In this document: positions 1-64,000 of the stretch, one piece after another
Numbering within the stretch: the first letter of the stretch is position 1
How the letters are laid out: each line of letters opens with the position of its first letter
Source of the DNA: Trueperaceae bacterium
Lineage (GTDB): Bacteria; Deinococcota; Deinococci; Deinococcales; Trueperaceae
Reading direction: 5' to 3'
Assembly: GCA_965213925.1 (NCBI GenBank)
Contig: OZ243927.1
Span: forward strand, 864,001-928,000
DNA: 64,000 nucleotides
Notes under the pieces: generated by a model
Seen by the model: only the letters and a program-made list of their open reading frames with translations
Told to the model about the DNA's origin: nothing
The model's database searches: none
Position numbers and translations under genes: made by a program

Positions 1-1123
1 CGTTGCCTCTGACTTCGGCCAGAATCTGATGGTGTAGCGGCTCGGGGCCGTTCCAGCCGTGCTCTTGGTCCAAGTACATCTGCCAACTGTTGCTGGTGTC
101 GTGACCCGAGAGGGTGTAGAGGTGTTCGCGTCCCTCTAAGACGGCGAGTAGGTCGGAAAAATTGACGGTAATAAGGCGCTCGGTCTGATCTACCGCGTCA
201 GTGGTGAGAGGGATATGGGTGGCGATAACGACGAGCTTGTCGTTAGGGACGAAGCGCAAGTCGTTCTCGAGCCATGTGATCTGCTCCTGGGAGATGAAGC
301 CCCGGTAGCCCCCCTCGACCTCTCCTAAGTAGTCCACGTTGTCGAGCGCCACGAAGTGCACCTGTCCGTAATCGAACGAATAGTAGGTCGGGCCAAAGAC
401 GCGCTTGAAAGTATCCGTGGCGTGCTCGTCGGTGAGCGCATCGAAGTTGACGTCGTGGTTGCCCGGTAAGTTCCACCAGGGGATGCCAATCTGCGAGACT
501 AAGGCGTTATGCCGCTCATAGAGGGCGAGGTTGTCGTTCACCACGTCGCCGACGGTGAGGCCGAAGAGGGCGCTCGAGCCGATCAGTTCGGCGATGACGT
601 CGTCGCGCAGATAGCTCAACTCTTCGTCGGTGGTCGTCTGCGTGTCGGCGAAGGCGACAGCGTCGAACTGGTTTTGCACCTCAGCAGGAAGAAGCGGAAA
701 ATCGACCGGCTCTGGCAGAGAACCCGTCGGTTCTATACCGCTAAACTCCAGCTCCGGCGAGCCTTCAGGGTAGTGCAGATAGTAGAACTGGGGAAGTTGG
801 GCATCGTTGACGGGGACTTCGTAGTTGTTGGGCTTGCTGACGAAAAGGATCATATCGTCTCGAGCAGGCAATTCGTAGCGCCCTTCACCGTCCGTTTGGA
901 CGACCTCTAAGCCGTTCGAGACTGCGACACCCTCGACGCCAGGCTCACCGTCATCACGCTCGCCGTTCTGGTTCTGATCTTCAAAGACGACGCCCCGAGC
1001 AATCGCTTCACTCGCGCCGCCCGTTGTGTCACCGCCTGTAGCACCGCCAGTCGATTGAGCCTGAACGGTCGCAAGGGTTCCTAAGCTCAACATGCCTACG
1101 GTGATCCATCTCGATAAACTCAT
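1..1123 (-). CDS. Secreted calcineurin-like metallophosphoesterase (runs off the window start); paralog of 4174..5901
   Basis: Minus-strand reading MSLSRWITVGMLSLGTL... after an AGGAG RBS; motifs ADTQ, GDVVND, PGNHDVNFD, YYSFDYGQVHFVALDNV, THIP; not in the ORF track because there is no stop in the window. Confidence 0.85.
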   Translation of the reverse strand, partial: MSLSRWITVGMLSLGTLATVQAQSTGGATGGDTTGGASEAIARGVVFEDQNQNGERDDGEPGVEGVAVSNGLEVVQTDGEGRYELPARDDMILFVSKPNNYEVPVNDAQLPQFYYLHYPEGSPELEFSGIEPTGSLPEPVDFPLLPAEVQNQFDAVAFADTQTTTDEELSYLRDDVIAELIGSSALFGLTVGDVVNDNLALYERHNALVSQIGIPWWNLPGNHDVNFDALTDEHATDTFKRVFGPTYYSFDYGQVHFVALDNVDYLGEVEGGYRGFISQEQITWLENDLRFVPNDKLVVIATHIPLTTDAVDQTERLITVNFSDLLAVLEGREHLYTLSGHDTSNSWQMYLDQEHGWNGPEPLHHQILAEVRGN

Positions 1124-1143
1124 TTTAGTCTCCTTGGGCGAGG

Positions 1144-2211
1144 TCAGTTCTGAGCGCTCACTTGCACCGCTTGAAGCTCGCTCAGCCGCACGGTGTTCTG
1201 CATGATGAGGTCACCGTCCACCGCTCGAATCTCCATTGTGACCTCGGGGTCAGGCGCGTCCCAGTCGATCGTTAAGAGCCCGTAGTTGTCGAAGTAGTAG
1301 ACGCCGCCCAAGCGGTTTGCGTCGGGCGGGATGATCTCCCAGTTCTCGGTCAGCCCGCTCGAGTTGACCTCCCAGAGCGGATAGGGCGCGTTCTCGGTGC
1401 GCTTGGAGAACTGCGCCCAGTGCGTGTCGCCGGTGATGAAGAGCGTGCCGTTCGCTCCCGTTTCGCGGATGAGGTCCACCATGCGTTCGCGTTCATCGGG
1501 GAAGTTTGCCCAGGTCTCCCAACCCGTCCCGTCTTGCAAAAAGGGGATGCTCGTGCCGATGATGCGCAGCTCGGCAGGTTCGCGGAGCGTTTCTTCCAAC
1601 CACGTCCACTGCGCTTCACTGAGCATCCTTGCGTCGGGTCCGGTCGTCGCCGTGTAGGGTCCCGCGCCGACCTCTTGCCGCTGCTCGTACTCGGTGTCGC
1701 TTACCTCATTGATAGGCGAACGTGCCCAGCGCGTGTCTAAGAGGATGACCTGGACGCGCTGTCCCGCTGGTCCATACGTGTACGACGTGTAGATACCACC
1801 GTCACGGCTGCGGCGTTCGCTGTTTTCGGGCTCATTGAAGAAATCTAGGAAAATCTCTTTGGACTGCTCTTTCATAGGGTACTCGCGCCCTGCGTCGTTC
1901 TCGCCGTAGTCGTGGTCGTCCCAGGTGGCGATGACTCGGGTCTCACTCAGAAGTTGCTGGTAGCCAGGATTCTCCGAAAGCAGCGCGTACGCCTGGCGGA
2001 GTTCGGCGGGGTCTTCGGTGTCGCCGTAGACGTTGTCACCTAAAAAGACGAACACGTCGGGGTTGCTGTCAATTACCGCGTCCCAGATCGCTTGGGGGCT
2101 GGTCTGCTCGGCGCAGGAGCCGAAGGCGATGCGTGTTAGAGGGGTTTCTTGAGTGAATACTGAACCCAAGAGCAGACTTGCGACGAGCACGCTGCCGATC
2201 AACCGCTTCAC
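1144..2211 (-). CDS. phoD: Alkaline phosphatase D family protein
   Basis: [29 protein letters not shown] motifs; signal peptide; GTG start overlaps the upstream stop (GTGA). Confidence 0.85.
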
Positions 2212-3032
2212 TGTTGCCCCCGCGAGCGCAAGAAAGCTTCTAAGCCTGCCAAATCGTCTGTGTTGATGTGATCCACGCCGACCTCGTTCAAGACGCGCCA
2301 TACCGCCTCACGTGCCGGGCCGGGCTCGTCCGGCGAAGCCCAAAACCGCACCGTCTGACCGTTTTCATGCGCGGTGCTGACGATGCGCTCCAGCTCCCGG
2401 CGTTCAGAAGCGGGCATCTCACCCTCACCCGTCCAAGTAAAGACGTTCGTCCAGTTGTCGCTGATGAGCGGAATGAAGCTGGCGGGCGTGTCCGAGCCCA
2501 AGTCCTCCATGCGTCCGTCATAGCCCGCGTAGCGTATCTCTTGCGCTTGCATCAGCTCGCGTGGGCGGTTGCCGGAGATAATGGCGGTGACAGGACCTTG
2601 TTGAGCACCGTTCTCACCATAAGCTGTGAGGATATCTTCGTAAGACGCCAGTACCTCGTGAAGCGCTCTGTAGGTCGCCTCCTCGTCCGTCTTAATATCG
2701 ATAAGGAGCGTCAGCGACTCATCGCTACCTTCGTAGACCGAGCCGCTATTCTGCTCGATACGCGCCCGCAGCGGGTCCAGGTAGAGCGATTCTAAAGTCC
2801 TTCCCAAGCGCAACTCGTGTGCGTCGTGCCCGACAAACAGTTCGCCGAACACGAGAAAGATATCGGCCTCCACGCTAGTGAAGCCGTAGCTGAGCGCGTC
2901 ATAGAGCGGGCGCTCATGCTCGTAGTCGTTGTGGGCGTGCGCTTGCTCTAAAGGCACAACAGACTGGGCAACAGCGAGGGGAACGGTGAAGAGTAGAAGA
3001 GCTGCTGCGAGGTGAAAAGCTTGGCGCATCAT
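2208..3032 (-). CDS. PI-PLC/glycerophosphodiester phosphodiesterase-like secreted protein
   Basis: [33 protein letters not shown] motifs; signal peptide; GGAGG RBS. Confidence 0.75.
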
Positions 3033-3149
3033 GCAACCTCCCGTGTGGTGCTTGTTGAGGGTTGCCCAGGGCATCTTTCTTTATAGACGCTCGAGGTCAG
3101 CGCAAGGTCAGCGGTTAAATAAGGGATTTAGCCCATACAGAAGTAGCGC

Positions 3150-3181
3150 TTCTGCGTGAGACGCGCGCGTCTGTTGCAGAA
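3150..3181. repeat. 32-bp candidate recombination site A
   Basis: TTCTGCGTGAGAC-GCGCGC-GTCTGTTGCAGAA, intergenic. Confidence 0.8.
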
Positions 3182-3223
3182 GCCCTGTTAAGTCTCGTCT
3201 ATAGATAGACGCATATAATACAG

Positions 3224-3914
3224 GAGGGTGATCGGGTATTCAGTGAGTTTTAAGGAAGAAAGGGTACTGGTGGGATGTGATAGACTACCAGTACCTGCTA
3301 GAAAGCATACCCGTTGAATTAGATGAAGTCGTTAGCAACATCAAGGTGTCCGAGACCCGAGCCGGTCCCGGTCAACCGCGCAGCTACAGCAATAGCTCGC
3401 TGATTCGCTTTCATGTTTACCGCTTTGCCAAAGGCGGGTGGTCGGTTAGGCAGATGCAGCGTGAACTGAGGCGGCAGCCCGCGCTGCTGTCACTTAGGAC
3501 GCGAACTTCTCAAGCGCTTACCTAAAGCGAGAGGCGTTGCTTTAGCTGACGCTGCTTATGACGCAGCGGCCAACTTCCGCACCGCTCTGGCACGAGGTTA
3601 CCATCTACTCACCTCGACCAACCCACGCCGGGGTGAGACACAAGCAGCACCCAGGCAGCTCAACCAGCAAACTAGGCGACGCCTTGAGATGAAAGCTCTA
3701 CTCAAGAAACGACTCGGCATCGGGCGCGTCTTCAGCGTCTGTAAAGAGATTTTAGGCCTTGCAAAAGTGCGCGTCCAGGGCTTCGCCGCTGTTAAGCGTC
3801 ACGCGCTCGCAGCAGTGACTACCTTTAGTGTCTTAGCTCAAGCGCTTACACAAAGAGGTCGCTCCATGCTCGAGATTGCCCAGGTCGCCGCCTGATGAAT
3901 AACCGATCACCCTC
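3224..3914 (+). mobile_element. Internally deleted IS remnant (DDE transposase fragments 3277..3525 and 3689..3895)
   Basis: 19-bp terminal inverted repeats GAGGGTGATCGGGTATTCA (3224-3242) and TGAATAACCGATCACCCTC (3896-3914), 1 mismatch; transposase-like C-terminus KKRLGIGRVFSVCKEILGLAKVRVQG. Confidence 0.75.
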
Positions 3915-4173
3915 ATCAAAACAAATAGCGTTGCCCTCGCACGGCTCAGCGGCCCGCGCTACACCAAAGTTTCAACCCTCTTCACTCACAACCTGACAAA
4001 ACTGTGAAGCCTCTCCGTTAAGTTGACAGCAGGTTACAGCGACTTCTCCTAACATCACGCCACCCTCTGCGCGCTCCGACATCCGTTTCGCGTGGCTCAC
4101 GTTGTCTCGTTCTTCTACTTGTGTCTCGAGCAGGCCGCTGCCAACCCAAATTCAGCACGGCGGAGGTCAACAT

Positions 4174-5901
4174 ATGCGGCGAGTAGGGGTTCTTATCTGT
4201 TTAGCGCTCTTCTGGGGCGCAGCGGCCCAGGACACGGACGGTGACGAAACGGGCGGCAACGTGACAGGCGGCGCAATGAACTCGGGCGGCGATACCTTTA
4301 CGGGCATCGTCTTTGAAGATACCAACGAGAACGGCGCGCGCGACGAGGGCGAGGCGGGCGTCTCGGGCGTGTCGGTCTCGAATGGCGTCCAGGTCATGCA
4401 GACCGGCGAAGACGGTGCGTACGAGTTGCCCATGCGTGAACGTATGATCGTTACCGTGAGCAAGCCGCAGGGCTACATGGTTCCAGTAGACGACAATAAG
4501 GTGCCACAGTTTTTCTATATCCATCAGCCTGAAGGCTCACCCGAAGTCATCCAGGAGTACCGGGGCTTGGAGCCGACCGGCCCGCTGCCTGAATCCGTGG
4601 ACTTCCCCCTCCTCCAAGCCGACGAGCCTGACGCCTTCCGCTTCGTCGTGCTCGGCGACACACAGGTCACGACCCAGGAAGAGCTGACCTGGATGCGCGA
4701 CACGGCCATCGCGGAACTCGGCAGCAGCGAAGCCCTTTTCGGCGTCGCGGTGGGCGACCTCGTCAACGACCCCTTAGGCCTCTACCCGCGCTACCAAGAG
4801 GTGATGGGCGGGTTGCCGTTTCCGGTCTTCTACCTACCGGGCAACCACGACCTCAACTTCGACTCGCCCGACGACCAATATCACTTGGAAACCTACAAGC
4901 GTTACTTCGGCGCGCCGTACTACTCCTTCGACTACGGACAGATGCACTTCGTGGTGTTCGACAACGTGCGCTACAACGTGGACGAGGGCTTCGAGGGAAC
5001 CTACAACGGGCGCATCAGCGACGAGCAGCTCGAGTGGTTCCGCAACGACCTTCAGTTTGTGGACCCCGATAAGCTCATCGTCTTAGGGATGCACATCGCG
5101 CTCACGAACTACGTGGACCGCGACGCCGAAAAGCACCAGGAGACGAACCGCCAAGAGGTCTACCGCATCTTGGAAGAGGGCGGCTTCGAGAACGTGATTT
5201 CGCTGGCTGGGCACTCCCACACCGTCGAGCGCTTCCGCGAGGGCGAGACGTACGACCCCGGCATGGTGACGAACGACGACGGCGAAGAGGTCGAGTCGTT
5301 CGGCTGGGGTACGGTGCCCTTCCCTCAGTTCGTGGCGGGTGCGGTCTGCGGCTCGTGGTGGAGCGGCACCGAAGACGAGTTCGGCATCCCGACGAGCTAC
5401 CAGCGCTGCGGCGCGCCTAAAGGCTACATGGTCTTCGACGTGGAGGGCAACCAGTTCAGCGAACATTGGAAGGTCTCGGGCTCGGACGACGCCATGCACA
5501 TCAGCTTCGACTTCCCGCAAACCGGCTTCAGCGCAGATGGCGGGACACTCAGCGACATGGGCATCATCACGACGGGCGAGCTAGATAACGTCACCGTCGT
5601 CGCCAACGTCTACGCGGGCAGCCGCGACACGCAAGTCGAGATGAGCATCGGCGGCGAGACAATGGAGATGACCTGGAACCAGGACCAGCGCGACCCGCTC
5701 GCCATCAGTTTCCAGCCGCAGGACATGGACTGGCGCTTGACGACGGCGGGCAAGTCATATCACATCTACACGGCCACGCTGCCCGACAACCTAGAGCCGG
5801 GCGTCCACACCATCACGGTGCGCGCGACCGACCCCTACGGTCAGGAGTTTGTGGGCACGAAGGTCTTCGATGTGTGGGCGGACTCGAGCGCCAGCCGCTA
5901 G
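4174..5901 (+). CDS. Secreted calcineurin-like metallophosphoesterase with accessory N- and C-terminal domains
   Basis: GDTQ, GDLVND, GNHD, GHSH, GAVCGSWW motifs; GGAGG RBS; signal peptide. Confidence 0.85.
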   Translation: MRRVGVLICLALFWGAAAQDTDGDETGGNVTGGAMNSGGDTFTGIVFEDTNENGARDEGEAGVSGVSVSNGVQVMQTGEDGAYELPMRERMIVTVSKPQGYMVPVDDNKVPQFFYIHQPEGSPEVIQEYRGLEPTGPLPESVDFPLLQADEPDAFRFVVLGDTQVTTQEELTWMRDTAIAELGSSEALFGVAVGDLVNDPLGLYPRYQEVMGGLPFPVFYLPGNHDLNFDSPDDQYHLETYKRYFGAPYYSFDYGQMHFVVFDNVRYNVDEGFEGTYNGRISDEQLEWFRNDLQFVDPDKLIVLGMHIALTNYVDRDAEKHQETNRQEVYRILEEGGFENVISLAGHSHTVERFREGETYDPGMVTNDDGEEVESFGWGTVPFPQFVAGAVCGSWWSGTEDEFGIPTSYQRCGAPKGYMVFDVEGNQFSEHWKVSGSDDAMHISFDFPQTGFSADGGTLSDMGIITTGELDNVTVVANVYAGSRDTQVEMSIGGETMEMTWNQDQRDPLAISFQPQDMDWRLTTAGKSYHIYTATLPDNLEPGVHTITVRATDPYGQEFVGTKVFDVWADSSASR

Positions 5902-5914
5902 GTTTTCATGTGTC

Positions 5915-6009
5915 GTAAGGGCGGATTTCAAACCAGTCCCTGCGCTGCACAATCCCTCACCCATATAGCCCGCACCGCTCGGTAGGGGCGCTTCATGAAT
6001 CGCCCCTAC
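5915..6009. repeat. Pair of GTAG-type REP-like hairpins
   Basis: GTAAGGGCGGATTTCAAACCAGTCCCTGC (5915-5943) and GTAGGGGCGCTTCATGAATCGCCCCTAC (5982-6009). Confidence 0.6.
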
Positions 6010-6049
6010 GCCGCACATCTCTTCTATATTTATCTCGAGGTGACTCCCT

Positions 6050-7063
6050 ATGACGTACACGAAATGCTTGCCAATTCTATGTCTTTTCTTCTTCGCTTTC
6101 ACCACCCACGCCCACGACGAACACGGACCTACTCGCGTAGTCGCGCCCGCCTCGGCGGACTACCTACTCTCGCTGCCCTCGAGTTGGTACGACTCGCGCC
6201 GCTTCGACCAGCCCTTGCCCGACGAGGGCGATAAGCTCTACATCGCCGAGACCGAGGTGATGTTCGAGGCGTGGCGGCGCGGCGAGGTGCTGGGGCCGGT
6301 ATTACAGGTGCTGAGTTCGCCTGCTCCTGAAGGGGAGGAAGATGAGGTACTGCGTCAAGGTCTCGGCCTGCCGATAGCGGAGAAGCAAATTAAGCCTCAC
6401 ACCGTGAACGGCTACCCGGCACTGAGCGCTCGCGGCTTCCCCTACCGCGGCGCACCCGAAACCGGCCTCACCGTACTTCTCGCTGGAGGCACGCTCTACC
6501 ACTTCCTCTACGCTGCCGACCGTCCCGCGCACCTTCACGAGGTCGAGGAAATTGTGGATAGCTTTGCGCTCCAAGCTGACGCCGCCGAGCGTGACGAGGT
6601 GCAGATTGCCGCCTCGAGCGACCTATCCGGCCTCATCGGCAAGCCTGCCCCGGACTTCGAAGCAGCAGTCATGGGTACAGACCTCCAAGAGCGCGTGACC
6701 CTGAGCGACCTGCGCGGCAAGACCGTCGTGCTGACCTTCTGGGCGACGATGTGCTTTAGCTGCCAATTAGAACTGCCTATGCTCGCACGCGCCGCCGCCG
6801 AGCGTGGCGACGTGGAGGTCTACGCCATCAACTGGCGCGAGGCCCCCGGCGTCATCCGGCAGTTCACGGACCAGCTCGAGACCTCGCCCACCGTCCTCTT
6901 AGACCGCGCCGGGCTCATTACCGACCGCTACGGCGTGAGCGTCCTACCCGCCACGCTGATTATCGACTCGCAGGGCATTGTGCGGGCTGCGCCGCAGTTC
7001 AAGATGGAGACGACCTTGGAAGAGGTGAAGGGGTGGCTCGAGGTTGCCACGGCGTCCAACTGA
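6050..7063 (+). CDS. Secreted TlpA/ResA-family redoxin with an extra N-terminal domain
   Basis: GKPAPDF...LSDLRGKTVVLTFWATMCFSCQLELP (CxxC); signal peptide. Confidence 0.8.
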   Translation: MTYTKCLPILCLFFFAFTTHAHDEHGPTRVVAPASADYLLSLPSSWYDSRRFDQPLPDEGDKLYIAETEVMFEAWRRGEVLGPVLQVLSSPAPEGEEDEVLRQGLGLPIAEKQIKPHTVNGYPALSARGFPYRGAPETGLTVLLAGGTLYHFLYAADRPAHLHEVEEIVDSFALQADAAERDEVQIAASSDLSGLIGKPAPDFEAAVMGTDLQERVTLSDLRGKTVVLTFWATMCFSCQLELPMLARAAAERGDVEVYAINWREAPGVIRQFTDQLETSPTVLLDRAGLITDRYGVSVLPATLIIDSQGIVRAAPQFKMETTLEEVKGWLEVATASN

Positions 7064-7099
7064 GCTTCAAGTATCGCTCGTAGCGTTCTGTGGCAGACA

Positions 7100-7600
7100 T
7101 TAGATCGGCCCCGGTCCGACCGCGCAGTCGTAGGTTAAAAGCACGCCGCCCTGTTGCACGCCCGTCTCGGCGCCCGCGAAGAGCAGTTTGTTTCCCCAGT
7201 AGGACTTTTGGAACGCCGCACGACCGTACACAGGGTGTCGAGTGAGCGCCGCGCGGTCCGCAGGCGCGCTGCTCTGTTCGTCCCGCCACCACATATAGTC
7301 GAAGTAGACGAGATGGTCATGCGGCGGGCTGCCGTAGAGCCTGGTCAGCTGGGCGAGGACGGCTTCTTCGCGCTGGCCGGGCTCACCTGAACTTTGGGAC
7401 GACGCGAAGAATCCCTTGATAGCGCCGACCCGCGCGCCGTCTGGGCTAACGTCGTGCAGCTCGCCCAACGGACCCCTATAGCTCACAGCGAAGCCGGGCA
7501 ACCCCTCGTCGCGCCAGAAGGGTCTCTCGAAAACGACGACGGCTTTCGCCGAGCCGCCCATCCAGGTCGGCGTCGCGCGCTGAGCGCTCTGCAGCGCGTC
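7100..7600 (-). pseudogene. Flavin monoamine oxidase C-terminal fragment
   Basis: WMGGSAKAVVVFERPFWRDEGL...GPLGELHD...LLFAGAET; FAD-binding N-terminus missing; boundaries approximate. Confidence 0.7.
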
Positions 7601-7769
7601 AGGGAGATAGAGTTAGAGTTGCCCTTTACGGTCTCGAGTATCTCCGTCCCCTAACGCGCCTCTTCTTGGTGCATCCGGTTAATCTCGCGCACGCTTCGGA
7701 AGTGGCTTTCCGTATTGCCAGCGCAAACCACTGAGAAAACACCTTGCAGCGGACTTAAAAGATGCACCA

Positions 7770-7801
7770 TTCTGCAGGAGACGCGCGCGTTCGCCGCAGA
7801 G
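7770..7801. repeat. 32-bp candidate recombination site B
   Basis: TTCTGCAGGAGAC-GCGCGC-GTTCGCCGCAGAG. Confidence 0.8.
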
Positions 7802-7863
7802 GACCTCGGTTAGAAGGAGGTCTCGAAATACATGACAAAAGCTCCACTCGGGTTGCCGTAACA

Positions 7864-7881
7864 CATTGATGTGCATCAATG
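7864..7881. promoter_or_regulatory. Probable ArsR operator
   Basis: Palindrome CATTGATG-TG-CATCAATG just upstream of arsR. Confidence 0.6.
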
Positions 7882-7895
7882 GATATACTGCGTTC

Positions 7896-8219
7896 ATGAA
7901 CCACCAGGAGATGGTTAACAAGCTCAAGGCGCTCGCCGATCCGAGCCGCCTCGCCATTCTCGAGTTTCTGCTCCACCCTATCCAGAGCTGCTGTAGCCGC
8001 GAAGAGGGCATCTGCGCCTGCGACCTGGAAGACTTTCTCGGTCTCACCCAGCCGACGGTGAGCCACCACATGAAGCTGCTCATTCAAGCAGGCTTCATCA
8101 CGGCAGAGAAGCGCGGGCGCTGGGTGTACTACGACCTGGTTCCTGAAACTTTCGAAGCGGTGCGGGCTGCGCTGGCAGCGTTTGCAGCGTGCCAAGTGAC
8201 AACTAAGGCGGACGTGTAG
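7896..8219 (+). CDS. arsR: ArsR/SmtB metalloregulator
   Basis: KALADPSRLAIL, CC...ICACDL, TQPTVSHHMKLL, EKRGRWVYY. Confidence 0.9.
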   Translation: MNHQEMVNKLKALADPSRLAILEFLLHPIQSCCSREEGICACDLEDFLGLTQPTVSHHMKLLIQAGFITAEKRGRWVYYDLVPETFEAVRAALAAFAACQVTTKADV

Positions 8220-8680
8220 TGCGCCTACTCGTACTTTGCACCCACAACTCCGCCCGCTCGCAAATGGCGGAAGGGTGGCTGAGGTACCACGCGCGAGAAG
8301 CCGGGTTGAACGCCGAGGTCCTTTCCGCTGGCACCGAGCAAACGAGGGTCAAGCCGGACGCGGTCACCGTCATGCGGGAGGTGGGCATCGACGTTTCAGG
8401 TCACACCTCTAAAACGCTCTTCGACCTCCCCGACCCCTGGACCTTCGACGTAGTTGTCACAGTTTGCGACAGCGCGAACGAGGCGTGTCCCAGCTATCCC
8501 GCCGAAACGACGCGCCTTCATGTCGCCTTCCCCGACCCCTCCGATCAACCGCTTGAGAGGTGGCGTGAGGTTAGAGACCTGCTTGGCGAAATGAGCGAGC
8601 AGCTTATCCGAGTTTTGAAAAGAGGCGAGGCACCGACTGAGGAACTTATCCGCCCGAAAACGCTCAACACGCTTCCATGA
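8219..8680 (+). CDS. arsC: Arsenate reductase, LMW-PTP fold
   Basis: LCTHNSARSQMAEG, SAGTE, VVTVCD, FPDP; located in an arsR operon. Confidence 0.85.
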   Translation: MRLLVLCTHNSARSQMAEGWLRYHAREAGLNAEVLSAGTEQTRVKPDAVTVMREVGIDVSGHTSKTLFDLPDPWTFDVVVTVCDSANEACPSYPAETTRLHVAFPDPSDQPLERWREVRDLLGEMSEQLIRVLKRGEAPTEELIRPKTLNTLP

Positions 8681-9393
8681 GAATCTGGCTCGCTGAGTTC
8701 ATCGGCACCTTCGCGTTGGTATTCGTCGGTATTGGCACGATTGCTTCAGGGATCAGTCCAGTTGGCGTCGCGCTCGCCTTCGGCTTCGTCGTAGCAGTGA
8801 TGATCTCGGCGGTCGGTCCCATCTCGGCGGCGCATTTCAACCCGGCGGTCACAGTTGGCTTTTTCGTCATGCGGCGTATCACCTTGCCGCAGCTCTTCCT
8901 CTACTGGAGCGCTGAACTCTCCGGTGCGGTCATTGCCATGCTGACGCTAAACGCTTGGTACGGCGAGGAGCGCCTTAGTTCGGTCCGTTTCGGCACGACC
9001 CAACTTGCTCCTACTGTCACACCGTGGATCGGTATCGGCGTCGAGGCGGTCCTGACCTTCTTTTTGATGTTTGTCATCGCCACCATCGTTATTCAAAAAC
9101 ACGCGCTCGATGGTCTCTACATCGGGCTCACTGTAGCGTTAGGGGCTCTGGCAGGCGGAGCGTTGACGGGGGCGTCGATGAACCCGGCACGCAGCTTCGG
9201 ACCCGCACTCATTGGCAACGTCTGGACCTTGCACTGGGTCTACTGGCTCGGACCACTGCTCGGTGCGGTCGCCGCGTCGCTCACGGCGCAGTATCTCTGG
9301 CAGGCGGACGACGACCCGTTTAAGCAGGGCGAGCCCGAGCGAAGTGCGCAGGCGCGTAAGCATATCCTAGAGAAAGGAGCCAAGGAGGGATGA
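8677..9393 (+). CDS. MIP-family aquaporin/aquaglyceroporin (probable arsenite channel)
   Basis: AEFIGTF, HFNPAVT, SMNPARSFGPA; translationally coupled to arsC. Confidence 0.9.
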   Translation: MRIWLAEFIGTFALVFVGIGTIASGISPVGVALAFGFVVAVMISAVGPISAAHFNPAVTVGFFVMRRITLPQLFLYWSAELSGAVIAMLTLNAWYGEERLSSVRFGTTQLAPTVTPWIGIGVEAVLTFFLMFVIATIVIQKHALDGLYIGLTVALGALAGGALTGASMNPARSFGPALIGNVWTLHWVYWLGPLLGAVAASLTAQYLWQADDDPFKQGEPERSAQARKHILEKGAKEG

Positions 9394-10760
9394 AGCTACT
9401 CATCATCGGCGGCAGCGACGCGGGCATCAGCGCCGCGCTCCGTGCCCAAGAGGTCAACCCGGGCGCGGAGGTGACGGTCGCGTTGGCGGACTACTACCCT
9501 AACTACAGCATCTGCGGCATCCCCTTTTGGCTCGGCGGCGAGGTCGCGGACTATCACGACCTGGCACACCGGACGAAAGAGGACATCGAGGCGAAGGGAA
9601 TTGAGCTGTTGGTAGGGCACACTGCCACCTATGTTTACTCCGAAGCCCATCAAGTTGAAGTGCGCACGGATGAAGAGATCAAAACGCTCGAGTACGACGC
9701 GCTCATTCTCGGTACAGGTGCGAAGCCGATGGAACCGCCCATTAGAGGGTTAGATTTGCCGGGTGTCTACCTCTTGAGAACAATGGGGGACAGCTTCAAG
9801 ATTCATGCGCACTTGATGGAGAAGCAACCTAAACGCGCTGTGATCGTCGGCGCGGGTTACATCGGGCTGGAGATGGCGGAGGCGTTTCGGCACCGGAGGT
9901 TAGAAACGAGCTTGGTCGAGCTGACCAAAAGTGTGATGCCGAGTATCGACGCGGAGCTTGGGAAGGTGCTGGAGCAGACCCTTACTGAAAATGGTGTTGA
10001 GGTGAGCATTAACACAGCGGTCGAGCGGATCGAGCAGGCGGGTGATGCTCTTTTAGTGATAGGTTCGGACGGTTTGCGGCTCGAGACAGATTTGGTTGTG
10101 GTCGCTACGGGCGTCGTTCCAAATACGACCTTAGCTGAAACAGCGGGCGTCTTACTTGGCGTCAGTAACGCCCTCAATGTCAACGAGAAGATGAAGACGA
10201 ACGTAGAGGGCATCTACGCGGCGGGCGACTGCGTGCAGACCTATCACCGCTTATTTGAGCGCTACACCTACACACCTCTTGGCACAACGGCGCATAAGCA
10301 GGGCTATGTAGCCGGGGAGAATGCAGTAGGAGGCGACGCCACCTTTGCGGGCTCGCTCGGAACGCAAACCGTCAAGCTCTTTGACCTTGTGGTCGCCCGC
10401 ACAGGATTGCGCGATGCCGAAGCGAGAGAAGCAGGCTTCGACCCGCTCACCGTCAGCCTCACCGCAGACGACCACAAAGCCTACTACCCTGATGCGACGC
10501 CCTTGCACCTTCGTTTAACCGGAGACCGGACGAGCGGTACCCTCTTAGGTCTTCAGATGGTTGGGCACCGCTCGGCGGAGGTGAGTAAGCGCGTGGATAT
10601 AGTCGCCACCGCGCTTTACCACGGGATGACCGTGAAGTGCCTTCTAGACCTCGACCTCTCCTATGCACCACCACTAAGCAGCCCCTGGGACCCCGTGCAG
10701 ATAATAGCGCGGGCGTGGGAACGCGCCGCGGCGAAGGGACAAGTGGTGGTAGTCACCTAA
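9390..10760 (+). CDS. CoA-disulfide reductase-like FAD-dependent pyridine nucleotide-disulfide oxidoreductase
   Basis: IIGGSDAG, NYSICGIP, GAGYIGLE, YAAGDC, DLSYAPP. Confidence 0.85.
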   Translation: MKLLIIGGSDAGISAALRAQEVNPGAEVTVALADYYPNYSICGIPFWLGGEVADYHDLAHRTKEDIEAKGIELLVGHTATYVYSEAHQVEVRTDEEIKTLEYDALILGTGAKPMEPPIRGLDLPGVYLLRTMGDSFKIHAHLMEKQPKRAVIVGAGYIGLEMAEAFRHRRLETSLVELTKSVMPSIDAELGKVLEQTLTENGVEVSINTAVERIEQAGDALLVIGSDGLRLETDLVVVATGVVPNTTLAETAGVLLGVSNALNVNEKMKTNVEGIYAAGDCVQTYHRLFERYTYTPLGTTAHKQGYVAGENAVGGDATFAGSLGTQTVKLFDLVVARTGLRDAEAREAGFDPLTVSLTADDHKAYYPDATPLHLRLTGDRTSGTLLGLQMVGHRSAEVSKRVDIVATALYHGMTVKCLLDLDLSYAPPLSSPWDPVQIIARAWERAAAKGQVVVVT

Positions 10761-11060
10761 CCGAGTACGCATCGAAGTTCAGTCAGAAGCGCCCGTTTCG
10801 ACCATACGCTTTGTGTCCTGTTCGCTGAAGTCAACCTTGCGCGTTCAAGACTCGTCATCACCAGCGCTTTTCCGCGAGCGGATAGGGTATCAGCCAGAGG
10901 TAGTAATGCATTCGAGAGGGACGGTCCTACAGATTTACAGCTTAGGCAGTACGACGCAAGCAGTGGGTCAATAGTCCCAGAGCGACCGAATATTCCGCAA
11001 AGCCACGTCTTGACAAAACACTGACGCCGGTCCCTAAAACTGAGCGCGGAGGTCTCACCC

Positions 11061-12635
11061 ATGTATAAGCGAATCCTTCTTTTGCTTTTCACCTCTCTTC
11101 TCTTCTACACCTTCGCCCAAACCCCCGAACCGAGCGGCGCACTGCGCCTAGAACGCCTCGCCACCTACACCACAGGCGCGTTCGACGAGGGCGCAGCGGA
11201 GATCGTCGCGTTCGACTCCAGCTCGCAGCGGCTCTTCATCGTCAACTCGAACGCAGTCACACTGGATATTTTGGATATCAGTGACCCCGCGAACCCTGCA
11301 CCGAGAGAGCCCCTCGACATGACGCAGTACGGCGCGGCGGCGAACAGCGTGGACGTGTTTGAAGGTACGGTGGCTGTTGCCATTGAAAACGAGACCGTCA
11401 CCGAACCCGGCACGGTCGTCTTCCTTACTCCAGAGGGTGCACTTATTAGCCAAGTCACGGTGGGTGCACTGCCCGACATGCTCACCTTTACGCCAGACGG
11501 AAGCAAGGTCGTCGTGGCGAACGAAGGCGAGCCCTCAGACGACTACAGCACCGATCCTGAAGGCTCGGTCAGCATCATCGATATGTCTGGCGGTACCGAG
11601 AACTTGACGCAGGAAGACGTGACCGAGGTCGGTTTCTCGAGCTTTAACGATGCCGAACTCGACGAGGGCGTCCGCATCTTCGGTCCTGACGCGAGCGTGG
11701 CGCAGGATTTGGAGCCCGAGTATGTCGCGGTTGCGCCCGACTCCGCTTCGGCCTGGGTCGCGCTGCAGGAGAACAACGCCTTAGCGCAAATTGATTTGGC
11801 TGCGGGCGAAGTGACCGACCTTATCGGCTTGGGCTTCAAAGACCACAGCGCAGAGGAGAACGCCTTCGACCCTTCTGACGAAGACGGCGGCATCAACATC
11901 GGCACGCACCCCGTCTTCGGCATGTACCAACCCGACGCGATTGCTACCTTTGAGGTGAACGGTGAAACGTACATCGTCACCGCCAACGAGGGCGACGGGC
12001 GCGATTACGACGGCTTCAGCGAGGAGGCGCGACTCGGTGACGACGAATACACGCTCGCCGAAGACGCCTTTCCGAACGCTGCCGAACTCAAAGAAGCACT
12101 AGGACGCTTGACCGTCACGACGGCGACGGGGGACACGGACGGTGACGGTGAATTCGAAGAGATTTACGCCTTCGGCGGGCGCTCGTTCTCCATCTGGAAC
12201 GCCTCGGGGGAGCTTATCTTCGACAGCGGCGACGCCTTGGAGCGCATCACCGCCGAGGCGTATCCCGACTACTTCAACGCGAACAACGACGAGAATGGCG
12301 CGGAGACCTTCGAGAGCAGGAGCGATAACAAAGGACCGGAGCCCGAAGGGATTGTGACCGGAGAGGTCGGCGGCAGCGTCTACGCCTTCATCGGCTTAGA
12401 ACGCATCGGCGGCGTAGTCACCTATGATGTGAGCGATCCCGAGAACCCGCAGTTCGTGGACTATACGAACCACCGCGACTTCAGCGCCGACATCGAGTCG
12501 GAAGAGGCGGGCGACTTAGGACCGGAAGGACTCCTCTTTATCTCCGCCGAGGAGAGCCCGAACGGGACGCCACTCATCGTTGTCGGCAACGAGGTGAGCG
12601 GGTCAACGAGTATCTATGCGGTAGAGCAGGAGTAG
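11061..12635 (+). CDS. Choice-of-anchor I family beta-propeller alkaline phosphatase-like protein
   Basis: AAEIVAFD, GALPDMLTFTPDG, ANEGEP, LEPEY, MYQPDAI, SRSDNKGPEPEG, DLGPEG, GNEVSG. Confidence 0.8.
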   Translation: MYKRILLLLFTSLLFYTFAQTPEPSGALRLERLATYTTGAFDEGAAEIVAFDSSSQRLFIVNSNAVTLDILDISDPANPAPREPLDMTQYGAAANSVDVFEGTVAVAIENETVTEPGTVVFLTPEGALISQVTVGALPDMLTFTPDGSKVVVANEGEPSDDYSTDPEGSVSIIDMSGGTENLTQEDVTEVGFSSFNDAELDEGVRIFGPDASVAQDLEPEYVAVAPDSASAWVALQENNALAQIDLAAGEVTDLIGLGFKDHSAEENAFDPSDEDGGINIGTHPVFGMYQPDAIATFEVNGETYIVTANEGDGRDYDGFSEEARLGDDEYTLAEDAFPNAAELKEALGRLTVTTATGDTDGDGEFEEIYAFGGRSFSIWNASGELIFDSGDALERITAEAYPDYFNANNDENGAETFESRSDNKGPEPEGIVTGEVGGSVYAFIGLERIGGVVTYDVSDPENPQFVDYTNHRDFSADIESEEAGDLGPEGLLFISAEESPNGTPLIVVGNEVSGSTSIYAVEQE

Positions 12636-12762
12636 GGGTGGGGCAGGTAAGCGGGGGCTCACCTCGACATGCTTGCTGAGTAACGATAGTCGAAGCTGAA
12701 GGTGCGTGCCTGGCTCGGTGAGCAGTCACGTCGCCAGGGTGCTACCGAATTTCGTGCTGGTC

Positions 12763-12794
12763 TTCTGCGGCTAACGCGCGCATCTTACGCGTAG
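12763..12794. repeat. 32-bp candidate recombination site C
   Basis: TTCTGCGGCTAAC-GCGCGC-ATCTTACGCGTAG (inverted relative to site B). Confidence 0.75.
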
Positions 12795-12862
12795 CATTCC
12801 CGAACCGAAGTTCTCGAGATCACGGCTGCAAATGAGGGTCAAGCACGACGCCTGCCTTAAAG

Positions 12863-13543
12863 TTAGAGTCTGACGCCGAACGCCTCTTTTAGACCCACGA
12901 GGCCGCCCGGCGTCAGGTGAACCGCGCGGGTCCCCTCCAGCCGTACCAGCCACTTACGCTGCAGGAGTTGTGCAGTGAGCGCCGCCCCGAGCGCACCCGA
13001 CACATGATAGCGCCGCTCCGTCCAATCCACGCACGGCTTAGCTAGAGGACGCCGTTGCTGATCGAGCGCACATAAGTCAACATCAAGTTCGGTGAAAGCC
13101 CGCTCCCCGGCAGATGTGATGTGGTAGCGATCCGCCGCTAGCTCGAGGAGGCCGCTCGCTAACAAGGCGTCGGCAAGGGCGACAGCTACCTTGCCTGCAA
13201 GGTGGTCATAGCAGGTGCGGGCGAAGAGCAGGGGTTTGTCAGAAGAGCTACTTCGTTCGTCAGAGGGGACCGCAGTTAGGTTCTGTAAGGATTCGACCAC
13301 ATTAGCTACGTCGGGTCCGGCGAGACGGTAGTAACGGTAACGCCCATGACGTTCGACCGCCAGCAGACCACCTCGCTGCAGCTTGGCGAGGTGAGAACTG
13401 GCTGTCTGAGGCGAGACGCGGGCAAGGCGTGCCAGCTCCGAAGCAGGACGAACCCGACTGCCCATCAAGGACAGCAGCATCCGTGCGCGCGCCGGGTCAC
13501 CCATAAGCGCTGCAACTGAGGCGAGATCTATCGCTTGCTCCAT
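12863..13543 (-). CDS. ArsR-family winged-helix regulator (long form)
   Basis: GDPARARML, ASELA, SPQTASSHL, ARTCYDHLAG, CVDWTERRYH. Confidence 0.85.
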   Translation of the reverse strand: MEQAIDLASVAALMGDPARARMLLSLMGSRVRPASELARLARVSPQTASSHLAKLQRGGLLAVERHGRYRYYRLAGPDVANVVESLQNLTAVPSDERSSSSDKPLLFARTCYDHLAGKVAVALADALLASGLLELAADRYHITSAGERAFTELDVDLCALDQQRRPLAKPCVDWTERRYHVSGALGAALTAQLLQRKWLVRLEGTRAVHLTPGGLVGLKEAFGVRL

Positions 13544-13639
13544 GTTCCCATTTTAGGGTACAACCGTTCTTGGACGCTTCGACGGCGGTGGAAACGACCG
13601 CTCGGCTTCTCACGGTAGCCTCTTTTAAGGAGGCACAAG

Positions 13640-14098
13640 ATGAAGCTCATAGAAAACCTTACGCGTGCCCTTACAGACCACCGAGATGACATGGCGCGTC
13701 GCCGCTGTTACCGACGCGCCTTGAAAGACGCCCTCGCAGCCTTTGAGACCGATCACCGCCTCTGGGTTGAAACACATTTCGACCTCAAATTCTTGACCGG
13801 GCGAGGCGCAGAGGCGCTCGAAGCGAATGATGCACAAGCGCTTGCCCAAGCCTGGACCTCGCAGTTCCGTTACCGGGATGAAGCTCGGCGCGGCGATGAT
13901 GTGCGCCGCCTCGTCCTGGCAGCGGCGACCTTCCTCGAGCTGTTCAAGCGGGCCGAGGCGACGTGTGCAGATGGTTTGAGGCAACAGCAAACTTCAGAGC
14001 TTAACGTTCGTACTTTCTGGAATTCATTCAGTGCTTCCGCGAGACGAAGCGGGCTTAACCCAAGCACCCGTGACAAGGGATGCAAACGTCAGGGGTAA
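13640..14098 (+). CDS. Hypothetical protein
   Basis: AAGGAGG RBS; divergent from the regulator. Confidence 0.6.
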   Translation: MKLIENLTRALTDHRDDMARRRCYRRALKDALAAFETDHRLWVETHFDLKFLTGRGAEALEANDAQALAQAWTSQFRYRDEARRGDDVRRLVLAAATFLELFKRAEATCADGLRQQQTSELNVRTFWNSFSASARRSGLNPSTRDKGCKRQG

Positions 14099-14120
14099 GA
14101 GATGTGAGCCTGGCAGGACC

Positions 14121-14152
14121 TTCTGTGCGAGTTGCGCGCATCTCGCGCAGAA
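14121..14152. repeat. 32-bp candidate recombination site D
   Basis: TTCTGTGCGAGTT-GCGCGC-ATCTCGCGCAGAA. Confidence 0.8.
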
Positions 14153-14188
14153 GCCATTTGTGAAGCAAGCGGTAACAAGGAAAACGCT

Positions 14189-15118
14189 TTACTGAACCCG
14201 GTCTCGCAACCAATCCGCCAGGTTGCGCCCGATAGCTTCGGGCTGGTCCTCCTGAATAAAGTGAAGCCCTTGGCCAATAAAGCGCGTTTCAATGTTCGCG
14301 TAGTGCTCACCAATCCAGGCGGCGGCTTCAGGCGGAAGGCCCAGACCGGGCGAAGCGTAGAGCAAGAGTTTGGGTTGTTCCGCTGTTTTGAGCCAATCGC
14401 CAATCGTCTCAATCACTGAAACGTTGCGTTCAGGTTCGCCCCCGATAGGTACTTCGTTCGGCCAGACGAGCAGAGGCTTTCTCGAGGCGGGCTCCAAAAA
14501 AGGTGCGCGGTAGGCATCCATCTCCGCGTCGCTCAGCGTCCGCATGACAGTTTGCGGCAAAAACTGCTCGATAAAGACGTTGTCCTCGACGATCATCTGC
14601 GGACCCATGATGGGGTCGCGAAAGGCGCGGAATGTCTCGCGAACTTCCTCGGGGATGGCGTCGTAGGACGGGATCGGGAAGACGGGCGGCACGTTCGCTT
14701 CCATCATGGCAACGGCTCTAACGTTGTCTGAGTGCTGCGCCGCGTAGTAGAGCCCGAGCGCAGACCCCCAGTCGTGGACGACCAAGGTAACGTCTTCCAG
14801 CTCGAGTGCCCCGATAAACCCTTCTACGTAACGGTAGTGGTCCTGAAAGGTGTAGTTGATGTCGGGTTTGTCCGACTGGCCCATGCCGATGAGGTCAAGG
14901 GCGAGGGTACGGCCAAGCGGCTGGGCGTAGGGCATGATGTTGCGCCAGAGGTAGGACGAGGTCGGATTGCCGTGAAGAAAGAGGATGGGAGAACCCTCAC
15001 CCGCTTCGGCGTAGGCGAGGTTAGAGCCGTGTACTCTGGCGTAGTTGTAGGGATAGGGAAAGGCGGCGCTACCGTCACGCTGCCCGAGGACGCTGCCGCC
15101 TTCACTAGAATTATTCAT
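14189..15118 (-). CDS. dhaA: Haloalkane dehalogenase
   Basis: FLHGNPTSSYLWRNI, DLIGMGQSDKP, VVHDWGSALG, NVFIEQFLP, WPNEVP, GLHFIQED. Confidence 0.85.
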   Translation of the reverse strand: MNNSSEGGSVLGQRDGSAAFPYPYNYARVHGSNLAYAEAGEGSPILFLHGNPTSSYLWRNIMPYAQPLGRTLALDLIGMGQSDKPDINYTFQDHYRYVEGFIGALELEDVTLVVHDWGSALGLYYAAQHSDNVRAVAMMEANVPPVFPIPSYDAIPEEVRETFRAFRDPIMGPQMIVEDNVFIEQFLPQTVMRTLSDAEMDAYRAPFLEPASRKPLLVWPNEVPIGGEPERNVSVIETIGDWLKTAEQPKLLLYASPGLGLPPEAAAWIGEHYANIETRFIGQGLHFIQEDQPEAIGRNLADWLRDRVQ

Positions 15119-15145
15119 ATCGTGCAACCCTCGTTTTCCTGGACT

Positions 15146-16078
15146 TCAAGCATTTTGCTGAAGCGCGGACGCGGACAGATAGCGGTACGATCCACGCCGA
15201 AACTCTTCGATGATGGATGGGCGGCGCGGCTGCCAGCCGAACGTATCTCTCGCGAGCGCCCCTGACACCCGCATGTTTATAGTGAGGTAGTAGCCGAGGA
15301 AGCCGAACGAGGACATCGTGACTTCATTCGTGACTTGGTCCAATTCCTCCCCGACACCTGCGGCGACCCCGGCAGCAGCCATGACCTCTTTGGAGAGCAA
15401 GGTGTCGCCCGCACCGATAACGAGGGGGAGTCTACCGTCACGCTCGAGCACCAGAAGGAAGAGGTCAGCGAGGTCGTCCACGTGGACGAGGGTGATGACG
15501 CGGTCCCCCTGGACATAACCTGCTCGCCCTCGCGTCTCGATACCCGCCAAGCTGCCGAGAACCGGCGGGCTTGCGGCGCGACCGTAAACCAGAGCGGGGC
15601 GTACGATGGAGGCGTGCGGCTTTTTCAAAACGCTTAGCTCGGCGGCGGCGAGTGCGCCGAAGGGACTCTGCGCTGGCACCGCTGTGTCCTCGTCAGCGGT
15701 GCTCTCCCCCGTATCTCCGTAGATGCCCGTTCCGCTCGTTGAGATGAAGCGAAGCGACCTCGAGGCCGTCGCTTCTGCGAGAAACTGCAGTGTCACCGCA
15801 GCCTTGTCTGTAGCCTCCTCCACGCTCGCGTTCGGCGTAGGGGTTTCGTGCGTTGTCGCCGTGTGCACGACCGCGTCGACCTCACCCAACGCCTGCTCCA
15901 AGGCATCAGTATCGTTGAGGTCGGCGCGCACTGGTACAACACCTCGCTTCGCGGCACGCTCCGCTGAGGCATCCGAGCGCACGAGGCCGTGAACGGTGTA
16001 GCCTGACGCGAGCAGTCGCTCGGCGATGACCGAGCCTATGTAACCTGTTGCGCCTGTAAGTAGGATGGTCTTGCCCAT
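15146..16078 (-). CDS. NAD-dependent epimerase/dehydratase family protein
   Basis: LTGATGYIG, HTA, TSGTGIYG, VHVDDLAD. Confidence 0.85.
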   Translation of the reverse strand: MGKTILLTGATGYIGSVIAERLLASGYTVHGLVRSDASAERAAKRGVVPVRADLNDTDALEQALGEVDAVVHTATTHETPTPNASVEEATDKAAVTLQFLAEATASRSLRFISTSGTGIYGDTGESTADEDTAVPAQSPFGALAAAELSVLKKPHASIVRPALVYGRAASPPVLGSLAGIETRGRAGYVQGDRVITLVHVDDLADLFLLVLERDGRLPLVIGAGDTLLSKEVMAAAGVAAGVGEELDQVTNEVTMSSFGFLGYYLTINMRVSGALARDTFGWQPRRPSIIEEFRRGSYRYLSASALQQNA

Positions 16079-16929
16079 CACGCCTTCGCCATTCCAAAAG
16101 CGGAGAGGAGCTGCTGTTGCACCTCGCGAGCCGCCTCGTTCATCACTTCGACGGGCTGCTTCATATCTGCACCGATGGGCTGACGTAAACCCTGCACCTT
16201 GCCCTCGACTGCGTCCACGATCACGCGAACGACCTCTTGCGAGTCACCTTGTTCCATCGCGCCAAAGCTCGCCATGAACCCTTCGAACATCTCCTTGACG
16301 AGCCCGTAGGTTTCCATTCGCGCTTCGTCTACGCCTAGACTCAGATTCGCGCCGAAGTCCGTGCCATACGCGCCTGGTTGGACGATGAAGCTGCGGATGC
16401 CCAAGGGCTCGAGTTCGTAAGATGCGGCTTCAGCGAGCGCCTCTAGCGCGAATTTCGAGGCGGCATAGAGCCCACCGAAGGGCGTGACGAGCCGACCCAC
16501 CGCGCTGCTCAGGTAGATGACGAGCCCGCTTCCTTGCTCACGCATATAGGGTAGCACCGCACGGTTTACGCGCAAGACGCCCATCACGTTCACGTCGAAG
16601 AGCTGCTGCGCCTGCTCCGGTGTAACCGTTTCCTGGATGCCCATCACGCCGATACCGGCGTTATTGACGAGCACGTCGAGCCTGCCTGCCTCGGCAACCG
16701 CCCTCGAGACCGCTTGCTCCACGGAAGCGTCGTCTGTAACGTCGAGGTCCATAACCTGCAACGCTAAATTCTCTTGCTCAGCTAACTCACGCAAGTCTCG
16801 GGCGACCTCTGCGTTCTTATCCTCCATCCCTCGCATCGTCGCGAATACGGTATGACCGCGCTTCGCTAACTCAACTGCTGTTCCTTTCCCAAACCCGCTG
16901 CTCGCACCTGTAATGAGAACGCTTGCCAT
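16078..16929 (-). CDS. SDR family oxidoreductase
   Basis: ITGASSGFG, NNAG, YAASK. Confidence 0.9.
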   Translation of the reverse strand: MASVLITGASSGFGKGTAVELAKRGHTVFATMRGMEDKNAEVARDLRELAEQENLALQVMDLDVTDDASVEQAVSRAVAEAGRLDVLVNNAGIGVMGIQETVTPEQAQQLFDVNVMGVLRVNRAVLPYMREQGSGLVIYLSSAVGRLVTPFGGLYAASKFALEALAEAASYELEPLGIRSFIVQPGAYGTDFGANLSLGVDEARMETYGLVKEMFEGFMASFGAMEQGDSQEVVRVIVDAVEGKVQGLRQPIGADMKQPVEVMNEAAREVQQQLLSAFGMAKA

Positions 16930-16991
16930 ACGTGACTCCCTTCGAGCCGTTCGTTAGGGTGACCTGCTATGATTTGTCCTAACAAGGACGG

Positions 16992-17030
16992 TATGTCACC
17001 ACTGTTGACAGTGTAAACAGTGGTGACATA
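16992..17030. promoter_or_regulatory. Probable TetR operator
   Basis: TATGTCACCACTGTT-9 nt-AACAGTGGTGACATA, a 15-bp perfect inverted repeat between divergent genes. Confidence 0.7.
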
Positions 17031-17065
17031 AGCTGTCAAGGGGATTAGCGTATGGGCGAACAGAT

Positions 17066-17662
17066 ATGACGAAACAGAGCTATCATCACGGCAGCCTGCG
17101 CGAAGCGCTTATAGATACAGCGCTGGAGAGTTTAACGTACCAGCGGGCGGGCGAGATCAGTCTGCGTAAGCTGGCAAGCAAACTCGATGTGGACCACACT
17201 GCCGTGTACCGCCATTTCAAGAACCGTGATGCGCTCCTGGCGGCGATGATCGAAGCGGGCTACCGCGACCTCAATAAGGCAATGGTGCAGGCGTGGCAGA
17301 CCGACGCGCCCTGGCGTGAGCGTGTCAAGCTCGTGGTCAAGGCGTACGCCGAGTACGCACGGGCTAACCCCAACCTCTTCGAGATCATGTTTGGCGGCGC
17401 GCTGGATGAATCGAAATACCCGGCCCTGCAGCAGCTCTCTGTCGAGAGCACGAACATGTTCGTCACCTACATCGAGCAGGCGCAAGCGGACGGGGTGTTG
17501 ACAGGTGATGCGCCGGACCAGGTCGCTCTGAACGTCTGTATGTTGTGTCACGGGCTCGCGCAGATGGTGGTGGGCAACCAGTTCAACGGTCCCTTCGCCA
17601 AGGCGGACGAGGACCTAGACGGACTGGCTGAGGGTGTAGTGGCGGGTATGAATTTGCAGTGA
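17066..17662 (+). CDS. TetR/AcrR family regulator (WHG-type C-terminus)
   Basis: YHHGSLREAL, SLRKLA, AVYRHF, LCHGLA. Confidence 0.9.
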   Translation: MTKQSYHHGSLREALIDTALESLTYQRAGEISLRKLASKLDVDHTAVYRHFKNRDALLAAMIEAGYRDLNKAMVQAWQTDAPWRERVKLVVKAYAEYARANPNLFEIMFGGALDESKYPALQQLSVESTNMFVTYIEQAQADGVLTGDAPDQVALNVCMLCHGLAQMVVGNQFNGPFAKADEDLDGLAEGVVAGMNLQ

Positions 17663-17724
17663 GCGGGTCCAATTAAGAAAGCTTTTTGAGTTCGCAGGAA
17701 GTTCTAACGACACTTACCTTGGTT

Positions 17725-17767
17725 TTCTGCAAGAGACGTGTGCGAGACGCGCGCAACTCTCGCAGAG
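17725..17767. repeat. Candidate recombination site E (17736-17767) overlapped by an extra half-site (17725-17738)
   Basis: TTCTGCAAGAGACG overlapping ACGTGTGCGAGAC-GCGCGC-AACTCTCGCAGAG. Confidence 0.75.
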
Positions 17768-17830
17768 CGCTTAGGTGAGCTTTGGCTCGGTTCATCACAC
17801 AGCCACCTGTTCTAAATCTATATCGTTTGA

Positions 17831-17848
17831 CAAATAAACGTTTATTTG
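17831..17848. promoter_or_regulatory. Probable MarR operator
   Basis: Perfect palindrome CAAATAAACGTTTATTTG overlapping a TTGACA -35-like box. Confidence 0.65.
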
Positions 17849-17892
17849 CTATACATTTATCTGATGAACTTCTTGATTTGGAGGATAGGTGT

Positions 17893-18384
17893 ATGACAGA
17901 CGTGCAAGAGAGATTGGAGAACATTCAGGTCGACTGGGAACCGCTGCCCGAGGCGCTAACCGGCATTACCGGCTTCATGCTCTACTGGGTCACTGGGTTA
18001 GCGGGGCAATTCTACGCGCAAGCCGTTGCTACCGTAGGGCTGGAGCCGCAGCAGGTTGCCACCTTGCAGCTCTTGACGATCGAGGGGCCGATAGTTCAGG
18101 CGCGCTTGGCTGAACGGTTGCGCATCAACAAAGCAACGATGGTGGGTATTCTCAATAGCCTTGAAGAACAGGAGCTGGTCGAGCGACGACCTTATGCAGG
18201 AGATAAGCGAGCACTCGAGATTCACCCGACGAACGCAGGCAGGGAAAAAGCCAGGGAACTCGAACGGGTCAACCGCGAGGCGGACCGCCTCTTCTTCGCG
18301 TCTCTAAGCAGTGAGGAGCGCGAAACTTTCCACGCATTGCTTGCCAAGCTCGCTACCGCTCAGCCTCAGGGGAGGTCGGCGTGA
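17893..18384 (+). CDS. MarR family regulator
   Basis: QARLAERLRINKATMV...LVERRPYAGDKRA...TNAG; GGAGG RBS. Confidence 0.85.
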   Translation: MTDVQERLENIQVDWEPLPEALTGITGFMLYWVTGLAGQFYAQAVATVGLEPQQVATLQLLTIEGPIVQARLAERLRINKATMVGILNSLEEQELVERRPYAGDKRALEIHPTNAGREKARELERVNREADRLFFASLSSEERETFHALLAKLATAQPQGRSA

Positions 18385-18830
18385 GCTTAGCCATTTTCAT
18401 CCTGCTACTCGTCGCGCTCACCACGTTTTTCAATGCCGGCCTGCAGTACTACACTACGGTCTCGACCTACCCGCTCTTCAGCGAGGTAGATGAGGCGAAC
18501 TTCGTGCGCTTCCACAAGGCGTACGAGGGCAAGCTACCGCTGTCGATCTACATTCCCTATTCGCTCTGGATGCTCAGCACATTGGCGCTTCTCTTCGTGC
18601 GCCCTGATGGGGTCACGCTGCTATGGATCGTGCTGCTCCTGGTACTCAACGGCTCCATCATGGTAATAAGCCTTGCCTTCGCCGCACCGGTGCATACAAA
18701 GTTAGACCGTGAAGGCAAGAGTGCAAGCGACCTCGCCAGGCTGCGCCGCTACAACCTGCCGCGCCTGCTCGCGGTTGCTGCAAGCAGCATGGTCGCGCTA
18801 TATCTATTGGCGATCAGCCTCACAAGCTAA
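18381..18830 (+). CDS. Four-TM membrane protein (DUF1772-like)
   Basis: Hydrophobic helices; YPLF and APVH motifs; coupled to marR. Confidence 0.65.
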   Translation: MSLAIFILLLVALTTFFNAGLQYYTTVSTYPLFSEVDEANFVRFHKAYEGKLPLSIYIPYSLWMLSTLALLFVRPDGVTLLWIVLLLVLNGSIMVISLAFAAPVHTKLDREGKSASDLARLRRYNLPRLLAVAASSMVALYLLAISLTS

Positions 18831-18884
18831 CCCCTCGAAAAGACATGTTCTTGTAGGGACCTTTACGACCCCGAAAGGACCGCT

Positions 18885-19649
18885 ATGGCTATACGATCTG
18901 CAAACGCGCCTAGAAACACGTTCCTAACGGGCTGGACCGCGCCGCTGTTTATCATGCTCGTGCGCTGGCCGCTCTTGCTGGCGGGTTACGCGCTCGTCGC
19001 CCTGCTCTTTCAGGGGCAGGGGTTGGACCGGGTGTGGCAGCGAGCGGCGCTGCACAACTACGTCATCGTCAGCCTGTTCGCCGACCTCGGGTGCCTGCTA
19101 CTCCTTGCCTGGCTGATGCGGCGCGAAGGGGGGCGACTCGTGGACCTACTCAACTTGGAGCGAGGCAAGGTTGGGCGAGACGTCCTCATCGGTATAGCGC
19201 TCTTTTTCGTCATGGCTGCCGCGTTTTACCTCAGCCCGCTCGTAAGCGCCTTTCTCGTCACCGGTCGCCTCGACGCGAGCGCGGCTTGGGGCACGAACCC
19301 CTTCGTCGTCCCGCTCTGGGTCCACGTCTGGAACATGACTATCTTCCCGGTCACGACCAGTATCACCGAGGAGATGGTCTACCGGGGCTACGCCTTGCCG
19401 CGTATTGAGCGGCTCACCGGGCGGGTGTGGCTGGCGGTGCTCATCCCCGCCACTGCCTTCGGGCTTGCCCACCTCACGCCGCCCTTCACGGGTATAGAGA
19501 GCGTAACCCTCCGCTTCCTTACGCTTTTCTTCGTCGGGGCGGTGCTCGAGCTACTCTACTTACGCTACCGCAGGCTCCTGCCGCTCATCGTCGGGCACTA
19601 CCTCATTGATCTGATCTTTCTGGGAGTCTTGCCGTTCGCCCTTAGCTGA
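18885..19649 (+). CDS. CPBP family intramembrane metalloprotease
   Basis: TEEMVYRG, FGLAH, GHYLID. Confidence 0.85.
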   Translation: MAIRSANAPRNTFLTGWTAPLFIMLVRWPLLLAGYALVALLFQGQGLDRVWQRAALHNYVIVSLFADLGCLLLLAWLMRREGGRLVDLLNLERGKVGRDVLIGIALFFVMAAAFYLSPLVSAFLVTGRLDASAAWGTNPFVVPLWVHVWNMTIFPVTTSITEEMVYRGYALPRIERLTGRVWLAVLIPATAFGLAHLTPPFTGIESVTLRFLTLFFVGAVLELLYLRYRRLLPLIVGHYLIDLIFLGVLPFALS

Positions 19650-19693
19650 GGGGTTAAAGGTTTATAGGTGCAGTCATAACCTCCATACCTACC

Positions 19694-19725
19694 GTGTGCG
19701 ACAGTAGCGCGCGTTCGTCGCAGAA
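19694..19725. repeat. 32-bp candidate recombination site F, directly upstream of the integrase
   Basis: GTGTGCGACAGTA-GCGCGC-GTTCGTCGCAGAA. Confidence 0.8.
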
Positions 19726-19791
19726 CACCCACTGCCCTTCAAAAACGATTCAAAGCAGACCTCCGTGCAGACTACAGCTCGGAGGTTTTTT

Positions 19792-20682
19792 ATGGACGAA
19801 TAAGAGACACTCATATTGACAAATTGTGTTGAGGAATACCTGAAAGCTCGTAATCTGGACGGCTACAGTGACAAAACGCTCTATTCCTACAGGCTGCATC
19901 TAAATCGTTTGACCGCAGATTTGGGCAATGCCACTCCTATCGACATTATCAAGCTCGAACATCTACGTTCTCACCTCACCAGCCTGACGCATCTGCAAAC
20001 CTCAAGTTTGGCGAACAAGGTCCGCGCCCTTAAAGCCTTTTTCAAGTGGCTCTACGAGGAGGAGATATTGGAGCGCAACCCCGCACTGAAGCTGAGGGAG
20101 CCGCGCTTACCCGCGAGAATCCCTAAAGCGCTTTCGGTTGAAGAAGTTGAGCTGCTGCGTGACGCCTGTGAGAGTTTATTGGAGCACGCCTTAGTCGAGT
20201 TCTTCTTCGCCACCGGCTGCCGTGTGAGCGAAATTCACCAACTGGACCGCATCGACCTCGACTGGGTGCGGCGCAGCGCAGTCGTGCTGGGCAAGGGTAA
20301 TAAGGAGCGCGAGGTGTACTTCGGAGCAAAAGCCGCGCTGTGGCTCAAACGATATCTCGACAGCCGAACGGATAGCTCTTTGGCGCTATTCGTTACGAAG
20401 CGACGAAGACGCCAGCATAGCGGGGCTTTAGAGCATCAGCGTCTCAGCACGTCGCAGATACAACGCATCTTTAAGCGTGTGGCGCGGCGGTGCGGCTTGG
20501 AGGAGAAAGTAACCCCTCACGTGCTGCGCCACACGCTCGCAACTCTTCTGCTAAACCAAGGTGCACCGATCGCTGCCGTGCAGTCCATCCTCGGGCACGC
20601 CTCGCCCACCACAACACAGCTCTATGTCAACCTCTCCGGTGAGTCGCGGCAGATGCTCTACAAAAGGCATTTCCCGCAGTAA
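19792..20682 (+). CDS. Tyrosine recombinase/integrase (XerC/D-like); ATG at 19792 is followed by an in-frame TAA at codon 4, and the ORF resumes at TTG 19816
   Basis: N-terminal SAM-like domain; catalytic R (TGCRVSE), K (GKGNKER), HxxR (HVLRH), H (LGH), Y (TTQLY). Confidence 0.9.
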
Positions 20683-20730
20683 GGAAAGGTTGTTCTTTTG
20701 TCAGCGAAAGGGAAGCTGTATAATACAGCT

Positions 20731-20955
20731 ATGGCTGACAGCAATTTTGAGCGCACCTTCGCGGCTTTACCTCCCGACCTCAAGCAAGAGGTCCAAGACT
20801 TTGCTGAGTTTCTCCTTTCCAAGCGATCAACGCAAGATAGAGCTGTGAGTGACGCTCACCCGCTCGCGAGCTTAGCGGGCGCATGGCGCGACGAGCCGCT
20901 CTCGGACGAAGACCTCTTGCCTGAACGAACGCTCGGACGCGGCGTCGATCTCTAA
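20731..20955 (+). CDS. DUF2281-like antitoxin
   Basis: LPPDLKQEVQDFAEFL...LAGAW; upstream of a PIN toxin. Confidence 0.7.
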   Translation: MADSNFERTFAALPPDLKQEVQDFAEFLLSKRSTQDRAVSDAHPLASLAGAWRDEPLSDEDLLPERTLGRGVDL

Positions 20956-20962
20956 ATTCTAG

Positions 20963-21364
20963 GTGCTTTATCTTCTCGACACGGATACGCTTGTTTTCTA
21001 CTTGCGGGGACGCTCCGAGGTGAGACAGAAAATTCTCAGCGTCCCTACGGATGATCTCTGCACTAGCGCTATGTGCATCGGCGAGCTTTATTATGGTGCG
21101 GAGAAATCTCAGAAGCAAGTGGAGCGAAAAGCCGAGGTCGACCGCTTGCGTGCGGCGCTGATGAGCATCCCTCTGCAAGGGGCGGTGATGGAGCGCTTCG
21201 GTCAGTTGAAGGCGTCGCTCGAGAAGCAAGGCGAGCGGCTAGCTGACGCCGACTTACTGATCGCGGCGACAGCTCTGGAAAACAACCTCACGCTCGTCAC
21301 GGGCAACCTCAAGCACTTCCAGCGTGTGCAGGGGCTGAAGATGGAGAGTTGGATCAAGCGCTGA
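20963..21364 (+). CDS. vapC: VapC PIN-domain toxin
   Basis: YLLDTD, GELYYGA, DLLIAATAL, LVTGNLKHF. Confidence 0.9.
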   Translation: MLYLLDTDTLVFYLRGRSEVRQKILSVPTDDLCTSAMCIGELYYGAEKSQKQVERKAEVDRLRAALMSIPLQGAVMERFGQLKASLEKQGERLADADLLIAATALENNLTLVTGNLKHFQRVQGLKMESWIKR

Positions 21365-21385
21365 AACGTCAGAAGGGCTGAGCCA

Positions 21386-21417
21386 TTATGCGTGAGACGC
21401 GCGCGTCTCTTGCAGAA
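21386..21417. repeat. 32-bp candidate recombination site G
   Basis: TTATGCGTGAGAC-GCGCGC-GTCTCTTGCAGAA (30/32 identical to site A). Confidence 0.85.
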
Positions 21418-21438
21418 GAAATCAGCAAGTATAACTCT

Positions 21439-21873
21439 TTAAGAGGTGGTTGCATCCTTCGGAGGGTAACGCCCTATTGCCTGCAAAACCTCCCGCTCCA
21501 GCAGCCTTTCGCGGACGTTGAACTGGAGCAGGCGTTCGGTGACGCGGGCGATATCGGTGAGCGGCATGATCTTCACCTGGTCGAGTTCGAAATGCTCAGC
21601 CCACAGGTCCACTCGCGGATTGTAAAAGCGCGCGAACGCCTCTGTCTTCCAGTCGATCGAGCCGATGTCGCTTCCCTTAGCGCGATTACAGACCACGCAG
21701 GCGAGTGCTAGGTTGTCCTCTTCGGTCCGCCCGCCGTGTTTCTCGCTGATGATGTGATCGATTTGCATTGCGTAGTAGCTGTCGTCTTCGTGGATCAAGC
21801 AGTATTCGCAGCATCTATTCGCCTTAGCTAAAACGCGCTGGCGCAGGTCCGCCGGGATATACGTTTTACTCAC
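21439..21873 (-). CDS. HNH endonuclease
   Basis: CCEYC...IDHIISEKHGG...NLALACVVCNRAKG...YNPR. Confidence 0.85.
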   Translation of the reverse strand: MSKTYIPADLRQRVLAKANRCCEYCLIHEDDSYYAMQIDHIISEKHGGRTEEDNLALACVVCNRAKGSDIGSIDWKTEAFARFYNPRVDLWAEHFELDQVKIMPLTDIARVTERLLQFNVRERLLEREVLQAIGRYPPKDATTS

Positions 21874-22099
21874 TCAGCAATTGCCTAGCTTTGGCTTTCG
21901 CTAAGCGCATAACGTGCTCGAGCTGCATATACTGGTCGAGCTCGCGACGCTCGTCCTGGGATAACCCCTGCGCCTTCTCTTGTTCGATAAGTTCGGCGAC
22001 CCGTGCTTGTGCGCCCTCAGAGGGGCGGAAGGAGACAACCCCAGAGGGATTTGCACCTGCGATCAGGTCAACGATTTCTTGGTAAGCGAGGGTTGCCAT
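21866..22099 (-). CDS. Small helical protein coupled to the HNH gene (antitoxin-like)
   Basis: FRPSEGAQARVAELIEQEKAQGLSQDERRELD; overlaps the HNH start. Confidence 0.7.
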   Translation of the reverse strand: MATLAYQEIVDLIAGANPSGVVSFRPSEGAQARVAELIEQEKAQGLSQDERRELDQYMQLEHVMRLAKAKARQLLSE

Positions 22100-22131
22100 A
22101 ACGCTATTATACCTCAGCTTGAGAAATGGGA

Positions 22132-22163
22132 TTCTGCGTGTGATGCGCGCGTTCGCCGCACAA
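22132..22163. repeat. 32-bp candidate recombination site H
   Basis: TTCTGCGTGTGAT-GCGCGC-GTTCGCCGCACAA. Confidence 0.85.
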
Positions 22164-22216
22164 AATTATCGAAGAGAACAAACGATGCGATGAGAAACTA
22201 CTTTGTGCCCCAACAT

Positions 22217-22678
22217 CTACCGTTTGAGCAGTCGCGGGTCATAGTTGAACGCTTGCGCCTCGCCGATCTCTACTCGCCCAGCATCGGGATGGTTCGGATT
22301 AAAAAGGTAGTTCCGTTCCGCCGCGACCACACGGCTCGGCACCGCGAGGAGCACCGACGCGTTACGCTTGACCCAAGCGTCCCCGATCGCTTGAGTGGTA
22401 GGTAGACCTTCAGGCTCAGCCCAGTTCTCGGACAAGCTCTCAGGCGACACGTTCAGTAGAAGCGTTTCGCCAAAGGTAATTGGAATAGCTGTATAAGGCT
22501 CAAGCGCACGCTCGTAGTCGATGTGGACGAGTAGCTCCAAAGCTGCGAGGGCTAAACTGCTCGCTAGATAAACGACTGCCGTGCCCGCTGAGTTCCAGCG
22601 ACCTCCGTAACGCCGCGCCCCCTCACCGTCGAATGCGGATGCAGCCCATTTAGGCGCGACGAGCCGCCAGGCTTTCAG
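22217..22678 (-). CDS. RES-domain toxin (NAD+ phosphorylase family); apparent CTG start overlapping the antitoxin stop
   Basis: Frame extends beyond the ORF track call: LKAWRLVAPKWAASAFDGEGARRYGGRWNSAGTAVVYLASSLALAALELLVH...VPS...NYLFNPNHPD. Confidence 0.85.
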   Translation of the reverse strand: MKAWRLVAPKWAASAFDGEGARRYGGRWNSAGTAVVYLASSLALAALELLVHIDYERALEPYTAIPITFGETLLLNVSPESLSENWAEPEGLPTTQAIGDAWVKRNASVLLAVPSRVVAAERNYLFNPNHPDAGRVEIGEAQAFNYDPRLLKR

Positions 22679-23124
22679 TAGAACACTCCATGCTCAACAC
22701 GGTGTAGTAGATGCTCGACCTCGCGCGCTCCCAGCTCACTATGGGCGAGTTCGAAAGGCGTTTGTCCGCCAAAAACTGGGCGCGGTGTCTGCATCCAACG
22801 CCGAGCTAAATCTTTGTCTCCAATGACCTGAGTCGCTAGAGCATAGAGTTCGGCAAAGCGCACCAACCGCTCGGATGGGCTGGACTCGAGTGGCGCACCC
22901 GCCTCTTCACGCCGCTGAACTGTGCGTAAGGAGAGACCAACTGCCTTCGCGAGGTCCTCGCGGGCAATACCTGCAGTCTTGCTGAACTGATCAAAGGCAG
23001 CAGCCGATAAACCTGAGCGCACCGTGCGGATACGCTCGAGCGGGGTACTCTGCGCCAGACCTAAAGCTGCATCCCAGATGCTCTGCTCCGCCGGGGGTGG
23101 GGTGAAATCGAAAACAGCATCCAT
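22675..23124 (-). CDS. Xre/MbcA/ParS antitoxin
   Basis: HTH LSLRTVQRR, ARRWMQTP, FGGQTP, VEHGVF. Confidence 0.85.
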   Translation of the reverse strand: MDAVFDFTPPPAEQSIWDAALGLAQSTPLERIRTVRSGLSAAAFDQFSKTAGIAREDLAKAVGLSLRTVQRREEAGAPLESSPSERLVRFAELYALATQVIGDKDLARRWMQTPRPVFGGQTPFELAHSELGAREVEHLLHRVEHGVFY

Positions 23125-23265
23125 AGCTAACCTCCAGACTACTGTCAATAATTATACGACAGAAGTCGCGTCAAGGCAGACTATTTATCGACATGTATGG
23201 TCAGTACACCTAACTGTCTTGAGGGGCTGATGTAGCGTATGCATGACCGCCCAGCCTACGCCTCG

Positions 23266-23297
23266 TTCTGCGGTGAACGCGCGCGTTTGGCACACAC
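23266..23297. repeat. 32-bp candidate recombination site I
   Basis: TTCTGCGGTGAAC-GCGCGC-GTTTGGCACACAC (inverted relative to site H). Confidence 0.75.
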
Positions 23298-23352
23298 GGG
23301 TCACAACAACCCTCGAAGCCTTGTTTATAACTCGAAATGGGTTAGTCAGCGA

Positions 23353-24734
23353 TTACTCCTTCACTGTGTCCAAACCCGCCGCCCGCCACGCTTTCATACT
23401 TCCTAGAACGTTCGTCACTCCAAAACCGCGCCGTTCAAGCAGACTCACCGCGATGCTCGCCCGGTAGCCGCTGCCGCAGTAAACCGTCACTGGTCTCTCT
23501 TGGTCCAACGTCTCTAGGTGTTCAGCCAGAAAGTGCAGGAAGACGTGCTGCGCACCGGGGATGAACCCCGCTTGCCACTCGTCCTCGCGCCGCACGTCGA
23601 GGAGCTGACCGACGTCGCCTGCTGCTATCTTGCGGTTCAGGTCGTGGACGCTCATACGTCCGGACGTTTCAAGTTCACGTCCCGCTTCGGTTCAGGTACG
23701 CATCCCGCCCCGCAAGTAGCCTATGACCTTGTCGAAACCGGTTCGCAGCAGGTGGGTTTGCGCCCTGGCCGCCGTCGCGCTGTCCTCACTGATGAGCACC
23801 AGCCGCTGCTCTGGGTCCAGCATCCAGCCGCACCAGATGGGGAAGGACGAGCGCAGCGCGATGTTGAGGCTGCCTTCAATGTGCGCTCCCGCGAAGGGTC
23901 GATCTCGCGGGTGTCGAGGAGCAATACGTCCTCTCGCCGTCGCAGGTCGTCCACCCGGTCCGGCGACAAGGCGCTCAGGTGGGGGCGCGGGCCTAGCGGT
24001 TCGGGACCCTGGGTATTCAGCCTTTTCATCCGGGGGTAGTAGCGCGGCTCCGGCGACAGCTCCGCCAAGACCTGTTCGGTAAATTTGGCTTCGCTGTTGA
24101 GTTGCAGCTTGGCGTTATGCGCCTTTTCATACCCCAAGGTTGTGCGGTCTCTCACCCCAATGCTGCCGCCGCAGGGTGAGCCCTCGCCGTGGGCGGGATA
24201 GACCTCGAGCGTCTCCGGTAGGCTGAGTAACTTTTGAAGCGAGCCGTAGAGGTCGCGGGCTAGCGCTTCTTCGCTCTTGCCCGTGGCGAGGTGGGGCGGC
24301 CCCACCTCGCTAGCGAAAAGGGTATCGCCTGTAAAGACTGCCCAGGGTTCCTCCGCTCCTTTACCGCCGCCGCGCACCACAAAGCAGACGTGCTCCGGGG
24401 AGTGCCCCGGCGTGTGCAGCACCTCGAGGGTGAAGGGGCCGACAGAGAGCGTGTCACCCTCCTTGAGCGCTTCGATCTCGAAGCCGTAGTCGCCTGCACC
24501 CACATAAATCGTTGCACCTGTCCGTGCAGCGAGTTCACGGCTGCCCGAGACGAAGTCGGCGTGGATGTGGGTCTCTAAAACGTGTGTGATGCGCAGTTGA
24601 TGACGCTGGGCTAGCCCCAGATAAACCTCAATGTCGCGGCGTGGGTCGATCACCGTGCAGACGCCCGCACCACTATTCCCCAAGAGGTAGGAGAGGTGCG
24701 CGAGCCCATCCGACTTGATAGTTTCTAAGATCAC
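23353..24734 (-). pseudogene. MBL-fold persulfide dioxygenase fused to rhodanese domains, disrupted
   Basis: THIHADF, HTPGH, GDTLF, PAHG; frameshift near 23895; in-frame TGA at 23692-23694 in GYLRGGMRT*TEAG; terminal rhodanese YCGSGYRAS. Confidence 0.8.
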
Positions 24735-24799
24735 GGTTTTCCTCCATCTGTCAGAGCTTCGGGCGCACCCTGGCTACTCCTATAAGTGCGACCGGCGCG

Positions 24800-25780
24800 G
24801 GAACAGATGGAACTCGACGCCCGCGACGTGTGGCGCGCGCCAACTATCAAGAGGTGAAAGAGGGGCGCGGCACCGAGGCGGGCGGCGTGTTCCTAGACAT
24901 TTCACATAGGGACGCCGACTTCAAGAGGGGAGCGCCTCGGCACCGAGGCGGGTTCAAAGACGGCGTGTTCCTAGACATTTCACATAGGGACGCCGACTTT
25001 ATCCGGGAGCGCCTCCCTAAGATCGTTCGCCAGTTCAAAGAGCAGGGCGTGGACATCACCGCTGAGCCGATGGAGGTCGCCCCGACCGCGCACTACGCGA
25101 TGGGCGGCATCAAGATAGATTTCGGGACGGGCGAGACGGACGTGCCGGGGCTCTTCGCCTGCGGCGAGGCCACCTCGGGGGTGCATGGCGCGAACCGCTT
25201 AGGGGGTAACTCGCTCTGCGAGACGGTGGTCTTCGGGAAGGTTGTCGGCGCACATGTGGCGGGCGAGATAGGCGCGCTGCCCGAGCCGAACGTTGACGAG
25301 GACGAGGTGGACGCCGAACTCGCTCGGCTCCGCGACCTGAGCGAGGCAGATGGAGATACAGAACCCGACGCGCTGATAGACGAACTCGGCAACCTGCTCT
25401 GGGACCGCGCGGGGATCGTCCGCAACCAGGTGGGGCTCGAGCAAGGGCTAGAGGAGCTGGCTACGTTGCGCGAACGCGCTCAAAACCTCCGCGTCGAAGG
25501 GGGCGTGACGGGTCACGACTTCGAGTTCGCCAACAACTTACAGTTCATGCTGCTCGCAGCCGAAGCTATCCTGCGCGGCGCGCTCATGCGGGACGAGTCG
25601 CGCGGCGCGCACCACCGCGACGACGCCCCGGAGGAGAAAGAGGAGTGGCAACAGAACATCCTCTACCGCAAAGAAGGCGGGCAGATGGCGCTGACGACCG
25701 AGGCGGTCGGTGAAGTACCCGAAGGGATTCAGCACGCCATAGAGGAGGGGCACACGCTCGAGTATCATCACCTGGAGTAG
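24800..25780 (+). pseudogene. 5'-truncated SdhA/FrdA/NadB-family flavoprotein with an internal duplication
   Basis: ELDARDV (frameshifted), [48 protein letters not shown] present twice. Confidence 0.75.
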
Positions 25781-28485
25781 TCGTTCCCCTCAACCCTCTC
25801 TTTCAGCGCCGCCACCCTCTCTTTCAGCGCTGCCGCGACCCGCGCGTGAGGTCGTTCGTCCGCTTCGCCAACGTCCGGGTTTTCTGCTAGGTCTTCTAGG
25901 TCTCCCGCCCTCTGCGGCTCTCCGAAAACGACTGTGACGCGGGCTGGTCGGGGCAGGGAACCCGGCGGCATCGCGTGTTGTGTACCGGCGATGTAGACGG
26001 GCACGGCGGGCACGTGCACGTCAGCGTGAGTCAGGAGCAGGCCGATGCCGGGGCGGAAGCGCTGCAGCTCGCCGGTCGGCGAGCGCTGCCCCTCGGGGAA
26101 CCAGACGAGAGAGTGGCCGCGCCTGAGCGCCGCCGCCCCGACCGCCAAGCTCGCCGTCGCCGCGCGGTCGCTGATCGGCACCGCTCGGGCTAAGCGCGTG
26201 AAACCTCGGTTGATGAGGTTGTGCGTGATGACCTGCTCCGAGCCCACCCAGAAGGTGTTGCCAAGTCTGCTTGCGCCGAGCGCCGCCGCCAGAACGAAGG
26301 GGTCTAAATAGCTCGCGTGGTTGGGCGTTAAGATAACGGGACCCTCGTCAGGCACGTGCTCGAGCCCCACCACCTCGAGCCTGAAAAAGGTGCGCATGAG
26401 CCCACCGTTGAGTGCCCAAAGAGGCCGCGCCAGCGCCCGCTGCCACGCGCTCAGCGGCGTGAGCCGGGCGCGCTGTTCATCGCTCAGAGATGCTTCGGGG
26501 TCGTCCAGAGGGTCAGCCCTTTCGCCCCCGGTTTCGCCCTCGGCCCGCTCCCCCACCTCGCGGAGCAGGTCGCGCACCGTGTCGAGCCGCCCGGCGGTCT
26601 CTTCGTCTAGCTCGACCCCGGCCCGCTCGCTGATCTCCAAGGTGAGGTTGACCCACTCGAGCGAATCGATGCCCAGCTCGAGCTGCAAGTCCGTTTCCGG
26701 CGCGAGGCGCTGCCCTTCGTAGCGCGACGCTAAAAAGTCCCAGACTGAGTGCGCCGCCCGGTTGTCCAGGAGCCGCTGGTCCTCTTCCGCCATCTCCCCT
26801 ATAGGGACCGGCTGAGCCTCTTCCTCACCGCCCGCCTGCACCTCGTCAAAGCGTTCCTCCAACAGGTGACGGCGCAGCTTGCCGAGCCGCGTACGGGGCA
26901 GCGGCTTCGCTGAGAGCGCGAAGTCGGCGAGGCGGGCGTAGGAGGGCAGTTCTTTCGACCGCTCCTTGATCGCCTCGGAGACCGCCTGCTCGGTCCAGGC
27001 GGTAGTCGAGAGGTGGCTGCTTTCGGCCCTCTGCCGCGCTTCGCCCCGCTCGGGCACGATCACGCCGACCAGGTCGCGCCCCTTTTTAAGCACGCCGACC
27101 TCCCGGATGACGGGGCTCTCTTCATACGCCGCCTCGACCCGGTCCGGCTGGAGGTTTTCGCCCCCTCGGGTGACGATTAGCGTCGAGACGCGCCCCGTGA
27201 TGAAGAGGTGCTCGTCCTCGAAATAGCCTAAGTCGCCCGTGCGAAACCAACCCGCCCCTAGCACCTCTTCGGTCTTGTCGGGGAGGTTGCGGTAGCCCGA
27301 GAAGACGCTGGGACCTCGCGCTAAAACCTCGCCCTCCCCCTCGCGCTCCCCGGACGCCTTCGCCTCGTCGAGGCGCAGCTCCACGCTCTCGACCGGCCTA
27401 CCGACGCTACCCAACCTCAGGTCGTCCGGCGCTTTGATGGTCAAGAGCGGCGAGGTCTCGGTGAGGCCGTAGCCGATGGCGAGGGGCCAGCCGAGCCCCT
27501 CGAGCTGCCAGGCCAACTCGGGGTCTAGTGCCGAGCCCCCCGAGGCGAGCAGGCGCACCTCGGGACCGAAGCGTGCGTGTAGGGGCGCGAGCAGGCGTTT
27601 GCCGAGCTGCCAACCGAAGCGGCGGCGCAAGGAGGTACTGAGCGTCAACGCCCCGCGCAGCAGCGGCGCGCTCGGCCAGCCTTGCGCGTCAATCCGCGAA
27701 CGAATCCCCTCGAAGAGCGCTTCGTAGAGGCGTGGCACGCCGAGGATGGCGCTCACCTCACCCTCGTTTAAGGCGCGTACCAGTTCGGGCCCGGTCCGCG
27801 CGGCGGGCAGTACGATGGGCGCGCCGACCGCTAGCGGTAAGAGCATCCCGATGACAAAGGGATAGACGTGGTGGAGCGGCAGGGGGAGGAGCAGAGTGTC
27901 GTCTGAGCGAAACAGCTCTGTCTCTATGATCGTCTCGAGCTGACTGGCGAGGTTACGGTGGCTGAGCGGCACGCCTTTGGGCGCACCTGTCGTGCCGGAG
28001 GTGTAAAAGAGGGCGGCAGTGTCCTCGGGCTCCGGTTTGGCTGCGTCGCCCGGCTCGCCTAATACGCGCCGCCAGCTACGCGCGTCGTCTTCAGTGTCGA
28101 AGAGGATGGGTTGAACCTCTACATCTTGAAGCCGCTCCAGCTCGTCGGACGTGGTGAAAACGAGGTGCGCACCGCTGTCTTTAAGCACGTGCCCGAGTTC
28201 TTCCCCCGACAGTTGCGCGTCAATCGGCACGACCACCGCGCCGGAGCGCAAGACTGCTAAGCAGGCGGCGATCCAAAGCGGCGTGTTGGCGGCGTAGAGT
28301 GCGACCGCATCACCCCGCTCGACCCCCTGCGCCCGGAGTCCACCGGAGAGCTGCGCGGCGGTGTCGGCTAGCTCTCCGTACGACCAGCGCTCGACCTCGT
28401 CTTTCCGAAAAGCCAAAAGCGCCGTGCGTTCCTGACGCTCGTGGAGCGACGCGATAAGTGACGGTATAGCGTGAACCTGCGACAT
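25768..28485 (-). CDS. AMP-binding acyl-CoA synthetase fused to an acyl carrier domain and a PlsC-type acyltransferase
   Basis: YTSGTTGAPKG, GYGLTE, TGDLG, LGIDSL, NHASYLD, FPEG. Confidence 0.85.
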   Translation of the reverse strand: MSQVHAIPSLIASLHERQERTALLAFRKDEVERWSYGELADTAAQLSGGLRAQGVERGDAVALYAANTPLWIAACLAVLRSGAVVVPIDAQLSGEELGHVLKDSGAHLVFTTSDELERLQDVEVQPILFDTEDDARSWRRVLGEPGDAAKPEPEDTAALFYTSGTTGAPKGVPLSHRNLASQLETIIETELFRSDDTLLLPLPLHHVYPFVIGMLLPLAVGAPIVLPAARTGPELVRALNEGEVSAILGVPRLYEALFEGIRSRIDAQGWPSAPLLRGALTLSTSLRRRFGWQLGKRLLAPLHARFGPEVRLLASGGSALDPELAWQLEGLGWPLAIGYGLTETSPLLTIKAPDDLRLGSVGRPVESVELRLDEAKASGEREGEGEVLARGPSVFSGYRNLPDKTEEVLGAGWFRTGDLGYFEDEHLFITGRVSTLIVTRGGENLQPDRVEAAYEESPVIREVGVLKKGRDLVGVIVPERGEARQRAESSHLSTTAWTEQAVSEAIKERSKELPSYARLADFALSAKPLPRTRLGKLRRHLLEERFDEVQAGGEEEAQPVPIGEMAEEDQRLLDNRAAHSVWDFLASRYEGQRLAPETDLQLELGIDSLEWVNLTLEISERAGVELDEETAGRLDTVRDLLREVGERAEGETGGERADPLDDPEASLSDEQRARLTPLSAWQRALARPLWALNGGLMRTFFRLEVVGLEHVPDEGPVILTPNHASYLDPFVLAAALGASRLGNTFWVGSEQVITHNLINRGFTRLARAVPISDRAATASLAVGAAALRRGHSLVWFPEGQRSPTGELQRFRPGIGLLLTHADVHVPAVPVYIAGTQHAMPPGSLPRPARVTVVFGEPQRAGDLEDLAENPDVGEADERPHARVAAALKERVAALKERVEGNDYSR

Positions 28486-28680
28486 CAATTCCCCCTAGCA
28501 GCGTGGTGACGAAAGCTACGGTTCAGTTTAGCAGGTGGTCGGCTAAACGGTTCTCCCCCGAGTTAAGAGTAGACGGGCGTACTTTCGCGCCTATCCCGTT
28601 CCTCTACGCTGGACGGGTCGAAGGGGCAGGGTGCATCTCGGTATCTCACTCCTGACAACTTCAACCTAGGGGGAGTAGCG

Positions 28681-29469
28681 ATGAGGATAGGAGTAAGCAT
28701 TGTAACGTTGGCGGCGCTTTTGCCGCTCGGCTTGGCGCAGGAAACAGGCGGGTCACAGACGGGCGGCTCACAGGAGGTCTACAACGTCTCCACCGTGTCG
28801 GAGACCTTCGGGCTCTTCACGATGGGGCTGCAAAGGGTCTCAGCGCAGGCCGCCGTGCAGAACATCCAAGGCTGGCAGGCGCGTTTAGAGGCCACGGAAG
28901 ACGAGCAGTTCGTGAGCTTGTCCGACGAGCTAGGGAGCCTCGCCGAGGCGCTGCAAACCTCCTCGCCCGACACTGCCGCCATCGCTGAACAGCTCGTCGG
29001 TCTGGGCGAGCGGACGGATGAAATCGCTACGAATGTGGACGACGAAGACCTCGCCAGGCGTCTCTCGACGCTCAGCTACGTCCTTCAAGAGGTCGGACAG
29101 ACGGTCCAGCAGCAGCCGCAAGTTGACCTCTCTAACCTCATCCCGGTAGTGCCGCCCGTGCTCGGTCGGACGGCCCAGTTTCTGCAGGGCGACCTGAATA
29201 ACGCCTCCTTAGCGGCGGCGCTCCTTAATATCGAGGCGTGGCAGGGGCGCATCCTGACTAACATCGAGGGCGACGCGGCGGAGCAGCTCGTGGAAGACTT
29301 GGAGGAGTTGCAAAACACCTTGCAGATGGAGCAGCCCGACCAGGCGCAGTTGGGTGAGACTTTCAGCTCACTCGCCGAAAGCACACGCGGGGTAGCCGAA
29401 GAGGTGGACCCGGCTTTGCAGAACGCCTTGGAGGGCTTTGCCGGGGTGCTCGAGTCGGTGGGGCAGTAG
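28681..29469 (+). CDS. Secreted acidic helical protein with two internal repeats
   Basis: Signal peptide; AAVQNIQGWQ and AALLNIEAWQ repeats; GGGAG RBS. Confidence 0.7.
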   Translation: MRIGVSIVTLAALLPLGLAQETGGSQTGGSQEVYNVSTVSETFGLFTMGLQRVSAQAAVQNIQGWQARLEATEDEQFVSLSDELGSLAEALQTSSPDTAAIAEQLVGLGERTDEIATNVDDEDLARRLSTLSYVLQEVGQTVQQQPQVDLSNLIPVVPPVLGRTAQFLQGDLNNASLAAALLNIEAWQGRILTNIEGDAAEQLVEDLEELQNTLQMEQPDQAQLGETFSSLAESTRGVAEEVDPALQNALEGFAGVLESVGQ

Positions 29470-29660
29470 CTCACCGGTCAGCGATTGCTGTCAGGTTCAG
29501 GGGGAGGCGCACCTCCCCCTGAACTATTGTTGACCCTGCTGTTAACTCCGTCAAAGACAGCCGTAGTCTTCGAACAGGGCTGCGTATCAAACTGTAGTGG
29601 GTGCGTTCGTAGCACCGTCTCGAGCGCAATCTGCGCCGCTCAATCTCGAAAGCAGCGTTT

Positions 29661-29777
29661 ATGTCACCTCTTAAATTACTCGTCCCTTTAGACGGCACTG
29701 ACTTCAGCCAACGCATCATCCCTCACCTCACGCGCCTTTTTCGCCCTGAGGATATCCAGGTGCACCTCCTCCCCTGA
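29661..29777 (+). pseudogene. Universal stress protein N-terminal fragment
   Basis: MSPLKLLVPLDGTDFSQRIIPHLTRLF...VHLLP* resembles the Usp N-terminal motif. Confidence 0.5.
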
Positions 29778-30007
29778 TCCAACCGCTTAAAGGCGAAGTC
29801 TGACCACGTCGTGCTCAACGCCGCCTAGCTTGTCGCGCTCCTAGAGCCGATGCACACTAGCACGCGGACCTGCTGGGACAGGTGCCGCTTTCAGAACGGA
29901 GAAGTCAAATTCTCCTATAACGATCGCCGTATCTGCGTACGTTCTGCTTCACGCGTGAACGCGTTTTAGGCCGAAATGCGTGGTCAATGACTGGCCTCCG
30001 CCTCCTT

Positions 30008-30517
30008 TCAAGACTTGCGCGTGGCGGCTCTTCGTATGTACACAGTCCACCCTCGCCGCCGGACCGGAACACCGGGCAGGCTGGGGATCAGCCGATCAGC
30101 GACGACACCGGTGACGACCGCGTAAACGGCTTTGTGCAGCAGGTCGATCGCCTGCTCGTCCAGCGGCCACGTCCACGGCGGTGCGACGACGCCCGTGGCG
30201 TTTTCCAGGGTTTGGTCGTTGAGCAAGCGCAGATTCAGAAACAGGAACGACCCGACCGGGCCGCGCAGCCCCCGCTCAGCCATCAGCCCGCGCGCCGCAC
30301 CCAGAAGGATGCCCTGACCCCAGTGCATGCCTCGGTTCAGCCATAGGCGTTCCTCGTCGGGCTTCTGTGCGAGCCCTAACAGCCGTTCTAGCGTGTGGGC
30401 TGGCACGTACGAATCCGGTCGGCGGGTGATCGCCTGCTCGAGCTTCTCAGCGGCGGTCATCGCCGCGACCCCGACCAGACCCGCCGCTAGTCCGCGCAGC
30501 GCCGCGTTCTTCATCAC
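30008..30517 (-). CDS. Hypothetical membrane protein
   Basis: GLAAGLVGVAAMT...PDSYVPAHTL...DLLHKAVYA; GGAGG RBS. Confidence 0.7.
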   Translation of the reverse strand: MMKNAALRGLAAGLVGVAAMTAAEKLEQAITRRPDSYVPAHTLERLLGLAQKPDEERLWLNRGMHWGQGILLGAARGLMAERGLRGPVGSFLFLNLRLLNDQTLENATGVVAPPWTWPLDEQAIDLLHKAVYAVVTGVVADRLIPSLPGVPVRRRGWTVYIRRAATRKS

Positions 30518-30875
30518 CTTACCTCCGCTCTACCGGTGTAGTAGTAGAGGTCCTTTTTCCGTATCGCCAGGTTGATATACAAAGTCAAAGCCGCCTCCCC
30601 CTTCTTTCGCTCATGATACGCAAGGGGCGTTCTCTGGACCTTGCGCCACAACCCATAGTCCGGCGGTTCAATCAATGGTGCAGAGAGTCCGAAGCAAGGG
30701 GATTGGTCCCGTTGGACACAATTAGAAGACATAGACATGGTTGGGGAGAGGATGGGGAGAAGGCAACCGCGTGCGACATCGGCAAGCGTCCTTTCCACGG
30801 TCAGTTCGCCGACATCTTGTCCGTGTTCAAAATCTTTAGGCGTGGGAACGGACCAAAGGCTGCCTAGGCTCTAGC

Positions 30876-30907
30876 GCAGGAGTTTAACGCGCGCGTTCGC
30901 TGCACAG
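30876..30907. repeat. Candidate recombination site K (left arm degenerate)
   Basis: GCAGGAGTTTAAC-GCGCGC-GTTCGCTGCACAG. Confidence 0.65.
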
Positions 30908-31133
30908 GCCATTAGCAACCTCGCGAGAGGTATTGGAAGGGCTAAATGGACGAGCAAGGTGACGGCGAGCTTGCATGGAGCTTAGATACCTCTGCTTCTC
31001 GCTTAGCGACGGGCTGTGAATCAGGAGTAACAACTGAAGCTAAAAACACGGCTCCCACGAAAACCGCCCAGCGCATCGCCTAAATTGTGACACACCCCCA
31101 ACGGCTTACCGCCTCCACCTGAAAAAGTAAGGC

Positions 31134-32390
31134 GTGCTCAGGTCATCTCGCTCAGAGCCTCGCTGGGCAGCCCTGCTGCCCCTGCTACACTGCACAGCCC
31201 TAGCGCTTTCTATCCTTGCGGGTTGTAGTCCGGCGGCTACGCTTGAGCCGACGACACTTACGCAGCCCCTCCAAAACGTGCGGGGCAGGCCGATAGATCG
31301 GCTCGTTGCTCCTAGCGCCCTGCCGAGCGCGCGGCTTCTGAATCCCGAGGTCATCCTCTCGGGGCGCGGTGGTGCGCTGCTCGTCTCAAACGACCCGGAG
31401 TACCTCGCCGAGCCTGCCGCGCTGCCCCGTGCGCTCTACCGGGACGAGGTATCGGGCAGCTTCCGCGTCTTTTACCACCACACCAACCATACGAGGACAG
31501 ACCTCACCTTCGCTACCGCTGTCACTAACACGCACACCAGGCCGGTGCTGCTCTTTGGGCGAGGCTCAGGTCAGGGCACCAACCTCTATCCCGACATAGC
31601 AGGCCAAGTGGCCCTTAACGGCTACCTAAGGACGCGCTACCAAACAGCCCGCCTCGCCAGACTGGCTCCTGGCGAAAGCATATTCGTCACCCCCCACACC
31701 GCCGGGCCAAACGACACGGCGAGTGCCTTAGAGGAGTTTATCGCCCTCACGCCGTCCTCGGGAAGAGCTGCGCACGCGAACCGGTCCACCTTCTCAGCGC
31801 GCTTCTCGCCAGCTACCGTTACGCTCACCGTTCTGGCCTATAGAGGGGCCGCGCCGCGAGCGCCGCAGTCGCTCTCCGTCCTACCCGGCAGCCCCTTAGA
31901 GCGAGTTGACAAGACGCCCTATTATCTCCTGAAGCGGGGGACGTTCCCGTTCTTTGACCGCTACGCCGAGGTCGCCCTTTCGCCCGACACTGCCACCAAG
32001 TTGGTCGTGGACTCCGCCGTCTTTGGCCCCTTCTCCCGGGCTATACGGGGCGAATATCTTTTGGGGAGGGACGCGGTGAGCGGCGAATGGGGCTACAACA
32101 ACGGCAACTACGGGGTACTCTATAATTTCCGGCTCCGCGCCCGAAACGACGCCCTGTTGGGCTTGTCCTACGCCTTGCTAATGCAACCTTCCGGCGGGTT
32201 CGGGCATTACGCGGTGCAAACCCAGGGCGACGTCGTGACCTCCGCGTTTATCTCCTACAAAAACGCCTGGTGGTTCTACCGGGCACTCATTTTGGGACCT
32301 GGAGGCAGTCTAACGCTCCGCGCCGGCCTCACGGGTGGCTCGTTTGGGCCGCAGAAGTTCTTTTTCGTACCCTATAGGCGCTTTGAGTGA
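31134..32390 (+). CDS. Putative lipoprotein of unknown function
   Basis: Lipobox LAGC; LLVSNDPE, LYRD, RVFYHH, GNYGVLY motifs. Confidence 0.65.
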   Translation: MLRSSRSEPRWAALLPLLHCTALALSILAGCSPAATLEPTTLTQPLQNVRGRPIDRLVAPSALPSARLLNPEVILSGRGGALLVSNDPEYLAEPAALPRALYRDEVSGSFRVFYHHTNHTRTDLTFATAVTNTHTRPVLLFGRGSGQGTNLYPDIAGQVALNGYLRTRYQTARLARLAPGESIFVTPHTAGPNDTASALEEFIALTPSSGRAAHANRSTFSARFSPATVTLTVLAYRGAAPRAPQSLSVLPGSPLERVDKTPYYLLKRGTFPFFDRYAEVALSPDTATKLVVDSAVFGPFSRAIRGEYLLGRDAVSGEWGYNNGNYGVLYNFRLRARNDALLGLSYALLMQPSGGFGHYAVQTQGDVVTSAFISYKNAWWFYRALILGPGGSLTLRAGLTGGSFGPQKFFFVPYRRFE

Positions 32391-32482
32391 GCGGCTACAC
32401 TAGCGGCTGGCGAGATGGGCTGTGAATACAGTGAGCCGACCTGAGGGCAGTGCAACAGAAAACCCTCTACACGCATAGAGAT

Positions 32483-32514
32483 TTACGCATTAGACGCGCG
32501 CATCACACGCACGA
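32483..32514. repeat. 32-bp candidate recombination site L
   Basis: TTACGCATTAGAC-GCGCGC-ATCACACGCACGA (its reverse complement shares the left arm of site H). Confidence 0.7.
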
Positions 32515-32581
32515 AGTCTATGCAAATCTCCGCCCGAACTCTGCCCCGGTACTTAGCTGAATACCGATTCCAGGCGGTGCC

Positions 32582-33298
32582 TCACTCAAGCTGACTCAGC
32601 GTCATGACGTTCCTGATCTTTTCCAGGTGCGCCGCCTCGACCTCCAGCCAGCTTTCCTCACGTTCTCCGCCCTCGCGCAGCTCCGCCGCAGCGAAGCCCG
32701 AGGGCTTTAGGTCGTCGATAAAAATGATGAGGAGCTCTTTGCGGCGGGCCGAGTCCGGGATATGAACGAGCCGCGCGTAGAAATACTCGTCAGGGTAGCT
32801 GTAGCCTTTGCCAGCAAGGAACTTGCGCACGAGGTAGCCGTCCGTTCCTGGTGAGCCAAGCCGCCAGAACCTAACGTCAATGCCTGCTGCTGTGTCCGTA
32901 TAGAAGTTGAGGCCGTCTATTTCGACTCGAAGCGGAGAGTCAGTGTAATCATAGGCGTAGTCGTTGCTAGGCAAAAAGCCTTCAAACTGCAGCCAGAAAA
33001 GGCTTTTCAAACTTCCGTCCGGATGCTCCTCGACGAAGAAATGCTGTTCAACATCAGCGGTGCCGTAGAGTTCGAACGTTTGACCGCCGATGTACTCGTA
33101 GTCTTCGTCAAACATCATGTTCATGGCGGGGTCGGCTCGCGAGGTAAGGGTACCGGCTGACACAGATTTTTCTAATTCGGCGAATTCAGGTGATGTCGTC
33201 AACCTACCGGGGTCTGTAAAGTAGAAGTAGATAGCGGCAGCAGCCACAGTGATGAGGGCGAGTCCGGCGGCGATCAGGATAATCCTCTTCATAAGCAC
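32582..33298 (-). CDS. Hypothetical membrane-anchored protein (single-gene cassette)
   Basis: N-terminal TM helix; bounded by sites L and M. Confidence 0.7.
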   Translation of the reverse strand: MLMKRIILIAAGLALITVAAAAIYFYFTDPGRLTTSPEFAELEKSVSAGTLTSRADPAMNMMFDEDYEYIGGQTFELYGTADVEQHFFVEEHPDGSLKSLFWLQFEGFLPSNDYAYDYTDSPLRVEIDGLNFYTDTAAGIDVRFWRLGSPGTDGYLVRKFLAGKGYSYPDEYFYARLVHIPDSARRKELLIIFIDDLKPSGFAAAELREGGEREESWLEVEAAHLEKIRNVMTLSQLE

Positions 33299-33326
33299 AT
33301 TTACTATAAAGCCTTCGCCTATTCCT

Positions 33327-33358
33327 CAAGGACACAGTTGCGCGCGTTCGCCGCACAA
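33327..33358. repeat. Candidate recombination site M (left arm degenerate)
   Basis: CAAGGACACAGTT-GCGCGC-GTTCGCCGCACAA. Confidence 0.7.
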
Positions 33359-33454
33359 AGGCTTGAGCTTCGAAAGGCCTGTGCTGCGATCACTGAGCTT
33401 GAAAGAGCAACTTCGAGCACCTCACTTTTCGCGCAAAGCTTGTGTCGCTCACGT

Positions 33455-35677
33455 CTATGGGGAGGTATACACCCAATTTAGAAGTGCGCCTTCAACGCCC
33501 CCCGACACCAGACTGTCGCCATCAGATGACCAATCAAGGGCGAGAGAGCCAAAATCACCGAACGTCGTTTGCTGATGCCCTTCCAACCCCGTAATTCTTT
33601 CACCGGTGGCTGCCACCCAAACATGCACGCCGTCGTCCGCCTTCGCTTCGTCATCGTAGGTTGAACCTGACGTGGCGAGCCGGTGACCGTCAGGGCTCCA
33701 CGCTAACTCGTCAATGCCGTAAGGCGCTTCGATTGTAGCTAATGTTTTCTCTGAAGTACTATCAATGATTTGAACTTTTCCGCTCGACCCGCCGACGGCG
33801 AGCCGCTGGCTGTCAGGACTCCAGGCGATAGTTTTCGGATCTCGGTCAATTGTGAACGTGTGCATAAGGCGGCTAGTTTCCGCGTCCCACACTTTGACCT
33901 CGTCATAGCCTCCTCCAGCGAGCTTTGTCCCATCAGGGCTCCACGCCAGAGTAAAAATAGGGCGATAGTCTTGAACCTCGAATGTTTTGAGTAAGCTACC
34001 TGTCGTCCCATCTCGCACCTTGATCGTGCCATCTTGACCCCCACTTGCCAATCTCGTGCCGTCCGGACTCCAGCCGACTGCGTATACCTCACCACGGTGC
34101 GCGTCAACCGAGAAGAGTTGTTTGCGCGTAGCCATATCCCAAATCTTTAGAGCGCCTTCGTTGTCCTGACCACTGGCGCTTGCTAATTTTGAACCGTCCG
34201 GGTGCCAAGCGATGGCGTGAACAAAAGTGTCAAGCTCCGCTAGTGTACCGAGGCTGCGCCCCGAGGCGGCCTCCCAAACCTTAACGGTTCCGTCGTAACC
34301 TCCGCTCGCTACCTTGCCTTCGTGCAATTTGACAGTGGCGACCCGAGCCGCGTGACCGTTCGACGACATGACCTTTTGTCCGCTCTCGGCGTTCCACACG
34401 CTAAACCAAGGGATGGTGTCGTCGGCCGCAAAACGGTCGCCGTCGGGGTGCCAGTCTGCTCCTAAGACCACTCGAGCCTTCCCTACGACGCGCAGCATTT
34501 CTCTGCCCGTAGCGGCGTCCCAGATTCTTAGTTCACCCTCAGTTCCACCCCCTAAGATGCGATTCGTATTGGGTTCCCAGGCTACGACCAGAGGTTGAAA
34601 GTAATCTTCGTCGTCATCTCTCAACAGGACGCGCACAGGCTGACCCGTGTCAGCGTCCCAGATCACGACCTTGCCGCCGTTGCCGCTACTCACAAACTGC
34701 GAGCTGTCGGCGTTCCAGTCGACGTCCCAGACCCCTCCGAAAACATCAATCTCATAGAGGTGTTCGCCGGTTTCTGCATTCCATACACTGATCGAACGGT
34801 CTCCACCTACGATCTTCTCGCCATCCTGACTCCACGCCACAGCGTTATAGGTGTAATTATCGAGGCTCCAAAGCTCCTGGCCGCTCGCTATGTCCCACAC
34901 CCGCAATAACGCGTCGCCGCAGCTAACAAGTTTAGTCCCATCCGGACTCCAAGCTATATCGGTGACTTCTTCTGTATGTCCGACTAGGTCGGCGACGACT
35001 TCGCCCGTTGCCACAGACCAAACTTTAAGGCTTCCGCCCTTAAACGGTGCACCCGAACCACTTGCCACGAAAAGTCCATCCGGACTAAATGCGACCGCTT
35101 CGGCTTTTGCCGAATAGGTGTCGGAATCGAAATGATCATCGAGAGTGAATTTTAGGCTTCCCGTGGTTGCGTCCCAAAGTTTGACCATGCCGTCTGCCCC
35201 GCTAGTCGCGAGCAACTGTCCAGTCGGGCTCCAATCTAAATAGCGGACCTCCGCTGTATGGCCTGCGCCGAGTTTCCAGGCTACGTTAGTAGAGGGTAAC
35301 TGCCCTTCAACTTCTATCTTGCGCGTCGCTTTCGAGGACGTGCTCTTTGCGGAAAGCGTATAAGTTGTCTCTCCAACCGACCAGACAGCAGCTTCGGATA
35401 AACCGCTGACGTCGCCTATATCTGGCTCGAGAGTGAGCGTCAGCGACTCATCGGGAACTTGCCAGCTCAGCTGTACAGCCTCTCCGGCGGGCACAGTGAG
35501 CGTGGAAGCGGTCAATGACGTGATTAAAGTGGGGTCTGTCTCGAGGTCGACCGGGTTGTTGCCGTCTTTTACCTCATGAGTACACGATACTAACAGAGCC
35601 AAACTAAGAAGGAGGGAGCCGACGAGCCGTCTTTGATAAAAAGCCCGCACGTTCAGGCTGCTGAAATAGCGTCTCAT
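33455..35677 (-). CDS. WD40-repeat lipoprotein (probable double beta-propeller)
   Basis: Lipobox-like LLVSC; about 14 GH...WSPDG...WD repeats; ATGA overlap with the upstream gene. Confidence 0.9.
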   Translation of the reverse strand: MRRYFSSLNVRAFYQRRLVGSLLLSLALLVSCTHEVKDGNNPVDLETDPTLITSLTASTLTVPAGEAVQLSWQVPDESLTLTLEPDIGDVSGLSEAAVWSVGETTYTLSAKSTSSKATRKIEVEGQLPSTNVAWKLGAGHTAEVRYLDWSPTGQLLATSGADGMVKLWDATTGSLKFTLDDHFDSDTYSAKAEAVAFSPDGLFVASGSGAPFKGGSLKVWSVATGEVVADLVGHTEEVTDIAWSPDGTKLVSCGDALLRVWDIASGQELWSLDNYTYNAVAWSQDGEKIVGGDRSISVWNAETGEHLYEIDVFGGVWDVDWNADSSQFVSSGNGGKVVIWDADTGQPVRVLLRDDDEDYFQPLVVAWEPNTNRILGGGTEGELRIWDAATGREMLRVVGKARVVLGADWHPDGDRFAADDTIPWFSVWNAESGQKVMSSNGHAARVATVKLHEGKVASGGYDGTVKVWEAASGRSLGTLAELDTFVHAIAWHPDGSKLASASGQDNEGALKIWDMATRKQLFSVDAHRGEVYAVGWSPDGTRLASGGQDGTIKVRDGTTGSLLKTFEVQDYRPIFTLAWSPDGTKLAGGGYDEVKVWDAETSRLMHTFTIDRDPKTIAWSPDSQRLAVGGSSGKVQIIDSTSEKTLATIEAPYGIDELAWSPDGHRLATSGSTYDDEAKADDGVHVWVAATGERITGLEGHQQTTFGDFGSLALDWSSDGDSLVSGGVEGALLNWVYTSP

Positions 35678-36798
35678 TTGAAGAAGAGGCTCCAAAGGAT
35701 AACTTCTGCTCCTCGGCTACCAGAGACGAGAAACTGGCCGTCCGAACTCCAATCAAGCGTGGTAACTGATCCGATATGACCTATAAGTGAAACAAGCTCT
35801 TGGCCGGTTATGGCGTTCCAGATTTGGACACTTTGGCCGTCGCCGCTGGCGGCGAGTTGAGTACCGTCAGGGCTCCAGCTAAGCCCATAGATAAAGCGGT
35901 TAACGTCTGAATATATAGTGAACGGCTCCGAAGGAGATATCAGGGTCCATACCTTAACCTTGGACGAGTCAAGCGTAGCGGCTAAACGCGTACCGTCAGG
36001 GCTCCAAGCCAAATTGTGCACGCTATCGTAAGTGTCAAGCCCTTTCAAGACAATTTCCTTGCTCGTCGCGACCTCCCAAACGCTAACGTCTCCCCACTGG
36101 TTGCCCGCTGCGAGAAAACGTCCATCTGGACTCCAGACGATGTCAGCGATGCGGCCGGAGATTCCAGAAAAAGACACGCCCTCAGTCCCGGTCGCAGCGT
36201 CCCAGGTCTTAATAGCGCCTATACCGCTGTCTTTTAATTCGCCTCCTGCCGAGCGGACGCCATCCGGCCCCCAGTCGATAATCGCTTCGTAGCTGCCTTC
36301 AATCGTAAGTTGAAGACCTCCAGATGTTACGTCCCAAGTCTTGAATCTAGCCACGCTACCTGTCCCAGCGCCAGGGACGATTTCATAATAAGCAGCTGTT
36401 GTAAAGGCGCTGCCATCAGGCTTCCAAGTTGCGTCATCGAAGCCTGGATAGCTATTGTCGGTGAGAGACGATAGTTTCGTTCCGGTTGTAGTCTGCCACA
36501 GGTAGGCAACACCATCACGGGCAACGCTTAAAACACGGCTGTTGTCTGGGCTGAAGGTTACGGCAGTCACCTCGTCTTGGTGCCCCGCCGCGAAGGTGGT
36601 AATGGTCAGATCCTTCGCAGCAGTGTCTGCATTCCATAGTCCAAGCGTGCCATCTGTGGCTCCTGTGAGAAGTTTAGTGCCCTCTGGATGCCAAGCAATG
36701 TCGGCTTCCCAGGAAGAAAGTCCCTCCGTCTCCTTAGCGCCCTTGAGTTCTCGCAGCGCAGACCCAGTTGAGGCATCAGCAAGAATGGCATGGAGATC
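35674..36798 (-). pseudogene. 5'-truncated WD40-repeat protein
   Basis: WD40 frame continues upstream of 36570 (DIAWHPEGTKLLTGATDGTLGLWNA) to about 36798, where cas5e sequence takes over. Confidence 0.8.
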
Positions 36799-36800
36799 CC

Positions 36801-37073
36801 TAGCCGATCTATCTCGGTCGGCGTGGCTACTATCCGAGCGTCCCGCTGTTTGTCATTGACGGGCTGAAAAAGGCGAGTTTGGAGGAGGCTATCGCTACCT
36901 ATCCCCGTGTCCTAGCCGATAAAGCGGTGCGGTTCGCCGACTGCCACATCGAAGGCAAAGGCAAGGTCGTACACGACCAGCCCGTCAGCTTCGCCACTCA
37001 TACCTTCGGACCCCGGAGGGTCTACCACTGCTGCGTCAGCAAGTTAGGAGCATCATGTACGTCACCGAACTGA
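36801..37073 (+). pseudogene. cas5e: C-terminal half of type I-E Cas5 (Cas5e/CasD)
   Basis: *PIYLGRRGYYPSVPLF...DQPVSFATHTFGPRRV matches the Cas5e LYLGRKSCxPSxP and DxPxSF...F..R motifs; overlaps the cas6e start. Confidence 0.8.
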
Positions 37074-37723
37074 CCTTAAACCAGGACAACCTCTTCGCCA
37101 TGCGCGACGTCGCCGACCGCTACGAGACGCACCGCTCTGTGAAGCGCTTGACCGAAGGGATGGAGCGCAGGGTTTTGTGGCGGCTCGACATGCAGCGTGA
37201 ATGGCGGCTCACGGTTCAATGTGAGCGTCCGCTCGAGCCGCGCTATGTGTCCAAGGCGATGCCCGGATACGCCGATCAAGTCCGGAGCGCGGAGGTTGCT
37301 ACGAATTTCGACCCTGGCGACCTGCTCCTCTTCCAGCTCGAGGCGAACCCGACCGTGAAGTGTGCCAAAAAGCGGCGGGCGCTAAAGAGTATGGCTGAGC
37401 TACAGGAGTGGCTACAAAGGAAGTTTGATGATGCAGGTTGTGAACTCCTAGACTTTGCAATCTTGAAGCAGCAAGCGTTACGGTTATATCGCCAGAAGAG
37501 GCCAGATGAACAAGAAAATGACGACGAGAATGGGTGTAAGTACGCCATGTTCAACAGCGTCAGGTTCATGGGCAGCACTAAAGTAGTAGACCTTAAAGCG
37601 CTCAAAGATACGCTCGAGGCTGGCATCGGCAGCGCGAAGGGATATGGCTTTGGGTTGCTCTCATTGCGACCTATCCCTTACAGAGACATAGCTGGAGTTA
37701 AAGTCTCAAAAAGCGTGTGTTGA
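37055..37723 (+). CDS. cas6e: Type I-E CRISPR endoribonuclease Cas6e/Cse3
   Basis: MYVTELTL, YETHR, VLWRLD, FQLEANPT, QEWLQRK, G-rich loop GIGSAKGYGFGLLSL. Confidence 0.93.
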   Translation: MYVTELTLNQDNLFAMRDVADRYETHRSVKRLTEGMERRVLWRLDMQREWRLTVQCERPLEPRYVSKAMPGYADQVRSAEVATNFDPGDLLLFQLEANPTVKCAKKRRALKSMAELQEWLQRKFDDAGCELLDFAILKQQALRLYRQKRPDEQENDDENGCKYAMFNSVRFMGSTKVVDLKALKDTLEAGIGSAKGYGFGLLSLRPIPYRDIAGVKVSKSVC

Positions 37724-37729
37724 TCGAGC

Positions 37730-37878
37730 CTTTTCCCCACTCGCGTGGGGGTGGCGCGGGCGACTGATGCGCCTCGCCCTACTCCTCGCCTTTTCCCCAC
37801 TCGCGTGGGGGTGGCGCGCAAACGGGCGCGGCGAAGGGCAAAGAGGGCATTCTTCCCCACATTGGTGGGGGCGGTACC
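37730..37878 (+). CRISPR. Type I-E mini-array: 2 identical repeats, 1 diverged terminal repeat, 2 spacers (60-bp period)
   Basis: CTTTTCCCCACTCGCGTGGGGGTGGCGCG at 37730 and 37790; TTCTTCCCCACATTGGTGGGGGCGGTACC at 37850; CCCCAC/GTGGGG stem plus 8-nt handle; starts 7 bp after the cas6e stop. Confidence 0.92.
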
Positions 37879-38048
37879 ATCAGCAGAGCAAATCAAAAGC
37901 GAAAGCTGGAGTAAGTCCAGTGCATCGCGGCGAATCGCCAAAATACATTGGACGGCTGATGTATAGAAATGTCGATATCCAAGACATTGGGCGCATGATG
38001 TTTGAAACTCTTGATTAGACGAGGACTTACAGGAAGGCGTAGCAACTC

Positions 38049-38711
38049 CTATGTTGCGACTGGATGTCGAATCTCTCCAATCATGAGTCCCATTACTATG
38101 CTCGATTGGAACCAGCAGAAATTCTCGTCAACAGGGGCACGAAGTACATCCGTGAAACGCAGGTCGTACCCGCAAATTACGCAACAGTGGAGTTCCTCTT
38201 CGTCACCTCTACCGATCACTATAGCGCTCCCATAGCTATCACACTCGGTGTGTAGAAAGTTCTTATGATGTACGCAAACGCTGCAAAAGCTATACATCCA
38301 CTCCCGCCGAAAGAAAGGTTGCGTGTCCTCGAGAAGGCAGCGCGGACAATATTGAGTTGTGACAATTGGTTTAGGAGTTTTCGTCTGACGTGGGCGGTGA
38401 GAAAGTAGCTCACGCGAGCGGACACTCGCGCTTTTAATGCGTACCCGTGTCGGCGCAAGCAGCGCTTCGATATCGCCCACTGCTTGACCCGTACCCCGAG
38501 CCAAAACCTCGACCACGCTTTCTAGCTGACTGCCCTTTCGGTCTCTTATCCCTTTAGGGATAAGAGACTTGAGCAGCTTTTTTCCACTCCGCTTCTCCAA
38601 CACCTTCCAAAATCTATCCCAAGCTAAGCCGTTGCTCACAGCCAACCTAGCAACCCAGGAAGCGAAACTCTCACCTTGAAACAGTGAAGCGTGATACAGC
38701 CACAAATCCAT
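38049..38711 (-). CDS. tniQ: TniQ family target-selector protein
   Basis: N-terminal LWLYHASLFQGESFASWVARLAVSNG; Zn-binding QYCPRCLLED..PFFRREW...CVHH...CCVICGYDL. Confidence 0.85.
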   Translation of the reverse strand: MDLWLYHASLFQGESFASWVARLAVSNGLAWDRFWKVLEKRSGKKLLKSLIPKGIRDRKGSQLESVVEVLARGTGQAVGDIEALLAPTRVRIKSASVRSRELLSHRPRQTKTPKPIVTTQYCPRCLLEDTQPFFRREWMYSFCSVCVHHKNFLHTECDSYGSAIVIGRGDEEELHCCVICGYDLRFTDVLRAPVDENFCWFQSSIVMGLMIGEIRHPVAT

Positions 38712-38834
38712 ATGACAGTGTAGCAAATAGAGCAGCTTTCTTCGAAAGGACTGAAGTTGTAAACCGCTTCGGAGATCGCCCGTATACAGCCACTTTGTGA
38801 TATTATGCAGATGTGCCCCGCCCGAGCCAGAGCG

Positions 38835-38880
38835 ATTCTCAGTATTCTTTACCTATTCTCAAAATTCTTTGTTTCTGACA
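38835..38880 (-). mobile_element. Tn7-like transposon end (terminal TGT plus two putative TnsB-binding repeats)
   Basis: Minus strand reads TGTCAGAAAC-AAAGAATTTTGAGAAT-AGGT-AAAGAATACTGAGAAT; repeats at 38855-38870 and 38835-38850, 20-bp period. Confidence 0.7.
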
Positions 38881-38883
38881 CAC

Positions 38884-39908
38884 CTATTCGAATAGAGGCG
38901 ACTGCGGCGGATAGTTCGTAATCATGACCTCTTTGCCCTTCGCCGCGCCCTCTTGCTTATAGTTGTTCATCCCGTACTGAAGTTCCCAAGGGACGATGTG
39001 CGCAAATGAAAAGAGCGCCCTGACCTCTTCGCAATCGTCATAAGTGATGAGCCATTTGTGCTTCACCTTTTGCATCACGGCGGCAAAACGCTCGTGATCG
39101 AAGGTCGTGTGCAGCTTCCCTTTTTTGCCGTAGAGCTTTGACTTTGTAGCGGATAAATAGGGCGGGTCCAGGAAAATAAAGACGTTTTCGCCGCCTAACG
39201 CACCGGGAGACCCGGATGCTGCGGACCCTAAACCCGGATGCTGCGGACCCTAACGCACCGGGAGACCCGGATTTCGCCGGACCCTAACGCACCGGGAGAC
39301 CCGGATGCTGCGGACCCTAACGCACCGGGAGACCCGGATGCTGCGGACCCTAACGCACCGGGAGACCCGGATGCTGCGGATGGCGCTAAGACGACCTCTT
39401 CGTAGTCGAGATTGGTAATCTTGGTCCCTTCAAGAAGAGGGGCGACGCGCCGTAAACGCCCTATCGAGGACTGCGTGAAGCGCTTTTCAAATGCACCTTG
39501 CGAATAGCCGCCCGCTTCGACCGTGCCCGAAAAGGTGATGCGGTTGAGGAGAAAAAAGCGGATGGCTCTGTGTAAGGGTGCGTCGGGTACGTTATCGACC
39601 AATGAGCGGTGCAGCGTGCGTCCGTCTGTCACCGTATCTTTCTGCTGCTGCACGCCTTCGACGAGCGCCTCTGGGCAATCGCGTAGGTAAAGCCAGAAGT
39701 GGTAAAGCTCTGCGTTGAGGTCGCTAATCCAGAACGAGGCGTTTGGGTGTTGCTGCCGCAAAGCTAAAAAGACAGAGCCGCCCCCTATGAAGGGTTCGCG
39801 GAACTCGCTGAACGTTGGAACGAGCGGCAGGATGGTTTTAAGTGCTTTTGCCTTACCGCCTGGATACCTCAGCGGTGTTTTTACCGAAGTGAAAAGACCG
39901 TCTTGCAT
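38884..39908 (-). CDS. dam: Dam-family (D12 class) DNA adenine methyltransferase, frameshifted within a 33-bp tandem repeat as assembled
   Basis: TPLRYPGGK, EPFIGGGSVF, SDLN in 39228..39908; FIFLDPPY, FDHERF, WLITYDD, EVMITNY in the downstream frame. Confidence 0.85.
38924..38958 (-). other. Protospacer for CRISPR spacer 2 with 5' AAG PAM, in the 3' end of dam
   Basis: Minus strand AAG|CAAGAGGGCGCGGCGAAGGGCAAAGAGGTCAT versus spacer CAAACGGGCGCGGCGAAGGGCAAAGAGGGCAT: 29/32. Confidence 0.9.
39194..39380. repeat. 33-bp tandem repeat (about 5.5 copies, two aberrant)
   Basis: Unit CCTAACGCACCGGGAGACCCGGATGCTGCGGAC (GSAASGSPGAL); one 22-bp and one 34-bp copy. Confidence 0.9.
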
Positions 39909-40041
39909 TGACGTGCATCGTATCAGTCAATCGTGCCAGCTACTACCTCGAGGTGCAGGGTTAGGACACTACACGGAACAGTCACGCGCGAATGTCGCCT
40001 GACAGGAACGTAAAATATTTCACTTTGCTAAACTACCTCTA

Positions 40042-40641
40042 ATGGTCTCAACACGCAACGCCGAAGCCACCCAGCAGCGGCTCATGGACGCCGCGCTCTC
40101 GCTCTACGCCGAGCGGGGCTACGCAGGCACGTGCCTAGACGCGATCTTGAAGCGTGCCTCGTCGTCGAAGGGCGCGTTTTATCACCACTTCGACTCAAAA
40201 GAGGCGCTGACGGCGCAAGCCTTGTCGCTCCGCTGGAATGCGATGTTGGAGACCGTGGGGCAGGTCTGGCAGCAGGGAAACTCCCCCGAGGAGAAACTCG
40301 ACTACCTGCTCAACCTCCTAGAGCCGAAATGCACGGAAGGTCAGGTGGCGTGCCCGATCGGGCTTTTAGGGTTCGAATCGCGCAGCCTGCCCGCGCCGAT
40401 CCAGCAGGCGCTTAGGGAGGGGCTGACGCACTGGTCGGCGCAAGTGGCGCGGCTCCTAGAGGATTTAGGGTTAGAGGATTACAAGGCTCGAGCTTTCGCC
40501 GAGCAGCTTTTTCTAATCTACGAGGGTGGCGTGTTGGTTGGGCGCATCAGCGGGTCGTGCGGGTCGCTCTACTCTATGTTGGGGGTGTGGCGCAAAGCAG
40601 TCTTGAGCGAGACGTGTACTCAAGCCAGGGGCGAAGCGTAG
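40042..40641 (+). CDS. TetR/AcrR family regulator
   Basis: RGYAGT...SKGAFYHHFDSKEAL, CPIG. Confidence 0.85.
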   Translation: MVSTRNAEATQQRLMDAALSLYAERGYAGTCLDAILKRASSSKGAFYHHFDSKEALTAQALSLRWNAMLETVGQVWQQGNSPEEKLDYLLNLLEPKCTEGQVACPIGLLGFESRSLPAPIQQALREGLTHWSAQVARLLEDLGLEDYKARAFAEQLFLIYEGGVLVGRISGSCGSLYSMLGVWRKAVLSETCTQARGEA

Positions 40642-40882
40642 GTACACCGCGCCGCAAGGTGAGATAATAAACTTCGTAAGTTTTGCGGCTTGATTCGCTG
40701 AAATGTCCACTTCAAACAATCTCTTTCGAACATTTTGAGAGAACCTTTAGCGATCATTCTCAGCAGGCTTGTGAAAAACGTGGCAAATCAGACATCGCTC
40801 ACTAATGTGAGCGTAAGCGTCGCGGTAGACTATAAAAGTAGAGATTTGACGTTAAACTATGGAGAGACTATAGGAGGTTTCT

Positions 40883-41239
40883 ATGTACCGAGGAAGAGAA
40901 GGGCAGTGGGCGTTCGTACTCCACCGACTTTCCGGTGTAGCACTCGCTCTTTATCTGCTGCTACACGTTTTAGATATCAGCTTGATCATGTATGGACCCA
41001 GAGTGTTCAACGCCTTTTTAGCGTTCTATCACCAGTGGCCCTTTCGCATCGGTCTTATATTGATCATGGCGGGCGTCGTCTACCACTCGTTCAACGGACT
41101 GCGCATTATCTTGATGGACTTTACCGAGTGGGGCACGCGCTATCACCGCTCGCTCTGGTACGGCGTGCTAGGAATTACGACTATTATCGGCATTCCCGTT
41201 CTCATCAAAGTTCTCCCTGAAATCTTTGGAGGTGCCTAG
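40883..41239 (+). CDS. sdhC: Succinate dehydrogenase cytochrome b subunit
   Basis: MYRGREGQWAFVLHRLSG, HSFNGLRI. Confidence 0.9.
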   Translation: MYRGREGQWAFVLHRLSGVALALYLLLHVLDISLIMYGPRVFNAFLAFYHQWPFRIGLILIMAGVVYHSFNGLRIILMDFTEWGTRYHRSLWYGVLGITTIIGIPVLIKVLPEIFGGA

Positions 41240-41676
41240 TGGCCGTTAAAGCCAAAACGCTCAACCAGGCGAAAGCCTTACACAACACTAACAGCGAACT
41301 CGCGTGGTGGGTTTTCATGCGCGTGTCGGGGCTTATTCTTGTCTTTTTAGTCTTTGGACACCTCTACTTCAACAACATCGCCTTTAACGCAGGCAACATC
41401 GACTACGCTTACGTCGCTGAGCGCGTTTCGAAGCCCTGGATCAAGGTCTACGACTCCTTCTTGCTCGGTTTTGCCATGTTGCACGGCGTCAACGGACTGC
41501 GCTACAGCATCGAGGATTACATCCGCAAACCGGGGCGGCGTTTCGCGTGGAAGGTGGTGCTCTATACGGTGGCAGGCATCATCCTCGTTATCGGCGTGAT
41601 CACGCTCTGGTCCTTTTCATTCGACGAGATGGGCGACGCGGTTCGTGCGCTGCCTGCCGAACAACATTCGCAGTAG
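41239..41676 (+). CDS. sdhD: Succinate dehydrogenase membrane anchor
   Basis: FMRVSG, HGVNGLRYSIEDY; operon position. Confidence 0.9.
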   Translation: MAVKAKTLNQAKALHNTNSELAWWVFMRVSGLILVFLVFGHLYFNNIAFNAGNIDYAYVAERVSKPWIKVYDSFLLGFAMLHGVNGLRYSIEDYIRKPGRRFAWKVVLYTVAGIILVIGVITLWSFSFDEMGDAVRALPAEQHSQ

Positions 41677-41688
41677 GTAGGAGGCACT

Positions 41689-43428
41689 ATGTCGAGAGCA
41701 CATAAATACGACGTGATTGTGATTGGCGCGGGCGGCTCAGGGTTGATGGCGGCGCGGTACGCGGCGCAGGAGCCCGGCGTGTCCGTCGCGGTCATCAGTA
41801 AACTTTACCCGACCCGCTCGCATACAGGGGCGGCGCAAGGGGGTGTGGGCGCAGCTTTAGGCAACGTCACCGACGACCACCCCGACTGGCACGCCTTCGA
41901 TACGGTCAAGGGTGGCGACTACCTAGCGGACCAAGACGTCGCGGAGATGTTCGCGTACGAAGTCGTCGAGGCAGTCTACGAGTTAGAGCACATGGGCTTG
42001 CCCTTCTCACGTACGCCTGAAGGCAAAATCGCCCAGCGTAAATTCGGTGGGCACACCCGCGAATTCGGCAAGAGCGCCGTCGAACGTGCCTGCTACGCGG
42101 CGGACCGCACGGGTCACATGATTTTGCAGACGCTCTATCAGCAGTCCATCAAGAACAACGTGACCTTTTTCAACGAGTTCCACGTGCTCGACATGATCAT
42201 GGAAGCCGGTGAGTGTCGCGGCGTGGTGGCGTACGAGCTTGCCACGGGCGAGCTTCACACCTTCCAGGCGAAAGCCACGATTGTCGCCACCGGCGGCAAC
42301 GGGCGCATGTTCAAAGTGACCTCGAACGCGCACGCCTTGACGGGCGACATGATGAGCGTCGTCTACCGGCGCGGCATCCCGATTGAAGACCCCGAGTTTT
42401 ACCAGTTCCACCCGACGGGTCTCTACAAAATTGGCGTTTTACTGACTGAGGGCGCAAGAGGTGAAGGTGGGATTTTGCGTAATAGCGAGGGCGAGCGCTT
42501 TATGGAGCGTTACGCGCCTTCCATCAAGGACTTAGCGCCGCGGGACATGGTCTCGAGGGCGATGTACCTAGAGATGCGCGAAGGGCGCGGCACCGGACCC
42601 GACGCCGACTACATCCACCTCGACCTCACCCACATCGACGATCACATCATCGAGACGCGCCTCCCCGATATCACCGAGTTCGCCCGGATTTACCTAGGCG
42701 TTGACCCCTTAAACGAGCCCGTCCCCGTGCAACCCACCGCGCACTACGCGATGGGTGGCATCCCCACGACCATCGACACCGAAGTCATCATGGACGGCGA
42801 CAACGCCGTCGTGCCAGGGCTCTACGCCGCAGGTGAAACAGCGTGCGCCTCGCTGCACGGCGCGAACCGCCTCGGCACAAACTCGTTAGGCGACCTCATC
42901 GTGTTCGGACGCCGCGCGGGTATCTTCGCTGCTCGTTACGCCGCGGGAGCGGAGTACGGCAAGCTGCCTTTAGACGCGCAAGACTTTGCTAAGAGCCAAC
43001 TCGACACCGCGCTGAACGGCTCTGGTAAGGAGCGCGTGAGCCGCATTCGTAAAGAGATGCAAAACACCATGATGGACAACGCCTCGGTCTTCCGCACTGA
43101 AGAGACCCTGTGTACGCAGATCGAAAAGCTCAGAGAACTCAAAGAGCGCTATAAAGGCATCGGCGTTGAGGACAAGGGCGAGCAGTTCAACACGGAGCTG
43201 ATGGAAGCGATTGAACTCGGCTTCCTTTTAGACAACGCCGAGCACCTCGTCCACGCGGCGTATAACCGCAAGGAATCGCGCGGCGCGCACTCCCGCGAGG
43301 ACTACAAGGAGCGCAACGACGACGAGTGGCTCAAGCACACGCTCGTCTATAAAGACGGCGACGGCGTGCGCATCGACTATAAACCCGTAACCTTGGGCAA
43401 GTACGAGCCTAAGCCGAGAGTTTATTAA
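41689..43428 (+). CDS. sdhA: Succinate dehydrogenase flavoprotein
   Basis: [32 protein letters not shown]. Confidence 0.97.
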
Positions 43429-43514
43429 GCAACTCAGCGTCTCAGCTAGTCAGCATTTCAGGTCTTTCCTGACTAGCTGACTAGCTGACCGGCTGAAATG
43501 CTATAAGGATTTTT

Positions 43515-44237
43515 ATGAACGCAGACGCAATGAAACCCAGAGAAATCAACGTCAAGATCAAGCGCTTTAACCCCGAAGAGGACAAGCGACCTTATTGGGC
43601 GGAGTACAAAGTCGAAGCGCGACCGACTGACCGCGTGTTAGACGTGCTCCACGAGATTAAATGGGAAATCGACGGCACGCTCTCCTTCCGCCGGAGCTGC
43701 GCGCACGGCATCTGCGGCTCGGACGCGATGCTTATCAACGGCGTGAACCGCTTAGCGTGCAAGATTTTGGTCAAGGATTTGGGCGATGACATCTCGGTTG
43801 AGCCGATTCGCGGGCTCGAGGTGCTTAAAGACATGGTTGTCGACATGGAGCCCTTCTTCGACTCCTACAAAGCGGTGCTGCCCTACTTCATCAACGACGA
43901 CGCCCCGCCCACCACCGAGCGCTACCAGAGCCCCGAAGACCGCGAAGTGTTCGACGACACGACCAAGTGCATCCTCTGCGCGGCGTGCACGACCTCTTGC
44001 CCGATCTTCTGGACGAACGGCTCGTACTTGGGTCCAGCGGCGATCGTTAACGCGCACCGCTTCATCTTCGATTCACGTGACAGCGGCACTACCGAGCGTT
44101 TAGAGGTGCTCAATCAGGCCAACGGCTTGTGGCGCTGCCGCACCGCATATAACTGCACGCAGGCGTGCCCGCGCGGGATTCCGGTGACGCAAGCGATTGA
44201 AGAGGTTAAGAAGGAGTTGTTGTGGCGCAGAGCGTAA
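43515..44237 (+). CDS. sdhB: Succinate dehydrogenase iron-sulfur subunit
   Basis: SCAHGICGSD, CILCAACTTSCP, CRTAYNCTQACP. Confidence 0.97.
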   Translation: MNADAMKPREINVKIKRFNPEEDKRPYWAEYKVEARPTDRVLDVLHEIKWEIDGTLSFRRSCAHGICGSDAMLINGVNRLACKILVKDLGDDISVEPIRGLEVLKDMVVDMEPFFDSYKAVLPYFINDDAPPTTERYQSPEDREVFDDTTKCILCAACTTSCPIFWTNGSYLGPAAIVNAHRFIFDSRDSGTTERLEVLNQANGLWRCRTAYNCTQACPRGIPVTQAIEEVKKELLWRRA

Positions 44238-44308
44238 GCTTCTCAGTTCAGTAGTAAGTTAGAAGAGGTGCAAGAAAAGCACCTCTTTACTATTTCCTCA
44301 AGACCCAC

Positions 44309-44692
44309 TCAACCAGAAACTAGCGCCACCGCCTCAATCTCAATCAGCACGTCTTTCGGCAGCCGCGCCACCTCCACCGCGCTCCGCGCAGGCGGCTCAC
44401 TCTCAAAGAAACGTCCGTAGACCTCATTCACCGTACTGAAATCCGCCATGTCTTTCAAGAAGCAGGTGCATTTTATGGTGTTGACGAGGCTCGAGCCCCC
44501 CGCCTCCAGCACCGCCTGAAGATTCTTCATCACCTGCTCGGTTTGCGCCGCAACGTCACCCTCTAAAAGGTCTCCATTAGGCAAGAGTGCAATCTGCCCT
44601 GAGGTGAAGAGCAAGTCGCCGACGCGCACCGCTTGAGAGTAAGGACCGATAGCGGCGGGCGCGTTGTCTGTGGAGATAACTGTTTTATTCAT
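44309..44692 (-). CDS. ridA: RidA family enamine deaminase
   Basis: APAAIGPYSQA, SGQI, PPARSAVEV. Confidence 0.92.
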   Translation of the reverse strand: MNKTVISTDNAPAAIGPYSQAVRVGDLLFTSGQIALLPNGDLLEGDVAAQTEQVMKNLQAVLEAGGSSLVNTIKCTCFLKDMADFSTVNEVYGRFFESEPPARSAVEVARLPKDVLIEIEAVALVSG

Positions 44693-44713
44693 AGCGCTAC
44701 CTTAACGTACTCG

Positions 44714-44796
44714 AGGACTGAGAGAAAAGGACTGTTACGAAGTTTTCGCAGAGCGAAAGGACTGAGTAAAAGCTTTTCTCTCAGCACTCAGTCCTT
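44714..44796. repeat. Intergenic palindromic AGGACTGAG/CTCAGTCCT repeat cluster
   Basis: Direct and inverted copies between the PP2C gene and ridA. Confidence 0.45.
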
Positions 44797-44807
44797 TAAC
44801 CTCGCTT

Positions 44808-45839
44808 CTACCTTAAACTAAAATACAAAAACAGCACAAAAAGATAGATACAACCTAAAATCCACACGCGGTACGGGTACCAGGTTTGGCGGCGCAGCTT
44901 ATCTAAGCGGCGGCGTGACGGGTACGCCTCCTCAACTTTGTAAATGCCGCTCATCGTCTCGCCGATGTTCACAGATGAAGCTTCTTCTTTGGGCAAGTCG
45001 TAGCGCTTGGGCTTGGGCTCGACGGTTTCGGCGAAGAGGACGACGGCGGTCACGTTATCGGGGCTGCCGCGTTCGTTGGCGTTTTCTATGAGTTTTGCGG
45101 CGGCGTCTTCGGGCGCGTGCTCGCTCAAAATCTGTAGAATCACCTCGTCGGAGAGGAGCGTGGTGACGCCGTCGCTGCAGAGCATGAGCTTGTCGCCCGA
45201 GTGCACCTCGAAGTGGAAGATGTCGAGCTTGAATTCGGGGGTGGAGCCTAGCGCGTTGGTGATGATGTTGCGCCAGCGGTGATGCCGCGCCTCCTCCTCG
45301 CTGAGGAGCCCTTGGCGCACCCTGTCGGCGACCCAGGAGTGGTCTTGGGTGAGTTGGTGGATTTCGCCGTTACGAACCAGATAGGCCCTCGAGTCCCCCA
45401 CATGCCCCACCAACCCGACTTGGTCATCCACTAAAAGCGTCGTCAGCGTCGTGCCCATACCGCGACTTTCGGGGTGCTCGGTCGCGTAGTCATAAATCTC
45501 TAAGTTGGCATCTTGCACTGCCCTGGCAATTGCCGCAGGTGGATGCGCCTGCGCCTTCTTTAGGGTGCGGCTCAGCACCTTGACCGCGCTCTGGCTGGCG
45601 ATTTCGCCCGACTGGTGTCCGCCCATCCCGTCCGCGACGATGGCCAGGACGCCTTGCGGCGTCGTGTCCACAAAATAGGTGTCTTGGTTGACCTTGCGCA
45701 CCTCGCCCGCCTCGCTCTGACCCGCAAAGTGGATGCGCGTCGCGGCGAGTTGCCCCTTCGATTGCGGCTTAGTTTGAGGCTTAGCCTCAAACGCCGCTTC
45801 AGCATCTTTCTTTTTCGCTCGGGAGGGTGCAGACTTCAT
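44808..45839 (-). CDS. Stp1/PP2C Ser/Thr phosphatase with C-terminal TM helix
   Basis: RKVNQD, ADGMGG, GMGTT, HVGDSRAY, CSDG, DNVT. Confidence 0.92.
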   Translation of the reverse strand: MKSAPSRAKKKDAEAAFEAKPQTKPQSKGQLAATRIHFAGQSEAGEVRKVNQDTYFVDTTPQGVLAIVADGMGGHQSGEIASQSAVKVLSRTLKKAQAHPPAAIARAVQDANLEIYDYATEHPESRGMGTTLTTLLVDDQVGLVGHVGDSRAYLVRNGEIHQLTQDHSWVADRVRQGLLSEEEARHHRWRNIITNALGSTPEFKLDIFHFEVHSGDKLMLCSDGVTTLLSDEVILQILSEHAPEDAAAKLIENANERGSPDNVTAVVLFAETVEPKPKRYDLPKEEASSVNIGETMSGIYKVEEAYPSRRRLDKLRRQTWYPYRVWILGCIYLFVLFLYFSLR

Positions 45840-46113
45840 GAAGGTCGATTATACATCGGCTACCCGGCAGCGTTGCGTAAATCTCTATTAGTGGCGCGCG
45901 AGTACGTTCGCCGAGGGCAAAAGTGAGGGATAAAACGAGGCGAATGCTGGTGAACTGTGGGCAAATTGGGGGACGTTATTCAGAAACGTTCTCGTAGCGT
46001 ACGAACACCATCTACTGATGCCTAGTTCTTCACCCCTTTTCACGCCAGGTGCCTCATTGACGGGTACTTTAACGACTTCGTGACCCCTGACTCTCATACG
46101 GTATGCTGTCAAG

Positions 46114-47574
46114 ATGAAGTTTGCTCATCAAATTGCGGAAGAGGTCCGCTCTAGGCAGGTCAGTGCGGAAGAGGTCGTGCGAGCGGCGCTCGAGCGTGCC
46201 GAGCGCGTACAGCGGGACCTCAATGCGTTTCTTACAATCTCCTATGACGCGGCACTTGAAAAGGCTCGAGCCCTAGACCAAAAACTAGCGTCAGGAGAAG
46301 ACATTGGACCTCTTGCGGGTGTCCCTATAGCGGTCAAAGACAACATCTGCACCGCAGGCATTCGCACGACGGCGGGGTCGAAAAGTTTAGGGACCTTCGT
46401 ACCGCCTTACAGTGCGACGGTGGTGGCGCGGCTCGAGGCGGCGGGCGCAATCGTGATTGCGAAGACGAACCTCGATGAATTCGGGATGGGAGGCTCGAGC
46501 GAAAACTCGGCGTATGGGGCGATGAGAAATCCCTGGAACCCGTTAAGAGTCCCCGGCGGCTCCTCGGGCGGCTCCGCCATCGCCGTTTCAGCGGGCGTCG
46601 TGCCGCTCGCGCTCGGCACCGATACGGGCGGCTCGGTGCGTCAGCCTGCAGCGTACACGGGGCTGATTGGCTTTAAGCCGACGTACGGCAGATTGCCACG
46701 TTACGGCGTAGTGGCGTTTGCGAGTTCGCTCGACCAAATCGGCGTCTTATGCCGCTCGTCGCAAGATTTGGCGTTGACGATGGACGCCGCGAGCGGTCAC
46801 GACCCCTGCGACGCGACGAGTTTAGAGGCCGCGCCCGCTTTTATGGCGGGGCTCGAGACCTGGACCTCTTTAGAAGGGCTGCGCGTCGGTATCATTCAAG
46901 AGCTTTCCGGTGAAGGTAACAGCGAGGGCGTCCGAGCGGCGCTAGAATGCACCGCAGAAACCCTGACCTCGTTAGGCGCAACGGTAGGCGAAGCCTCTAT
47001 CCCTAACGCGCCGCACGGCATCGCCGCATACTACCTCGTCGGGCCCGCTGAGGCGTCCGCCAACTTAGCCCGCTTCGACGCCATGCTCTATAGCGAGCGT
47101 TCGGGCGAGAACCGTTTAGGACAAGCTGAGGTGATGATGCGCTCGAGGGGTAAAAATTTCGGACCCGAGGTGCGCCGCCGCATCCTGATGGGCACCTACG
47201 CGCTTTCGGCAGGCTACTACGACGCCTACTACGGCAAAGCGCTCAAGGTGCGCCAGCTTATCGCGGACGATTTTGCCAGGGCCTTCGAAGATTTCGACCT
47301 ACTCATGACGCCGACCACGCCGAGCACCGCGTACGAGCTAGGCAAGAAGTCAGACGACCCGCTCGCAATGTACTTAGATGATATTGATACGGTCCTTGCA
47401 AATCTCGTAGGCACCGGAGCAATCAGTGTCCCGGCGGGTACGGTAGACGGTTTGCCTTGCGGCGTGCAGCTTTTCGCGCCCGCCTTAGAGGATGAGAAGT
47501 TGGTCGCGGTAGCGCAGAGGCTCGAGCAAGCAGCGGGGGAAACCTTTTCCCCAGTCGCTCCTGACTACGTCTAA
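46114..47574 (+). CDS. gatA: Asp/Glu-tRNA amidotransferase subunit A
   Basis: KDNI, GGSSGGS, GTDTGGSVRQPA, EVRRRILMGTYALSAGYYDAYY. Confidence 0.95.
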   Translation: MKFAHQIAEEVRSRQVSAEEVVRAALERAERVQRDLNAFLTISYDAALEKARALDQKLASGEDIGPLAGVPIAVKDNICTAGIRTTAGSKSLGTFVPPYSATVVARLEAAGAIVIAKTNLDEFGMGGSSENSAYGAMRNPWNPLRVPGGSSGGSAIAVSAGVVPLALGTDTGGSVRQPAAYTGLIGFKPTYGRLPRYGVVAFASSLDQIGVLCRSSQDLALTMDAASGHDPCDATSLEAAPAFMAGLETWTSLEGLRVGIIQELSGEGNSEGVRAALECTAETLTSLGATVGEASIPNAPHGIAAYYLVGPAEASANLARFDAMLYSERSGENRLGQAEVMMRSRGKNFGPEVRRRILMGTYALSAGYYDAYYGKALKVRQLIADDFARAFEDFDLLMTPTTPSTAYELGKKSDDPLAMYLDDIDTVLANLVGTGAISVPAGTVDGLPCGVQLFAPALEDEKLVAVAQRLEQAAGETFSPVAPDYV

Positions 47575-47827
47575 ATGATACGTCTAAGTAAGAGGTCAAA
47601 TTCAGTCGCGTTTGAGCTGTTGATGACAGCTTCGGTGATGAAGAGGGCTCAAGCCTCCAATGATTGCGCCCGCTACGCCCAAACTGTTATAGTCGTCTCA
47701 TCAAACGATAGTAGGTAAGGGCTCAGCGTCAACCGTTTTACTGGGTGGGGCTCTTTTTGAAGTCATTGCGCCATTTATCGCTGCCTGATAGCAGACCTAC
47801 CACCGTTTCGAAAGGAAGAGGTGAAGG

Positions 47828-49125
47828 ATGAAGAGGTTCATTTTAGGGTTGCTCTCGCTGAGCCTGGTGTTCGGCGCGGCGCAGGCGCAAACGACGATCC
47901 GCTTTTCGGGGGGCGCGTCGGGTCCGGGGCTCGAGACCGAGCGCCAATTGGCCCAGATGTACATGGAGCAAAACCCGGACGTCACGGTCGAGGTGCTCCC
48001 CGGTCCCGACTCCTCGGACGAGCGTTTTTCTCTGTACCTCCAGCTCTTCGAGGCGCAGTCCGCCGACTTCGACGTGTTACAGCTCGACATCATCTGGCCC
48101 GGTCAGCTCGCGCAGCACCTCGTAGACTTGAATCAATACGGCGACATCCAGAGTTCGACCAGCGAGTTCTTCCCGGCCATCGTCGAGGCGAACACGGTGG
48201 ACGACAAGCTCGTCGCGATCCCTTGGTTCACCGACGCCGGGCTGCTCTACTACCGCACCGACCTCCTGGAGCAGTACGGCTTTGGCGGTCCGCCCGAGAC
48301 TTGGGCGGAGCTTGAAGAGATGTCCACCGCCATCCAAGAGGGTGAGCGCCAGAACAACCAAGACTTTAGCGCCTTTGTGTGGCAGGGTCAGTCTTACGAG
48401 GGGCTCACCTGCGACGCTCTGGAGTGGATCAACTCGGCGGGCGGCGGACAGATTATCAGCCCCGAGCAGGTTATTACGGTCTTCAACCCGAACGCGGTGG
48501 ATATGATAGCCCGCGCCGCAAGTTGGGTCGGCAACATCTCGCCTACAGGCGTCACGGGCTTTCAAGAGGAGGACGCGCGCAACTTCTTCCAGCCGGCAAC
48601 GCCGCGTTTATGCGTAACTGGCCCTACGCCTACAGCATCATGAACGCCGACGACAGCCCTATTTCGGGCAACTTCGACGTGGTGCCGCTGCCCCACATCG
48701 AGGGTAACAATTCCGCCGCCGCCTTGGGCGGCTGGAACTTAGGCGTGTCGCGCTACAGCCAAAACCCTGAGGTTGCCGCCGACGTCGCCGCGTTTTTCGC
48801 CTCACCCGACGCGCAGAAGCTCCGCGCGGTCGAGGGCAGCTTTATCCCGACGCGCCCCGCTCTGTTCGAAGACCAAGAGGTCTTGGAGGCGCAACCCTTC
48901 TTCGGACGTCTTTTGGACGTCTTTACGGGCGCCGTAGCGCGCCCTTCTGCGCCGACGGGTCAGCAGTACAACGAGGTCTCGAGGGCCTTCTACACCGCCG
49001 TCCACAACGTGCTCACAGGCGAGGAACAAGCGGAGATCGCCCTGGAGATTCTCGAGCTTGACCTCCAAGACATCACCGGCTTCGAAGTCGGCGACCCGCA
49101 GACGCAGACGGGTTCGACTCAGTAG
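47828..49125 (+). pseudogene. Sugar (trehalose/maltose-type) ABC substrate-binding protein, 1-bp frameshift near 48592
   Basis: DIIWPG, WFTDAGLLYYRTDLL, YEGLTC in the first frame; GNAAFMRNWPY and LGGW in the second. Confidence 0.85.
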
Positions 49126-49260
49126 CCTTCGCAGCCGACGCGCGGTACGTTAAACTTAGAGCGTTTATCGACCGGACCGAGCAGCAAGGTCCGGTCGATC
49201 TCTGTCGTCAGCCTCCCGTATTCGCAACTCGCTACTCGAACATACGCTAAAGGAATCTTC

Positions 49261-50964
49261 ATGACCCAACCTCAAAAACAAACCTGGTGGAAAGAGAGCG
49301 TCGTCTACCAGATTTATCCGCGCAGCTTCTATGACAGTAACGGCGACGGCGTTGGCGACTTGCGCGGCATCATCCAGAAGCTTGACTACATCCAAGAGTT
49401 GGGCGTCGACGTCATTTGGCTCTGCCCCGTATATGAGTCACCCAACGACGACAACGGTTACGACATCAGCGATTATCAAAAGGTTGCTGAAGAATTCGGC
49501 ACAATGGACGACTGGGACGAACTCTTAGCTAAGTTGCACGTTAGGGGCATAAAACTCATCATGGACTTAGTCGTCAACCACACTTCGGACGAGCACCCTT
49601 GGTTCACCGAGTCGCGCAAATCTAAAGACAATCCCTACCGCGACTTTTACATCTGGCGACCTGGAAAAGAGGGCAAGGAACCTAACAACTGGCGCTCGCT
49701 CTTCGGCGGCTCAGCGTGGCAGTACGACGAGCAAACGGGCGAATATTACCTCCACCTCTTCTCGAAAAAGCAGCCCGACCTCAACTGGGAGAATCCGGCG
49801 GTCCGCGAAGCCGTCTACAACATGGTGAGGTGGTGGCTGGACAGGGGCGTCGACGGGTTCCGCTTGGACGCCATCAATTTGATTTCCAAAGTGCCGGGGT
49901 TGCCGGACGCGCCCGCCACGAACGGGAGCCGCTACGGGTTCCCCGGCGCGCTCGTCTTTAACGGACCTCGGCTCTACGAGTTTTTGCAGGAGATGAAAGA
50001 GGAGGTGCTCCGCCACTACGACGTACTCACCGTAGGCGAAACGGGCTTGGTCACGACGGAGCACGCGGTAGCGCTCACCCACGAAGAGGCGGGCTCGCTC
50101 AACATGCTCTTCCAGTTCGAGCATTTAGAGATCGACAAAGATAGCGGTAGCGACACGCCCAACTGGAGCCAGACGCCTTGGAGCCTGCTGGAGTTGAAAC
50201 GGATATTGACGCGCTGGCAGCTCGAGCTTGAGGGCAGGGGTTGGAACAGCCAGTATCTCAACAACCACGACGTGCCCCGCGCCGTCTCCCGCTTCGGCAA
50301 CGACGGCGCATACCGCGTCCAGTCCGCCAAACTTCTCGCCACGCTCGTTCACACGCTAGGCGGGACGCCCTACATCTACCAAGGCGAAGAGATCGGCATG
50401 ACGAACGTTGCCTTTAAGTCTATCGCTGAGTACCGGGACGTGGCAACCTTGAATATGTACCGAGAATTTGTCGAGGAGAGAGGGATGGACCCGCAGGAGG
50501 TGTTGGCACTCATTAACGCCAAAAGCCGCGACAACGCCCGCACGCCGGTGCAGTGGGACGCCTCCGAGCACGCGGGTTTCACAAAAGGTGTGCCCTGGAT
50601 CAAGGTTAATCCGAACTACAAAGATATCAACGTAGAACATTCCTTCAGTAACTCGGACAGTATTCTCGCCTACTACAAGGTGCTTATCCACCTGCGAAAA
50701 ACGCATCCCGTCATCGTTTACGGAACGTACGATTTGCTCCTAGCGGAGCACGAGGAGATTTATGCGTTTACGAGAGCATTGGAGAACGAACGCTTGCTCG
50801 TTATTCTAAACGTCTCGGAGAATACGCCCACGTTTAACTTGCCGAGTGAGGTCCCCTTCGCTGAAAAGACGTGTTTGCTCAGCAACTATGAGGTCGAGGC
50901 AGGTGAAGATATCAGGGGGCTGAAGCTGCGGGCATTTGAGGCTCGAGTCTACTATTTGACCTAG
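49261..50964 (+). CDS. GH13 oligo-1,6-glucosidase/alpha-glucosidase
   Basis: YQIYPRSF, DLVVNHTS, GFRLDAIN, VGE, NNHD. Confidence 0.92.
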   Translation: MTQPQKQTWWKESVVYQIYPRSFYDSNGDGVGDLRGIIQKLDYIQELGVDVIWLCPVYESPNDDNGYDISDYQKVAEEFGTMDDWDELLAKLHVRGIKLIMDLVVNHTSDEHPWFTESRKSKDNPYRDFYIWRPGKEGKEPNNWRSLFGGSAWQYDEQTGEYYLHLFSKKQPDLNWENPAVREAVYNMVRWWLDRGVDGFRLDAINLISKVPGLPDAPATNGSRYGFPGALVFNGPRLYEFLQEMKEEVLRHYDVLTVGETGLVTTEHAVALTHEEAGSLNMLFQFEHLEIDKDSGSDTPNWSQTPWSLLELKRILTRWQLELEGRGWNSQYLNNHDVPRAVSRFGNDGAYRVQSAKLLATLVHTLGGTPYIYQGEEIGMTNVAFKSIAEYRDVATLNMYREFVEERGMDPQEVLALINAKSRDNARTPVQWDASEHAGFTKGVPWIKVNPNYKDINVEHSFSNSDSILAYYKVLIHLRKTHPVIVYGTYDLLLAEHEEIYAFTRALENERLLVILNVSENTPTFNLPSEVPFAEKTCLLSNYEVEAGEDIRGLKLRAFEARVYYLT

Positions 50965-50994
50965 ATGTGTAGGGTCGGCGGATAATTCCAGATA

Positions 50995-51245
50995 AGCGTA
51001 CTACAGCGTTAAGTAAGAAATGGGTCATGTCATTCTGAACGTAACGAAGTGGAGCCCTTTACAGGATTGGCTTCGCCTGATGAAAGAATCTCTGACCTTG
51101 CTGACTCCTCTTGCTGAGATTGAAAGTTACAAAGTTTTAGCGCAGCTAAACGAGACCCTTACGCCTTCGCCGAAGCTTCGCTCTACTTCGTGAACAGGGT
51201 GACATGCCAATGAGTAGCAATACTTTGTTTACGGTGTAGTACGCT
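50995..51245. repeat. MITE/REP-like intergenic element
   Basis: Outer inverted repeat AGCGTACTACA/TGTAGTACGCT; inner TGTCATTCTGAACG...GAATCTC and GAGACCCT...CAGGGTGACA. Confidence 0.55.
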
Positions 51246-51321
51246 ACCCTCTGAGAATTAAGCCACATTTTTGCCGCGCTTACGCCGCCGCCGTCCCTTT
51301 CCTGGTACGCTGACCTTTACT

Positions 51322-52050
51322 ATGCCCAAGCTTTCTCCGTCCACCTTGCGCGGCTACCTCGTTCACGTCTACACCGCCTCGACGCTCATCTTCGTGACGT
51401 TAGCGGCGCAGTGGATTTTGGAGGGAACCTACCGCTGGGCGTTGGCTGCGCTCGCTGTGACCATTATCATCGACGCCACCGACGGCGCGTTAGCGCGTAA
51501 GTGGCGCGTGAAGGAGACGGCCGCGGGCATCGACGGCGAACTGCTCGACAACATCGTGGACTTCGTTTCGTACGTCGTGGTGCCGATGCTCTTTATGCTC
51601 CAAGCGCAGATGTTCATCGCGCCAATGACGCTCTGGATGGCGTTCGCGATGTTCGCGAGCGCATTTGGGTTCTCACGAACAACCGCCAAACTCGCGAATG
51701 AGGGCTTTTTCGTCGGTTTCCCGTCGTACTGGAACATCGTGATTTTCTACCTCTATTTGCTCGGCACGCCGCCGCTACTCAATACCGTCATCGTCGTGCT
51801 GCTCTCGCTCTCGGTCTTCGTGCCGCTGCGCTTTCTCTATGTGAGCCGCTTGTCCAAAGGGCGCACGTTGCACCTCGGGCTCGGGTTCATCTGGGGTGTT
51901 CTCTGCCTCGCGGCGCTCGCCATGGAAGCGAGCATGGCGCGCACGCTCATCTTGTACCTCTCGCTCGTCTACCCGCTCTACTACACGGCGCACTCGCTGC
52001 AGCTCGACTTCAAGCTGCGCCAAGAGCAGCGCGAAGCCCTCGCAGACTAA
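51322..52050 (+). CDS. CDP-alcohol phosphatidyltransferase, phosphatidylcholine synthase-like
   Basis: VHVYTAS, DATDGALARK...DGELLDNIVD, FVGFPSYWN. Confidence 0.8.
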   Translation: MPKLSPSTLRGYLVHVYTASTLIFVTLAAQWILEGTYRWALAALAVTIIIDATDGALARKWRVKETAAGIDGELLDNIVDFVSYVVVPMLFMLQAQMFIAPMTLWMAFAMFASAFGFSRTTAKLANEGFFVGFPSYWNIVIFYLYLLGTPPLLNTVIVVLLSLSVFVPLRFLYVSRLSKGRTLHLGLGFIWGVLCLAALAMEASMARTLILYLSLVYPLYYTAHSLQLDFKLRQEQREALAD

Positions 52051-52056
52051 CGCTGA

Positions 52057-52902
52057 CTAACGAGGTTGCTTGAGCGCGTCCTGAACGGCGTTCATCATAA
52101 CGCCGATAGGCGCGTCCTCACCCGTCCACGCTCTGAACGATTCCGCCCCCTGATAGACGAGCATCGGCACGCCGTTCTGCACCTTTAAGCCTTCGCCTTC
52201 GGCGTCTTTGAGGAGGCGCGTCTTTTCGGGACGGTAGATGAGGTCGCATACGAGCCCTTGATGAGGGAGCAGTCCGGGTGGTAGGGGAGATAGGTCGGGG
52301 TTGGTACCCTCGTGCGCCAAGCCTACCGAGGTCGTGTTGACCAGGAGGTCCGCGCCGCGCACCGCCGTATCTAAAGCGCGAAAATCCACCGCTTCGATGT
52401 CGCCGTAGTCGCCGAACTCGAGCCCCATCTCCTCCGCCTTCTCCTGCGTCCGGTTGAAAATCTGCAAGCGCTCAACGCCCGCATTAAGGAGCGCGTAGGC
52501 GGCCGCCCTGCCCGCGCCGCCCGCGCCCAGAAGCACGGCGCGCAGACCTCCGGGCTCGAGGTCCGCGTCTTCGATGAGTCCTCTCATAAAGCCCGTCGCG
52601 TCCGTGTTGTCCCCGATCAAGCGTCCGTCTCGGTTGATGATCGTGTTCACCGCGCCAATCGCCTGCGCCGCGTCCGTCAGTTCATCCATAAAGGGTAAGA
52701 CCGTAAGCTTATGCGGCACGGTGACGTTCGCGCCGTAACTCTCCTCTTTGCGCAACCTCTCCATCACTTCGGGAAGTTGCTCGGAGGTTACGTCTAATGC
52801 CTCGTACGTCGCGTTTAACTGAAGTTCGGAGAACGCGGCGTTGTGCATCGCCGGGCTGAGCGAATGTCCCGCTGGATGCGCCAAAAGGTACGCCCGCTTC
52901 AC
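52057..52902 (-). CDS. aroE: Shikimate dehydrogenase
   Basis: [34 protein letters not shown]. Confidence 0.95.
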
Positions 52903-53966
52903 GCGGAGACTGCTCGCTGCGAAACCTCTTGAATGACCTCTTGAATAACGCTGGCAGCCCTCGTCACGTCCTCATCCGTGATGTGATAATGCGTCACTAG
53001 GCGAATCGTCGGCGCGCCGAGCGCGTTACACAGAACGCCCCTTTCCGCCATCTTTTCAGCGATAGAGGCGGCGTTGGGAACGTGAAAGTAAACCATGTTG
53101 GTCTGCACAGTGGATAAATCCAGTGTGACCTCGGGAAGTTGCACAAGCGCCTCAGCTAAACGCCTCGCCCGCGCGTGGTCCTCACTCAGTCGCCCCGTCA
53201 TCTCCTCTACCGCGACGATACCCGCCGCCGCCAACACGCCCGCTTGCCGCATCCCACCGCCCAACATCTTGCGGTAGCGGTGCGACTCTTTGATGAAGTC
53301 TTGAGAGCCTAAAAGCACCGTGCCGACGGGCGCGGCGAGCCCTTTACTCAAGCAGAGGGAAACGGAACCGAAGGGCGCGCACAGCTCAGCTAGGCTCACG
53401 TCCAGTGCCGCCGCCGCGTTCGCTGCTCGCGCGCCGTCTAGGTGAAGCGGTAAACCTTCCTCTTGTGCGAGTTGCGCAACCTCATGACAGCGCTCCAAAG
53501 GTAGAACCGTTCCGCCCGCCTTGTTGTGCGTATTCTCGAGCACGATCATCCCCGTCGGCGCTTGGTGGATGCTGCGGTGGACCGCACCTCTTATATCTTC
53601 GACTTCGGGGATGCCCAGTGGCGCAGGGACGAGGCGCGGCAGTGCGCCGCTGATGACCGCCATCGAGCCCAACTCGTACTCGTAGACGTGTGCGCCCTCC
53701 GGTGCGATGACCTCTTGCCCGCGTTTGGTGTGAACGGCGATGGCGATCTGGTTGCTCATCGTGCCTGACGGCATGAGAAGCCCCGCCTCGAAGCCCGTAC
53801 GTTCAGCCAGCACCTCTTGAAGCCGGTTGACGGTGGGGTCCTGTCCGTACACATCGTCGCCGACATGCGCGTCCATCATCGCTTGGCGCATCTTTGGGGT
53901 AGGTTGAGTAACGGTGTCGGAGCGTAAATCAATGGGTGGATTAATTGGAGAGCCAGTCGTTTGCAT
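52899..53966 (-). CDS. ltaE: Low-specificity L-threonine aldolase
   Basis: [25 protein letters not shown]. Confidence 0.93.
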
Positions 53967-54001
53967 GGGTCATTCTACCTATGCGCTCCATGTTGGGGTT
54001 G

Positions 54002-54544
54002 TTAGACGCGCTCGAGCCCCACGTGCGGCTCAGCCGGAAGCTCCACCCGAATCGCGTCATCAACCCTAATCTCGCCGCCTGCAAGCACCACGCTCATCAC
54101 GCCTGCCTTGCGAATCAGGTTGCCTTCTTCGTCGTAGCCAAGCACCGCTTTCATCAGCCCGTTCTGAAACCTATCGAGTTGGGCACAGGGGTTGCGCAAG
54201 CCGGTTAGCTCGAGCACCACCTCTCGACCCACGTAGAGCTTTGTCCCTCTCGGCAAACCGAGCAAGTCAACGTCCCGCGTCGTGATATTCTCGCCCATGT
54301 CGCCCGCCGACACCTCGAAACCTTTCACGCGCAGCTCGTCGTGAAGTTCCGCGTGGATGAGGTGGATTTGTCGCAGATTGGGCTGGGTCGGGTCGGCGGC
54401 GACTCTCGAGCGGTGCTTGACCCTCTCGCCCATGTGCGCGTCGCCTTCGACGCCTAGACCCTTCAAGAGTCGGATGCTCGTTTGGTTGGTTTTGCTGAAG
54501 GTATGCGCTTTGCTGCGGCTGACGGCGGTGACTTTGGTGTTCAT
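54002..54544 (-). CDS. MOSC domain protein
   Basis: GVEGDAH, GENITT, LRNPC. Confidence 0.85.
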   Translation of the reverse strand: MNTKVTAVSRSKAHTFSKTNQTSIRLLKGLGVEGDAHMGERVKHRSRVAADPTQPNLRQIHLIHAELHDELRVKGFEVSAGDMGENITTRDVDLLGLPRGTKLYVGREVVLELTGLRNPCAQLDRFQNGLMKAVLGYDEEGNLIRKAGVMSVVLAGGEIRVDDAIRVELPAEPHVGLERV

Positions 54545-54626
54545 ACTCGCGCCTCTCTAAAAGAGCGTTTCGTCCTCTTGTCGTATCTTAAAAAGCGCTT
54601 TCGGATAACGGTTTAGAAGGGGCGAA

Positions 54627-55031
54627 TCAGGGAAATCTTCGGGGATGCGCGTAGCAAAGCTCTAAGGATTCTCCGTCCAGCCCATTTAGGGTGCCACCTA
54701 TTACTTTACATAGAAAAGCGACGGTTGTGACCTCGAGCCTGTCTCCATTCGGGTAAATATGACGATGATTCGCACCGCCGAAGACACCCGCTACCTTTTC
54801 GGGCACAACGTGAAGCCCAGTCTCTTCGTACGCTTCGCGCACAACTGCTTCTGCGGGCGTTTCGCCGGGGTCAATCGCGCCACCAGGTGCACACCAAGTA
54901 CCGTCGTCACGCCTTTTTTGCAAAAGAATACGCCCCTCATCATCGCGAATAATCGCCATCACGCCAGGATTGAGAATTAGCTCATGCCCAATGGCGGCGC
55001 GTATCCTTTTGAGGTAGTCAGAAATCGGCAC
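54627..55031 (-). CDS. NUDIX hydrolase
   Basis: Nudix box GGAIDPGETPAEAVVREAYEETG. Confidence 0.85.
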   Translation of the reverse strand: MPISDYLKRIRAAIGHELILNPGVMAIIRDDEGRILLQKRRDDGTWCAPGGAIDPGETPAEAVVREAYEETGLHVVPEKVAGVFGGANHRHIYPNGDRLEVTTVAFLCKVIGGTLNGLDGESLELCYAHPRRFP

Positions 55032-55087
55032 CTAAACACGCTATCACGAGGTGCTCGTCGCAGGTGTAATTACGCTATAATTACTTT

Positions 55088-55351
55088 ATGGCAGAACTCA
55101 TCCAAATTGGCAACTCCAAAGGCGTACGCATCCCCAAAGTGCTGATCGAGCAGGCGGGGCTCGAGGGGCGCGTGCTCGAACTTAAAGTCGTGCGGGAGGG
55201 ACTACTCATCCAACCCGTCAGGCAACCCCGTCAGGGTTGGGACGAGGCGGTCAAGGCTGCCGTAGCGCGCGGCGAAGTTAACTACGACCAAGCGTGGTTG
55301 GAGGCAAACTTAGACAGAGGTCTCGAAGAGGTAGAAAGCTCCCAAGATTAA
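55088..55351 (+). CDS. mazE: AbrB/MazE antitoxin
   Basis: IQIGNSKGVRIPK. Confidence 0.85.
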   Translation: MAELIQIGNSKGVRIPKVLIEQAGLEGRVLELKVVREGLLIQPVRQPRQGWDEAVKAAVARGEVNYDQAWLEANLDRGLEEVESSQD

Positions 55352-55372
55352 AAATACTTGAGGTCAGTAGTT

Positions 55373-55693
55373 ATGGACGTTCGCCGCTTCGACGTGTACC
55401 GCGTCAACTTAGAGCCCGCTAAGGGCAGCGAGACGAATAAACTCCGCCTTTGCGTGGTCGTGTCCCCTGACGAACTCAACCACTTAGCAACCGTCATCGT
55501 CGCTCCTCTAACGAGCCATAGCTTTGCCCTTCCGAGCCGCGTCCCCTGCGCGTTCATGGGCAAGCAGGGTTTAATCCTGCTTGATCATCTACGCGCCGTG
55601 GACAAGATGAGGCTGACGGAGCGTGTCGGCACGCTCGAGCTAGAGAGTCAACGAGAGGTTTGCGAGGTCTTGCAGGAGATGTTTGCGTACTAA
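55373..55693 (+). CDS. mazF: PemK/MazF toxin
   Basis: DVYRVNLEPAKGSE, CVVVSPD, VAPLT, LRAVDK. Confidence 0.85.
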   Translation: MDVRRFDVYRVNLEPAKGSETNKLRLCVVVSPDELNHLATVIVAPLTSHSFALPSRVPCAFMGKQGLILLDHLRAVDKMRLTERVGTLELESQREVCEVLQEMFAY

Positions 55694-55729
55694 GCTTGAG
55701 CCGCGTTTACGGTAGGTTTGGCACCTACT

Positions 55730-56692
55730 TTACGCGCCGACTAGAGACTCTTGCTCGCTCACGTACCACTCCCAAAAGCGCTCAACGCCCTCTTGCACCG
55801 AAACGGTGGGGTTAAAACCTAAAAGCTCCCTCGCCTTACTCGTGTCGGCGTAGGTGACGTAGACATCGGCGGGCAGTTTGGGCTGCGGATTGAGGTTGGC
55901 TTTCTTGCCCGCAATGCGTTCCATTGTCTCGATGAAGTCCGCGAGCGGCAGCGGCTCGCCGCGCCCCAAATTGATGATTTCGTACCCGAGCGGCGTGTCA
56001 ATCGCGGCGACGAGCCCTTTGGCGATGTCCTCGACGAAGGTCCAGTCGCGGCGCATGTCGCCCTCGTAAAGAGGGATTTGCTTGCCCTTGTAGATGCTCT
56101 CCGCCAAGAGGTAGGGCATCATGTCGGGGCGTCCATTGGGACCGTACACGGTGAAAAAGCGCGTCGCGGTGAAGTTCAGATTGTAGAGCGTGTGATAGGT
56201 GTAGCCTAGGAGTTCGGCGGCGCGTTTGGCGGCGGCGTAGGGCTGTGGGGGTTTTAAGCAGGGGTCCGTTTCGACGAAGGGAATCGTCTCAGTGCTGCCG
56301 TAAATTGAAGAGGTCGAGGCGAACACGAAGTTGCCCACGCCCGTCTCTAACGCCGCGTCCATGAGGTGCTGCGTCCCGTTAAGGTTGACCTCCATGTACA
56401 GCGCGGGATTCTGGACCGAGTTGCGCACGCCCGCCATCGCCGCGATGTTCGCCACCACGTCGAAGTTCTCATCCCTAAAGAGGTCGAAGACCTCGTCGCG
56501 GTTGCGAATATCGCCCTCGACCATCCTGAAGGTGTCGTACTGAGCTAACCGTTTTGCGTTAGCACGCTTTTTCGCGGGGTCGTAGTAGTCGTTGAAGTTG
56601 TCCAAGCCGACGACGGTGTCGCCGCGTTCAAGTAGCATCTGCGCGGTGTGGCTGCCGATAAAACCGGCTGCGCCTGTAACGAGTATTTTCAC
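55730..56692 (-). CDS. NAD-dependent nucleotide-sugar epimerase (UDP-glucuronate 4-epimerase-like)
   Basis: TGAAGFIG, AGVR, YAAAK, RFFTVYGP, RPDM. Confidence 0.9.
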   Translation of the reverse strand: MKILVTGAAGFIGSHTAQMLLERGDTVVGLDNFNDYYDPAKKRANAKRLAQYDTFRMVEGDIRNRDEVFDLFRDENFDVVANIAAMAGVRNSVQNPALYMEVNLNGTQHLMDAALETGVGNFVFASTSSIYGSTETIPFVETDPCLKPPQPYAAAKRAAELLGYTYHTLYNLNFTATRFFTVYGPNGRPDMMPYLLAESIYKGKQIPLYEGDMRRDWTFVEDIAKGLVAAIDTPLGYEIINLGRGEPLPLADFIETMERIAGKKANLNPQPKLPADVYVTYADTSKARELLGFNPTVSVQEGVERFWEWYVSEQESLVGA

Positions 56693-56853
56693 AGTGTGGC
56701 TCCTAAATCAAGGTTGCTGAATTTCCATGAGTCACCTAAGAAGGTAACTCGCTCGTGCTCGAGCCTACCTGAAATTCACATGAAGCGATATGAACAATGT
56801 GGCTTTTCTCGCGTGAAAGCCAGTTAGCCTGTCAGGGTTTCGGTTTTTCCTGA

Positions 56854-58200
56854 TTAGCTGACGAGCTGAGATTCTGAAGTGCTGTAGCGGATGGACTCGA
56901 GCCACCCTCCAAAATCTTCGATGCCACGTTTATACGTCCTCATACGCCTGTCTTTCTTCCCTTCACCTCTTTGCTTGGGAAGCGTCGGCACGAGCCCCCA
57001 GTTCGCGTTCATGGGCTGGAAGTTGTCGGGGTTCGCTGAGGCTAAAAAGCGCACTAAGCCGCCCAGCATCGAGGTTTCGGGGGGAAGCAGCGGGTCTTGT
57101 CCCAGCACTTGCCGCGCCGCGTTCGTTCCGGCTAACCAGCCCGTAGCAGAGGACTCCAAATAGCCTTCCGTTCCCGCTAAGACGCCTGCCACGAAGAGGT
57201 GGGGGTGCGCTTTTAAGCTGAGGGTGCTCGAGAGGAGTCTAGGCGCGTTGAGATACGTGTTGCGGTGCATCACGCCGTAGCGTACGACTTCGGCGTTCTC
57301 TAATCCAGGAATGAGTCGCAAGACCTCTTTTTGGTCGCCCCATTTCAAACCTGTTTGAAACCCCACGAGGCTCCACATCTGTCCGCGCACATCCTCTTGG
57401 CGGAGCTGCGCCACGGCGTAAAACCTCTTGCCCGTTTCAGGGTGCTCCAAGCCAACGGGCTTCATCGGTCCAAATCTTGGCGTATCGTAGCCGCGCCGCG
57501 CAATCTCTTCGATGGGCATACAGCCTTCGAAAAACTCCAAGGTCTCCCAGTCGTGCGGGGTGTGCTTGCGGGCGTTGGCGAGCGCGCCAAACCAGCGGTC
57601 GTACTGTTCTTTGTCGAAAGGCAGGTTGAGGTAATCCGCGCCCTGATCGTAACGCCCTTTGCGGTAGGCGATGTTCATGTCGATGGAGTCCACGTCGATC
57701 ACGGGGGCGGCGGCGTCGTAGAAGCCTAAGAAGTCTTCGCCCACCGTCCGGCGGATATCCTCGGCGAGCGCGTCCGAGGTGAGCGGACCCGAGGCGATGA
57801 CGACGGTGCCGTCAGGAATGACGGCGAGTTCCTCGTCGTGAACCGTGATGTTCGGATGGTTGCGGAGCGTACTCGTGACCTTTTCACCAAAGGCGTCGCG
57901 GTCTACAGCTAACGCGCCGCCCGCAGGAACTCTCGCTTCGTGTGCGGCGCGCATCACCAAGCCTTCCGCCGCTAACATCTCCGCTTGCAGCAGTCCTTTG
58001 GCGTTGGTCTGCCCCTCGCCGCCGAACGAGTTCGAGCAGACGAGTTCGGCGAAGCTGCCCGTGCGGTGCGCGGGGGTCATCTTTTTGGGGCGCATCTCGA
58101 ACAGGTCAACCTGGACGCCTAAGTTCGCCGCCGCTAGCGCCGCGTCGCTGCCCGCCATGCCCGCGCCTATGACGGTGATTCGTTCTTCTGGATTTGCCAT
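56854..58200 (-). CDS. trmFO: Folate-dependent tRNA (uracil-54)-methyltransferase
   Basis: ELVCSNS, VPAGGALAVDR, FEGCMPIE, GVMHRN. Confidence 0.95.
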   Translation of the reverse strand: MANPEERITVIGAGMAGSDAALAAANLGVQVDLFEMRPKKMTPAHRTGSFAELVCSNSFGGEGQTNAKGLLQAEMLAAEGLVMRAAHEARVPAGGALAVDRDAFGEKVTSTLRNHPNITVHDEELAVIPDGTVVIASGPLTSDALAEDIRRTVGEDFLGFYDAAAPVIDVDSIDMNIAYRKGRYDQGADYLNLPFDKEQYDRWFGALANARKHTPHDWETLEFFEGCMPIEEIARRGYDTPRFGPMKPVGLEHPETGKRFYAVAQLRQEDVRGQMWSLVGFQTGLKWGDQKEVLRLIPGLENAEVVRYGVMHRNTYLNAPRLLSSTLSLKAHPHLFVAGVLAGTEGYLESSATGWLAGTNAARQVLGQDPLLPPETSMLGGLVRFLASANPDNFQPMNANWGLVPTLPKQRGEGKKDRRMRTYKRGIEDFGGWLESIRYSTSESQLVS

Positions 58201-58348
58201 CTCTATCGTCACCACTTTCGACTGCTTTACGCCTATATTCAGCTATGGACGTGCAACTAATAGTATTGGGCACCTTGACCGCGCCGTTTAGAGCAGTTTA
58301 GCAAGCAAACCTCGATACGCCTGACAGCTAGGGAGTGATAGGAAGCAA

Positions 58349-58383
58349 AACCCCCTCGAGTCGCTTCTTACTCGAGGAGGGTT
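58349..58383. terminator. Stem-loop downstream of blh (probable terminator)
   Basis: AACCCCCTCGAGT...ACTCGAGGAGGGTT preceded by AAAA (U-tract on the minus strand). Confidence 0.5.
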
Positions 58384-58509
58384 CGCTCAGGGTAAATGTC
58401 GTACTCGGACGTACGCACACAGTATCTCCCCTACAACGTGAAAGAGGATGACGCTAAGGTGAAGCTCATGAGAGAATGAGTTTAGCGTTCAGGTCGCTCG
58501 AGTTGCGCT

Positions 58510-59580
58510 CTAATGAGTTTTTGGTGAGGTGAGGTTGAGCGTGCTATTCGGCTTTAAGTCCATCATCGCCACCACGACGAGGTGCGGTTTCGTCAGTGCG
58601 CTGATCAAGATGAGGTAGAGCGCGACGAAGCCCTCTAAGGAAACGATTCTCGCCGCGTTGAAGAGGTAAAACCCGCTCAGCAAGCAGAGCGCGGCGAAGG
58701 TGACGGGCAAGAGGTCTAAGGTGAGCCGCCTGATAGGGGGATACAGGTGCCCCTGGGCAACTTGCGCTGCGTCCCTCGGGTGCAAGATGAGAAGACGCCC
58801 TAAATGCCTCAGCGAGTGCCAGAAGAGGAAGTAGACGCCGACGGACATGTAGGCGGGTACGAGCGTGAAAAGCAGGATGAGAAGGAGAACCTCCGCCGCG
58901 TCTACCGTGAGCACGAGGGTGTTCGGCGCGGCGCGAACGGCGTTAAAAGCGTAGGCGATTAGCCCAACTGTGAGCATGAGAACGAGGGGAACGACGAGCC
59001 AAGGTGACGTAAGCGTGAGCGTCGTGTCAGCCAGCCCGAGCCCCGTGGCGGCGTGGCGGTAGAGGCTTTCGGCGGTTTCGGGAAAGGCTAAAACGGGCAG
59101 CACGATAGGCAAGCTGCCCCGCACCAAAAGCGTCACCCAAGCGCCCCAGCGCGTCGGACGCTGTCTCCCTAAGAAAATCTCTAAAAAGCGCTGATCGCCC
59201 TGACCCCAGTGCCACACCGTCGCGGCTAAAAACCCGATGAACGCCGCCGCCGGGCTCCACAGCCAGAGTCCTAAGTAGAGCGCCGCAACCATGACGTAAG
59301 CGAGCAGATAGAGGGCGACGCCCAAGGGTTTACGTCCCCAAGAGAGCCCGAGCCGCGCCGGTACGAGGTGATCGAGTGCGCCGTGCGGCAGACCTAAAAG
59401 TACGATACCTAATAGGAGCGGGTAGAGCGCATAAGCGTCTATGAGGGTAGGGGCGGTGAGCTGTAGACCTAGGGTGAGCAAAACCAAAGAGGTTGGTATA
59501 AACGTGAGAAAGGGCGCGAGCCGCTCCGCTGCTGTGGCGCGGCGCGCTCCTCGAGCGACCGTAGGGCTAAATCTGAGCAT
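58510..59580 (-). CDS. blh: Brp/Blh beta-carotene 15,15'-dioxygenase
   Basis: GLPHGALDH, WHWG, WHSLRH, LTKPH; multi-TM. Confidence 0.88.
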   Translation of the reverse strand: MLRFSPTVARGARRATAAERLAPFLTFIPTSLVLLTLGLQLTAPTLIDAYALYPLLLGIVLLGLPHGALDHLVPARLGLSWGRKPLGVALYLLAYVMVAALYLGLWLWSPAAAFIGFLAATVWHWGQGDQRFLEIFLGRQRPTRWGAWVTLLVRGSLPIVLPVLAFPETAESLYRHAATGLGLADTTLTLTSPWLVVPLVLMLTVGLIAYAFNAVRAAPNTLVLTVDAAEVLLLILLFTLVPAYMSVGVYFLFWHSLRHLGRLLILHPRDAAQVAQGHLYPPIRRLTLDLLPVTFAALCLLSGFYLFNAARIVSLEGFVALYLILISALTKPHLVVVAMMDLKPNSTLNLTSPKTH

Positions 59581-59728
59581 TTACGGAAGTCTACTGCACA
59601 GACGCTAAAGTGCGAAAGCCTTTTTCCCACACTTTGCGGCGCATTCCAAGTGCGCGGCGGGTAATGAAGCTGGCAATAAAGCCGAACAAAAGGCGAAGAT
59701 GCTGAAGCGGAAGAGGAGCCTCATGAAA

Positions 59729-60286
59729 TTATCTTAGCGGGAAGTAGAGCTTGAGGGTATGGGGCTCAAGATACCGCGTCAGCGCGTAGCCAAAGAGCCC
59801 GGCACTCGCCGCTAAAGAGAGCCAAAAGAGCCAAGCGTTCAATATGCCAATGTCTGCCATCCCAATCGGCAAGAGGTCATAGTCTATCGCTGCGATATCG
59901 TTGGTTAGACGACTTAACGGGAAGTGCCAGTAGAGAAACCCTAAAATCAAAGGCAGAGCCGCGTTAAGCAGCGGCTCTCGCCAAATCGCAAGCGGAACTG
60001 CGATGAGAGCAAGCACACCGAGAAAGAGGTTGAGGGTCACAAACGTAGAAAGCGCCTCAGTAATCTGAGGTGCGTATTCCACCAAAACGGGCTGCGCGTC
60101 GTTTTTTAGGCTGCTCCGCGTCCAACCTACATGAAGTCCCCAGGGATAAAAAGCGAACGGCGTAAAGATAGAAAGGACGAGCCGCCAGCCACCCGTGGAC
60201 TTCATTAGACTGCCCGAAGCAAAACCTAACAGCAGGGTGATGAAAGGAAAAATCAGAGTCATGAAAAGAGGAAACATACCAGTCAT
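59729..60286 (-). CDS. Hypothetical membrane protein
   Basis: Multiple TM helices; similar layout to the neighbouring gene. Confidence 0.6.
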   Translation of the reverse strand: MTGMFPLFMTLIFPFITLLLGFASGSLMKSTGGWRLVLSIFTPFAFYPWGLHVGWTRSSLKNDAQPVLVEYAPQITEALSTFVTLNLFLGVLALIAVPLAIWREPLLNAALPLILGFLYWHFPLSRLTNDIAAIDYDLLPIGMADIGILNAWLFWLSLAASAGLFGYALTRYLEPHTLKLYFPLR

Positions 60287-60349
60287 CCACGAAATATTTT
60301 AAGCCAAAAATGGGTTTGTGACGGTCCTCTTATCACCTAGACTCGAGGC

Positions 60350-60877
60350 TCAACCTCTCGCCGCAATTCGGTTGTCATGATCTTTCATAAGTTTTAGCAG
60401 ACTAGGGAGTGTATAGGCGAGAAGGCAAATGCTCACCAATAAATTTCCAAGAAAGAGGGCAAGATTGTGTCCGTTGTCGTCGAGCCAAATTCTTGCCACC
60501 GGAGACTGAACTGCGTCCGCAAACGGATTGTAGGAAACATTTTGATAAAGACCGAGTAGGAGAAAAGGCAACATCGGCGCGAGAAAGGGCGTACGCCAGG
60601 TCAGAAGTAGTGCGGCGATGTAAAACGTTCCCGCAAGCAGGTAGCTCGTCCACTCAAGGCGTTGGGTCGCTTCTTCGACTAAGATATGAGCCTCATGCGT
60701 GCCAGTCCAAGACTTTACGCCGCTGAACCGTTCGACATGTCCATAAAAAGGCACGAATAAAAGAAGCAAGAGAAAAGGTAGAAGGAGCCGCTGAAAGCGC
60801 TTTCCTAACATGAAAAGTCCAGTCAGAGTAATCCCGAAAGCAGCGAGACGAGAAAATAGCCAAAGAAGCACGTCCAT
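60350..60877 (-). CDS. Hypothetical membrane protein
   Basis: Multiple TM helices; start overlaps the recG stop. Confidence 0.6.
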   Translation of the reverse strand: MDVLLWLFSRLAAFGITLTGLFMLGKRFQRLLLPFLLLLLFVPFYGHVERFSGVKSWTGTHEAHILVEEATQRLEWTSYLLAGTFYIAALLLTWRTPFLAPMLPFLLLGLYQNVSYNPFADAVQSPVARIWLDDNGHNLALFLGNLLVSICLLAYTLPSLLKLMKDHDNRIAARG

Positions 60878-63249
60878 CAGATCACCTCTCTAAATCCGAC
60901 CGTCTCTACCCTGCGCCGCAGTTCATCCCGCAGCCGCCGTGCCCAGGGAGCTTCCAACTTGGGGTCAGCCTCGAGCATCTTTTTAGCGAGTTCTCGAGAC
61001 TTCTCGATGATGTCCCCGTCCTGCGCTAAATCTCCCAACACGAGGTCCGGCATCCCCGACTGCCGCGTCCCGCGAATCTCACCGGGACCGCGCAGCTCTA
61101 GGTCTTTCTCCGCGATCACAAACCCGTCCGAGTGCTTTTCGATGACACCTAAGCGGTGTTGCGTCTTTTTAGAGCGGTCTCCCGCGACGAGTACACAAAA
61201 GCTCTCGTGCTCGCCCCGCCCGACGCGCCCGCGAAGCTGGTGAAGCTGCGAAAGTCCGAAGCGTTCGGCGTTTTCGATGATCATCAAGCTCGCGTTTGGG
61301 ATGTCCACACCGACCTCGATAACGGTGGTCGAAACTAAGAGGTCGAATTCGCGGCGGCGAAAGCGCTCCATGATCTCGTCTTTTTCGACACCTGTCATCT
61401 TGCCGTGGAGCATCTCGGTGCGGCAGGCTTGAGGCATGATCTGCTGCAAGTCCTCGAACATCTGCGTGGTCGAGACGATGTTGTCTAGCGCCTCGCTCTC
61501 TTCGATAAGTGGCGTAACGAGGTAGACCTGTCGCCCCTTTTGAATCTCGCCCCAGGCGAAGCGGTAGACCTCTCTACGCTTGGAGTCGTTCACCAGGCGC
61601 GTCTTGACGCCTTTACGCCCCGGCGGGAGTTCGTCGATAATGGAAAGCTCGAGGTCGCCGTAATAGGTCAGCGCCAAAGAGCGGGGGATGGGCGTCGCGC
61701 TCATCACCATCACGTCGGGGAGGTTGCCCAAAAGCTTGCGCCGCTGCTCCACGCCGAAGCGGTGCTCCTCGTCAATCACCGCGAGTCCGAGGTTGCGAAA
61801 GTCCACGCCCTCCTGAATGAGCGCGTGCGTCCCGACGGCTAAATCCGTCTGCGAGGAGCGCAACCTGTCCCGCGCCGCGTTGCGCTCTTTCAAGCTCGCC
61901 GAGCCGATGAAGAGGTCGCTCTCGACGCCTAGCGGGTAGAGGTACTGAATCAAATTGAGGTAGTGCTGCCGCGCCAAGATTTCAGTAGGAGCCATCAGCG
62001 CGGCTTGGTAGCCGTTCTGAATCGCCACGTAAATCGCCGCCGCCGCCACCGCCGTTTTCCCCGAGCCGACATCGCCCTGGAGGAGCCGCGCCATCTGCTT
62101 AGGGTTTTTCATGTCGGCGCTGATTTCGTCCAGCACGCGCTTTTGCGCTTTAGTGAATTTGAAGGGTAAGCTCTTCTCGAAGGTTTGCAAGTCCTTTTTC
62201 AATACCTTGAAGGTTTTGCCTAAGAGCGTCGTGTCGCGGTTTAGGAGGACGCGCAGCTCGAGAAACAAAAACTCGTCAAACTTAAGCCGGCGCAAGGCAG
62301 CTTGGAGCGGTTTTTCTCCCGTGGGTAGATGGATTTCGCGCAGAGCTGTATCTAAAGGAATGAGGGTGTAACGCTCCAGCACGCTCTTTGGCAAATGGTC
62401 GGGGATAACGGTTAGAGCGTCCAGCAAACGGTGTGCCGCGCGCCGCAAGTACGCTTGCGAAAGCCCTTGCGTCGTGCCATAAAGACCGACGATACGCCCC
62501 GTCGAGAGGCTCTCGCCCTCTTCGTCAATCTCGTGATGCGCCGCTGCTAAGTCTATATAGCGACCTTTTTTCTTAACTTTGCCTGTAACGATAATCCTCT
62601 GACCGGGGAAGAGCTGCTTTTCCAACCACGGTTGATTAAACCAAACAACGGTAAGTTTTGCGCCTAAAGCATCCTCCAAAAACGCCCGCACCACCATCAT
62701 TCCGCGCTTGCTCTTCGTCGCCTTGCGCCCGGTGATGACGCCCGAGACAGTAGCCGACTCGTCGTCTTGCAGCGCGGAAAAGGTCGGCAAGACGCGGCGG
62801 TCTTCGTAGCGTTTGGGGTAGTGGTACAAGAGGTCGCGGTAAGTTTTTAAGCCCACCGTGGCGAGTTTTTTAGGGGCTTGTGCGCCGAAGTCTACGAGTT
62901 TCTCCGCGATGTCTTTGTCTAAGTCGTCGCTACTTAGCGTATCGCTCGAGCCTCTTCCAATCTCCTTGAGAGGTGGCGGGTCAGGCGCGGGCGCAGGACT
63001 TTGTGATCGTGCTTGGGGTTGTGCGCCAACCTCTAACATTCCCAGGGCTTGCTCCAAGCGCTCCAAGCGCTCCTCCGGCGTGAGACTGCTGTAGCCGTTC
63101 ATCACACTGCGAACGTCGGTAAAGGGTGCGCCCACCGTGGCGACGAGCTTTTCCAAGCCGCCCACGACCACCGAATCTTGACAGCCGCTCCTGAGTTCGC
63201 GCTCTAAGGGGCGTCTAAGTCTGCTGCGCAGTTCCTCAACCGTTGCCAC
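60877..63249 (-). CDS. recG: ATP-dependent DNA helicase RecG
   Basis: QGDVGSGKT, DEEHRFG, SATPIPR, QLRGRVGRG. Confidence 0.97.
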   Translation of the reverse strand: MATVEELRSRLRRPLERELRSGCQDSVVVGGLEKLVATVGAPFTDVRSVMNGYSSLTPEERLERLEQALGMLEVGAQPQARSQSPAPAPDPPPLKEIGRGSSDTLSSDDLDKDIAEKLVDFGAQAPKKLATVGLKTYRDLLYHYPKRYEDRRVLPTFSALQDDESATVSGVITGRKATKSKRGMMVVRAFLEDALGAKLTVVWFNQPWLEKQLFPGQRIIVTGKVKKKGRYIDLAAAHHEIDEEGESLSTGRIVGLYGTTQGLSQAYLRRAAHRLLDALTVIPDHLPKSVLERYTLIPLDTALREIHLPTGEKPLQAALRRLKFDEFLFLELRVLLNRDTTLLGKTFKVLKKDLQTFEKSLPFKFTKAQKRVLDEISADMKNPKQMARLLQGDVGSGKTAVAAAAIYVAIQNGYQAALMAPTEILARQHYLNLIQYLYPLGVESDLFIGSASLKERNAARDRLRSSQTDLAVGTHALIQEGVDFRNLGLAVIDEEHRFGVEQRRKLLGNLPDVMVMSATPIPRSLALTYYGDLELSIIDELPPGRKGVKTRLVNDSKRREVYRFAWGEIQKGRQVYLVTPLIEESEALDNIVSTTQMFEDLQQIMPQACRTEMLHGKMTGVEKDEIMERFRRREFDLLVSTTVIEVGVDIPNASLMIIENAERFGLSQLHQLRGRVGRGEHESFCVLVAGDRSKKTQHRLGVIEKHSDGFVIAEKDLELRGPGEIRGTRQSGMPDLVLGDLAQDGDIIEKSRELAKKMLEADPKLEAPWARRLRDELRRRVETVGFREVI

Positions 63250-63511
63250 GTGTTTTATTGTACCTGCTGAACCGAAACTTACTAAGACTTAGGCTCACTC
63301 GGACACCTTAGGTACTGTATTATCCATACTAAGTGCTTCGGCTTCGAAAACCTAAACCATTTCAGAAAGGTTTTTTGAGACGAACTTCGCTGGCGTTCTC
63401 CAGTCCAGGTCATTTCGGTGCACCCACTTAATGTATTTTTCCTAAGTGCAGAGGACAAAAACCTACGGGTCACTGCCTCTAGGGAGGAATGTAACAGCTA
63501 GTGTTCGCTCA

Positions 63512-63904
63512 CTACCGCGCATCAAAGTCGAGATGGAGCGCTCTCTTAGTGAGGATGTCCTGACCTAAGCGGATAAGGACAGTGCGCTCGGGTGGATAGT
63601 CGATGAAGAGGTCGCCTTGAACATAAGTTGATACATTCTCAAACGCTTCCCCGAGAAAGTGGATAGAAGGTACTAAGCACTGCTCGAGCGTCATCCCTCC
63701 TAGTGCTCCGCGAGATTGGACGGTCCCCCGCTTCGGGTACGTGGTTGCGTAGGCGCTCAGCAGCGTTAACTGGCTCGCGCCCGTATCTACGAAAGCGTAC
63801 CCGGTGTACTCTCCAATACGAATAGGCGCGAACATCTGCAACCTATAAATGAAGAACGAAGTATCAGGCATACGCAACCCTCCTACCTCTACTTTACGAC
63901 GCAC
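63512..63904 (-). CDS. Retropepsin-like aspartyl protease domain (possibly a fragment)
   Basis: AFVDTGAS and LGQDIL motifs. Confidence 0.5.
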   Translation of the reverse strand: MRRKVEVGGLRMPDTSFFIYRLQMFAPIRIGEYTGYAFVDTGASQLTLLSAYATTYPKRGTVQSRGALGGMTLEQCLVPSIHFLGEAFENVSTYVQGDLFIDYPPERTVLIRLGQDILTKRALHLDFDAR

Positions 63905-64000
63905 CGAAAAGGGCGAGAGGTTGCTCTCTCGCCTAGAATGACCATCACCAAAATGACCATCACAAAATGACCATCAATCGTCAAGTCAAGAGGTTAGTCC

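What the first reader, a model, noticed from the sequence alone, without database searches (positions are those of the whole stretch)
37819..38958. Spacer 2 targets the adjacent dam gene with a canonical I-E PAM
Seen: spacer 37819-37850 CAAACGGGCGCGGCGAAGGGCAAAGAGGGCAT matches the minus strand at 38955-38924 (CAAGAGGGCGCGGCGAAGGGCAAAGAGGTCAT) at 29/32, with mismatches at positions 4, 5 and 29. It is preceded by AAG, the established I-E PAM. The PAM-distal end points at the predicted transposon end 43 bp away (75 bp from the PAM), the geometry expected for RNA-guided insertion. Inference: this is a homing spacer, and the 3' end of dam is the attachment site.
Basis: partly seen in the sequence, partly recalled or inferred. 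Interest (0 to 1): 0.92.

Follow-up and report, generated by a model that had tools for sequence, protein, structure and literature searches.

The report
Relic RNA-guided transposon beside dam gene
A broken-down remnant of a CRISPR-guided jumping gene lies just after a DNA methylase gene, and one of its two guide sequences still matches that gene, which hints at a kind of guided transposon (type I-E CRISPR with TniQ) that I did not find described.

Summary
Spacer 37819-37850 matches the minus strand at 38955-38924 in 29 of 32 positions, with mismatches at 4, 5 and 29. It is preceded by AAG. No shuffle reproduces the match, and nothing found elsewhere comes closer than 27/32.

Its context is a 2.1-kb stump with these parts, in order:
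- the last third of cas5e
- an intact-looking cas6e
- a two-spacer array 7 nt after cas6e, with no cas1-cas2 and a degenerate last repeat
- a converging tniQ carrying an in-frame TAG

This anatomy fits a homing guide of a TniQ-dependent CRISPR-associated transposon.

The copy is dead, however. The 64 kb hold no tnsA/B/C, cas8e, cas11 or cas7, and no second end. cas5e is cut off at 36804. dam itself is frameshifted.

No independent insertion was found: 0 of 12 dam loci in other genomes carry one. The close relatives could not be fetched.

The only type I-E CAST I found in print (I-E5, telomeric) lacks TniQ and shows no end-adjacent protospacer. I therefore read this as the relic of an undescribed variant, at moderate confidence.

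The parts
36804..37073 (+). cas5e fragment: the C-terminal third only, with TGA at 37071-37073; overlaps the start of cas6e
   Evidence: Pfam Cas_Cas5d E 0.0023, profile positions 138-217 of 217. PADLOC Cas5e E 0.0012, positions 144-227 of 230. tblastn with T. thermophilus HB8 Cas5e: residues 150-231 of 248 match 36804-37043, 38% identity, E 4e-10.
37055..37723 (+). cas6e (CasE/Cse3), 222 aa, looks intact
   Evidence: PF08798 E 3.6e-34 over the full profile. TIGR01907 casE_Cse3 E 3e-18. Aligns end to end with T. thermophilus Cse3 1WJ9, E 3e-21, with Y23, H26 and the glycine-rich loop aligned.
37731..37758 (+). CRISPR repeat 1 (28 nt), 7 nt after the cas6e stop
   Evidence: Identical to repeat 2, period 60 (D2). 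Folds into a 7-bp stem with a 4-nt loop.
37759..37790 (+). spacer 1 (32 nt), no target found
   Evidence: No second match in the window at up to 3 mismatches; best 21/32. Only weak partial hits in phages and plasmids.
37791..37818 (+). CRISPR repeat 2 (28 nt); its last base G also pairs with the PAM
37819..37850 (+). spacer 2 (32 nt), the presumed homing guide
   Evidence: 29/32 to 38955-38924 on the minus strand; 0 of 100 shuffles
37851..37878 (+). terminal degenerate repeat 3 (28 nt); hairpin kept, loop and both flanks changed
   Evidence: Sequence read. Folds into the same 7-bp stem, -12.1 kcal/mol.
37893..38711 (-). tniQ pseudogene: about 272 codons with an in-frame TAG at 38049-38051; converges on the array
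   Evidence: PF06527 E 2e-17. PADLOC TniQ E 7.6e-19. tblastn of relative P0004 (residues 1-268 of 272) runs through the stop in one frame to 37908. The stop stands where relative P0140 has W, and one Cys of a CxxC pair is Y.
38831..38882 (-). candidate transposon end: TGTGTCAGAAAC followed by two tandem 20-bp direct repeats (38870-38851 and 38850-38831)
   Evidence: (D1). The 19-nt terminus is unique in the window. No inverted partner anywhere in the window.
38924..38955 (-). protospacer in the dam 3' coding region (codons for Q-E-G-A-A-K-G-K-E-V-M)
   Evidence: The motif is conserved in 119 Dam homologues.
38956..38958 (-). AAG (Lys codon) 5' of the protospacer: the PAM position
38884..39249 (-). 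dam C-terminal part (DPPY motif to the native stop TAG at 38886-38884), in a different frame from the N-terminal part
   Evidence: PF02086 profile 175-253 of 253, E 1.4e-11. Translation. The tail ..NYPPQSPLFE* resembles the tails of the closest homologues.
39228..39908 (-). dam N-terminal part, ending in a stop inside a tandem repeat
   Evidence: PF02086 profile 1-172, E 1.9e-20; translation
39177..39380 (.). 33-nt tandem repeat (units encode SAASGSPGALG) inside dam; two off-length units break the frame
   Evidence: (D1)
35677..36852 (-). WD40 reading frame that abuts the cas5e fragment. WD40 repeats reach its upstream limit, before any start codon, so the junction near 36804 joins two truncated genes.

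Best explanation
Positions 36804-38882 are the target-proximal stump of a CRISPR-associated transposon that used a type I-E Cascade together with a small TniQ of about 272 aa.

In the intact ancestor (inferred), Cas6e cut the short array. The last crRNA carried spacer 2, an ordinary 5' handle and an altered 3' hairpin. Cascade loaded with it bound the conserved C-terminal motif of a Dam-family methylase gene next to an AAG. TniQ, held at the Cas6e (PAM-distal) end of Cascade, recruited the transposase. The element then inserted about 42 bp further on, one base after the dam stop codon, leaving dam's coding sequence whole.

Later the copy decayed. A deletion or rearrangement removed everything upstream of codon ~150 of cas5e, together with the transposase genes and the far end. 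tniQ picked up a nonsense codon. Spacer and target drifted apart by 3 bases. dam was frameshifted by a repeat expansion.

Shown: the match, the PAM-position triplet, the gene content, the truncations, and the position of the boundary relative to the dam stop and the protospacer. Inferred: that the boundary is a transposon end, that a transposase once existed, that TniQ contacted Cascade, and the order of events.
For: Match and specificity
- 29/32 plus AAG; no other match in the window; about 3e-9 by chance.
- It is the best match found anywhere. The best phage or plasmid hit is 27/32, E 9, and none lies in a methylase. Of 106 pattern matches in 185,579 species genomes the best is 25/32, and the 17 dam orthologues score 18-22/32.

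CAST-like architecture
- cas5e and cas6e overlap as they do in Thermus.
- The array starts 7 nt after cas6e with no cas1e-cas2e, whereas T. thermophilus HB8 has cas6e-cas1e-cas2e.
- There are only two spacers. The matching one is last and is followed by a diverged repeat that keeps the hairpin.
- tniQ lies between the array and the end.

Boundary
- A TGT terminus plus two tandem 20-bp repeats lies one base after the dam stop.
- The dam tail matches the tails of its closest homologues, so the stop is native.

Geometry
- The element lies on the PAM-distal side. 41 nt separate protospacer and terminus, about 75 nt from the PAM.
- This compares with roughly 49 bp from the PAM-distal edge in type I-F3 (10.1101/706143, passages) and 75 +/- 6 bp from the PAM in type I-D McCAST (PMC9881144, passages).

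Target choice
- The protospacer covers near-invariant residues of a Dam family: 2926 proteins with E <= 0.001 among 2940 candidates.
- Among 119 homologues, A 118, G 119, E 119 and I 118.
- Mismatches 4 and 5 fall in the most variable codon, which carries 12 different residues.

Linkage elsewhere
- The only close TniQ relatives (3 hits in 5.8 billion proteins; 3 with E <= 1e-30 in 1.84 billion representatives) are listed with contigs of 5,838,999 and 7,077 nt.
- Close Cas6e relatives are listed with contigs of the same two lengths. I take each pair to share a contig.

Precedent
- Mismatch-tolerant homing crRNAs with atypical repeats are described for type I-F3 (PMC11406308, passages).
Against: - No tnsA, tnsB/tniA, tnsC/tniB, cas8e, cas11 or cas7 was found in the 64 kb. 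This rests on Pfam scans of 62 ORFs of 120 aa or more, out of 80 listed, 46 of 111 stop-to-stop frames from 28.4-39.4 kb, and tblastn with seven Thermus Cas proteins. That a transposase ever belonged to this stump is therefore inference.
- Only one end candidate exists, with no inverted partner, and no target-site duplication can be read.
- No independent insertion: 0 of 12 dam loci with flanks carry TniQ, a Tn7-type transposase or Cas genes downstream. 56 of 62 ORFs were scanned, and four of the loci had only 1.2-3.9 kb of flank.
- No spacer-like hit elsewhere.
- Mismatches at spacer positions 4 and 5 lie in what I recall as the seed of E. coli Cascade. None of the three mismatches is at a third codon position.
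- AAG is also the acquisition PAM of ordinary type I-E systems (recalled), so a plain self-targeting spacer would look the same at that triplet.
- The nearest TniQ proteins with known context (26% identity) sit in tniA-tniB-tniQ operons without tnsA or cas genes.
- Rfam recognises no CRISPR repeat family here.
Confidence: 0.65

Rival explanations
1. A decayed ordinary type I-E defence locus holds a self-targeting spacer. Cas1-Cas2 once took a spacer from the cell's own dam next to an AAG. Autoimmunity then selected for loss of the cas operon and for seed mutations. tniQ is an unrelated neighbour.
For: The AAG triplet and the pairing of the repeat's last G with the PAM are what E. coli-type acquisition leaves (recalled; match). 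Mismatches at seed positions 4 and 5 and the loss of the Cascade genes are classic escapes from self-targeting.
Against: - cas1e-cas2e are missing on the side of cas6e that the deletion did not touch; the array starts 7 nt after cas6e.
- The target lies 1.07 kb from the spacer. By my estimate the chance of that for a random self-spacer is about 5e-4, taking the 4.58-Mb contig length listed.
- tniQ sits exactly between array and target. The target lies 41 nt from a TGT/direct-repeat boundary that coincides with the dam stop.
- TniQ and Cas6e relatives are listed with contigs of the same two lengths, which I take to be shared contigs.
Confidence: 0.12
2. The element was RNA-guided but was not Tn7-like. 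It was a three-gene tniA-tniB-tniQ (Tn5053/Tn402-like) element, or another transposase type, that captured a type I-E Cascade, with no TnsA.
For: The TniQ is small (about 272 aa). Its nearest relatives with context, at 26% identity, lie in operons annotated Mu-transposase-C-terminal / TniB / TniQ on Agrobacterium and Pseudomonas plasmids. Type V-K and I-E5 elements also lack TnsA (I-E5: 10.1101/2024.11.13.623437, section 14; V-K: recalled).
Against: Nothing in the window speaks to the transposase type. 26% identity says little about the partner genes.
Confidence: 0.3
3. The guide is regulatory. A Cascade without a nuclease binds the 3' end of dam to modulate the methylase or read-through into the element, and no transposition is involved.
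For: The crRNA would pair with the template strand inside a gene that abuts the element.
Against: The site lies at the last codons of dam, far from any promoter. Regulation does not explain tniQ or the boundary just after the stop codon. No Cascade genes remain.
Confidence: 0.03
4. The match is chance, or a duplicated scrap of dam that is not a spacer.
For: None beyond the small size of the array (two spacers).
Against: About 3e-9 by chance. The match fills exactly the 32-nt interval between two hairpin-forming repeats, next to cas6e.
Confidence: 0.01

Closest known systems
[quoted passage not shown]
   Same: TniQ is linked to a Cascade operon without cas1-cas2. A short array follows cas6. A chromosome-matching guide is flanked by an atypical repeat and tolerates mismatches. 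The target is a conserved gene, and insertion is on the PAM-distal side at a set distance of about 49 bp (10.1101/706143, passages; PMC11406308, passages).
   Different: Here the effector is type I-E (Cas6e, Cas5e), not I-F. TniQ is about 272 aa rather than about 400 and sits alone at the target-proximal end, transcribed inward. In I-F3 it precedes cas8 (operon order named in the methods of 10.1101/706143). The spacing is 41-42 bp rather than about 49. The att gene is dam rather than guaC, yciA, ffs or rsmJ. This copy is a stump.
Type I-D CAST (McCAST)
   Same: It is a type I Cascade CAST with TniQ. Insertions lie 75 +/- 6 bp from the PAM, the same PAM-to-end distance as measured here (PMC9881144, passages).
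   Different: It uses a different Cascade subtype and a different PAM (GTT). No sequence relationship was tested.
Type I-E CAST of Streptomyces telomeric TnsBC transposons (I-E5)
   Same: It is the only type I-E system I found reported with a transposon (10.1101/2024.11.13.623437, sections 13-14; PMC12669027, passages).
   Different: I-E5 lacks TniQ, keeps an active Cas3, has tnsBC after the Cascade genes in place of cas1-2, has arrays upstream of cas3, and shows no protospacer next to its end. This locus has TniQ, an array directly after cas6e, and a protospacer 41 nt from its end. The window's Cas6e is 24-30% identical to the Streptomyces plasmid Cas6e shown among the 40 rows (35 Streptomyces records matched in all), against 32-36% for Thermus.
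Tn7 at attTn7 (TnsD and glmS), and an archaeal Tn7-like element that uses a methylase gene as att site
   Same: Both recognise a conserved coding sequence. Tn7 inserts just past the stop codon so that the gene survives (recalled). A DNA methylase gene as att site is reported in 10.1101/2025.07.27.667033 (passages).
   Different: Those are protein-guided through TnsD/TniQ DNA binding, and the archaeal element disrupts its methylase. Here a crRNA match marks the site and the coding sequence is left whole by the insertion.
Canonical type I-E CRISPR-Cas (T. thermophilus HB8 pTT27, E. coli)
   Same: Cas6e is 35% identical to Thermus Cse3 over its full length. cas5e and cas6e overlap. Spacers are 32 nt, the repeat forms a hairpin, and AAG stands at the PAM position (AAG as the I-E PAM is recalled).
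   Different: There is no cas1e-cas2e after cas6e. The repeat is 28 nt, not 29 (29 is recalled). The array is tiny, and tniQ follows it.

Membership tests
TniQ-dependent CRISPR-associated transposon (CAST) | A tniQ gene physically linked to CRISPR effector genes | tested here: met
   The tniQ reading frame ends 15 nt from the array, which lies 7 nt after cas6e. tniQ carries an in-frame stop in this copy.
TniQ-dependent CRISPR-associated transposon (CAST) | Transposase core genes inside the element (tnsB/tniA DDE transposase, tnsC/tniB AAA+ regulator, with or without tnsA) | tested here: not met
   None found in the 64 kb by Pfam on 62 of 80 ORFs of 120 aa or more and 46 of 111 stop-to-stop frames in 28.4-39.4 kb. 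The upstream part of the element is missing.
TniQ-dependent CRISPR-associated transposon (CAST) | A complete effector (Cascade) without adaptation genes and without an active nuclease | tested here: inconclusive
   cas1e-cas2e are absent after cas6e. cas8e, cas11 and cas7 are absent and cas5e is truncated in this copy. Whether cas3 was ever present cannot be judged, because the upstream part is gone.
TniQ-dependent CRISPR-associated transposon (CAST) | Two ends with repeated transposase-binding sites and a target-site duplication | tested here: inconclusive
   There is one candidate end (TGT plus two 20-bp direct repeats). No partner was found in the window, and no duplication can be read.
TniQ-dependent CRISPR-associated transposon (CAST) | A guide that matches DNA just outside one end, on the PAM-distal side, at the family's characteristic distance | tested here: met
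   29/32 match, 41 nt between protospacer and terminus, element on the PAM-distal side.
TniQ-dependent CRISPR-associated transposon (CAST) | Independent insertions at the same site and distance in other genomes | tested here: not met
   0 of 12 dam loci with flanks, out of 17 dam hits among 106 pattern matches, carry TniQ, Tns or Cas genes downstream. The close relatives could not be fetched.
Type I-E CRISPR-Cas | Cas6e (CasE/Cse3) endoribonuclease | tested here: met
   PF08798 E 3.6e-34; TIGR01907 66.9 bits against a cut-off of 45.2; 1WJ9 E 3e-21.
Type I-E CRISPR-Cas | Signature subunits Cse1/Cas8e and Cse2/Cas11, with Cas7e and Cas5e | tested here: not met
   Only the last third of Cas5e remains. 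Thermus CasA, CasB and Cas7e gave no tblastn hit with E below 1.
Type I-E CRISPR-Cas | Repeat-spacer unit of about 61 nt with a hairpin repeat and 32-nt spacers | tested here: met
   Period 60 (28 + 32), with a 7-bp stem and a 4-nt loop. No Rfam CRISPR repeat family matches.
Type I-E5 (telomeric TnsBC CAST of Streptomyces) | No TniQ; tnsBC in the operon in place of cas1-2; arrays upstream of cas3; no protospacer next to the end | tested here: not met
   TniQ is present, the array follows cas6e, and a protospacer lies 41 nt from the end. The features of I-E5 are taken from 10.1101/2024.11.13.623437, sections 13-14.
Dam family (D12 class N6-adenine methyltransferase), the target gene | Match to the D12 methyltransferase profile across the whole domain, in one reading frame | tested here: not met
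   Profile positions 1-172 and 175-253 lie in two different frames, separated by a 33-nt tandem repeat. The gene is a member by descent but is broken in this assembly.

The most novel reading that the evidence does not exclude
This stump is the first trace of a TniQ-dependent type I-E CRISPR-associated transposon family. It is separate from the telomeric I-E5 elements. It homes by a crRNA to the conserved C-terminal motif of a widespread Dam-family methylase gene. Because that family also rides on cyanobacterial plasmids and a cyanophage, the same guide class could serve both for chromosomal homing and for hopping onto mobile DNA. Apparently intact members may exist: P0004 (272 aa TniQ) and P0008 (202 aa Cas6e) are both listed with a 5.84-Mb contig.
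Probability: 0.5. Interest if true: 0.8.

Novelty: new variant of a known kind. Interest (0 to 1): 0.62.

Why it matters
RNA-guided transposons are sought both as genome-insertion tools and as examples of defence systems captured by mobile DNA. By my recollection, type I-E Cascade is the best-understood CRISPR effector.

In the passages I read, the 2025 CRISPR classification lists Tn7-like CASTs only for I-F, I-B, I-D, I-C, IV-A and (recalled) V-K. It also lists a TniQ-less I-E5 whose targeting mechanism is unclear (PMC12669027).

A TniQ-coupled type I-E CAST would be another independent capture of Cascade by a TniQ-bearing transposon. It would give a direct comparison of how TniQ docks on the Cas6e end of a very well-studied complex. 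It would also add a new kind of attachment gene, a horizontally mobile methylase.

The present copy cannot be used as it stands. Its value is as a pointer to the few relatives.

Tried and rejected
- Cas6e-anchored scan of 185,579 species genomes: 43 pattern matches, none confirmed. Neither the window's genome nor the relative is in that collection.
- Degenerate protospacer scan: 106 matches, 17 of them in dam genes and no spacer-like hit. L098 looked similar at the peptide level, but it is an unrelated gene junction with no repeats.
- Downstream scan of 12 dam loci: only unrelated genes. A DDE_5 IS transposase (L019), an IS605 OrfB (L057) and a serine recombinase (L013) were the only mobile genes.
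- The listing of cluster members for accessions of the relatives: switched off, so not obtained.
- AlphaFold2 model of TniQ from a 5-sequence alignment: mean pLDDT 49.3, too poor for a fold search, so none was made.
- Sequence search of TniQ against solved structures: only weak hits, the best being I-F3 TniQ 7u5d at E 0.017.
- ESM Atlas: TniQ-family clusters only, nothing more specific.
It was never accepted because the queue was full, so TniQ-Cas6e contact stays untested.
- Rfam on 36500-40000: no family.
- Search for a second end: background-level matches only.
- Idea that the sdhA-like fragment at 24830-25780 is a recent duplicate of the sdhA at 41689-43428, marking a rearrangement: rejected, since they are 35% identical.
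- Promoter scan: one sigma-70-like site inside the end repeats, but 2 sites were found against 1.3 expected, so it is not evidence.
Supplements of the bioRxiv papers were not seen. They may list loci that bear on whether such elements were already noticed.
Full report
OBSERVATION

The 32-nt interval 37819-37850 lies between two 28-nt hairpin repeats. It matches the minus strand at 38955-38924 in 29 of 32 positions, with mismatches at 4, 5 and 29. AAG stands on the same strand just 5' of the match (38958-38956). The last base of the upstream repeat also pairs, which gives a 33-nt inverted repeat. No shuffle of the window gives a second match (0 of 100). The next best site in the window has 21/32, and I estimate about 3e-9 for 29/32 or better anywhere in the window.

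WHAT SURROUNDS THE MATCH

Reading left to right on the plus strand:

- 36804-37073 encodes only the last third of Cas5e. Evidence: Pfam E 0.0023, profile 138-217 of 217; PADLOC Cas5e E 0.0012; T. thermophilus Cas5e residues 150-231 of 248, E 4e-10, starting exactly at 36804.
- 37055-37723 is a full-length Cas6e. Evidence: PF08798 E 3.6e-34; TIGR01907 above its cut-off. It aligns end to end with Thermus Cse3 1WJ9, E 3e-21, with Y23, H26 and the glycine-rich loop aligned.
- Seven nucleotides later the array begins: repeat, spacer 1, repeat, spacer 2, then a diverged third repeat. That repeat keeps the 7-bp stem but changes the loop and both flanks.
- There is no cas1e or cas2e after cas6e. On T. 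thermophilus pTT27 the order is cas5e-cas6e-cas1e-cas2e.
- A tniQ gene converges on the array from the other strand (PF06527 E 2e-17; PADLOC TniQ E 7.6e-19).
- tblastn with the closest full-length relative (P0004, 272 aa) runs in one frame from 38711 to 37908, straight through a TAG at 38049-38051. Read through with X, the frame gives 272 residues. The stop stands where relative P0140 has tryptophan, and one cysteine of a CxxC pair is tyrosine. tniQ is therefore a pseudogene, or at best lacks its last 50 residues.

THE BOUNDARY

Reading the minus strand from dam inward:

- The dam frame ends ...EVMITNYPPQSPLFE, with TAG at 38886-38884.
- One base later comes TGTGTCAGAAAC, then two tandem 20-bp direct repeats at 38870-38851 and 38850-38831.
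- The closest Dam homologues end in the same kind of tail (...NYPVQLSPLFE...NYSPRLSPLFG...NFPLENSPLFG). The stop is therefore the native one, and the foreign DNA begins right after it.
- 41 nt separate the PAM-distal base of the protospacer from the TGT, which is about 75 nt from the PAM.
- The 19-nt terminus and the 20-bp repeat have no inverted partner anywhere in the window.

WHAT IS MISSING

- Pfam scans of 62 of the 80 ORFs of 120 aa or more across the window found no transposase of the Tn7/Mu type, no TnsC/TniB, no TnsA and no Cas8e, Cas11 or Cas7. The 18 ORFs left out overlap larger ORFs.
- A scan of 46 of 111 stop-to-stop frames between 28.4 and 39.4 kb found none either.
- Nor did tblastn with seven Thermus type I-E proteins.
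- To the left of 36804 lies a minus-strand WD40 frame. Its repeats run up to its upstream limit, before any start codon. The junction thus joins two truncated genes.
- The remnant is 2.1 kb long, 36804-38882.

THE TARGET GENE

dam is a D12-class adenine methylase. Its N-terminal part (39228-39908) and C-terminal part (38884-39249) are in different frames. A 33-nt tandem repeat separates them; its units encode SAASGSPGALG, and two off-length units break the frame.

The C-terminal motix under the protospacer is strongly conserved:

- 2926 longer proteins match the C-terminal part with E <= 0.001.
- In 119 of the best 120, the motif QYGMNNYKQ-xx-AAKGKE is present, with A 118, G 119, E 119 and I 118 of 119.
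- Mismatches 4 and 5 fall in the first of the two variable codons, which carries 12 different residues. Among the closest relatives alone it is R, A, K, E or G.
- Mismatch 29 falls in the Val/Leu codon, where the spacer would encode Gly.

The family is spread by horizontal transfer. Named members come from cyanobacteria, CPR bacteria and Chitinophagaceae. It lies on 8 cyanobacterial plasmids at 60-80% identity and on Microcystis phage Mic1 at 68%. Its neighbours differ from genome to genome.

- A better phage or plasmid match: none. The best phage hit covers 72% of the spacer. The best plasmid hit over the full length is 27/32, E 9, and none lies in a methylase. Spacer 1 has no convincing target either.
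- Independent insertions: I scanned one genome per species (185,579 genomes) with a codon-degenerate form of the protospacer.
  - Of 106 matches, 17 are in dam genes of this family and none is spacer-like.
  - The best identity to the spacer is 25/32, in an unrelated gene. The dam orthologues score 18-22/32.
  - For the 12 dam loci with flanks, I scanned 56 of 62 ORFs of 110 aa or more within 8 kb downstream; six overlapping ones were dropped. None is TniQ, a Tn7-type transposase or a Cas protein. Four of these loci had only 1.2-3.9 kb of flank.
  - The fixed-distance test therefore could not be made.

RELATIVES

- The TniQ has 3 hits in 5.8 billion proteins: itself, P0004 at 56% and P0005 at 79%.
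- A profile search of 1.84 billion representatives adds only two fragments before a gap from E 5e-27 to E 2e-18.
- Cas6e has four close hits.
- P0004 and P0008 are each listed with a contig of 5,838,999 nt, and P0005 and P0009 each with one of 7,077 nt. I take each pair to share a contig, which means the tniQ-cas6e linkage recurs.
- P0005 and P0009 look broken too.
- None of these records could be fetched.

MECHANISM

The best reading is a homing guide of a TniQ-dependent CAST built on type I-E Cascade, now a fossil.

Supporting comparisons from print:
- In type I-F3, TniQ sits on Cas6 and Cas7.1 at the PAM-distal end, and insertion is about 49 bp beyond it (10.1101/706143, passages).
- In type I-D McCAST, insertions lie 75 +/- 6 bp from the PAM (PMC9881144, passages).
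- I-F3 homing crRNAs carry atypical repeats and tolerate mismatches (PMC11406308, passages).

The main rival is a self-targeting spacer in a dying defence locus. It explains the AAG, the seed mismatches and the loss of Cascade. It does not explain the native absence of cas1-cas2 after cas6e, the tniQ gene, the 1-kb proximity, or a boundary at the dam stop 41 nt from the protospacer.

Which transposase the element had is open. The nearest TniQ proteins with context (26% identity) belong to tniA-tniB-tniQ operons.

COMPARISON WITH WHAT IS KNOWN, AND NOVELTY

- Four full-text searches and term searches inside PMC10293859 (no occurrence of 'I-E') and PMC11406308 (none) found type I-E linked to transposons only as follows:
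  - Streptomyces telomeric TnsBC elements. These lack TniQ, keep Cas3 and show no end-adjacent protospacer (10.1101/2024.11.13.623437, sections 13, 14 and 30 read). They are named I-E5 in PMC12669027 (passages).
  - Rpn-associated candidates (10.1101/2021.08.16.456562, passages).
  - One sentence saying that I-E CASTs lack transposition proteins (PMC8464060).
- This locus fails the I-E5 definition on every architectural point.
- I rate it a new variant of a known kind, known here only from a dead copy.

CAVEATS

- Several genes in the window are split: WD40, a solute-binding protein and dam. Either the genome is decaying, or the assembly carries indel errors.
- The tniQ stop is a substitution and the cas5e truncation is structural, so these two do not depend on indel errors.
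- The statements about the E. coli type I-E PAM, the PAM-derived last repeat base and the seed positions are recalled, not tested here.

Noticed in passing
window 39177-39380: A 33-nt tandem repeat of about 4.5-6 units inside the dam gene, between the target-recognition part and the DPPY motif. Its units encode SAASGSPGALG in frame, but a 34-nt and a 22-nt unit break the frame. The unit occurs nowhere else in the window. This may be a repeat expansion that killed dam, or an assembly error in a repeat.
   Followed up: partly
window 33455-36852, minus strand: Two overlapping WD40-repeat frames (746 aa and 392 codons) look like one long gene split by a frameshift. Its 5' end is cut at the junction with cas5e near 36804.
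   Followed up: partly
window 24830-25780: The C-terminal half of a flavoprotein of the SdhA/FrdA family, only 35% identical to the complete sdhA at 41689-43428. It has an internal duplication near its start (GVFLDISHRDADF appears twice). A 21-nt tandem repeat follows at 25793-25834.
   Followed up: partly
window 19816-23148: An island-like cluster: a tyrosine recombinase, a PIN-domain toxin with a small upstream ORF, an HNH endonuclease and an Xre/MbcA/ParS-type antitoxin. There is no tRNA gene in the window.
   Followed up: no
window 23400-32000: A block of higher G+C (0.61-0.69) between stretches of 0.51-0.58. It holds a 906-aa AMP-binding / carrier / acyltransferase protein and several ORFs with no family match, for example 31134-32390 (418 aa).
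   Followed up: no
window 47828-49125: An extracellular solute-binding protein gene split into two overlapping frames (profile positions 9-226 and 222-307). This is another likely frameshift.
   Followed up: no
window 38694-38703 and 38784-38793: The same 10-mer (GTGGCTGTAT on the minus strand) occurs twice, once 73 nt upstream of the tniQ start and once across codons 3-6 of tniQ. It may be an operator or chance (D2). A sigma-70-like site lies inside the end repeats at 38862-38835, but this is not above expectation.
   Followed up: no
loci L013 and L064 (CPR bacteria), L043 (Aphanothece): In other genomes, dam genes of this family sit next to a large serine recombinase (L013), a terminase small subunit (L064) or a HaeIII-type restriction enzyme (L043). 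The target gene family is therefore itself often part of mobile or restriction-modification modules.
   Followed up: partly
window 37519-37570 (Cas6e residues about 148-165): The window's Cas6e has a 13-residue acidic stretch that the relatives P0008 and P0007 lack. It aligns with a matching segment of Thermus Cse3, so the relatives carry a deletion rather than the window an insertion.
   Followed up: partly

What the first reader, a model, noticed from the sequence alone, without database searches (positions are those of the whole stretch)
37819..38958. Spacer 2 targets the adjacent dam gene with a canonical I-E PAM
Seen: spacer 37819-37850 CAAACGGGCGCGGCGAAGGGCAAAGAGGGCAT matches the minus strand at 38955-38924 (CAAGAGGGCGCGGCGAAGGGCAAAGAGGTCAT) at 29/32, with mismatches at positions 4, 5 and 29. 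It is preceded by AAG, the established I-E PAM. The PAM-distal end points at the predicted transposon end 43 bp away (75 bp from the PAM), the geometry expected for RNA-guided insertion. Inference: this is a homing spacer, and the 3' end of dam is the attachment site.
Basis: partly seen in the sequence, partly recalled or inferred. Interest (0 to 1): 0.92.

Follow-up and report, generated by a model that had tools for sequence, protein, structure and literature searches.

The report
Type I-E CRISPR-guided Tn7-like transposon relic
This is the broken tail end of a jumping DNA element that appears to use a type I-E CRISPR guide RNA to pick its landing spot beside a host gene, a pairing of transposon and CRISPR type that has more complete relatives in related bacteria and could become a new programmable DNA-insertion tool.

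Summary
Observation confirmed. Spacer 37819-37850 matches the minus strand at 38955-38924 at 29/32 (mismatches 4, 5, 29) behind AAG; the next best genome site has 8 mismatches. A Tn7-type end closes at 38880, 43 bp past the protospacer and 3 bp past the methylase stop; a sister species has the empty site. The window holds only a relic: a cas5e fragment, cas6e, a mini-array, tniQ with a premature stop, and one end. No matching tnsABC or second end was found in the genome. The same module sits in 4 of 364 phylum genomes, each with its last spacer matching a different adjacent host gene (dam-like, arginase, ruvC, pilT; AAG/AGG; gaps 43, 42, 36, 23 bp). G282 has a two-ended 49-kb copy: tnsABC, I-E Cascade, tniQ, no cas1 or cas3. 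Two orphan ends have AAG exactly at gap 42. Best reading (0.85): an RNA-guided Tn7-like CAST built on type I-E Cascade plus short TniQ. I found no such system described in seven library searches, though one review lists I-E among Tn7-like captures. Against: seed mismatches, variable gaps, a degenerate TnsC and 4-bp duplication in G282, no activity data. The scan held no note on look-alike DNA.

The parts
36804..37070 (+). 3' third of cas5e; the 5' part and everything upstream of it (cas7, cas8e/cas11, tnsABC in relatives) is missing
   Evidence: Pfam Cas_Cas5d positions 138-217, E 0.0023; 62% identical to residues 141-228 of G282 Cas5e; contigs of run X1 break at 36803 and depth rises from 8 to 16 there
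37055..37723 (+). cas6e, intact ORF of the transposon-linked type
   Evidence: TIGR01907 casE above cut-off; 58% identical to G282 Cas6e, whereas G282 Cas6e is 37% identical to the host's canonical Cas6e; tree
37730..37758 (+). CRISPR repeat 1 (29 nt, I-E hairpin with 7-bp stem and 4-nt loop)
37759..37789 (+). spacer 1 (31 nt), target unknown
   Evidence: best genome hit 6 mismatches without a PAM; no convincing hit in phages, plasmids or viral contigs
37790..37818 (+). repeat 2, identical to repeat 1; its last 8 nt (the crRNA 5' handle) differ from the host I-E handle at 5 of 8 positions
37819..37850 (+). spacer 2, the homing guide (32 nt)
37851..37879 (+). degenerate terminal repeat that keeps the 7-bp hairpin
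37893..38711 (-). short tniQ (about 270 codons), convergent with the array; premature in-frame stop at 38049-38051 in this strain
   Evidence: Pfam TniQ E 3.6e-17; homology to G282 TniQ (55%) runs through the stop; a contig of run X1 has a sense codon there
38834..38880 (-). target-proximal transposon end with two TnsB-type sites (38854-38870 and 38834-38850)
   Evidence: homology break against the empty site in G001 at 38881
38881..38885 (+). first host bases outside the end (one half of the expected target duplication; partner not found)
38924..38955 (-). protospacer in the last codons of the dam-like gene
38956..38958 (-). AAG PAM
38884..39908 (-). D12-class (dam-like) adenine methylase gene, the attachment gene; frameshifted by a 155-bp expansion of 33/22-nt repeats near 39227-39381
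   Evidence: Pfam MethyltransfD12 on both halves; intact 291-codon frame in G001; alignment; repeats
35677..36852 (-). WD40 gene whose 5' end runs into the cas5e fragment: the break that removed the rest of the element

Best explanation
The window carries the target-proximal end of a decayed Tn7-like CRISPR-associated transposon that uses a nuclease-free type I-E Cascade. In the complete form (G282; G001 with lesions) the order is tnsA-tnsB-tnsC-cas8e(::cas11)-cas7-cas5e-cas6e, a 1-2-spacer array, tniQ on the opposite strand, the end, and then the host gene. Shown: the anatomy, the spacer-flank matches, the PAMs, the distances and the empty sites. Inferred: Cas6e cuts the array; Cascade with the last spacer binds the protospacer beside AAG; the short TniQ docks at the PAM-distal end and recruits TnsC and TnsAB; insertion falls 42-43 bp beyond the protospacer with this end facing the target. 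Insertions spare the host gene: 3 bp past the dam-like stop, about 17 bp past the arginase stop, and at ruvC and pilT the end supplies a start or stop codon. The guide was set for this lineage's own methylase allele, probably by a host Cas1-Cas2 acting in trans (inferred). After landing, this copy lost everything upstream of 36804 and gained a stop in tniQ, so it cannot move by itself.
For: Module found in 4 of 364 phylum genomes. In 4 of 4 the last spacer matches the gene just outside the end, with the PAM-distal edge toward the element and an AAG or AGG PAM: mismatches 3, 2, 8 and 6 of 32; chance 6e-12, 9e-14, 2e-6 and 1e-8. Mismatches in G282 (12, 30) and G018 (6, 9, 12, 15, 22, 24) lie mostly at third-codon or every-sixth positions. 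G282 has both ends 48,985 bp apart, with the same 4 bases outside each and a second target-proximal end stacked at the same base. Empty sites exist in G001 (dam-like), G005 (arginase, 1 mismatch to the G282 guide) and G000/G002 (ruvC). 2 of 2 orphan two-site ends have AAG exactly at gap 42, against a background of 0.018 per position; 2 false-positive end matches at a host gene start do not. No cas1 or cas3 lies in the G282 element or the G001 island. Control: 26 of 27 other cas6e loci have cas1 nearby and 0 of 27 have tniQ, against 0 of 4 and 4 of 4 here. The geometry matches 43-45 bp from the target end for I-F3 (PMC11300857) and 75 +/- 6 bp from the PAM for I-D (PMC9881144).
Against: No activity or RNA data. 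Seed mismatches at 4 and 5 here and at 5 in G001. Gaps of 36 (G001) and 23 (G018) do not fit one fixed distance; these elements are only 24-44% identical to G282 (G001) and their second ends were not found. G282 TnsC has a degenerate Walker A and no Walker B acidic pair, while G001 TnsC is canonical. The only measurable duplication is 4 bp, whereas a review gives 5 bp for Tn7 and all relatives (PMC11406308). Every copy seen carries some lesion or oddity. G018 has no tnsABC on its contig, and its place in the same lineage is unresolved.
Confidence: 0.85

Rival explanations
1. Protein-guided Tn7-like element with a passenger Cascade: TniQ chose the site, and the flank-matching spacer was picked up afterwards from neighbouring DNA.
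For: Gaps differ between elements (23-43 bp). Seed mismatches would hinder Cascade binding. TniQ trees do not resolve one clade.
Against: The TniQs are short (frames of 254-308 codons), whereas most other TniQ/TnsD hits in the phylum run 324-828. Close relatives (55% TniQ identity) sit at unrelated genes. After-the-fact acquisition would not give one orientation, one PAM class and gap 42-43 at four sites. G018 and G001 spacers differ from their flank mostly at third-codon positions, so they came from another allele before arrival.
Confidence: 0.06
2. A Cas3-less I-E Cascade silences or regulates the adjacent host gene (CRISPRi-like), and the transposon end nearby is incidental.
For: A methylase, ruvC and pilT are plausible genes for a mobile element to repress. 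There is no Cas3 in the elements.
Against: The dam-like, arginase and pilT protospacers lie in the last codons, poorly placed for repression. The end is at a near-constant distance and side in the close clade.
Confidence: 0.04
3. Spacer 2 is aimed at a phage or plasmid methylase, and the chromosomal match reflects family conservation.
For: The methylase is patchy (6 of 128 family genomes at E<=1e-40), as mobile genes are. One seed mismatch falls in a codon that varies among orthologs.
Against: No better match in 50,697 phage or 72,556 plasmid records or in viral contigs. The adjacent allele fits best: 3 mismatches against 6 for G001 and 12-15 for five distant family loci. The other three guides match chromosomal housekeeping genes.
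Confidence: 0.02

Closest known systems
Type I-F3 CASTs (Tn6677, Tn6900)
   Same: Tn7-like TnsABC, one short TniQ, no cas1/2/3, mini-array, last spacer homes to a chromosomal gene with mismatch tolerance and altered repeats; about 43-45 bp offset (PMC11406308 and PMC11300857, passages)
   Different: Cascade is type I-E (Cas8e, Cas11e, Cas7e, Cas5e, Cas6e). tniQ lies downstream of the array on the opposite strand. I-F3 uses mostly four fixed att genes across the group, whereas each element here has its own.
Type I-B1/I-B2 and I-D CASTs (AvCAST, PmcCAST, McCAST)
   Same: Type I Cascade with TniQ; McCAST inserts 75 +/- 6 bp from the PAM, against 74-75 bp here; a comM-homing I-B1 variant with a single TniQ exists
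   Different: Different Cascade subtype. No TnsD partner was seen in the G282 element. TnsA and TnsB are separate. Hosts here are not cyanobacteria.
Type I-E5 telomeric CAST of Streptomyces (Hsieh et al., 10.1101/2024.11.13.623437)
   Same: Type I-E Cascade tied to TnsB/TnsC, no cas1-cas2
   Different: I-E5 lacks TniQ, keeps an active Cas3, is one-ended and telomeric, and has no protospacer beside its end (passages). Here TnsA and TniQ are present, Cas3 is absent, two ends exist, and the protospacer is adjacent.
Rpn-associated type I-E Cascade loci (Rybarski et al., 10.1101/2021.08.16.456562)
   Same: I-E Cascade beside a putative transposase
   Different: Non-Tn7 (Rpn nuclease; passages).

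Membership tests
Tn7-like CAST | TnsA, TnsB, TnsC genes inside the element | tested here: met
   G282 and G001. Not found in the window's genome with G001 or G282 queries, so the window copy is a relic.
Tn7-like CAST | TniQ-family target selector beside the cas genes | tested here: met
   4 of 4 loci; 0 of 27 control cas6e loci
Tn7-like CAST | Loss of adaptation and interference genes; minimal array | tested here: met
   No cas1 at 4 of 4 cas6e loci; no cas1 or cas3 in the G282 element or the G001 island; cas3 only elsewhere in the genomes; 1-2 spacers
Tn7-like CAST | Two ends with TG termini and arrays of TnsB sites | tested here: met
   G282 has both ends; only one end was found in G000, G001 and G018
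Tn7-like CAST | 5-bp target-site duplication | tested here: inconclusive
   One measurable case, with 4 identical bases on both sides; could be a true 4-bp stagger or a 1-bp loss
Tn7-like CAST | Homing spacer with insertion at a fixed distance from the protospacer | tested here: met
   Close clade: 43 and 42 bp with spacers, 42 and 42 bp by PAM at orphan ends; divergent members 36 and 23 bp
Tn7-like CAST | ATPase-competent TnsC | tested here: inconclusive
   Walker motifs canonical in G001, degenerate in G282
Tn7-like CAST | RNA-programmable insertion shown in an assay | not testable with these tools
   Needs a bench assay
CRISPR subtype I-E | Cas8e, Cas11e, Cas7e, Cas5e, Cas6e; 29-nt repeat with 7-bp stem and 4-nt loop; AAG-type PAM | tested here: met
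Type I-E5 telomeric CAST | No TniQ, Cas3 retained, one end | tested here: not met
   TniQ present, Cas3 absent, two ends in G282
Type I-F3 CAST | Type I-F Cascade subunits | tested here: not met
   PADLOC models give I-E subunits
Dam family (TIGR00571) | Score above the curated cut-off | tested here: not met
   93.5 against 114.85 for the intact G001 protein; Pfam D12 class is met

The most novel reading that the evidence does not exclude
An independent capture of type I-E Cascade by a Tn7-like transposon that re-aims its single homing guide far more often than known CASTs: at least six different landing genes in five genomes of one family, each sparing the host gene. New guides come from host I-E adaptation, the guide is kept private by an altered 5' handle and seed tolerance, and the G282 branch works with a 4-bp stagger and a TnsC that has shed its ATPase motifs.
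Probability: 0.3. Interest if true: 0.9.

Novelty: new variant of a known kind. Interest (0 to 1): 0.78.

Why it matters
Type I-E Cascade is the best-studied class 1 effector, yet the 2025 classification lists no TniQ-coupled Tn7-like CAST of subtype I-E (PMC12669027, passages). A natural TnsABC-TniQ-I-E set would show how TniQ adapts to another Cascade and offers a new starting point for programmable insertion of large DNA. G282 gives a two-ended copy with a 2-mismatch guide and a known empty site to test. Different homing genes in close relatives also make an open question testable: how a CAST without Cas1-Cas2 gains a new attachment site, and how it avoids a resident I-E Cas3 system, which this host has.

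Tried and rejected
Rfam found nothing in the window, and ARAGORN found no tRNA or tmRNA. Word-seeded scans of genome contigs and metagenome contigs found no confirmed relative; these scans are insensitive at this divergence. Viral contigs gave no repeat or spacer hit and one weak hit that was not followed. The second end was not found in G000 (TSD scan, PSSM, BLAST, pattern), in G001 or in G018; the hit in G001 is coding DNA. Two further end-pattern hits in G005 and G282 are a host gene start and were rejected. The Cas8e-Cas11 fusion is not unique to this family, so it is not claimed as a hallmark. The G282 tyrosine-recombinase-like gene was considered as a TnsF-like selector but not tested beyond family scans. 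The TniQ fold from four sequences had mean pLDDT 45.5 and was not searched. No TniQ-Cas6e complex prediction was obtained, so binding is untested. No RNA holder listed. Promoter and terminator scans were at chance level. The source names and cluster members of P0002-P0007 could not be looked up. Faure et al. 2019 (Nat Rev Microbiol) is not held and was not read. Supplements of the CAST surveys were not opened and could list these loci.

Full report
1. Observation. The array at 37730-37879 has two identical 29-nt repeats, a degenerate third, and spacers of 31 and 32 nt. All three repeats fold into the 7-bp-stem, 4-nt-loop I-E hairpin (repeats 1 and 3 folded). Spacer 2 matches 38955-38924 on the minus strand with mismatches at 4, 5 and 29, behind AAG. 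No other site in the 4.75-Mb genome has fewer than 8 mismatches; the chance estimate is 6e-12. The end reads TGTCAG inward from 38880, with two TnsB-type sites. In sister species G001 the same methylase gene is intact and followed by hisA, and homology with the window stops at 38881. The gap is 43 bp.

2. What the window holds. From left to right: a 5'-truncated WD40 gene, the last third of cas5e (36804-37070), cas6e, the array, a convergent tniQ with an in-frame stop at 38049-38051, the end, and the methylase. Searches with the G001 and G282 proteins found no TnsA, TnsB or TnsC in G000 and no second Cas8e or Cas7 beyond the host's canonical I-E locus at C1:3.97 Mb, which has cas3, cas1 and 14 repeats. 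G000 is 96.9% complete. No far end was found. In public run X1, which may be the source sample, a contig over 37790-39216 has a sense codon at the tniQ stop and no change in spacer 2, the protospacer or the end. Depth doubles at 36803, where contigs break. A contig of X2 is identical to the window. So a co-occurring strain has an open tniQ and possibly a different, fuller left side (inference). The methylase is broken by a 155-bp repeat expansion that is absent from G001 and from a diverged contig in X1; this lesion lies far from the insertion.

3. Relatives. TniQ and Cas6e profiles were run over 364 genomes of the phylum: 35 genomes had a TniQ match and 97 a Cas6e match. By the listed coordinates the two are adjacent in 4 genomes, all in the host's family. 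I infer the phylum to be Deinococcota from gene content and from Thermus being the only plasmid hits; no call names it. G282: tnsA-tnsB-tnsC-cas8e::cas11-cas7-cas5e-cas6e-array-tniQ-end-arginase, 48,985 bp between ends, cargo including an Ssp/BREX-like defence cluster, the same four bases outside both ends, and a second target-proximal end stacked directly behind. Its last spacer matches the arginase 3' end with 2 mismatches, AAG, gap 42, and matches the empty G005 allele with 1. G001: same order, tnsB split by IS1, a stop in cas8e::cas11, one spacer matching the ruvC 5' end with 8 mismatches, AGG, gap 36. G018: cas8e and cas11 separate, cas7 frameshifted, no tnsABC on the contig, last spacer matching the pilT 3' end with 6 mismatches, AAG, gap 23. 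Orphan ends of the window's type sit before rraA in G001 and near rpmE in G002, and both have AAG exactly at gap 42. G000 has a more decayed relic at the G002 site. Proteins from two ENA contigs (7077 and 6508 bp, grouped by equal contig length) look like further copies, without context. Control: of 27 other cas6e loci fetched (27 of the 100 places listed), 26 have cas1 nearby and none tniQ; one of these, G035, is an unpublished genome used only in this control and as a tree row.

4. Origin. The element Cascades are fast-evolving and separate from host systems. Cas5e of G282, G001 and G018 group at 97/95. Cas6e of G000, G282, G001 and P0005 group at 96/85, with G018 apart. Cas7 groups G282, G001, P0164 and P0165 at 97; holding G018 with them is not rejected (AU p 0.51; G018's N-terminal piece left out). 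Long branches make all three unsure. The TniQ tree joins only the window and G282 firmly. One origin is likely for G000, G282 and G001 and open for G018.

5. Mechanism. The anatomy is that of a one-TniQ homing CAST. Shown: gene content, guides, PAMs, polarity, distances and empty sites. Inferred: crRNA processing, Cascade-TniQ contact, TnsC/TnsAB recruitment and the direction of events. The guide fits this genome's methylase (3 mismatches) better than G001's (6) or five distant family loci (12-15), and the gene is patchy (6 of 128 family genomes). The guide was therefore probably acquired recently in this lineage, and close relatives were re-aimed at other genes. On the seed mismatches: positions 4 and 29 differ from both G000 and G001 and so look spacer-side or older, while position 5 differs only in G000 and could be a later escape from the host's Cas3 system (speculation from one case). 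In E. coli the seed is positions 1-5 and 7-8, every sixth base is flipped out, and AAG is the best PAM (PMC5904413, passages). The 5' handle differs from the host's at 5 of 8 bases, a candidate privacy mark.

6. Results against. Gaps of 36 and 23 bp in the divergent members. A 4-base rather than 5-base duplication in the only measurable case. Degenerate Walker motifs in G282 TnsC. Seed mismatches. No RNA or activity data. No copy free of oddities. Spacer 1 has no identified target in any of the three two-spacer arrays.

7. Literature. Seven library searches were run (listings and abstract starts seen). Passages only were read from PMC12669027, 10.1101/2024.11.13.623437, PMC10293859, 10.1101/2021.08.16.456562, PMC11406308, PMC11656645, PMC5904413, PMC9881144 and PMC11300857; no supplements were opened. 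The 2025 classification names Tn7-like CASTs of I-F, I-B, I-D, I-C and IV-A, plus an I-E5 CAST lacking TniQ. The 2024 review of Tn7-like CASTs lists five types, none I-E. One 2024 review does list I-E among captures by Tn7-like transposons, citing three papers: Faure 2023 has no 'I-E' in its main text, Rybarski's I-E is non-Tn7, and Faure 2019 could not be read. I take that mention to be the TniQ-less Streptomyces system, which is my inference. Novelty is therefore 'not found in these searches', not proven. The scan's own notes had nothing on look-alike DNA and no I-E CAST among six word hits.

8. Verdict. The larger result is the family: a Tn7-like, TniQ-coupled type I-E CAST whose homing guides differ from one element to the next. 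It works like a CAST (0.85) and meets the testable membership features except duplication length and TnsC motifs, which are inconclusive. The window copy itself is inert. Novelty: new variant of a known kind. Interest 0.78.

Noticed in passing
window 39177-39381: 33/22-nt tandem repeats expanded by 155 bp inside the methylase gene, breaking its frame; absent from G001 and from a diverged contig in run X1. It could be a repeat-length switch or simple decay.
   Followed up: partly
L039:11219-11251 (G018 spacer 1): The spacer ends in the same short motif that recurs as TnsB-type sites in that element's own end; it may target a related transposon end (competition between elements).
   Followed up: partly
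L138:1-84 (G018:C158): A far-end-like sequence of the G282 type abuts a 5'-truncated tnsA of another tnsABC operon that has no tniQ directly after it.
   Followed up: partly
L072:3960-5654 (G282): 565-codon tyrosine-recombinase-like gene divergent from tnsA inside the element; role unknown (resolvase, cargo or TnsF-like).
   Followed up: no
L073:8629-L131:7524 (G282 cargo): SspABCD-like phosphorothioate genes joined with PglZ and BrxL homologs, a hybrid Ssp/BREX-like defence cluster.
   Followed up: no
L034:9349-14496 (G001): A separate Tn7-like element (tnsABC plus a 558-codon TniQ) beside a partial comM-like gene.
   Followed up: no
G000:C1:2117458-2117520 and C1:3260221-3260385: Two more decayed end or tniQ relics of the same element family in the host genome, signs of repeated earlier insertions.
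   Followed up: partly
window 24722-25777: Partial second copy of the sdhA flavoprotein C-terminal half, with an internal 39-nt direct repeat; a full sdhA lies at 41689-43428.
   Followed up: no
window 19804-23151: Tyrosine integrase and a RES-Xre toxin-antitoxin pair, suggesting further island DNA left of the relic.
   Followed up: no
window 43425-43502 and G001/G002: A dispersed short intergenic inverted-repeat family with many copies across the genus.
   Followed up: no

Follow-up and report, generated by a model that had tools for sequence, protein, structure and literature searches.

Two short direct repeats lie just beyond the stop codon of a dam methyltransferase gene in a 64,000-nucleotide stretch of a Trueperaceae genome (the window), and they raise the question of whether they mark the end of a Tn7-like transposon and, if they do, how such an element came to rest at this gene. 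The reading that we favour, with a probability of about 0.88, is that positions 38835-38880 are the target-proximal terminus of a Tn7-like CAST carrying a type I-E-derived guide module, which homed to dam and has since decayed. The case is built from the boundary of the element, its gene content, a match between spacer and target with its PAM and spacing, the truncation of the element and the architecture of its relatives.

The element end beside dam

The comparison involves the 4.75-Mb genome containing the window (G000), a genome of the same genus (G001) and one of another genus (G282). The features at the end of the element are as follows.

38881..38885, no strand: CACCT, the 5 bp bordering the terminus, presumably one copy of a target-site duplication; the empty site of G001 has it a single time
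38871..38880, minus strand: terminal 10 nt of the element, TGTCAGAAAC, with the end set by G001 empty-site homology
38855..38870, minus strand: outer 16-bp repeat, AAAGAATTTTGAGAAT, putative TnsB-binding site from its position, analogy and its G282 counterpart
38835..38850, minus strand: inner 16-bp repeat, AAAGAATACTGAGAAT, putative TnsB-binding site, 20 bp start-to-start from the outer repeat

On the plus strand this segment reads ATTCTCAGTATTCTTT-ACCT-ATTCTCAAAATTCTTT-GTTTCTGACA, and the order on the minus strand is TGTCAGAAAC, AAAGAATTTTGAGAAT, AGGT and AAAGAATACTGAGAAT. An end motif followed by tandem repeats with a 20-bp period had been read on the minus strand, and both the sequence and its uniqueness within the genome bear this out. 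The pattern AAAGAATNNTGAGAAT has two matches in the window at up to two mismatches, both of them these repeats, where shuffling gives an expectation of 0.21; at up to one mismatch the same two repeats are the sole matches in all 4.75 Mb. Their role as TnsB sites is suggested by position and analogy.

The last base of the element is 38880, as predicted, since homology to the unoccupied dam site of G001 begins at 38881 and the alignment of the two genomes splits exactly between ...GACA and CACCTAT.... The original prediction had named two observations that together would speak against it, the lack of a matching second end or duplication and the presence of the repeats downstream of dam in genomes without the island. 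The comparison with an unoccupied dam locus shows that the repeats are not present downstream of dam in G001, so the second of the two does not hold.

The near end of the G282 element is 85% identical to the end in the window over 41 nt. Its terminus, TGCAAAAAAT, aligns with 38871-38880, its outer repeat, AGAGAATTTTGGGAAT, likewise stands 10 nt from the terminus, and the counterpart of the inner repeat is AGAGAAAATTGAGAAT. The breakpoint, a tniQ gene directly inside it and this matching end of an intact element all uphold the assignment to the Tn7 family, with a TG terminus and tandem repeats.

No partner end of the predicted kind, with CACCT as its flank, turned up in the genome. Scanning with AAAGAATNNTGAGAAT at up to one or two mismatches gave nothing convincing as a partner, and the core TG[AG]GAAT forms no further cluster in the genome. 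Among the matches listed of 1168 CACCTTG sites, each had one site-like word only. The left neighbour of dam in G001 maps to about 4.127 Mb in the window's genome, and there is no end there. The duplication of CACCT has no second copy to compare because the element is truncated at 36803/36804.

The target gene

38884..39908, minus strand: dam, a D12/Dam-family N6-adenine methyltransferase (PF02086, E 1.9e-20)

The stop codon at 38884-38886 closes a minus-strand open reading frame (38884-39078) that encodes the C-terminal part of the methyltransferase; the rest is read in another frame (39228-39908). Between the two, a 33-bp tandem repeat at 39210-39380 adds 155 nt relative to the intact G001 gene and shifts the frame, and dam is therefore not intact in this assembly. 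Contigs of the source runs were compared at the locus (those of X3 and X4 provided no usable coverage); since none of the contigs listed bridges the repeat, the count of 33-bp units may be an assembly error. The proposed position of the insertion, 3 bp beyond the stop codon of dam, is upheld; the gene itself appears frameshifted in this assembly.

A probable guide for dam

37730..37879, plus strand: mini CRISPR array of three repeats with a type I-E-like repeat fold
37730-37758 and 37790-37818: repeats of the array
37759-37789: spacer 1
37819-37850: spacer 2, the homing spacer
37851-37879, plus strand: atypical terminal repeat of the array
38924..38958, minus strand: protospacer (38955 to 38924) and PAM AAG (38958-38956), within the 3' end of the dam coding sequence

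The choice of site had been likened to that at glmS; what the locus contains instead is a CRISPR guide, with the spacer at 37819-37850 facing dam at 38924-38955. The 29-nt repeats fold into a 7-bp stem with a 4-nt loop, as does the host I-E repeat, and the mini-array repeat has no other copy in the genome at up to four substitutions. Spacer 2 matches dam at 29 of 32 positions, and, apart from the spacer itself, this protospacer is the sole place in the genome within seven substitutions of it. The protospacer ends 43 nt from the terminus of the element. The mismatches lie at spacer positions 4, 5 and 29, the first two within what we take to be the seed of studied I-E systems, and the pair in its present form might not bind. 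These seed mismatches are compatible with later drift or with capture of the spacer from a host with another dam allele. Spacer 1 has no convincing target, with best matches of six substitutions in the genome, E 0.2 among plasmids and E 0.8 among phages.

Surviving genes and decay

What survives of the element is 2.07 kb (36804-38880), with the following content and left border.

37908..38726, minus strand: tniQ, with an open reading frame at 38049-38726 (225 aa; PF06527, E 2.3e-17)
37055..37723, plus strand: cas6e, full length, 222 aa (PF08798, E 3.6e-34)
36804..37070, plus strand: cas5e stub, the C-terminal 88 codons, equivalent to G282 Cas5e residues 133-220
36803..36804, no strand: deletion or recombination joint at which 5'-truncated cas5e meets a 5'-truncated WD40-repeat gene
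33455-36803, minus strand: WD40-repeat gene, 5'-truncated

The tniQ reading frame is closed by TAG at 38049-38051, while homology to full-length relatives runs on to about 37908, and the protein is 55% identical to G282 TniQ across residues 1-268, through the stop. A relative fragment (P0008) has Trp where this copy has TAG, and one contig of source run X1 carries C at 38050, giving TGG in place of TAG. Cas6e scores 66.9 bits against TIGR01907 casE_Cse3 (cutoff 45.2), is 58% identical to G282 Cas6e and 37% identical to the host's own, and retains the Tyr and His that are invariant in the alignment. The cas5e stub is 62% identical to G282 Cas5e (tblastn, E 2e-30) and directly follows an in-frame TAG at 36801-36803; DNA homology to G282 ends at 36808. 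Contigs of X1 break exactly at 36803, and mean contig depth rises from 8.0 on the left of this point to 16.1 on the right.

In tblastn searches with eight G282 proteins, only TniQ, Cas6e and Cas5e residues 133-220 were matched at the locus; elsewhere in the genome the matches were confined to a tniQ scrap of 45 residues at C1:3.26 Mb and to the canonical I-E genes of the host, which lie 3 Mb away. Neither cas7 nor cas8 of the element was found in the genome, there is no Cas3, Cas1 or Cas2 between 36804 and 38880, and tnsA, tnsB and tnsC were found neither in the window nor elsewhere in the genome. Since TnsA, TnsB and TnsC are missing here and present in G282 and G001, the copy in the window is a remnant and not a complete Tn7-like member, and this remnant cannot move. 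The WD40 genes were considered as shared cargo and rejected, because tblastx of window positions 1-38880 against the G282 element gave real similarity at 36804-38880 only. The orphan CRISPR parts that form a patch of 2 kb next to dam are thus read as a transposon fossil, and the DNA to their left as rearranged.

Relatives in other genomes

The architecture that the remnant lacks is preserved in G282, where an intact-looking element of 48,985 bp has two ends and eight intact genes. An operon of tnsA, tnsB, tnsC, a cas8e/cse2 fusion, cas7e, cas5e and cas6e leads into the array, while tniQ is separate and convergent, between the array and the end. Domain matches identify TnsA (PF08722), TnsC (PF05621, TniB) and Cas7e (PF09344); the Cse1 and Cse2 domains lie within one 590-aa protein in G282 and in separate open reading frames in G018. 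The best matches of G282 TnsB among solved structures are the TnsB proteins of CASTs (E 7e-24 to 1e-10), and TnsC and the TniQ profile gave no sequence match to solved structures. The TniQ proteins are short (225-297 aa), with the TniQ family as their sole Pfam match.

The far end of the G282 element, located by a motif scan, consists of an inverted terminus, TGACAAAAAC..., with at least four related sites. The left flank is TACCT and the right flank ACCTT, so that only ACCT (four of five bases) is common to them and a clean 5-bp duplication is not seen. The flanks are harder to read because this far end adjoins a stub left by an older near end. Synteny with G005 did not lead to the far end; the sequence to the right of the arginase gene there has its counterpart in G282 at a distance of 1.87 Mb. 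A motif match at L044:15304 was considered as an element end and dropped as chance, lying inside an open reading frame.

More diverged copies in G001 and G018 have the same layout at other target genes, with tniQ flanked by analogous repeats, and the G001 element also encodes TnsA, TnsB and TnsC. The homing spacer of G282 matches an arginase-family gene at 30 of 32 positions (mismatches at 12 and 30), with PAM AAG and a distance of 42 nt; that of G018 matches a PilT-like ATPase gene at 26 of 32, again with AAG and 42 nt. In the second element of G001, the spacer matches the 5' part of ruvC at about 25 of 32 positions, with a distance of about 37 nt and, with the spacer registered as in the other elements, the PAM AGG. 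The PAM is therefore AAG in three of the four elements and AGG in the fourth, both of which we take to be I-E PAMs. The homing spacer is the last of two in G000, G282 and G018 and the sole spacer in G001, and in all four elements it is followed by a degenerate repeat. Homologues of the host I-E Cas3, Cas1 and Cas2 were found neither in the 48,985-bp G282 element nor at the G001 and G018 loci.

G001 and G018 are grouped with G282 by layout, which would not imply a single origin, as their Cas proteins appear no closer to those of G282 than the host's canonical I-E proteins are. Identity to G282 Cas5e is 44% in G001, 42% in G018 and 41% for the host canonical protein, and the corresponding values for Cas6e are 34%, 27% and 37%.

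A model for insertion and loss

By analogy with I-F3 and I-B CASTs, an order of assembly can be proposed in which TniQ would serve as the bridge between guide complex and transposase. Cas6e would cut the pre-crRNA at I-E-type hairpins, and a Cas3-less Cascade loaded with the last spacer would bind, in the 3' end of a gene of the host, a 32-nt protospacer with PAM AAG. From its place at the PAM-distal (Cas6e) end of the complex, TniQ would recruit TnsC and the TnsA/TnsB transposase, and TnsB, bound to the 16-bp repeats of both ends, would insert the element approximately 42-44 bp past the protospacer, just beyond the stop codon.

Structure prediction hints at a contact between TniQ and Cas6e of G282. 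The predicted complex scored 0.41 (0.12, 0.49 and 0.41 in three runs) against 0.01 for the best control, in a range (0.60 or less) that holds only 18 of 157 solved complexes as well as both of the mismatched pairs that passed the mark for such models, a mark passed by 116 of the 157 solved complexes and by 2 of 215 mismatched pairs. With alignments of five rows as input, the runs had at least 69% of contacts in common and a partner pLDDT of at least 79.

Transposition into dam is what the one surviving end and the empty site in another species point to. The subsequent decay may be accounted for by a deletion that fused cas5e at about codon 133 to the WD40 gene and would have taken with it the 5' part of cas5e, the genes cas7e, cas8e, tnsC, tnsB and tnsA, the far end and whatever cargo there was; tniQ would have gained its TAG in place of a Trp codon.

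Alternative explanations

The least improbable of the alternatives, itself unlikely, is that Cas6e and the mini-array form a domesticated module, supplying crRNA to the host I-E Cascade 3 Mb away, which would then bind dam as repression or as tolerated self-targeting. The full-length cas6e with its invariant Tyr and His, the intact array and a complete host I-E system with the same stem (CCCCAC/GTGGGG) in its repeat all agree with such a role, and the mismatches at positions 4 and 5 would presumably blunt lethal interference by Cas3. However, the 8-nt 5' handle differs from that of the host at four of eight positions (GTGGCGCG versus ATGAACCG), the neighbouring genes are broken (the cas5e stub and the TAG in tniQ) as drift would give, and dam is apparently frameshifted, so that little remains to regulate.

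Slightly less probable still is that a Tn7-like element selected dam through a sequence-specific protein of the TniQ/TnsD type, with the CRISPR parts as cargo or bystanders and the spacer match secondary, for example acquired from neighbouring DNA. As TnsD of Tn7 illustrates, TniQ/TnsD proteins can read attachment sites directly; insertion just beyond a stop codon is also what is seen at glmS, and the spacer mismatches its target at positions 4 and 5. Against this reading, four diverged elements at four genes each have a spacer match 37-43 nt outside their own end, and the match has an I-E PAM on the side where it should be. There is no Cas1 or Cas2 for spacer acquisition, the short TniQ (225-297 aa) has no extra DNA-binding domain detected by Pfam, and the cas genes stand in one operon with tnsABC.

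That the repeats are chance or regulatory (a promoter or operator of tniQ, upstream of whose start they lie, or part of a dam terminator region) is the least probable reading of all, for although there are only two 16-mer copies and 2 of 100 window shuffles likewise gave two matches to AAAGAATNNTGAGAAT at up to two mismatches, the empty-site breakpoint falls exactly 10 nt past the outer repeat, the 10-nt TG terminus and two 16-mers 20 bp apart are kept at 85% in G282, an inverted copy closes the 49-kb element there, and analogous repeats flank tniQ in G001 and G018.

Comparison with known systems

Tn7 at attTn7 has TG...CA ends with repeated TnsB sites and inserts just beyond the stop codon of a conserved gene, glmS, which is left intact; the decayed CAST proposed here resembles it in the TG terminus and putative TnsB sites of its one surviving end and in its position just past a stop codon. 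Tn7 relies on TnsD, a DNA-binding protein, to read its site, and a crRNA would do so here.

The I-F3 CASTs (Tn6677/VchCAST) are alike in being Tn7-like, with TnsA, TnsB, TnsC, TniQ and a Cas3-less Cascade. They also share the short array with a homing spacer marked by an atypical repeat, the insertion at a fixed distance past the PAM-distal protospacer end at the 3' end of a conserved gene, and the fusion of Cas8 with small-subunit function. They differ in that the Cascade here is of type I-E (Cas6e PF08798, Cas7e PF09344, Cse1 and Cse2 domains, 29-nt hairpin repeat, PAM AAG), that the distance from protospacer to terminus is 42-43 nt here and approximately 49 in VchCAST, and that tniQ, the first gene of the cas operon in I-F3, is here separate and convergent beside the target-proximal end and encodes a short protein (225-297 aa).

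In the I-B, I-D, I-C and V-K CASTs, too, Tn7-like elements have independently captured a CRISPR effector; their arrays are minimal, and they home to tRNAs or conserved genes. Their effectors are of other subtypes, none with Cas6e, Cas7e or Cse1; furthermore, I-B1 keeps TnsD for glmS, and V-K is without TnsA.

Within the available parts of the literature searched, a single I-E CAST came up, that of the telomeric TnsBC transposons of Streptomyces (bioRxiv 10.1101/2024.11.13.623437), named I-E5 in PMC12669027. Like the family here, it combines a type I-E Cascade with TnsB and TnsC and is without Cas1-Cas2. In the available text of these two sources, however, I-E5 is not Tn7-like, is without TniQ or TnsA and keeps a Cas3 with an intact nuclease site, and it is telomeric, with long fragmented arrays and no protospacer by its ends (bioRxiv 10.1101/2024.11.13.623437; PMC12669027). 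In contrast, the family here has TniQ and TnsA, is without Cas3, and has an array of one or two spacers with a protospacer 37-43 nt from the end; even the decayed copy in the window departs from the I-E5 description, with TniQ present and a protospacer 43 nt from its end.

The CAST catalogue of the 2025 classification paper, in its available part, comprises I-B, I-C, I-D, I-F3, IV-A and V-K together with the non-Tn7 I-A/Mu and I-E5. No Tn7-like, TniQ-bearing I-E CAST was found in the available parts of the literature searched, the supplements of which could list such loci, nor does the term "I-E" occur in the body text of Faure et al. 2023 (PMC10293859).

Rarity and implications

Public data contain extremely few members of the family: TniQ and the Cas8e fusion have two relatives each among 5.8 billion protein clusters. 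A HMMER search of 1.84 billion representatives returned three proteins at E ≤1e-30, one of them a 78-aa fragment, with the next matches at 5e-27 (a 134-aa fragment) and then 2e-18. A scan of genome contigs for further members gave two distant or partial matches only (27% identity; an 18-residue match), and none was found in the metagenome contigs or the viral contigs scanned.

CASTs are uncommon, and every independent capture of an effector has been informative on the coupling between Cascade and transposase; their use for programmable DNA insertion is also under development. The family here combines a compact I-E Cascade (Cas8e-Cse2 fusion, Cas7e, Cas5e and Cas6e) with TnsA, TnsB, TnsC and a short TniQ, at PAM AAG and a distance of 42-43 nt. 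On balance we consider that this capture of an I-E Cascade with TniQ by a Tn7-like element is a CAST class outside the 2025 catalogue, and that the source sample may hold a sister strain with an uninterrupted tniQ and a copy extending past the joint at 36803. If so, such a strain, with its longer copy of the element, would mean recent activity, and an active member would bring the best-studied Cascade, that of type I-E with PAM AAG, to RNA-guided DNA insertion.

Element end and empty dam site

The plus strand at 38835-38880 reads ATTCTCAGTATTCTTT ACCT ATTCTCAAAATTCTTT GTTTCTGACA, which on the minus strand becomes TGTCAGAAAC followed by the 16-mers AAAGAATTTTGAGAAT and AAAGAATACTGAGAAT, putative TnsB sites spaced 20 bp. 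The 16-mer pattern matches twice in the window against an expectation of 0.21, a count also reached in 2 of 100 shuffles, and at up to one mismatch the two window copies are its sole matches in the 4.75-Mb genome. The stop codon at 38884-38886 closes the C-terminal fragment of a D12/Dam methyltransferase. The original prediction placed a Tn7-like end beside this stop, and both read on the sequence as it stated. It also proposed comparison with an unoccupied dam locus, and two genomes of the same genus were searched with a 20-kb query taken from around the site. One of these, G001, contains dam, and the alignment starts at query base 12882, window position 38881 (G001 ...GGGGGCG / CACCTATCC... 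versus window ...TTCTGACA / CACCTATTC...). Because the two sequences part there, the last base of the element is placed by this comparison at 38880. CACCT is present as one copy in the empty site of G001 and the end repeats are absent downstream of its dam, so that the predicted end is real and now fixed to the base.

The dam gene of the window is split over two reading frames. It contains a 33-bp tandem repeat at 39210-39380 (unit encoding SAASGSPGALG; spacings 33, 22, 34, 33 and 33) that adds 155 nt, with a frame shift, relative to the intact G001 gene, which carries a single unit. The unit count may be an assembly artefact, as none of the listed source-run contigs resembling the window genome spans the repeat.

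The guide and its target

The following features lie inward of the end:

38726 to 38049, minus strand: tniQ (PF06527, E 2e-17)
inward of tniQ, plus strand: mini CRISPR array, two identical repeats 60 bp apart, then a third, degenerate repeat
37055-37723: cas6e (PF08798, E 4e-34; TIGR01907 exceeds its cutoff)

This tniQ is the sole TniQ match over the Pfam cutoff in the genome, and the array repeats fold into a type I-E-like 7-bp stem with a 4-nt loop, resembling the host I-E repeat. Spacer 2 (37819-37850) is complementary to dam 38924-38955 at 29 of 32 positions, with 5'-AAG adjoining the protospacer, and a genome-wide scan at up to seven substitutions returned the dam protospacer as the only site other than spacer 2 itself. 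From the PAM-distal end of the protospacer to terminal base 38880 there are 43 nt. Homed CRISPR-associated transposons (CASTs) are recognised by a guide that the element itself carries and that matches DNA at a fixed short distance beyond one of its ends; here this guide is why the element lies at dam.

A complete canonical I-E locus lies 3 Mb away (C1:3967878-3976240, locus L015), with cas3, cse1, cse2, cas7, cas5, cas6e, cas1, cas2 and flanking arrays. Its Cas6e is just 37% identical to that of the window. The host repeat, GTATTCCCCACGCATGTGGGGATGAACCG, has the stem CCCCAC/GTGGGG in common with the fossil repeat, while the loop differs, as do four of the eight positions of the 5' handle read off the repeats. 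Spacer positions 4 and 5 belong to the I-E seed, and mismatches at these positions of spacer 2 would weaken self-targeting should the host Cascade load the crRNA of the fossil.

The tniQ coding sequence contains, at 38541-38568, a perfect palindrome of 13-14 bp (GTCTCTTATCCCT nn AGGGATAAGAGAC). This palindrome is 100% kept over 29 nt in the counterpart (L043:10430-10459) from G282, a genome of another genus of the family, with proteins just 55% identical, and may be a protein-binding or regulatory site.

Decay of the window copy

When eight proteins of the G282 element were searched against the whole window genome, the dam locus yielded only TniQ, Cas6e and, from Cas5e, the C-terminal 88 residues (36804-37070). 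Elsewhere the matches were to the canonical host I-E genes 3 Mb off and to 45 residues of a tniQ scrap at C1:3.26 Mb; TnsA, TnsB and TnsC had no match anywhere in the genome. DNA homology between window and G282 ends at 36808, and to the left of the joint, on the opposite strand, is a WD40-repeat gene with its 5' part missing. A truncated cas5e thus meets a 5'-truncated WD40 gene and, judging from the sequence, a deletion or recombination therefore fused the two at 36803/36804. The tniQ frame ends in a TAG at 38049-38051, with similarity to full-length relatives running about 47 codons further, and a related fragment in public data (P0008) has Trp at that position.

Truncation also accounts for the failure of the predicted partner end with a CACCT flank. 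No second end was found anywhere in the genome, which holds neither a second cluster of the repeat core nor a CACCT-TG with more than one site-like word, and the position corresponding by synteny to the neighbour of dam in G001 has none either. The window copy is a fossil, best called a remnant of a Tn7-like element and not a complete element.

The second tniQ scrap (C1:3260226-3260337) spans 112 bp, contains an in-frame TGA and shares 75% identity with window 38402-38513; it may be left over from a further old insertion by this element family.

Two source runs of one sample, X1 and X2, neither listed as RNA, contain window DNA. Their contigs represent a mixed community including a G001-like organism with an empty dam site and no repeat expansion, as seen in the loose end of one contig, which reads as the G001 empty site, and in one joint that skips 155 nt. 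The X1 contigs stop exactly at 36803, with a mean contig depth of 8.0 on the WD40 side versus 16-18 on the element side, and between the element-side contigs and the window there are 12 differences, including 38050 T>C in one contig, which converts the tniQ TAG to TGG. Loose contig ends at 36799 and 36803 continue into sequence unlike that of the window. A less decayed copy may exist in a sister strain within this sample; the contigs are compatible with this, though not proof of it.

Grouped at 19816-23148 are genes for a XerC/XerD-like tyrosine recombinase (19816-20682) and a RES/Xre-type antitoxin (22675-23148), with an ORF between them whose sole match is to the HNH part of IscB (21439-21873); together they suggest that window 19-37 kb, to the left of the fossil, is a patchwork of mobile DNA. 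The ORF at 24830-25780 is a gene fragment: it matches just the C-terminal half of SdhA/FrdA-type flavoproteins (profile about 297-539) and contains a duplicated VFLDISHRDADF stretch close to its beginning. The sdhCDAB operon at 40883-44237, in contrast, is intact. Window 32494-33347 includes an ORF at 32582-33298 that matched no family; this stretch shares 94% identity with a place in genome G002, against about 84-86% for syntenic core genes, which hints at recent exchange.

An intact-looking relative

Only two relatives of this TniQ were found among 5.8 billion protein clusters, and a HMMER search of 1.84 billion representatives gave three proteins at E ≤1e-30, one a 78-aa fragment, with the next match a 134-aa fragment at 5e-27. 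One relative sits in G282, in an element with the following parts:

17 nt past the stop of an arginase-family gene: terminus TGCAAAAAAT, then two 16-mers 20 bp apart
inward of the end repeats: tniQ, 272 aa
inward of tniQ: array of three repeats
listed inward from the array, all directed toward the near (target-proximal) end: cas6e, cas5e, cas7e, gene for a 590-aa protein with Cse1 and Cse2 domains, tnsC (TniB family), tnsB, tnsA
cargo, among other genes: DUF4007, PAPS-reductase, BrxL and class-V aminotransferase domain genes
cargo: UvrD-like helicase with a PD-(D/E)XK protein
cargo: erythromycin-esterase-family gene
cargo: MFS transporter

The TnsB core has sequence matches to CAST TnsBs of solved structure (E 7e-24 to 1e-10), and the first cargo set looks like DNA-modification defence. 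No homologue of the host's Cas3, Cas1 or Cas2 was found inside the element. The spacer adjoining the degenerate repeat matches the arginase gene at 30 of 32 positions (mismatches at 12 and 30), with PAM AAG and 42 nt to the terminus; in G005, a genome of the same genus with an empty site, the target departs from this spacer at one position as read by eye. The far end, 48,985 bp from the near end, carries inverted TGACAAAAAC... and at least four related sites. The flanks have ACCT in common (left TACCT, right ACCTT), a duplication of at best four of five bases.

After this ACCT the far end adjoins what remains of an older near end, a diverged stub about 50 bp long (TGCAAAAAAC and two sites; L063:1300-1545, G282:C2:~3046916-3047161), which suggests that the same attachment site was homed into repeatedly and the older copy mostly deleted.

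Diverged copies at other targets

When the Cas8e-Cse2 fusion served as query, 19 of 364 genomes of the phylum matched at E ≤1e-20, over the full length in G282 and G001 only. The other 17, among them G018, matched the Cse1 part alone, to about residue 300; the Cse2-like part of G018 was found by a separate search. The two diverged elements comprise:

G001, at a locus other than dam: tnsA, split tnsB, tnsC, cas8e-cse2 with one TGA, cas7e, cas5e, cas6e, one-spacer array, convergent tniQ
G001 element end: two 18-bp repeats and terminus TGTCAAAAAT
G018: separate cse1 and cse2 ORFs, cas7e, cas5e, cas6e, three-repeat array, tniQ, three 21-bp repeats

The G001 spacer matches the 5' part of ruvC at about 25 of 32 positions (PAM AGG if registered like the other spacers; gap of about 37 nt), and in G018 a spacer agrees at 26 of 32 with the 3' end of a gene for a PilT-like ATPase (PAM AAG; gap of 42 nt). 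No tnsABC was found in G018 within the 18 kb examined. The homing spacer is the last in the three two-spacer arrays and the sole spacer in G001, each array closing on a degenerate terminal repeat. Thus, across four elements and four target genes, neither the order of parts nor the geometry changes, which argues strongly against both coincidence and site choice by protein alone.

In G018, the 3' part of spacer 1 and the start of the next repeat resemble one end repeat of the same element (L077:11219-11256 versus 12252-12269; 15/18), a likeness that may be due to chance.

Proposed mechanism

The end and its repeats, an I-E-type guide module lacking nuclease and adaptation genes, the homing spacer, the PAM, the 42-43-nt spacing and, in the relatives, Tn7-type transposition genes are directly supported. 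By analogy with I-F3 and I-B CASTs, pre-crRNA would be processed by Cas6e and the target bound by a Cas3-less Cascade; TniQ would sit at the Cas6e (PAM-distal) end and nucleate TnsC, which would recruit TnsA and TnsB bound to the end repeats. The G282 TniQ and Cas6e complex, modelled with our own shallow alignments as input, scored 0.41 (runs 0.12, 0.49 and 0.41) versus 0.01 for the best control, with contact agreement between runs of at least 69% and partner pLDDT of at least 79. In the benchmark of this score, 116 of 157 solved complexes passed the mark, as did 2 of 215 mismatched pairs; scores up to 0.60 comprised just 18 of the 157 together with both passing mismatches. The model lends weak support to a TniQ-Cas6e contact in G282.

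Place among known CASTs

Among the subtypes named in the 2025 CRISPR-Cas classification are the Tn7-like I-F3, I-B, I-D, I-C and IV-A, as well as Mu-associated I-A and TniQ-less I-E5 on telomeric transposons; abstracts on CASTs add V-K as a further class. In the sections covered here, I-E5 elements (bioRxiv 10.1101/2024.11.13.623437) differ in being TnsBC elements that lack both TniQ and TnsA, have a Cas3 that looks active and show no end-adjoining protospacer. In Rybarski et al., the I-E Cascade is Rpn-associated and not Tn7-like. A full-text literature search and the main text of Faure et al. 2023 (PMC10293859) yielded no TniQ-bearing Tn7-like I-E CAST. The new family would work like the type I CASTs, but neither its effector subtype nor its gene order matches the described ones. 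The interest of the window fossil lies in where it points, to a very rare and apparently undescribed class of CAST with an intact-looking member.
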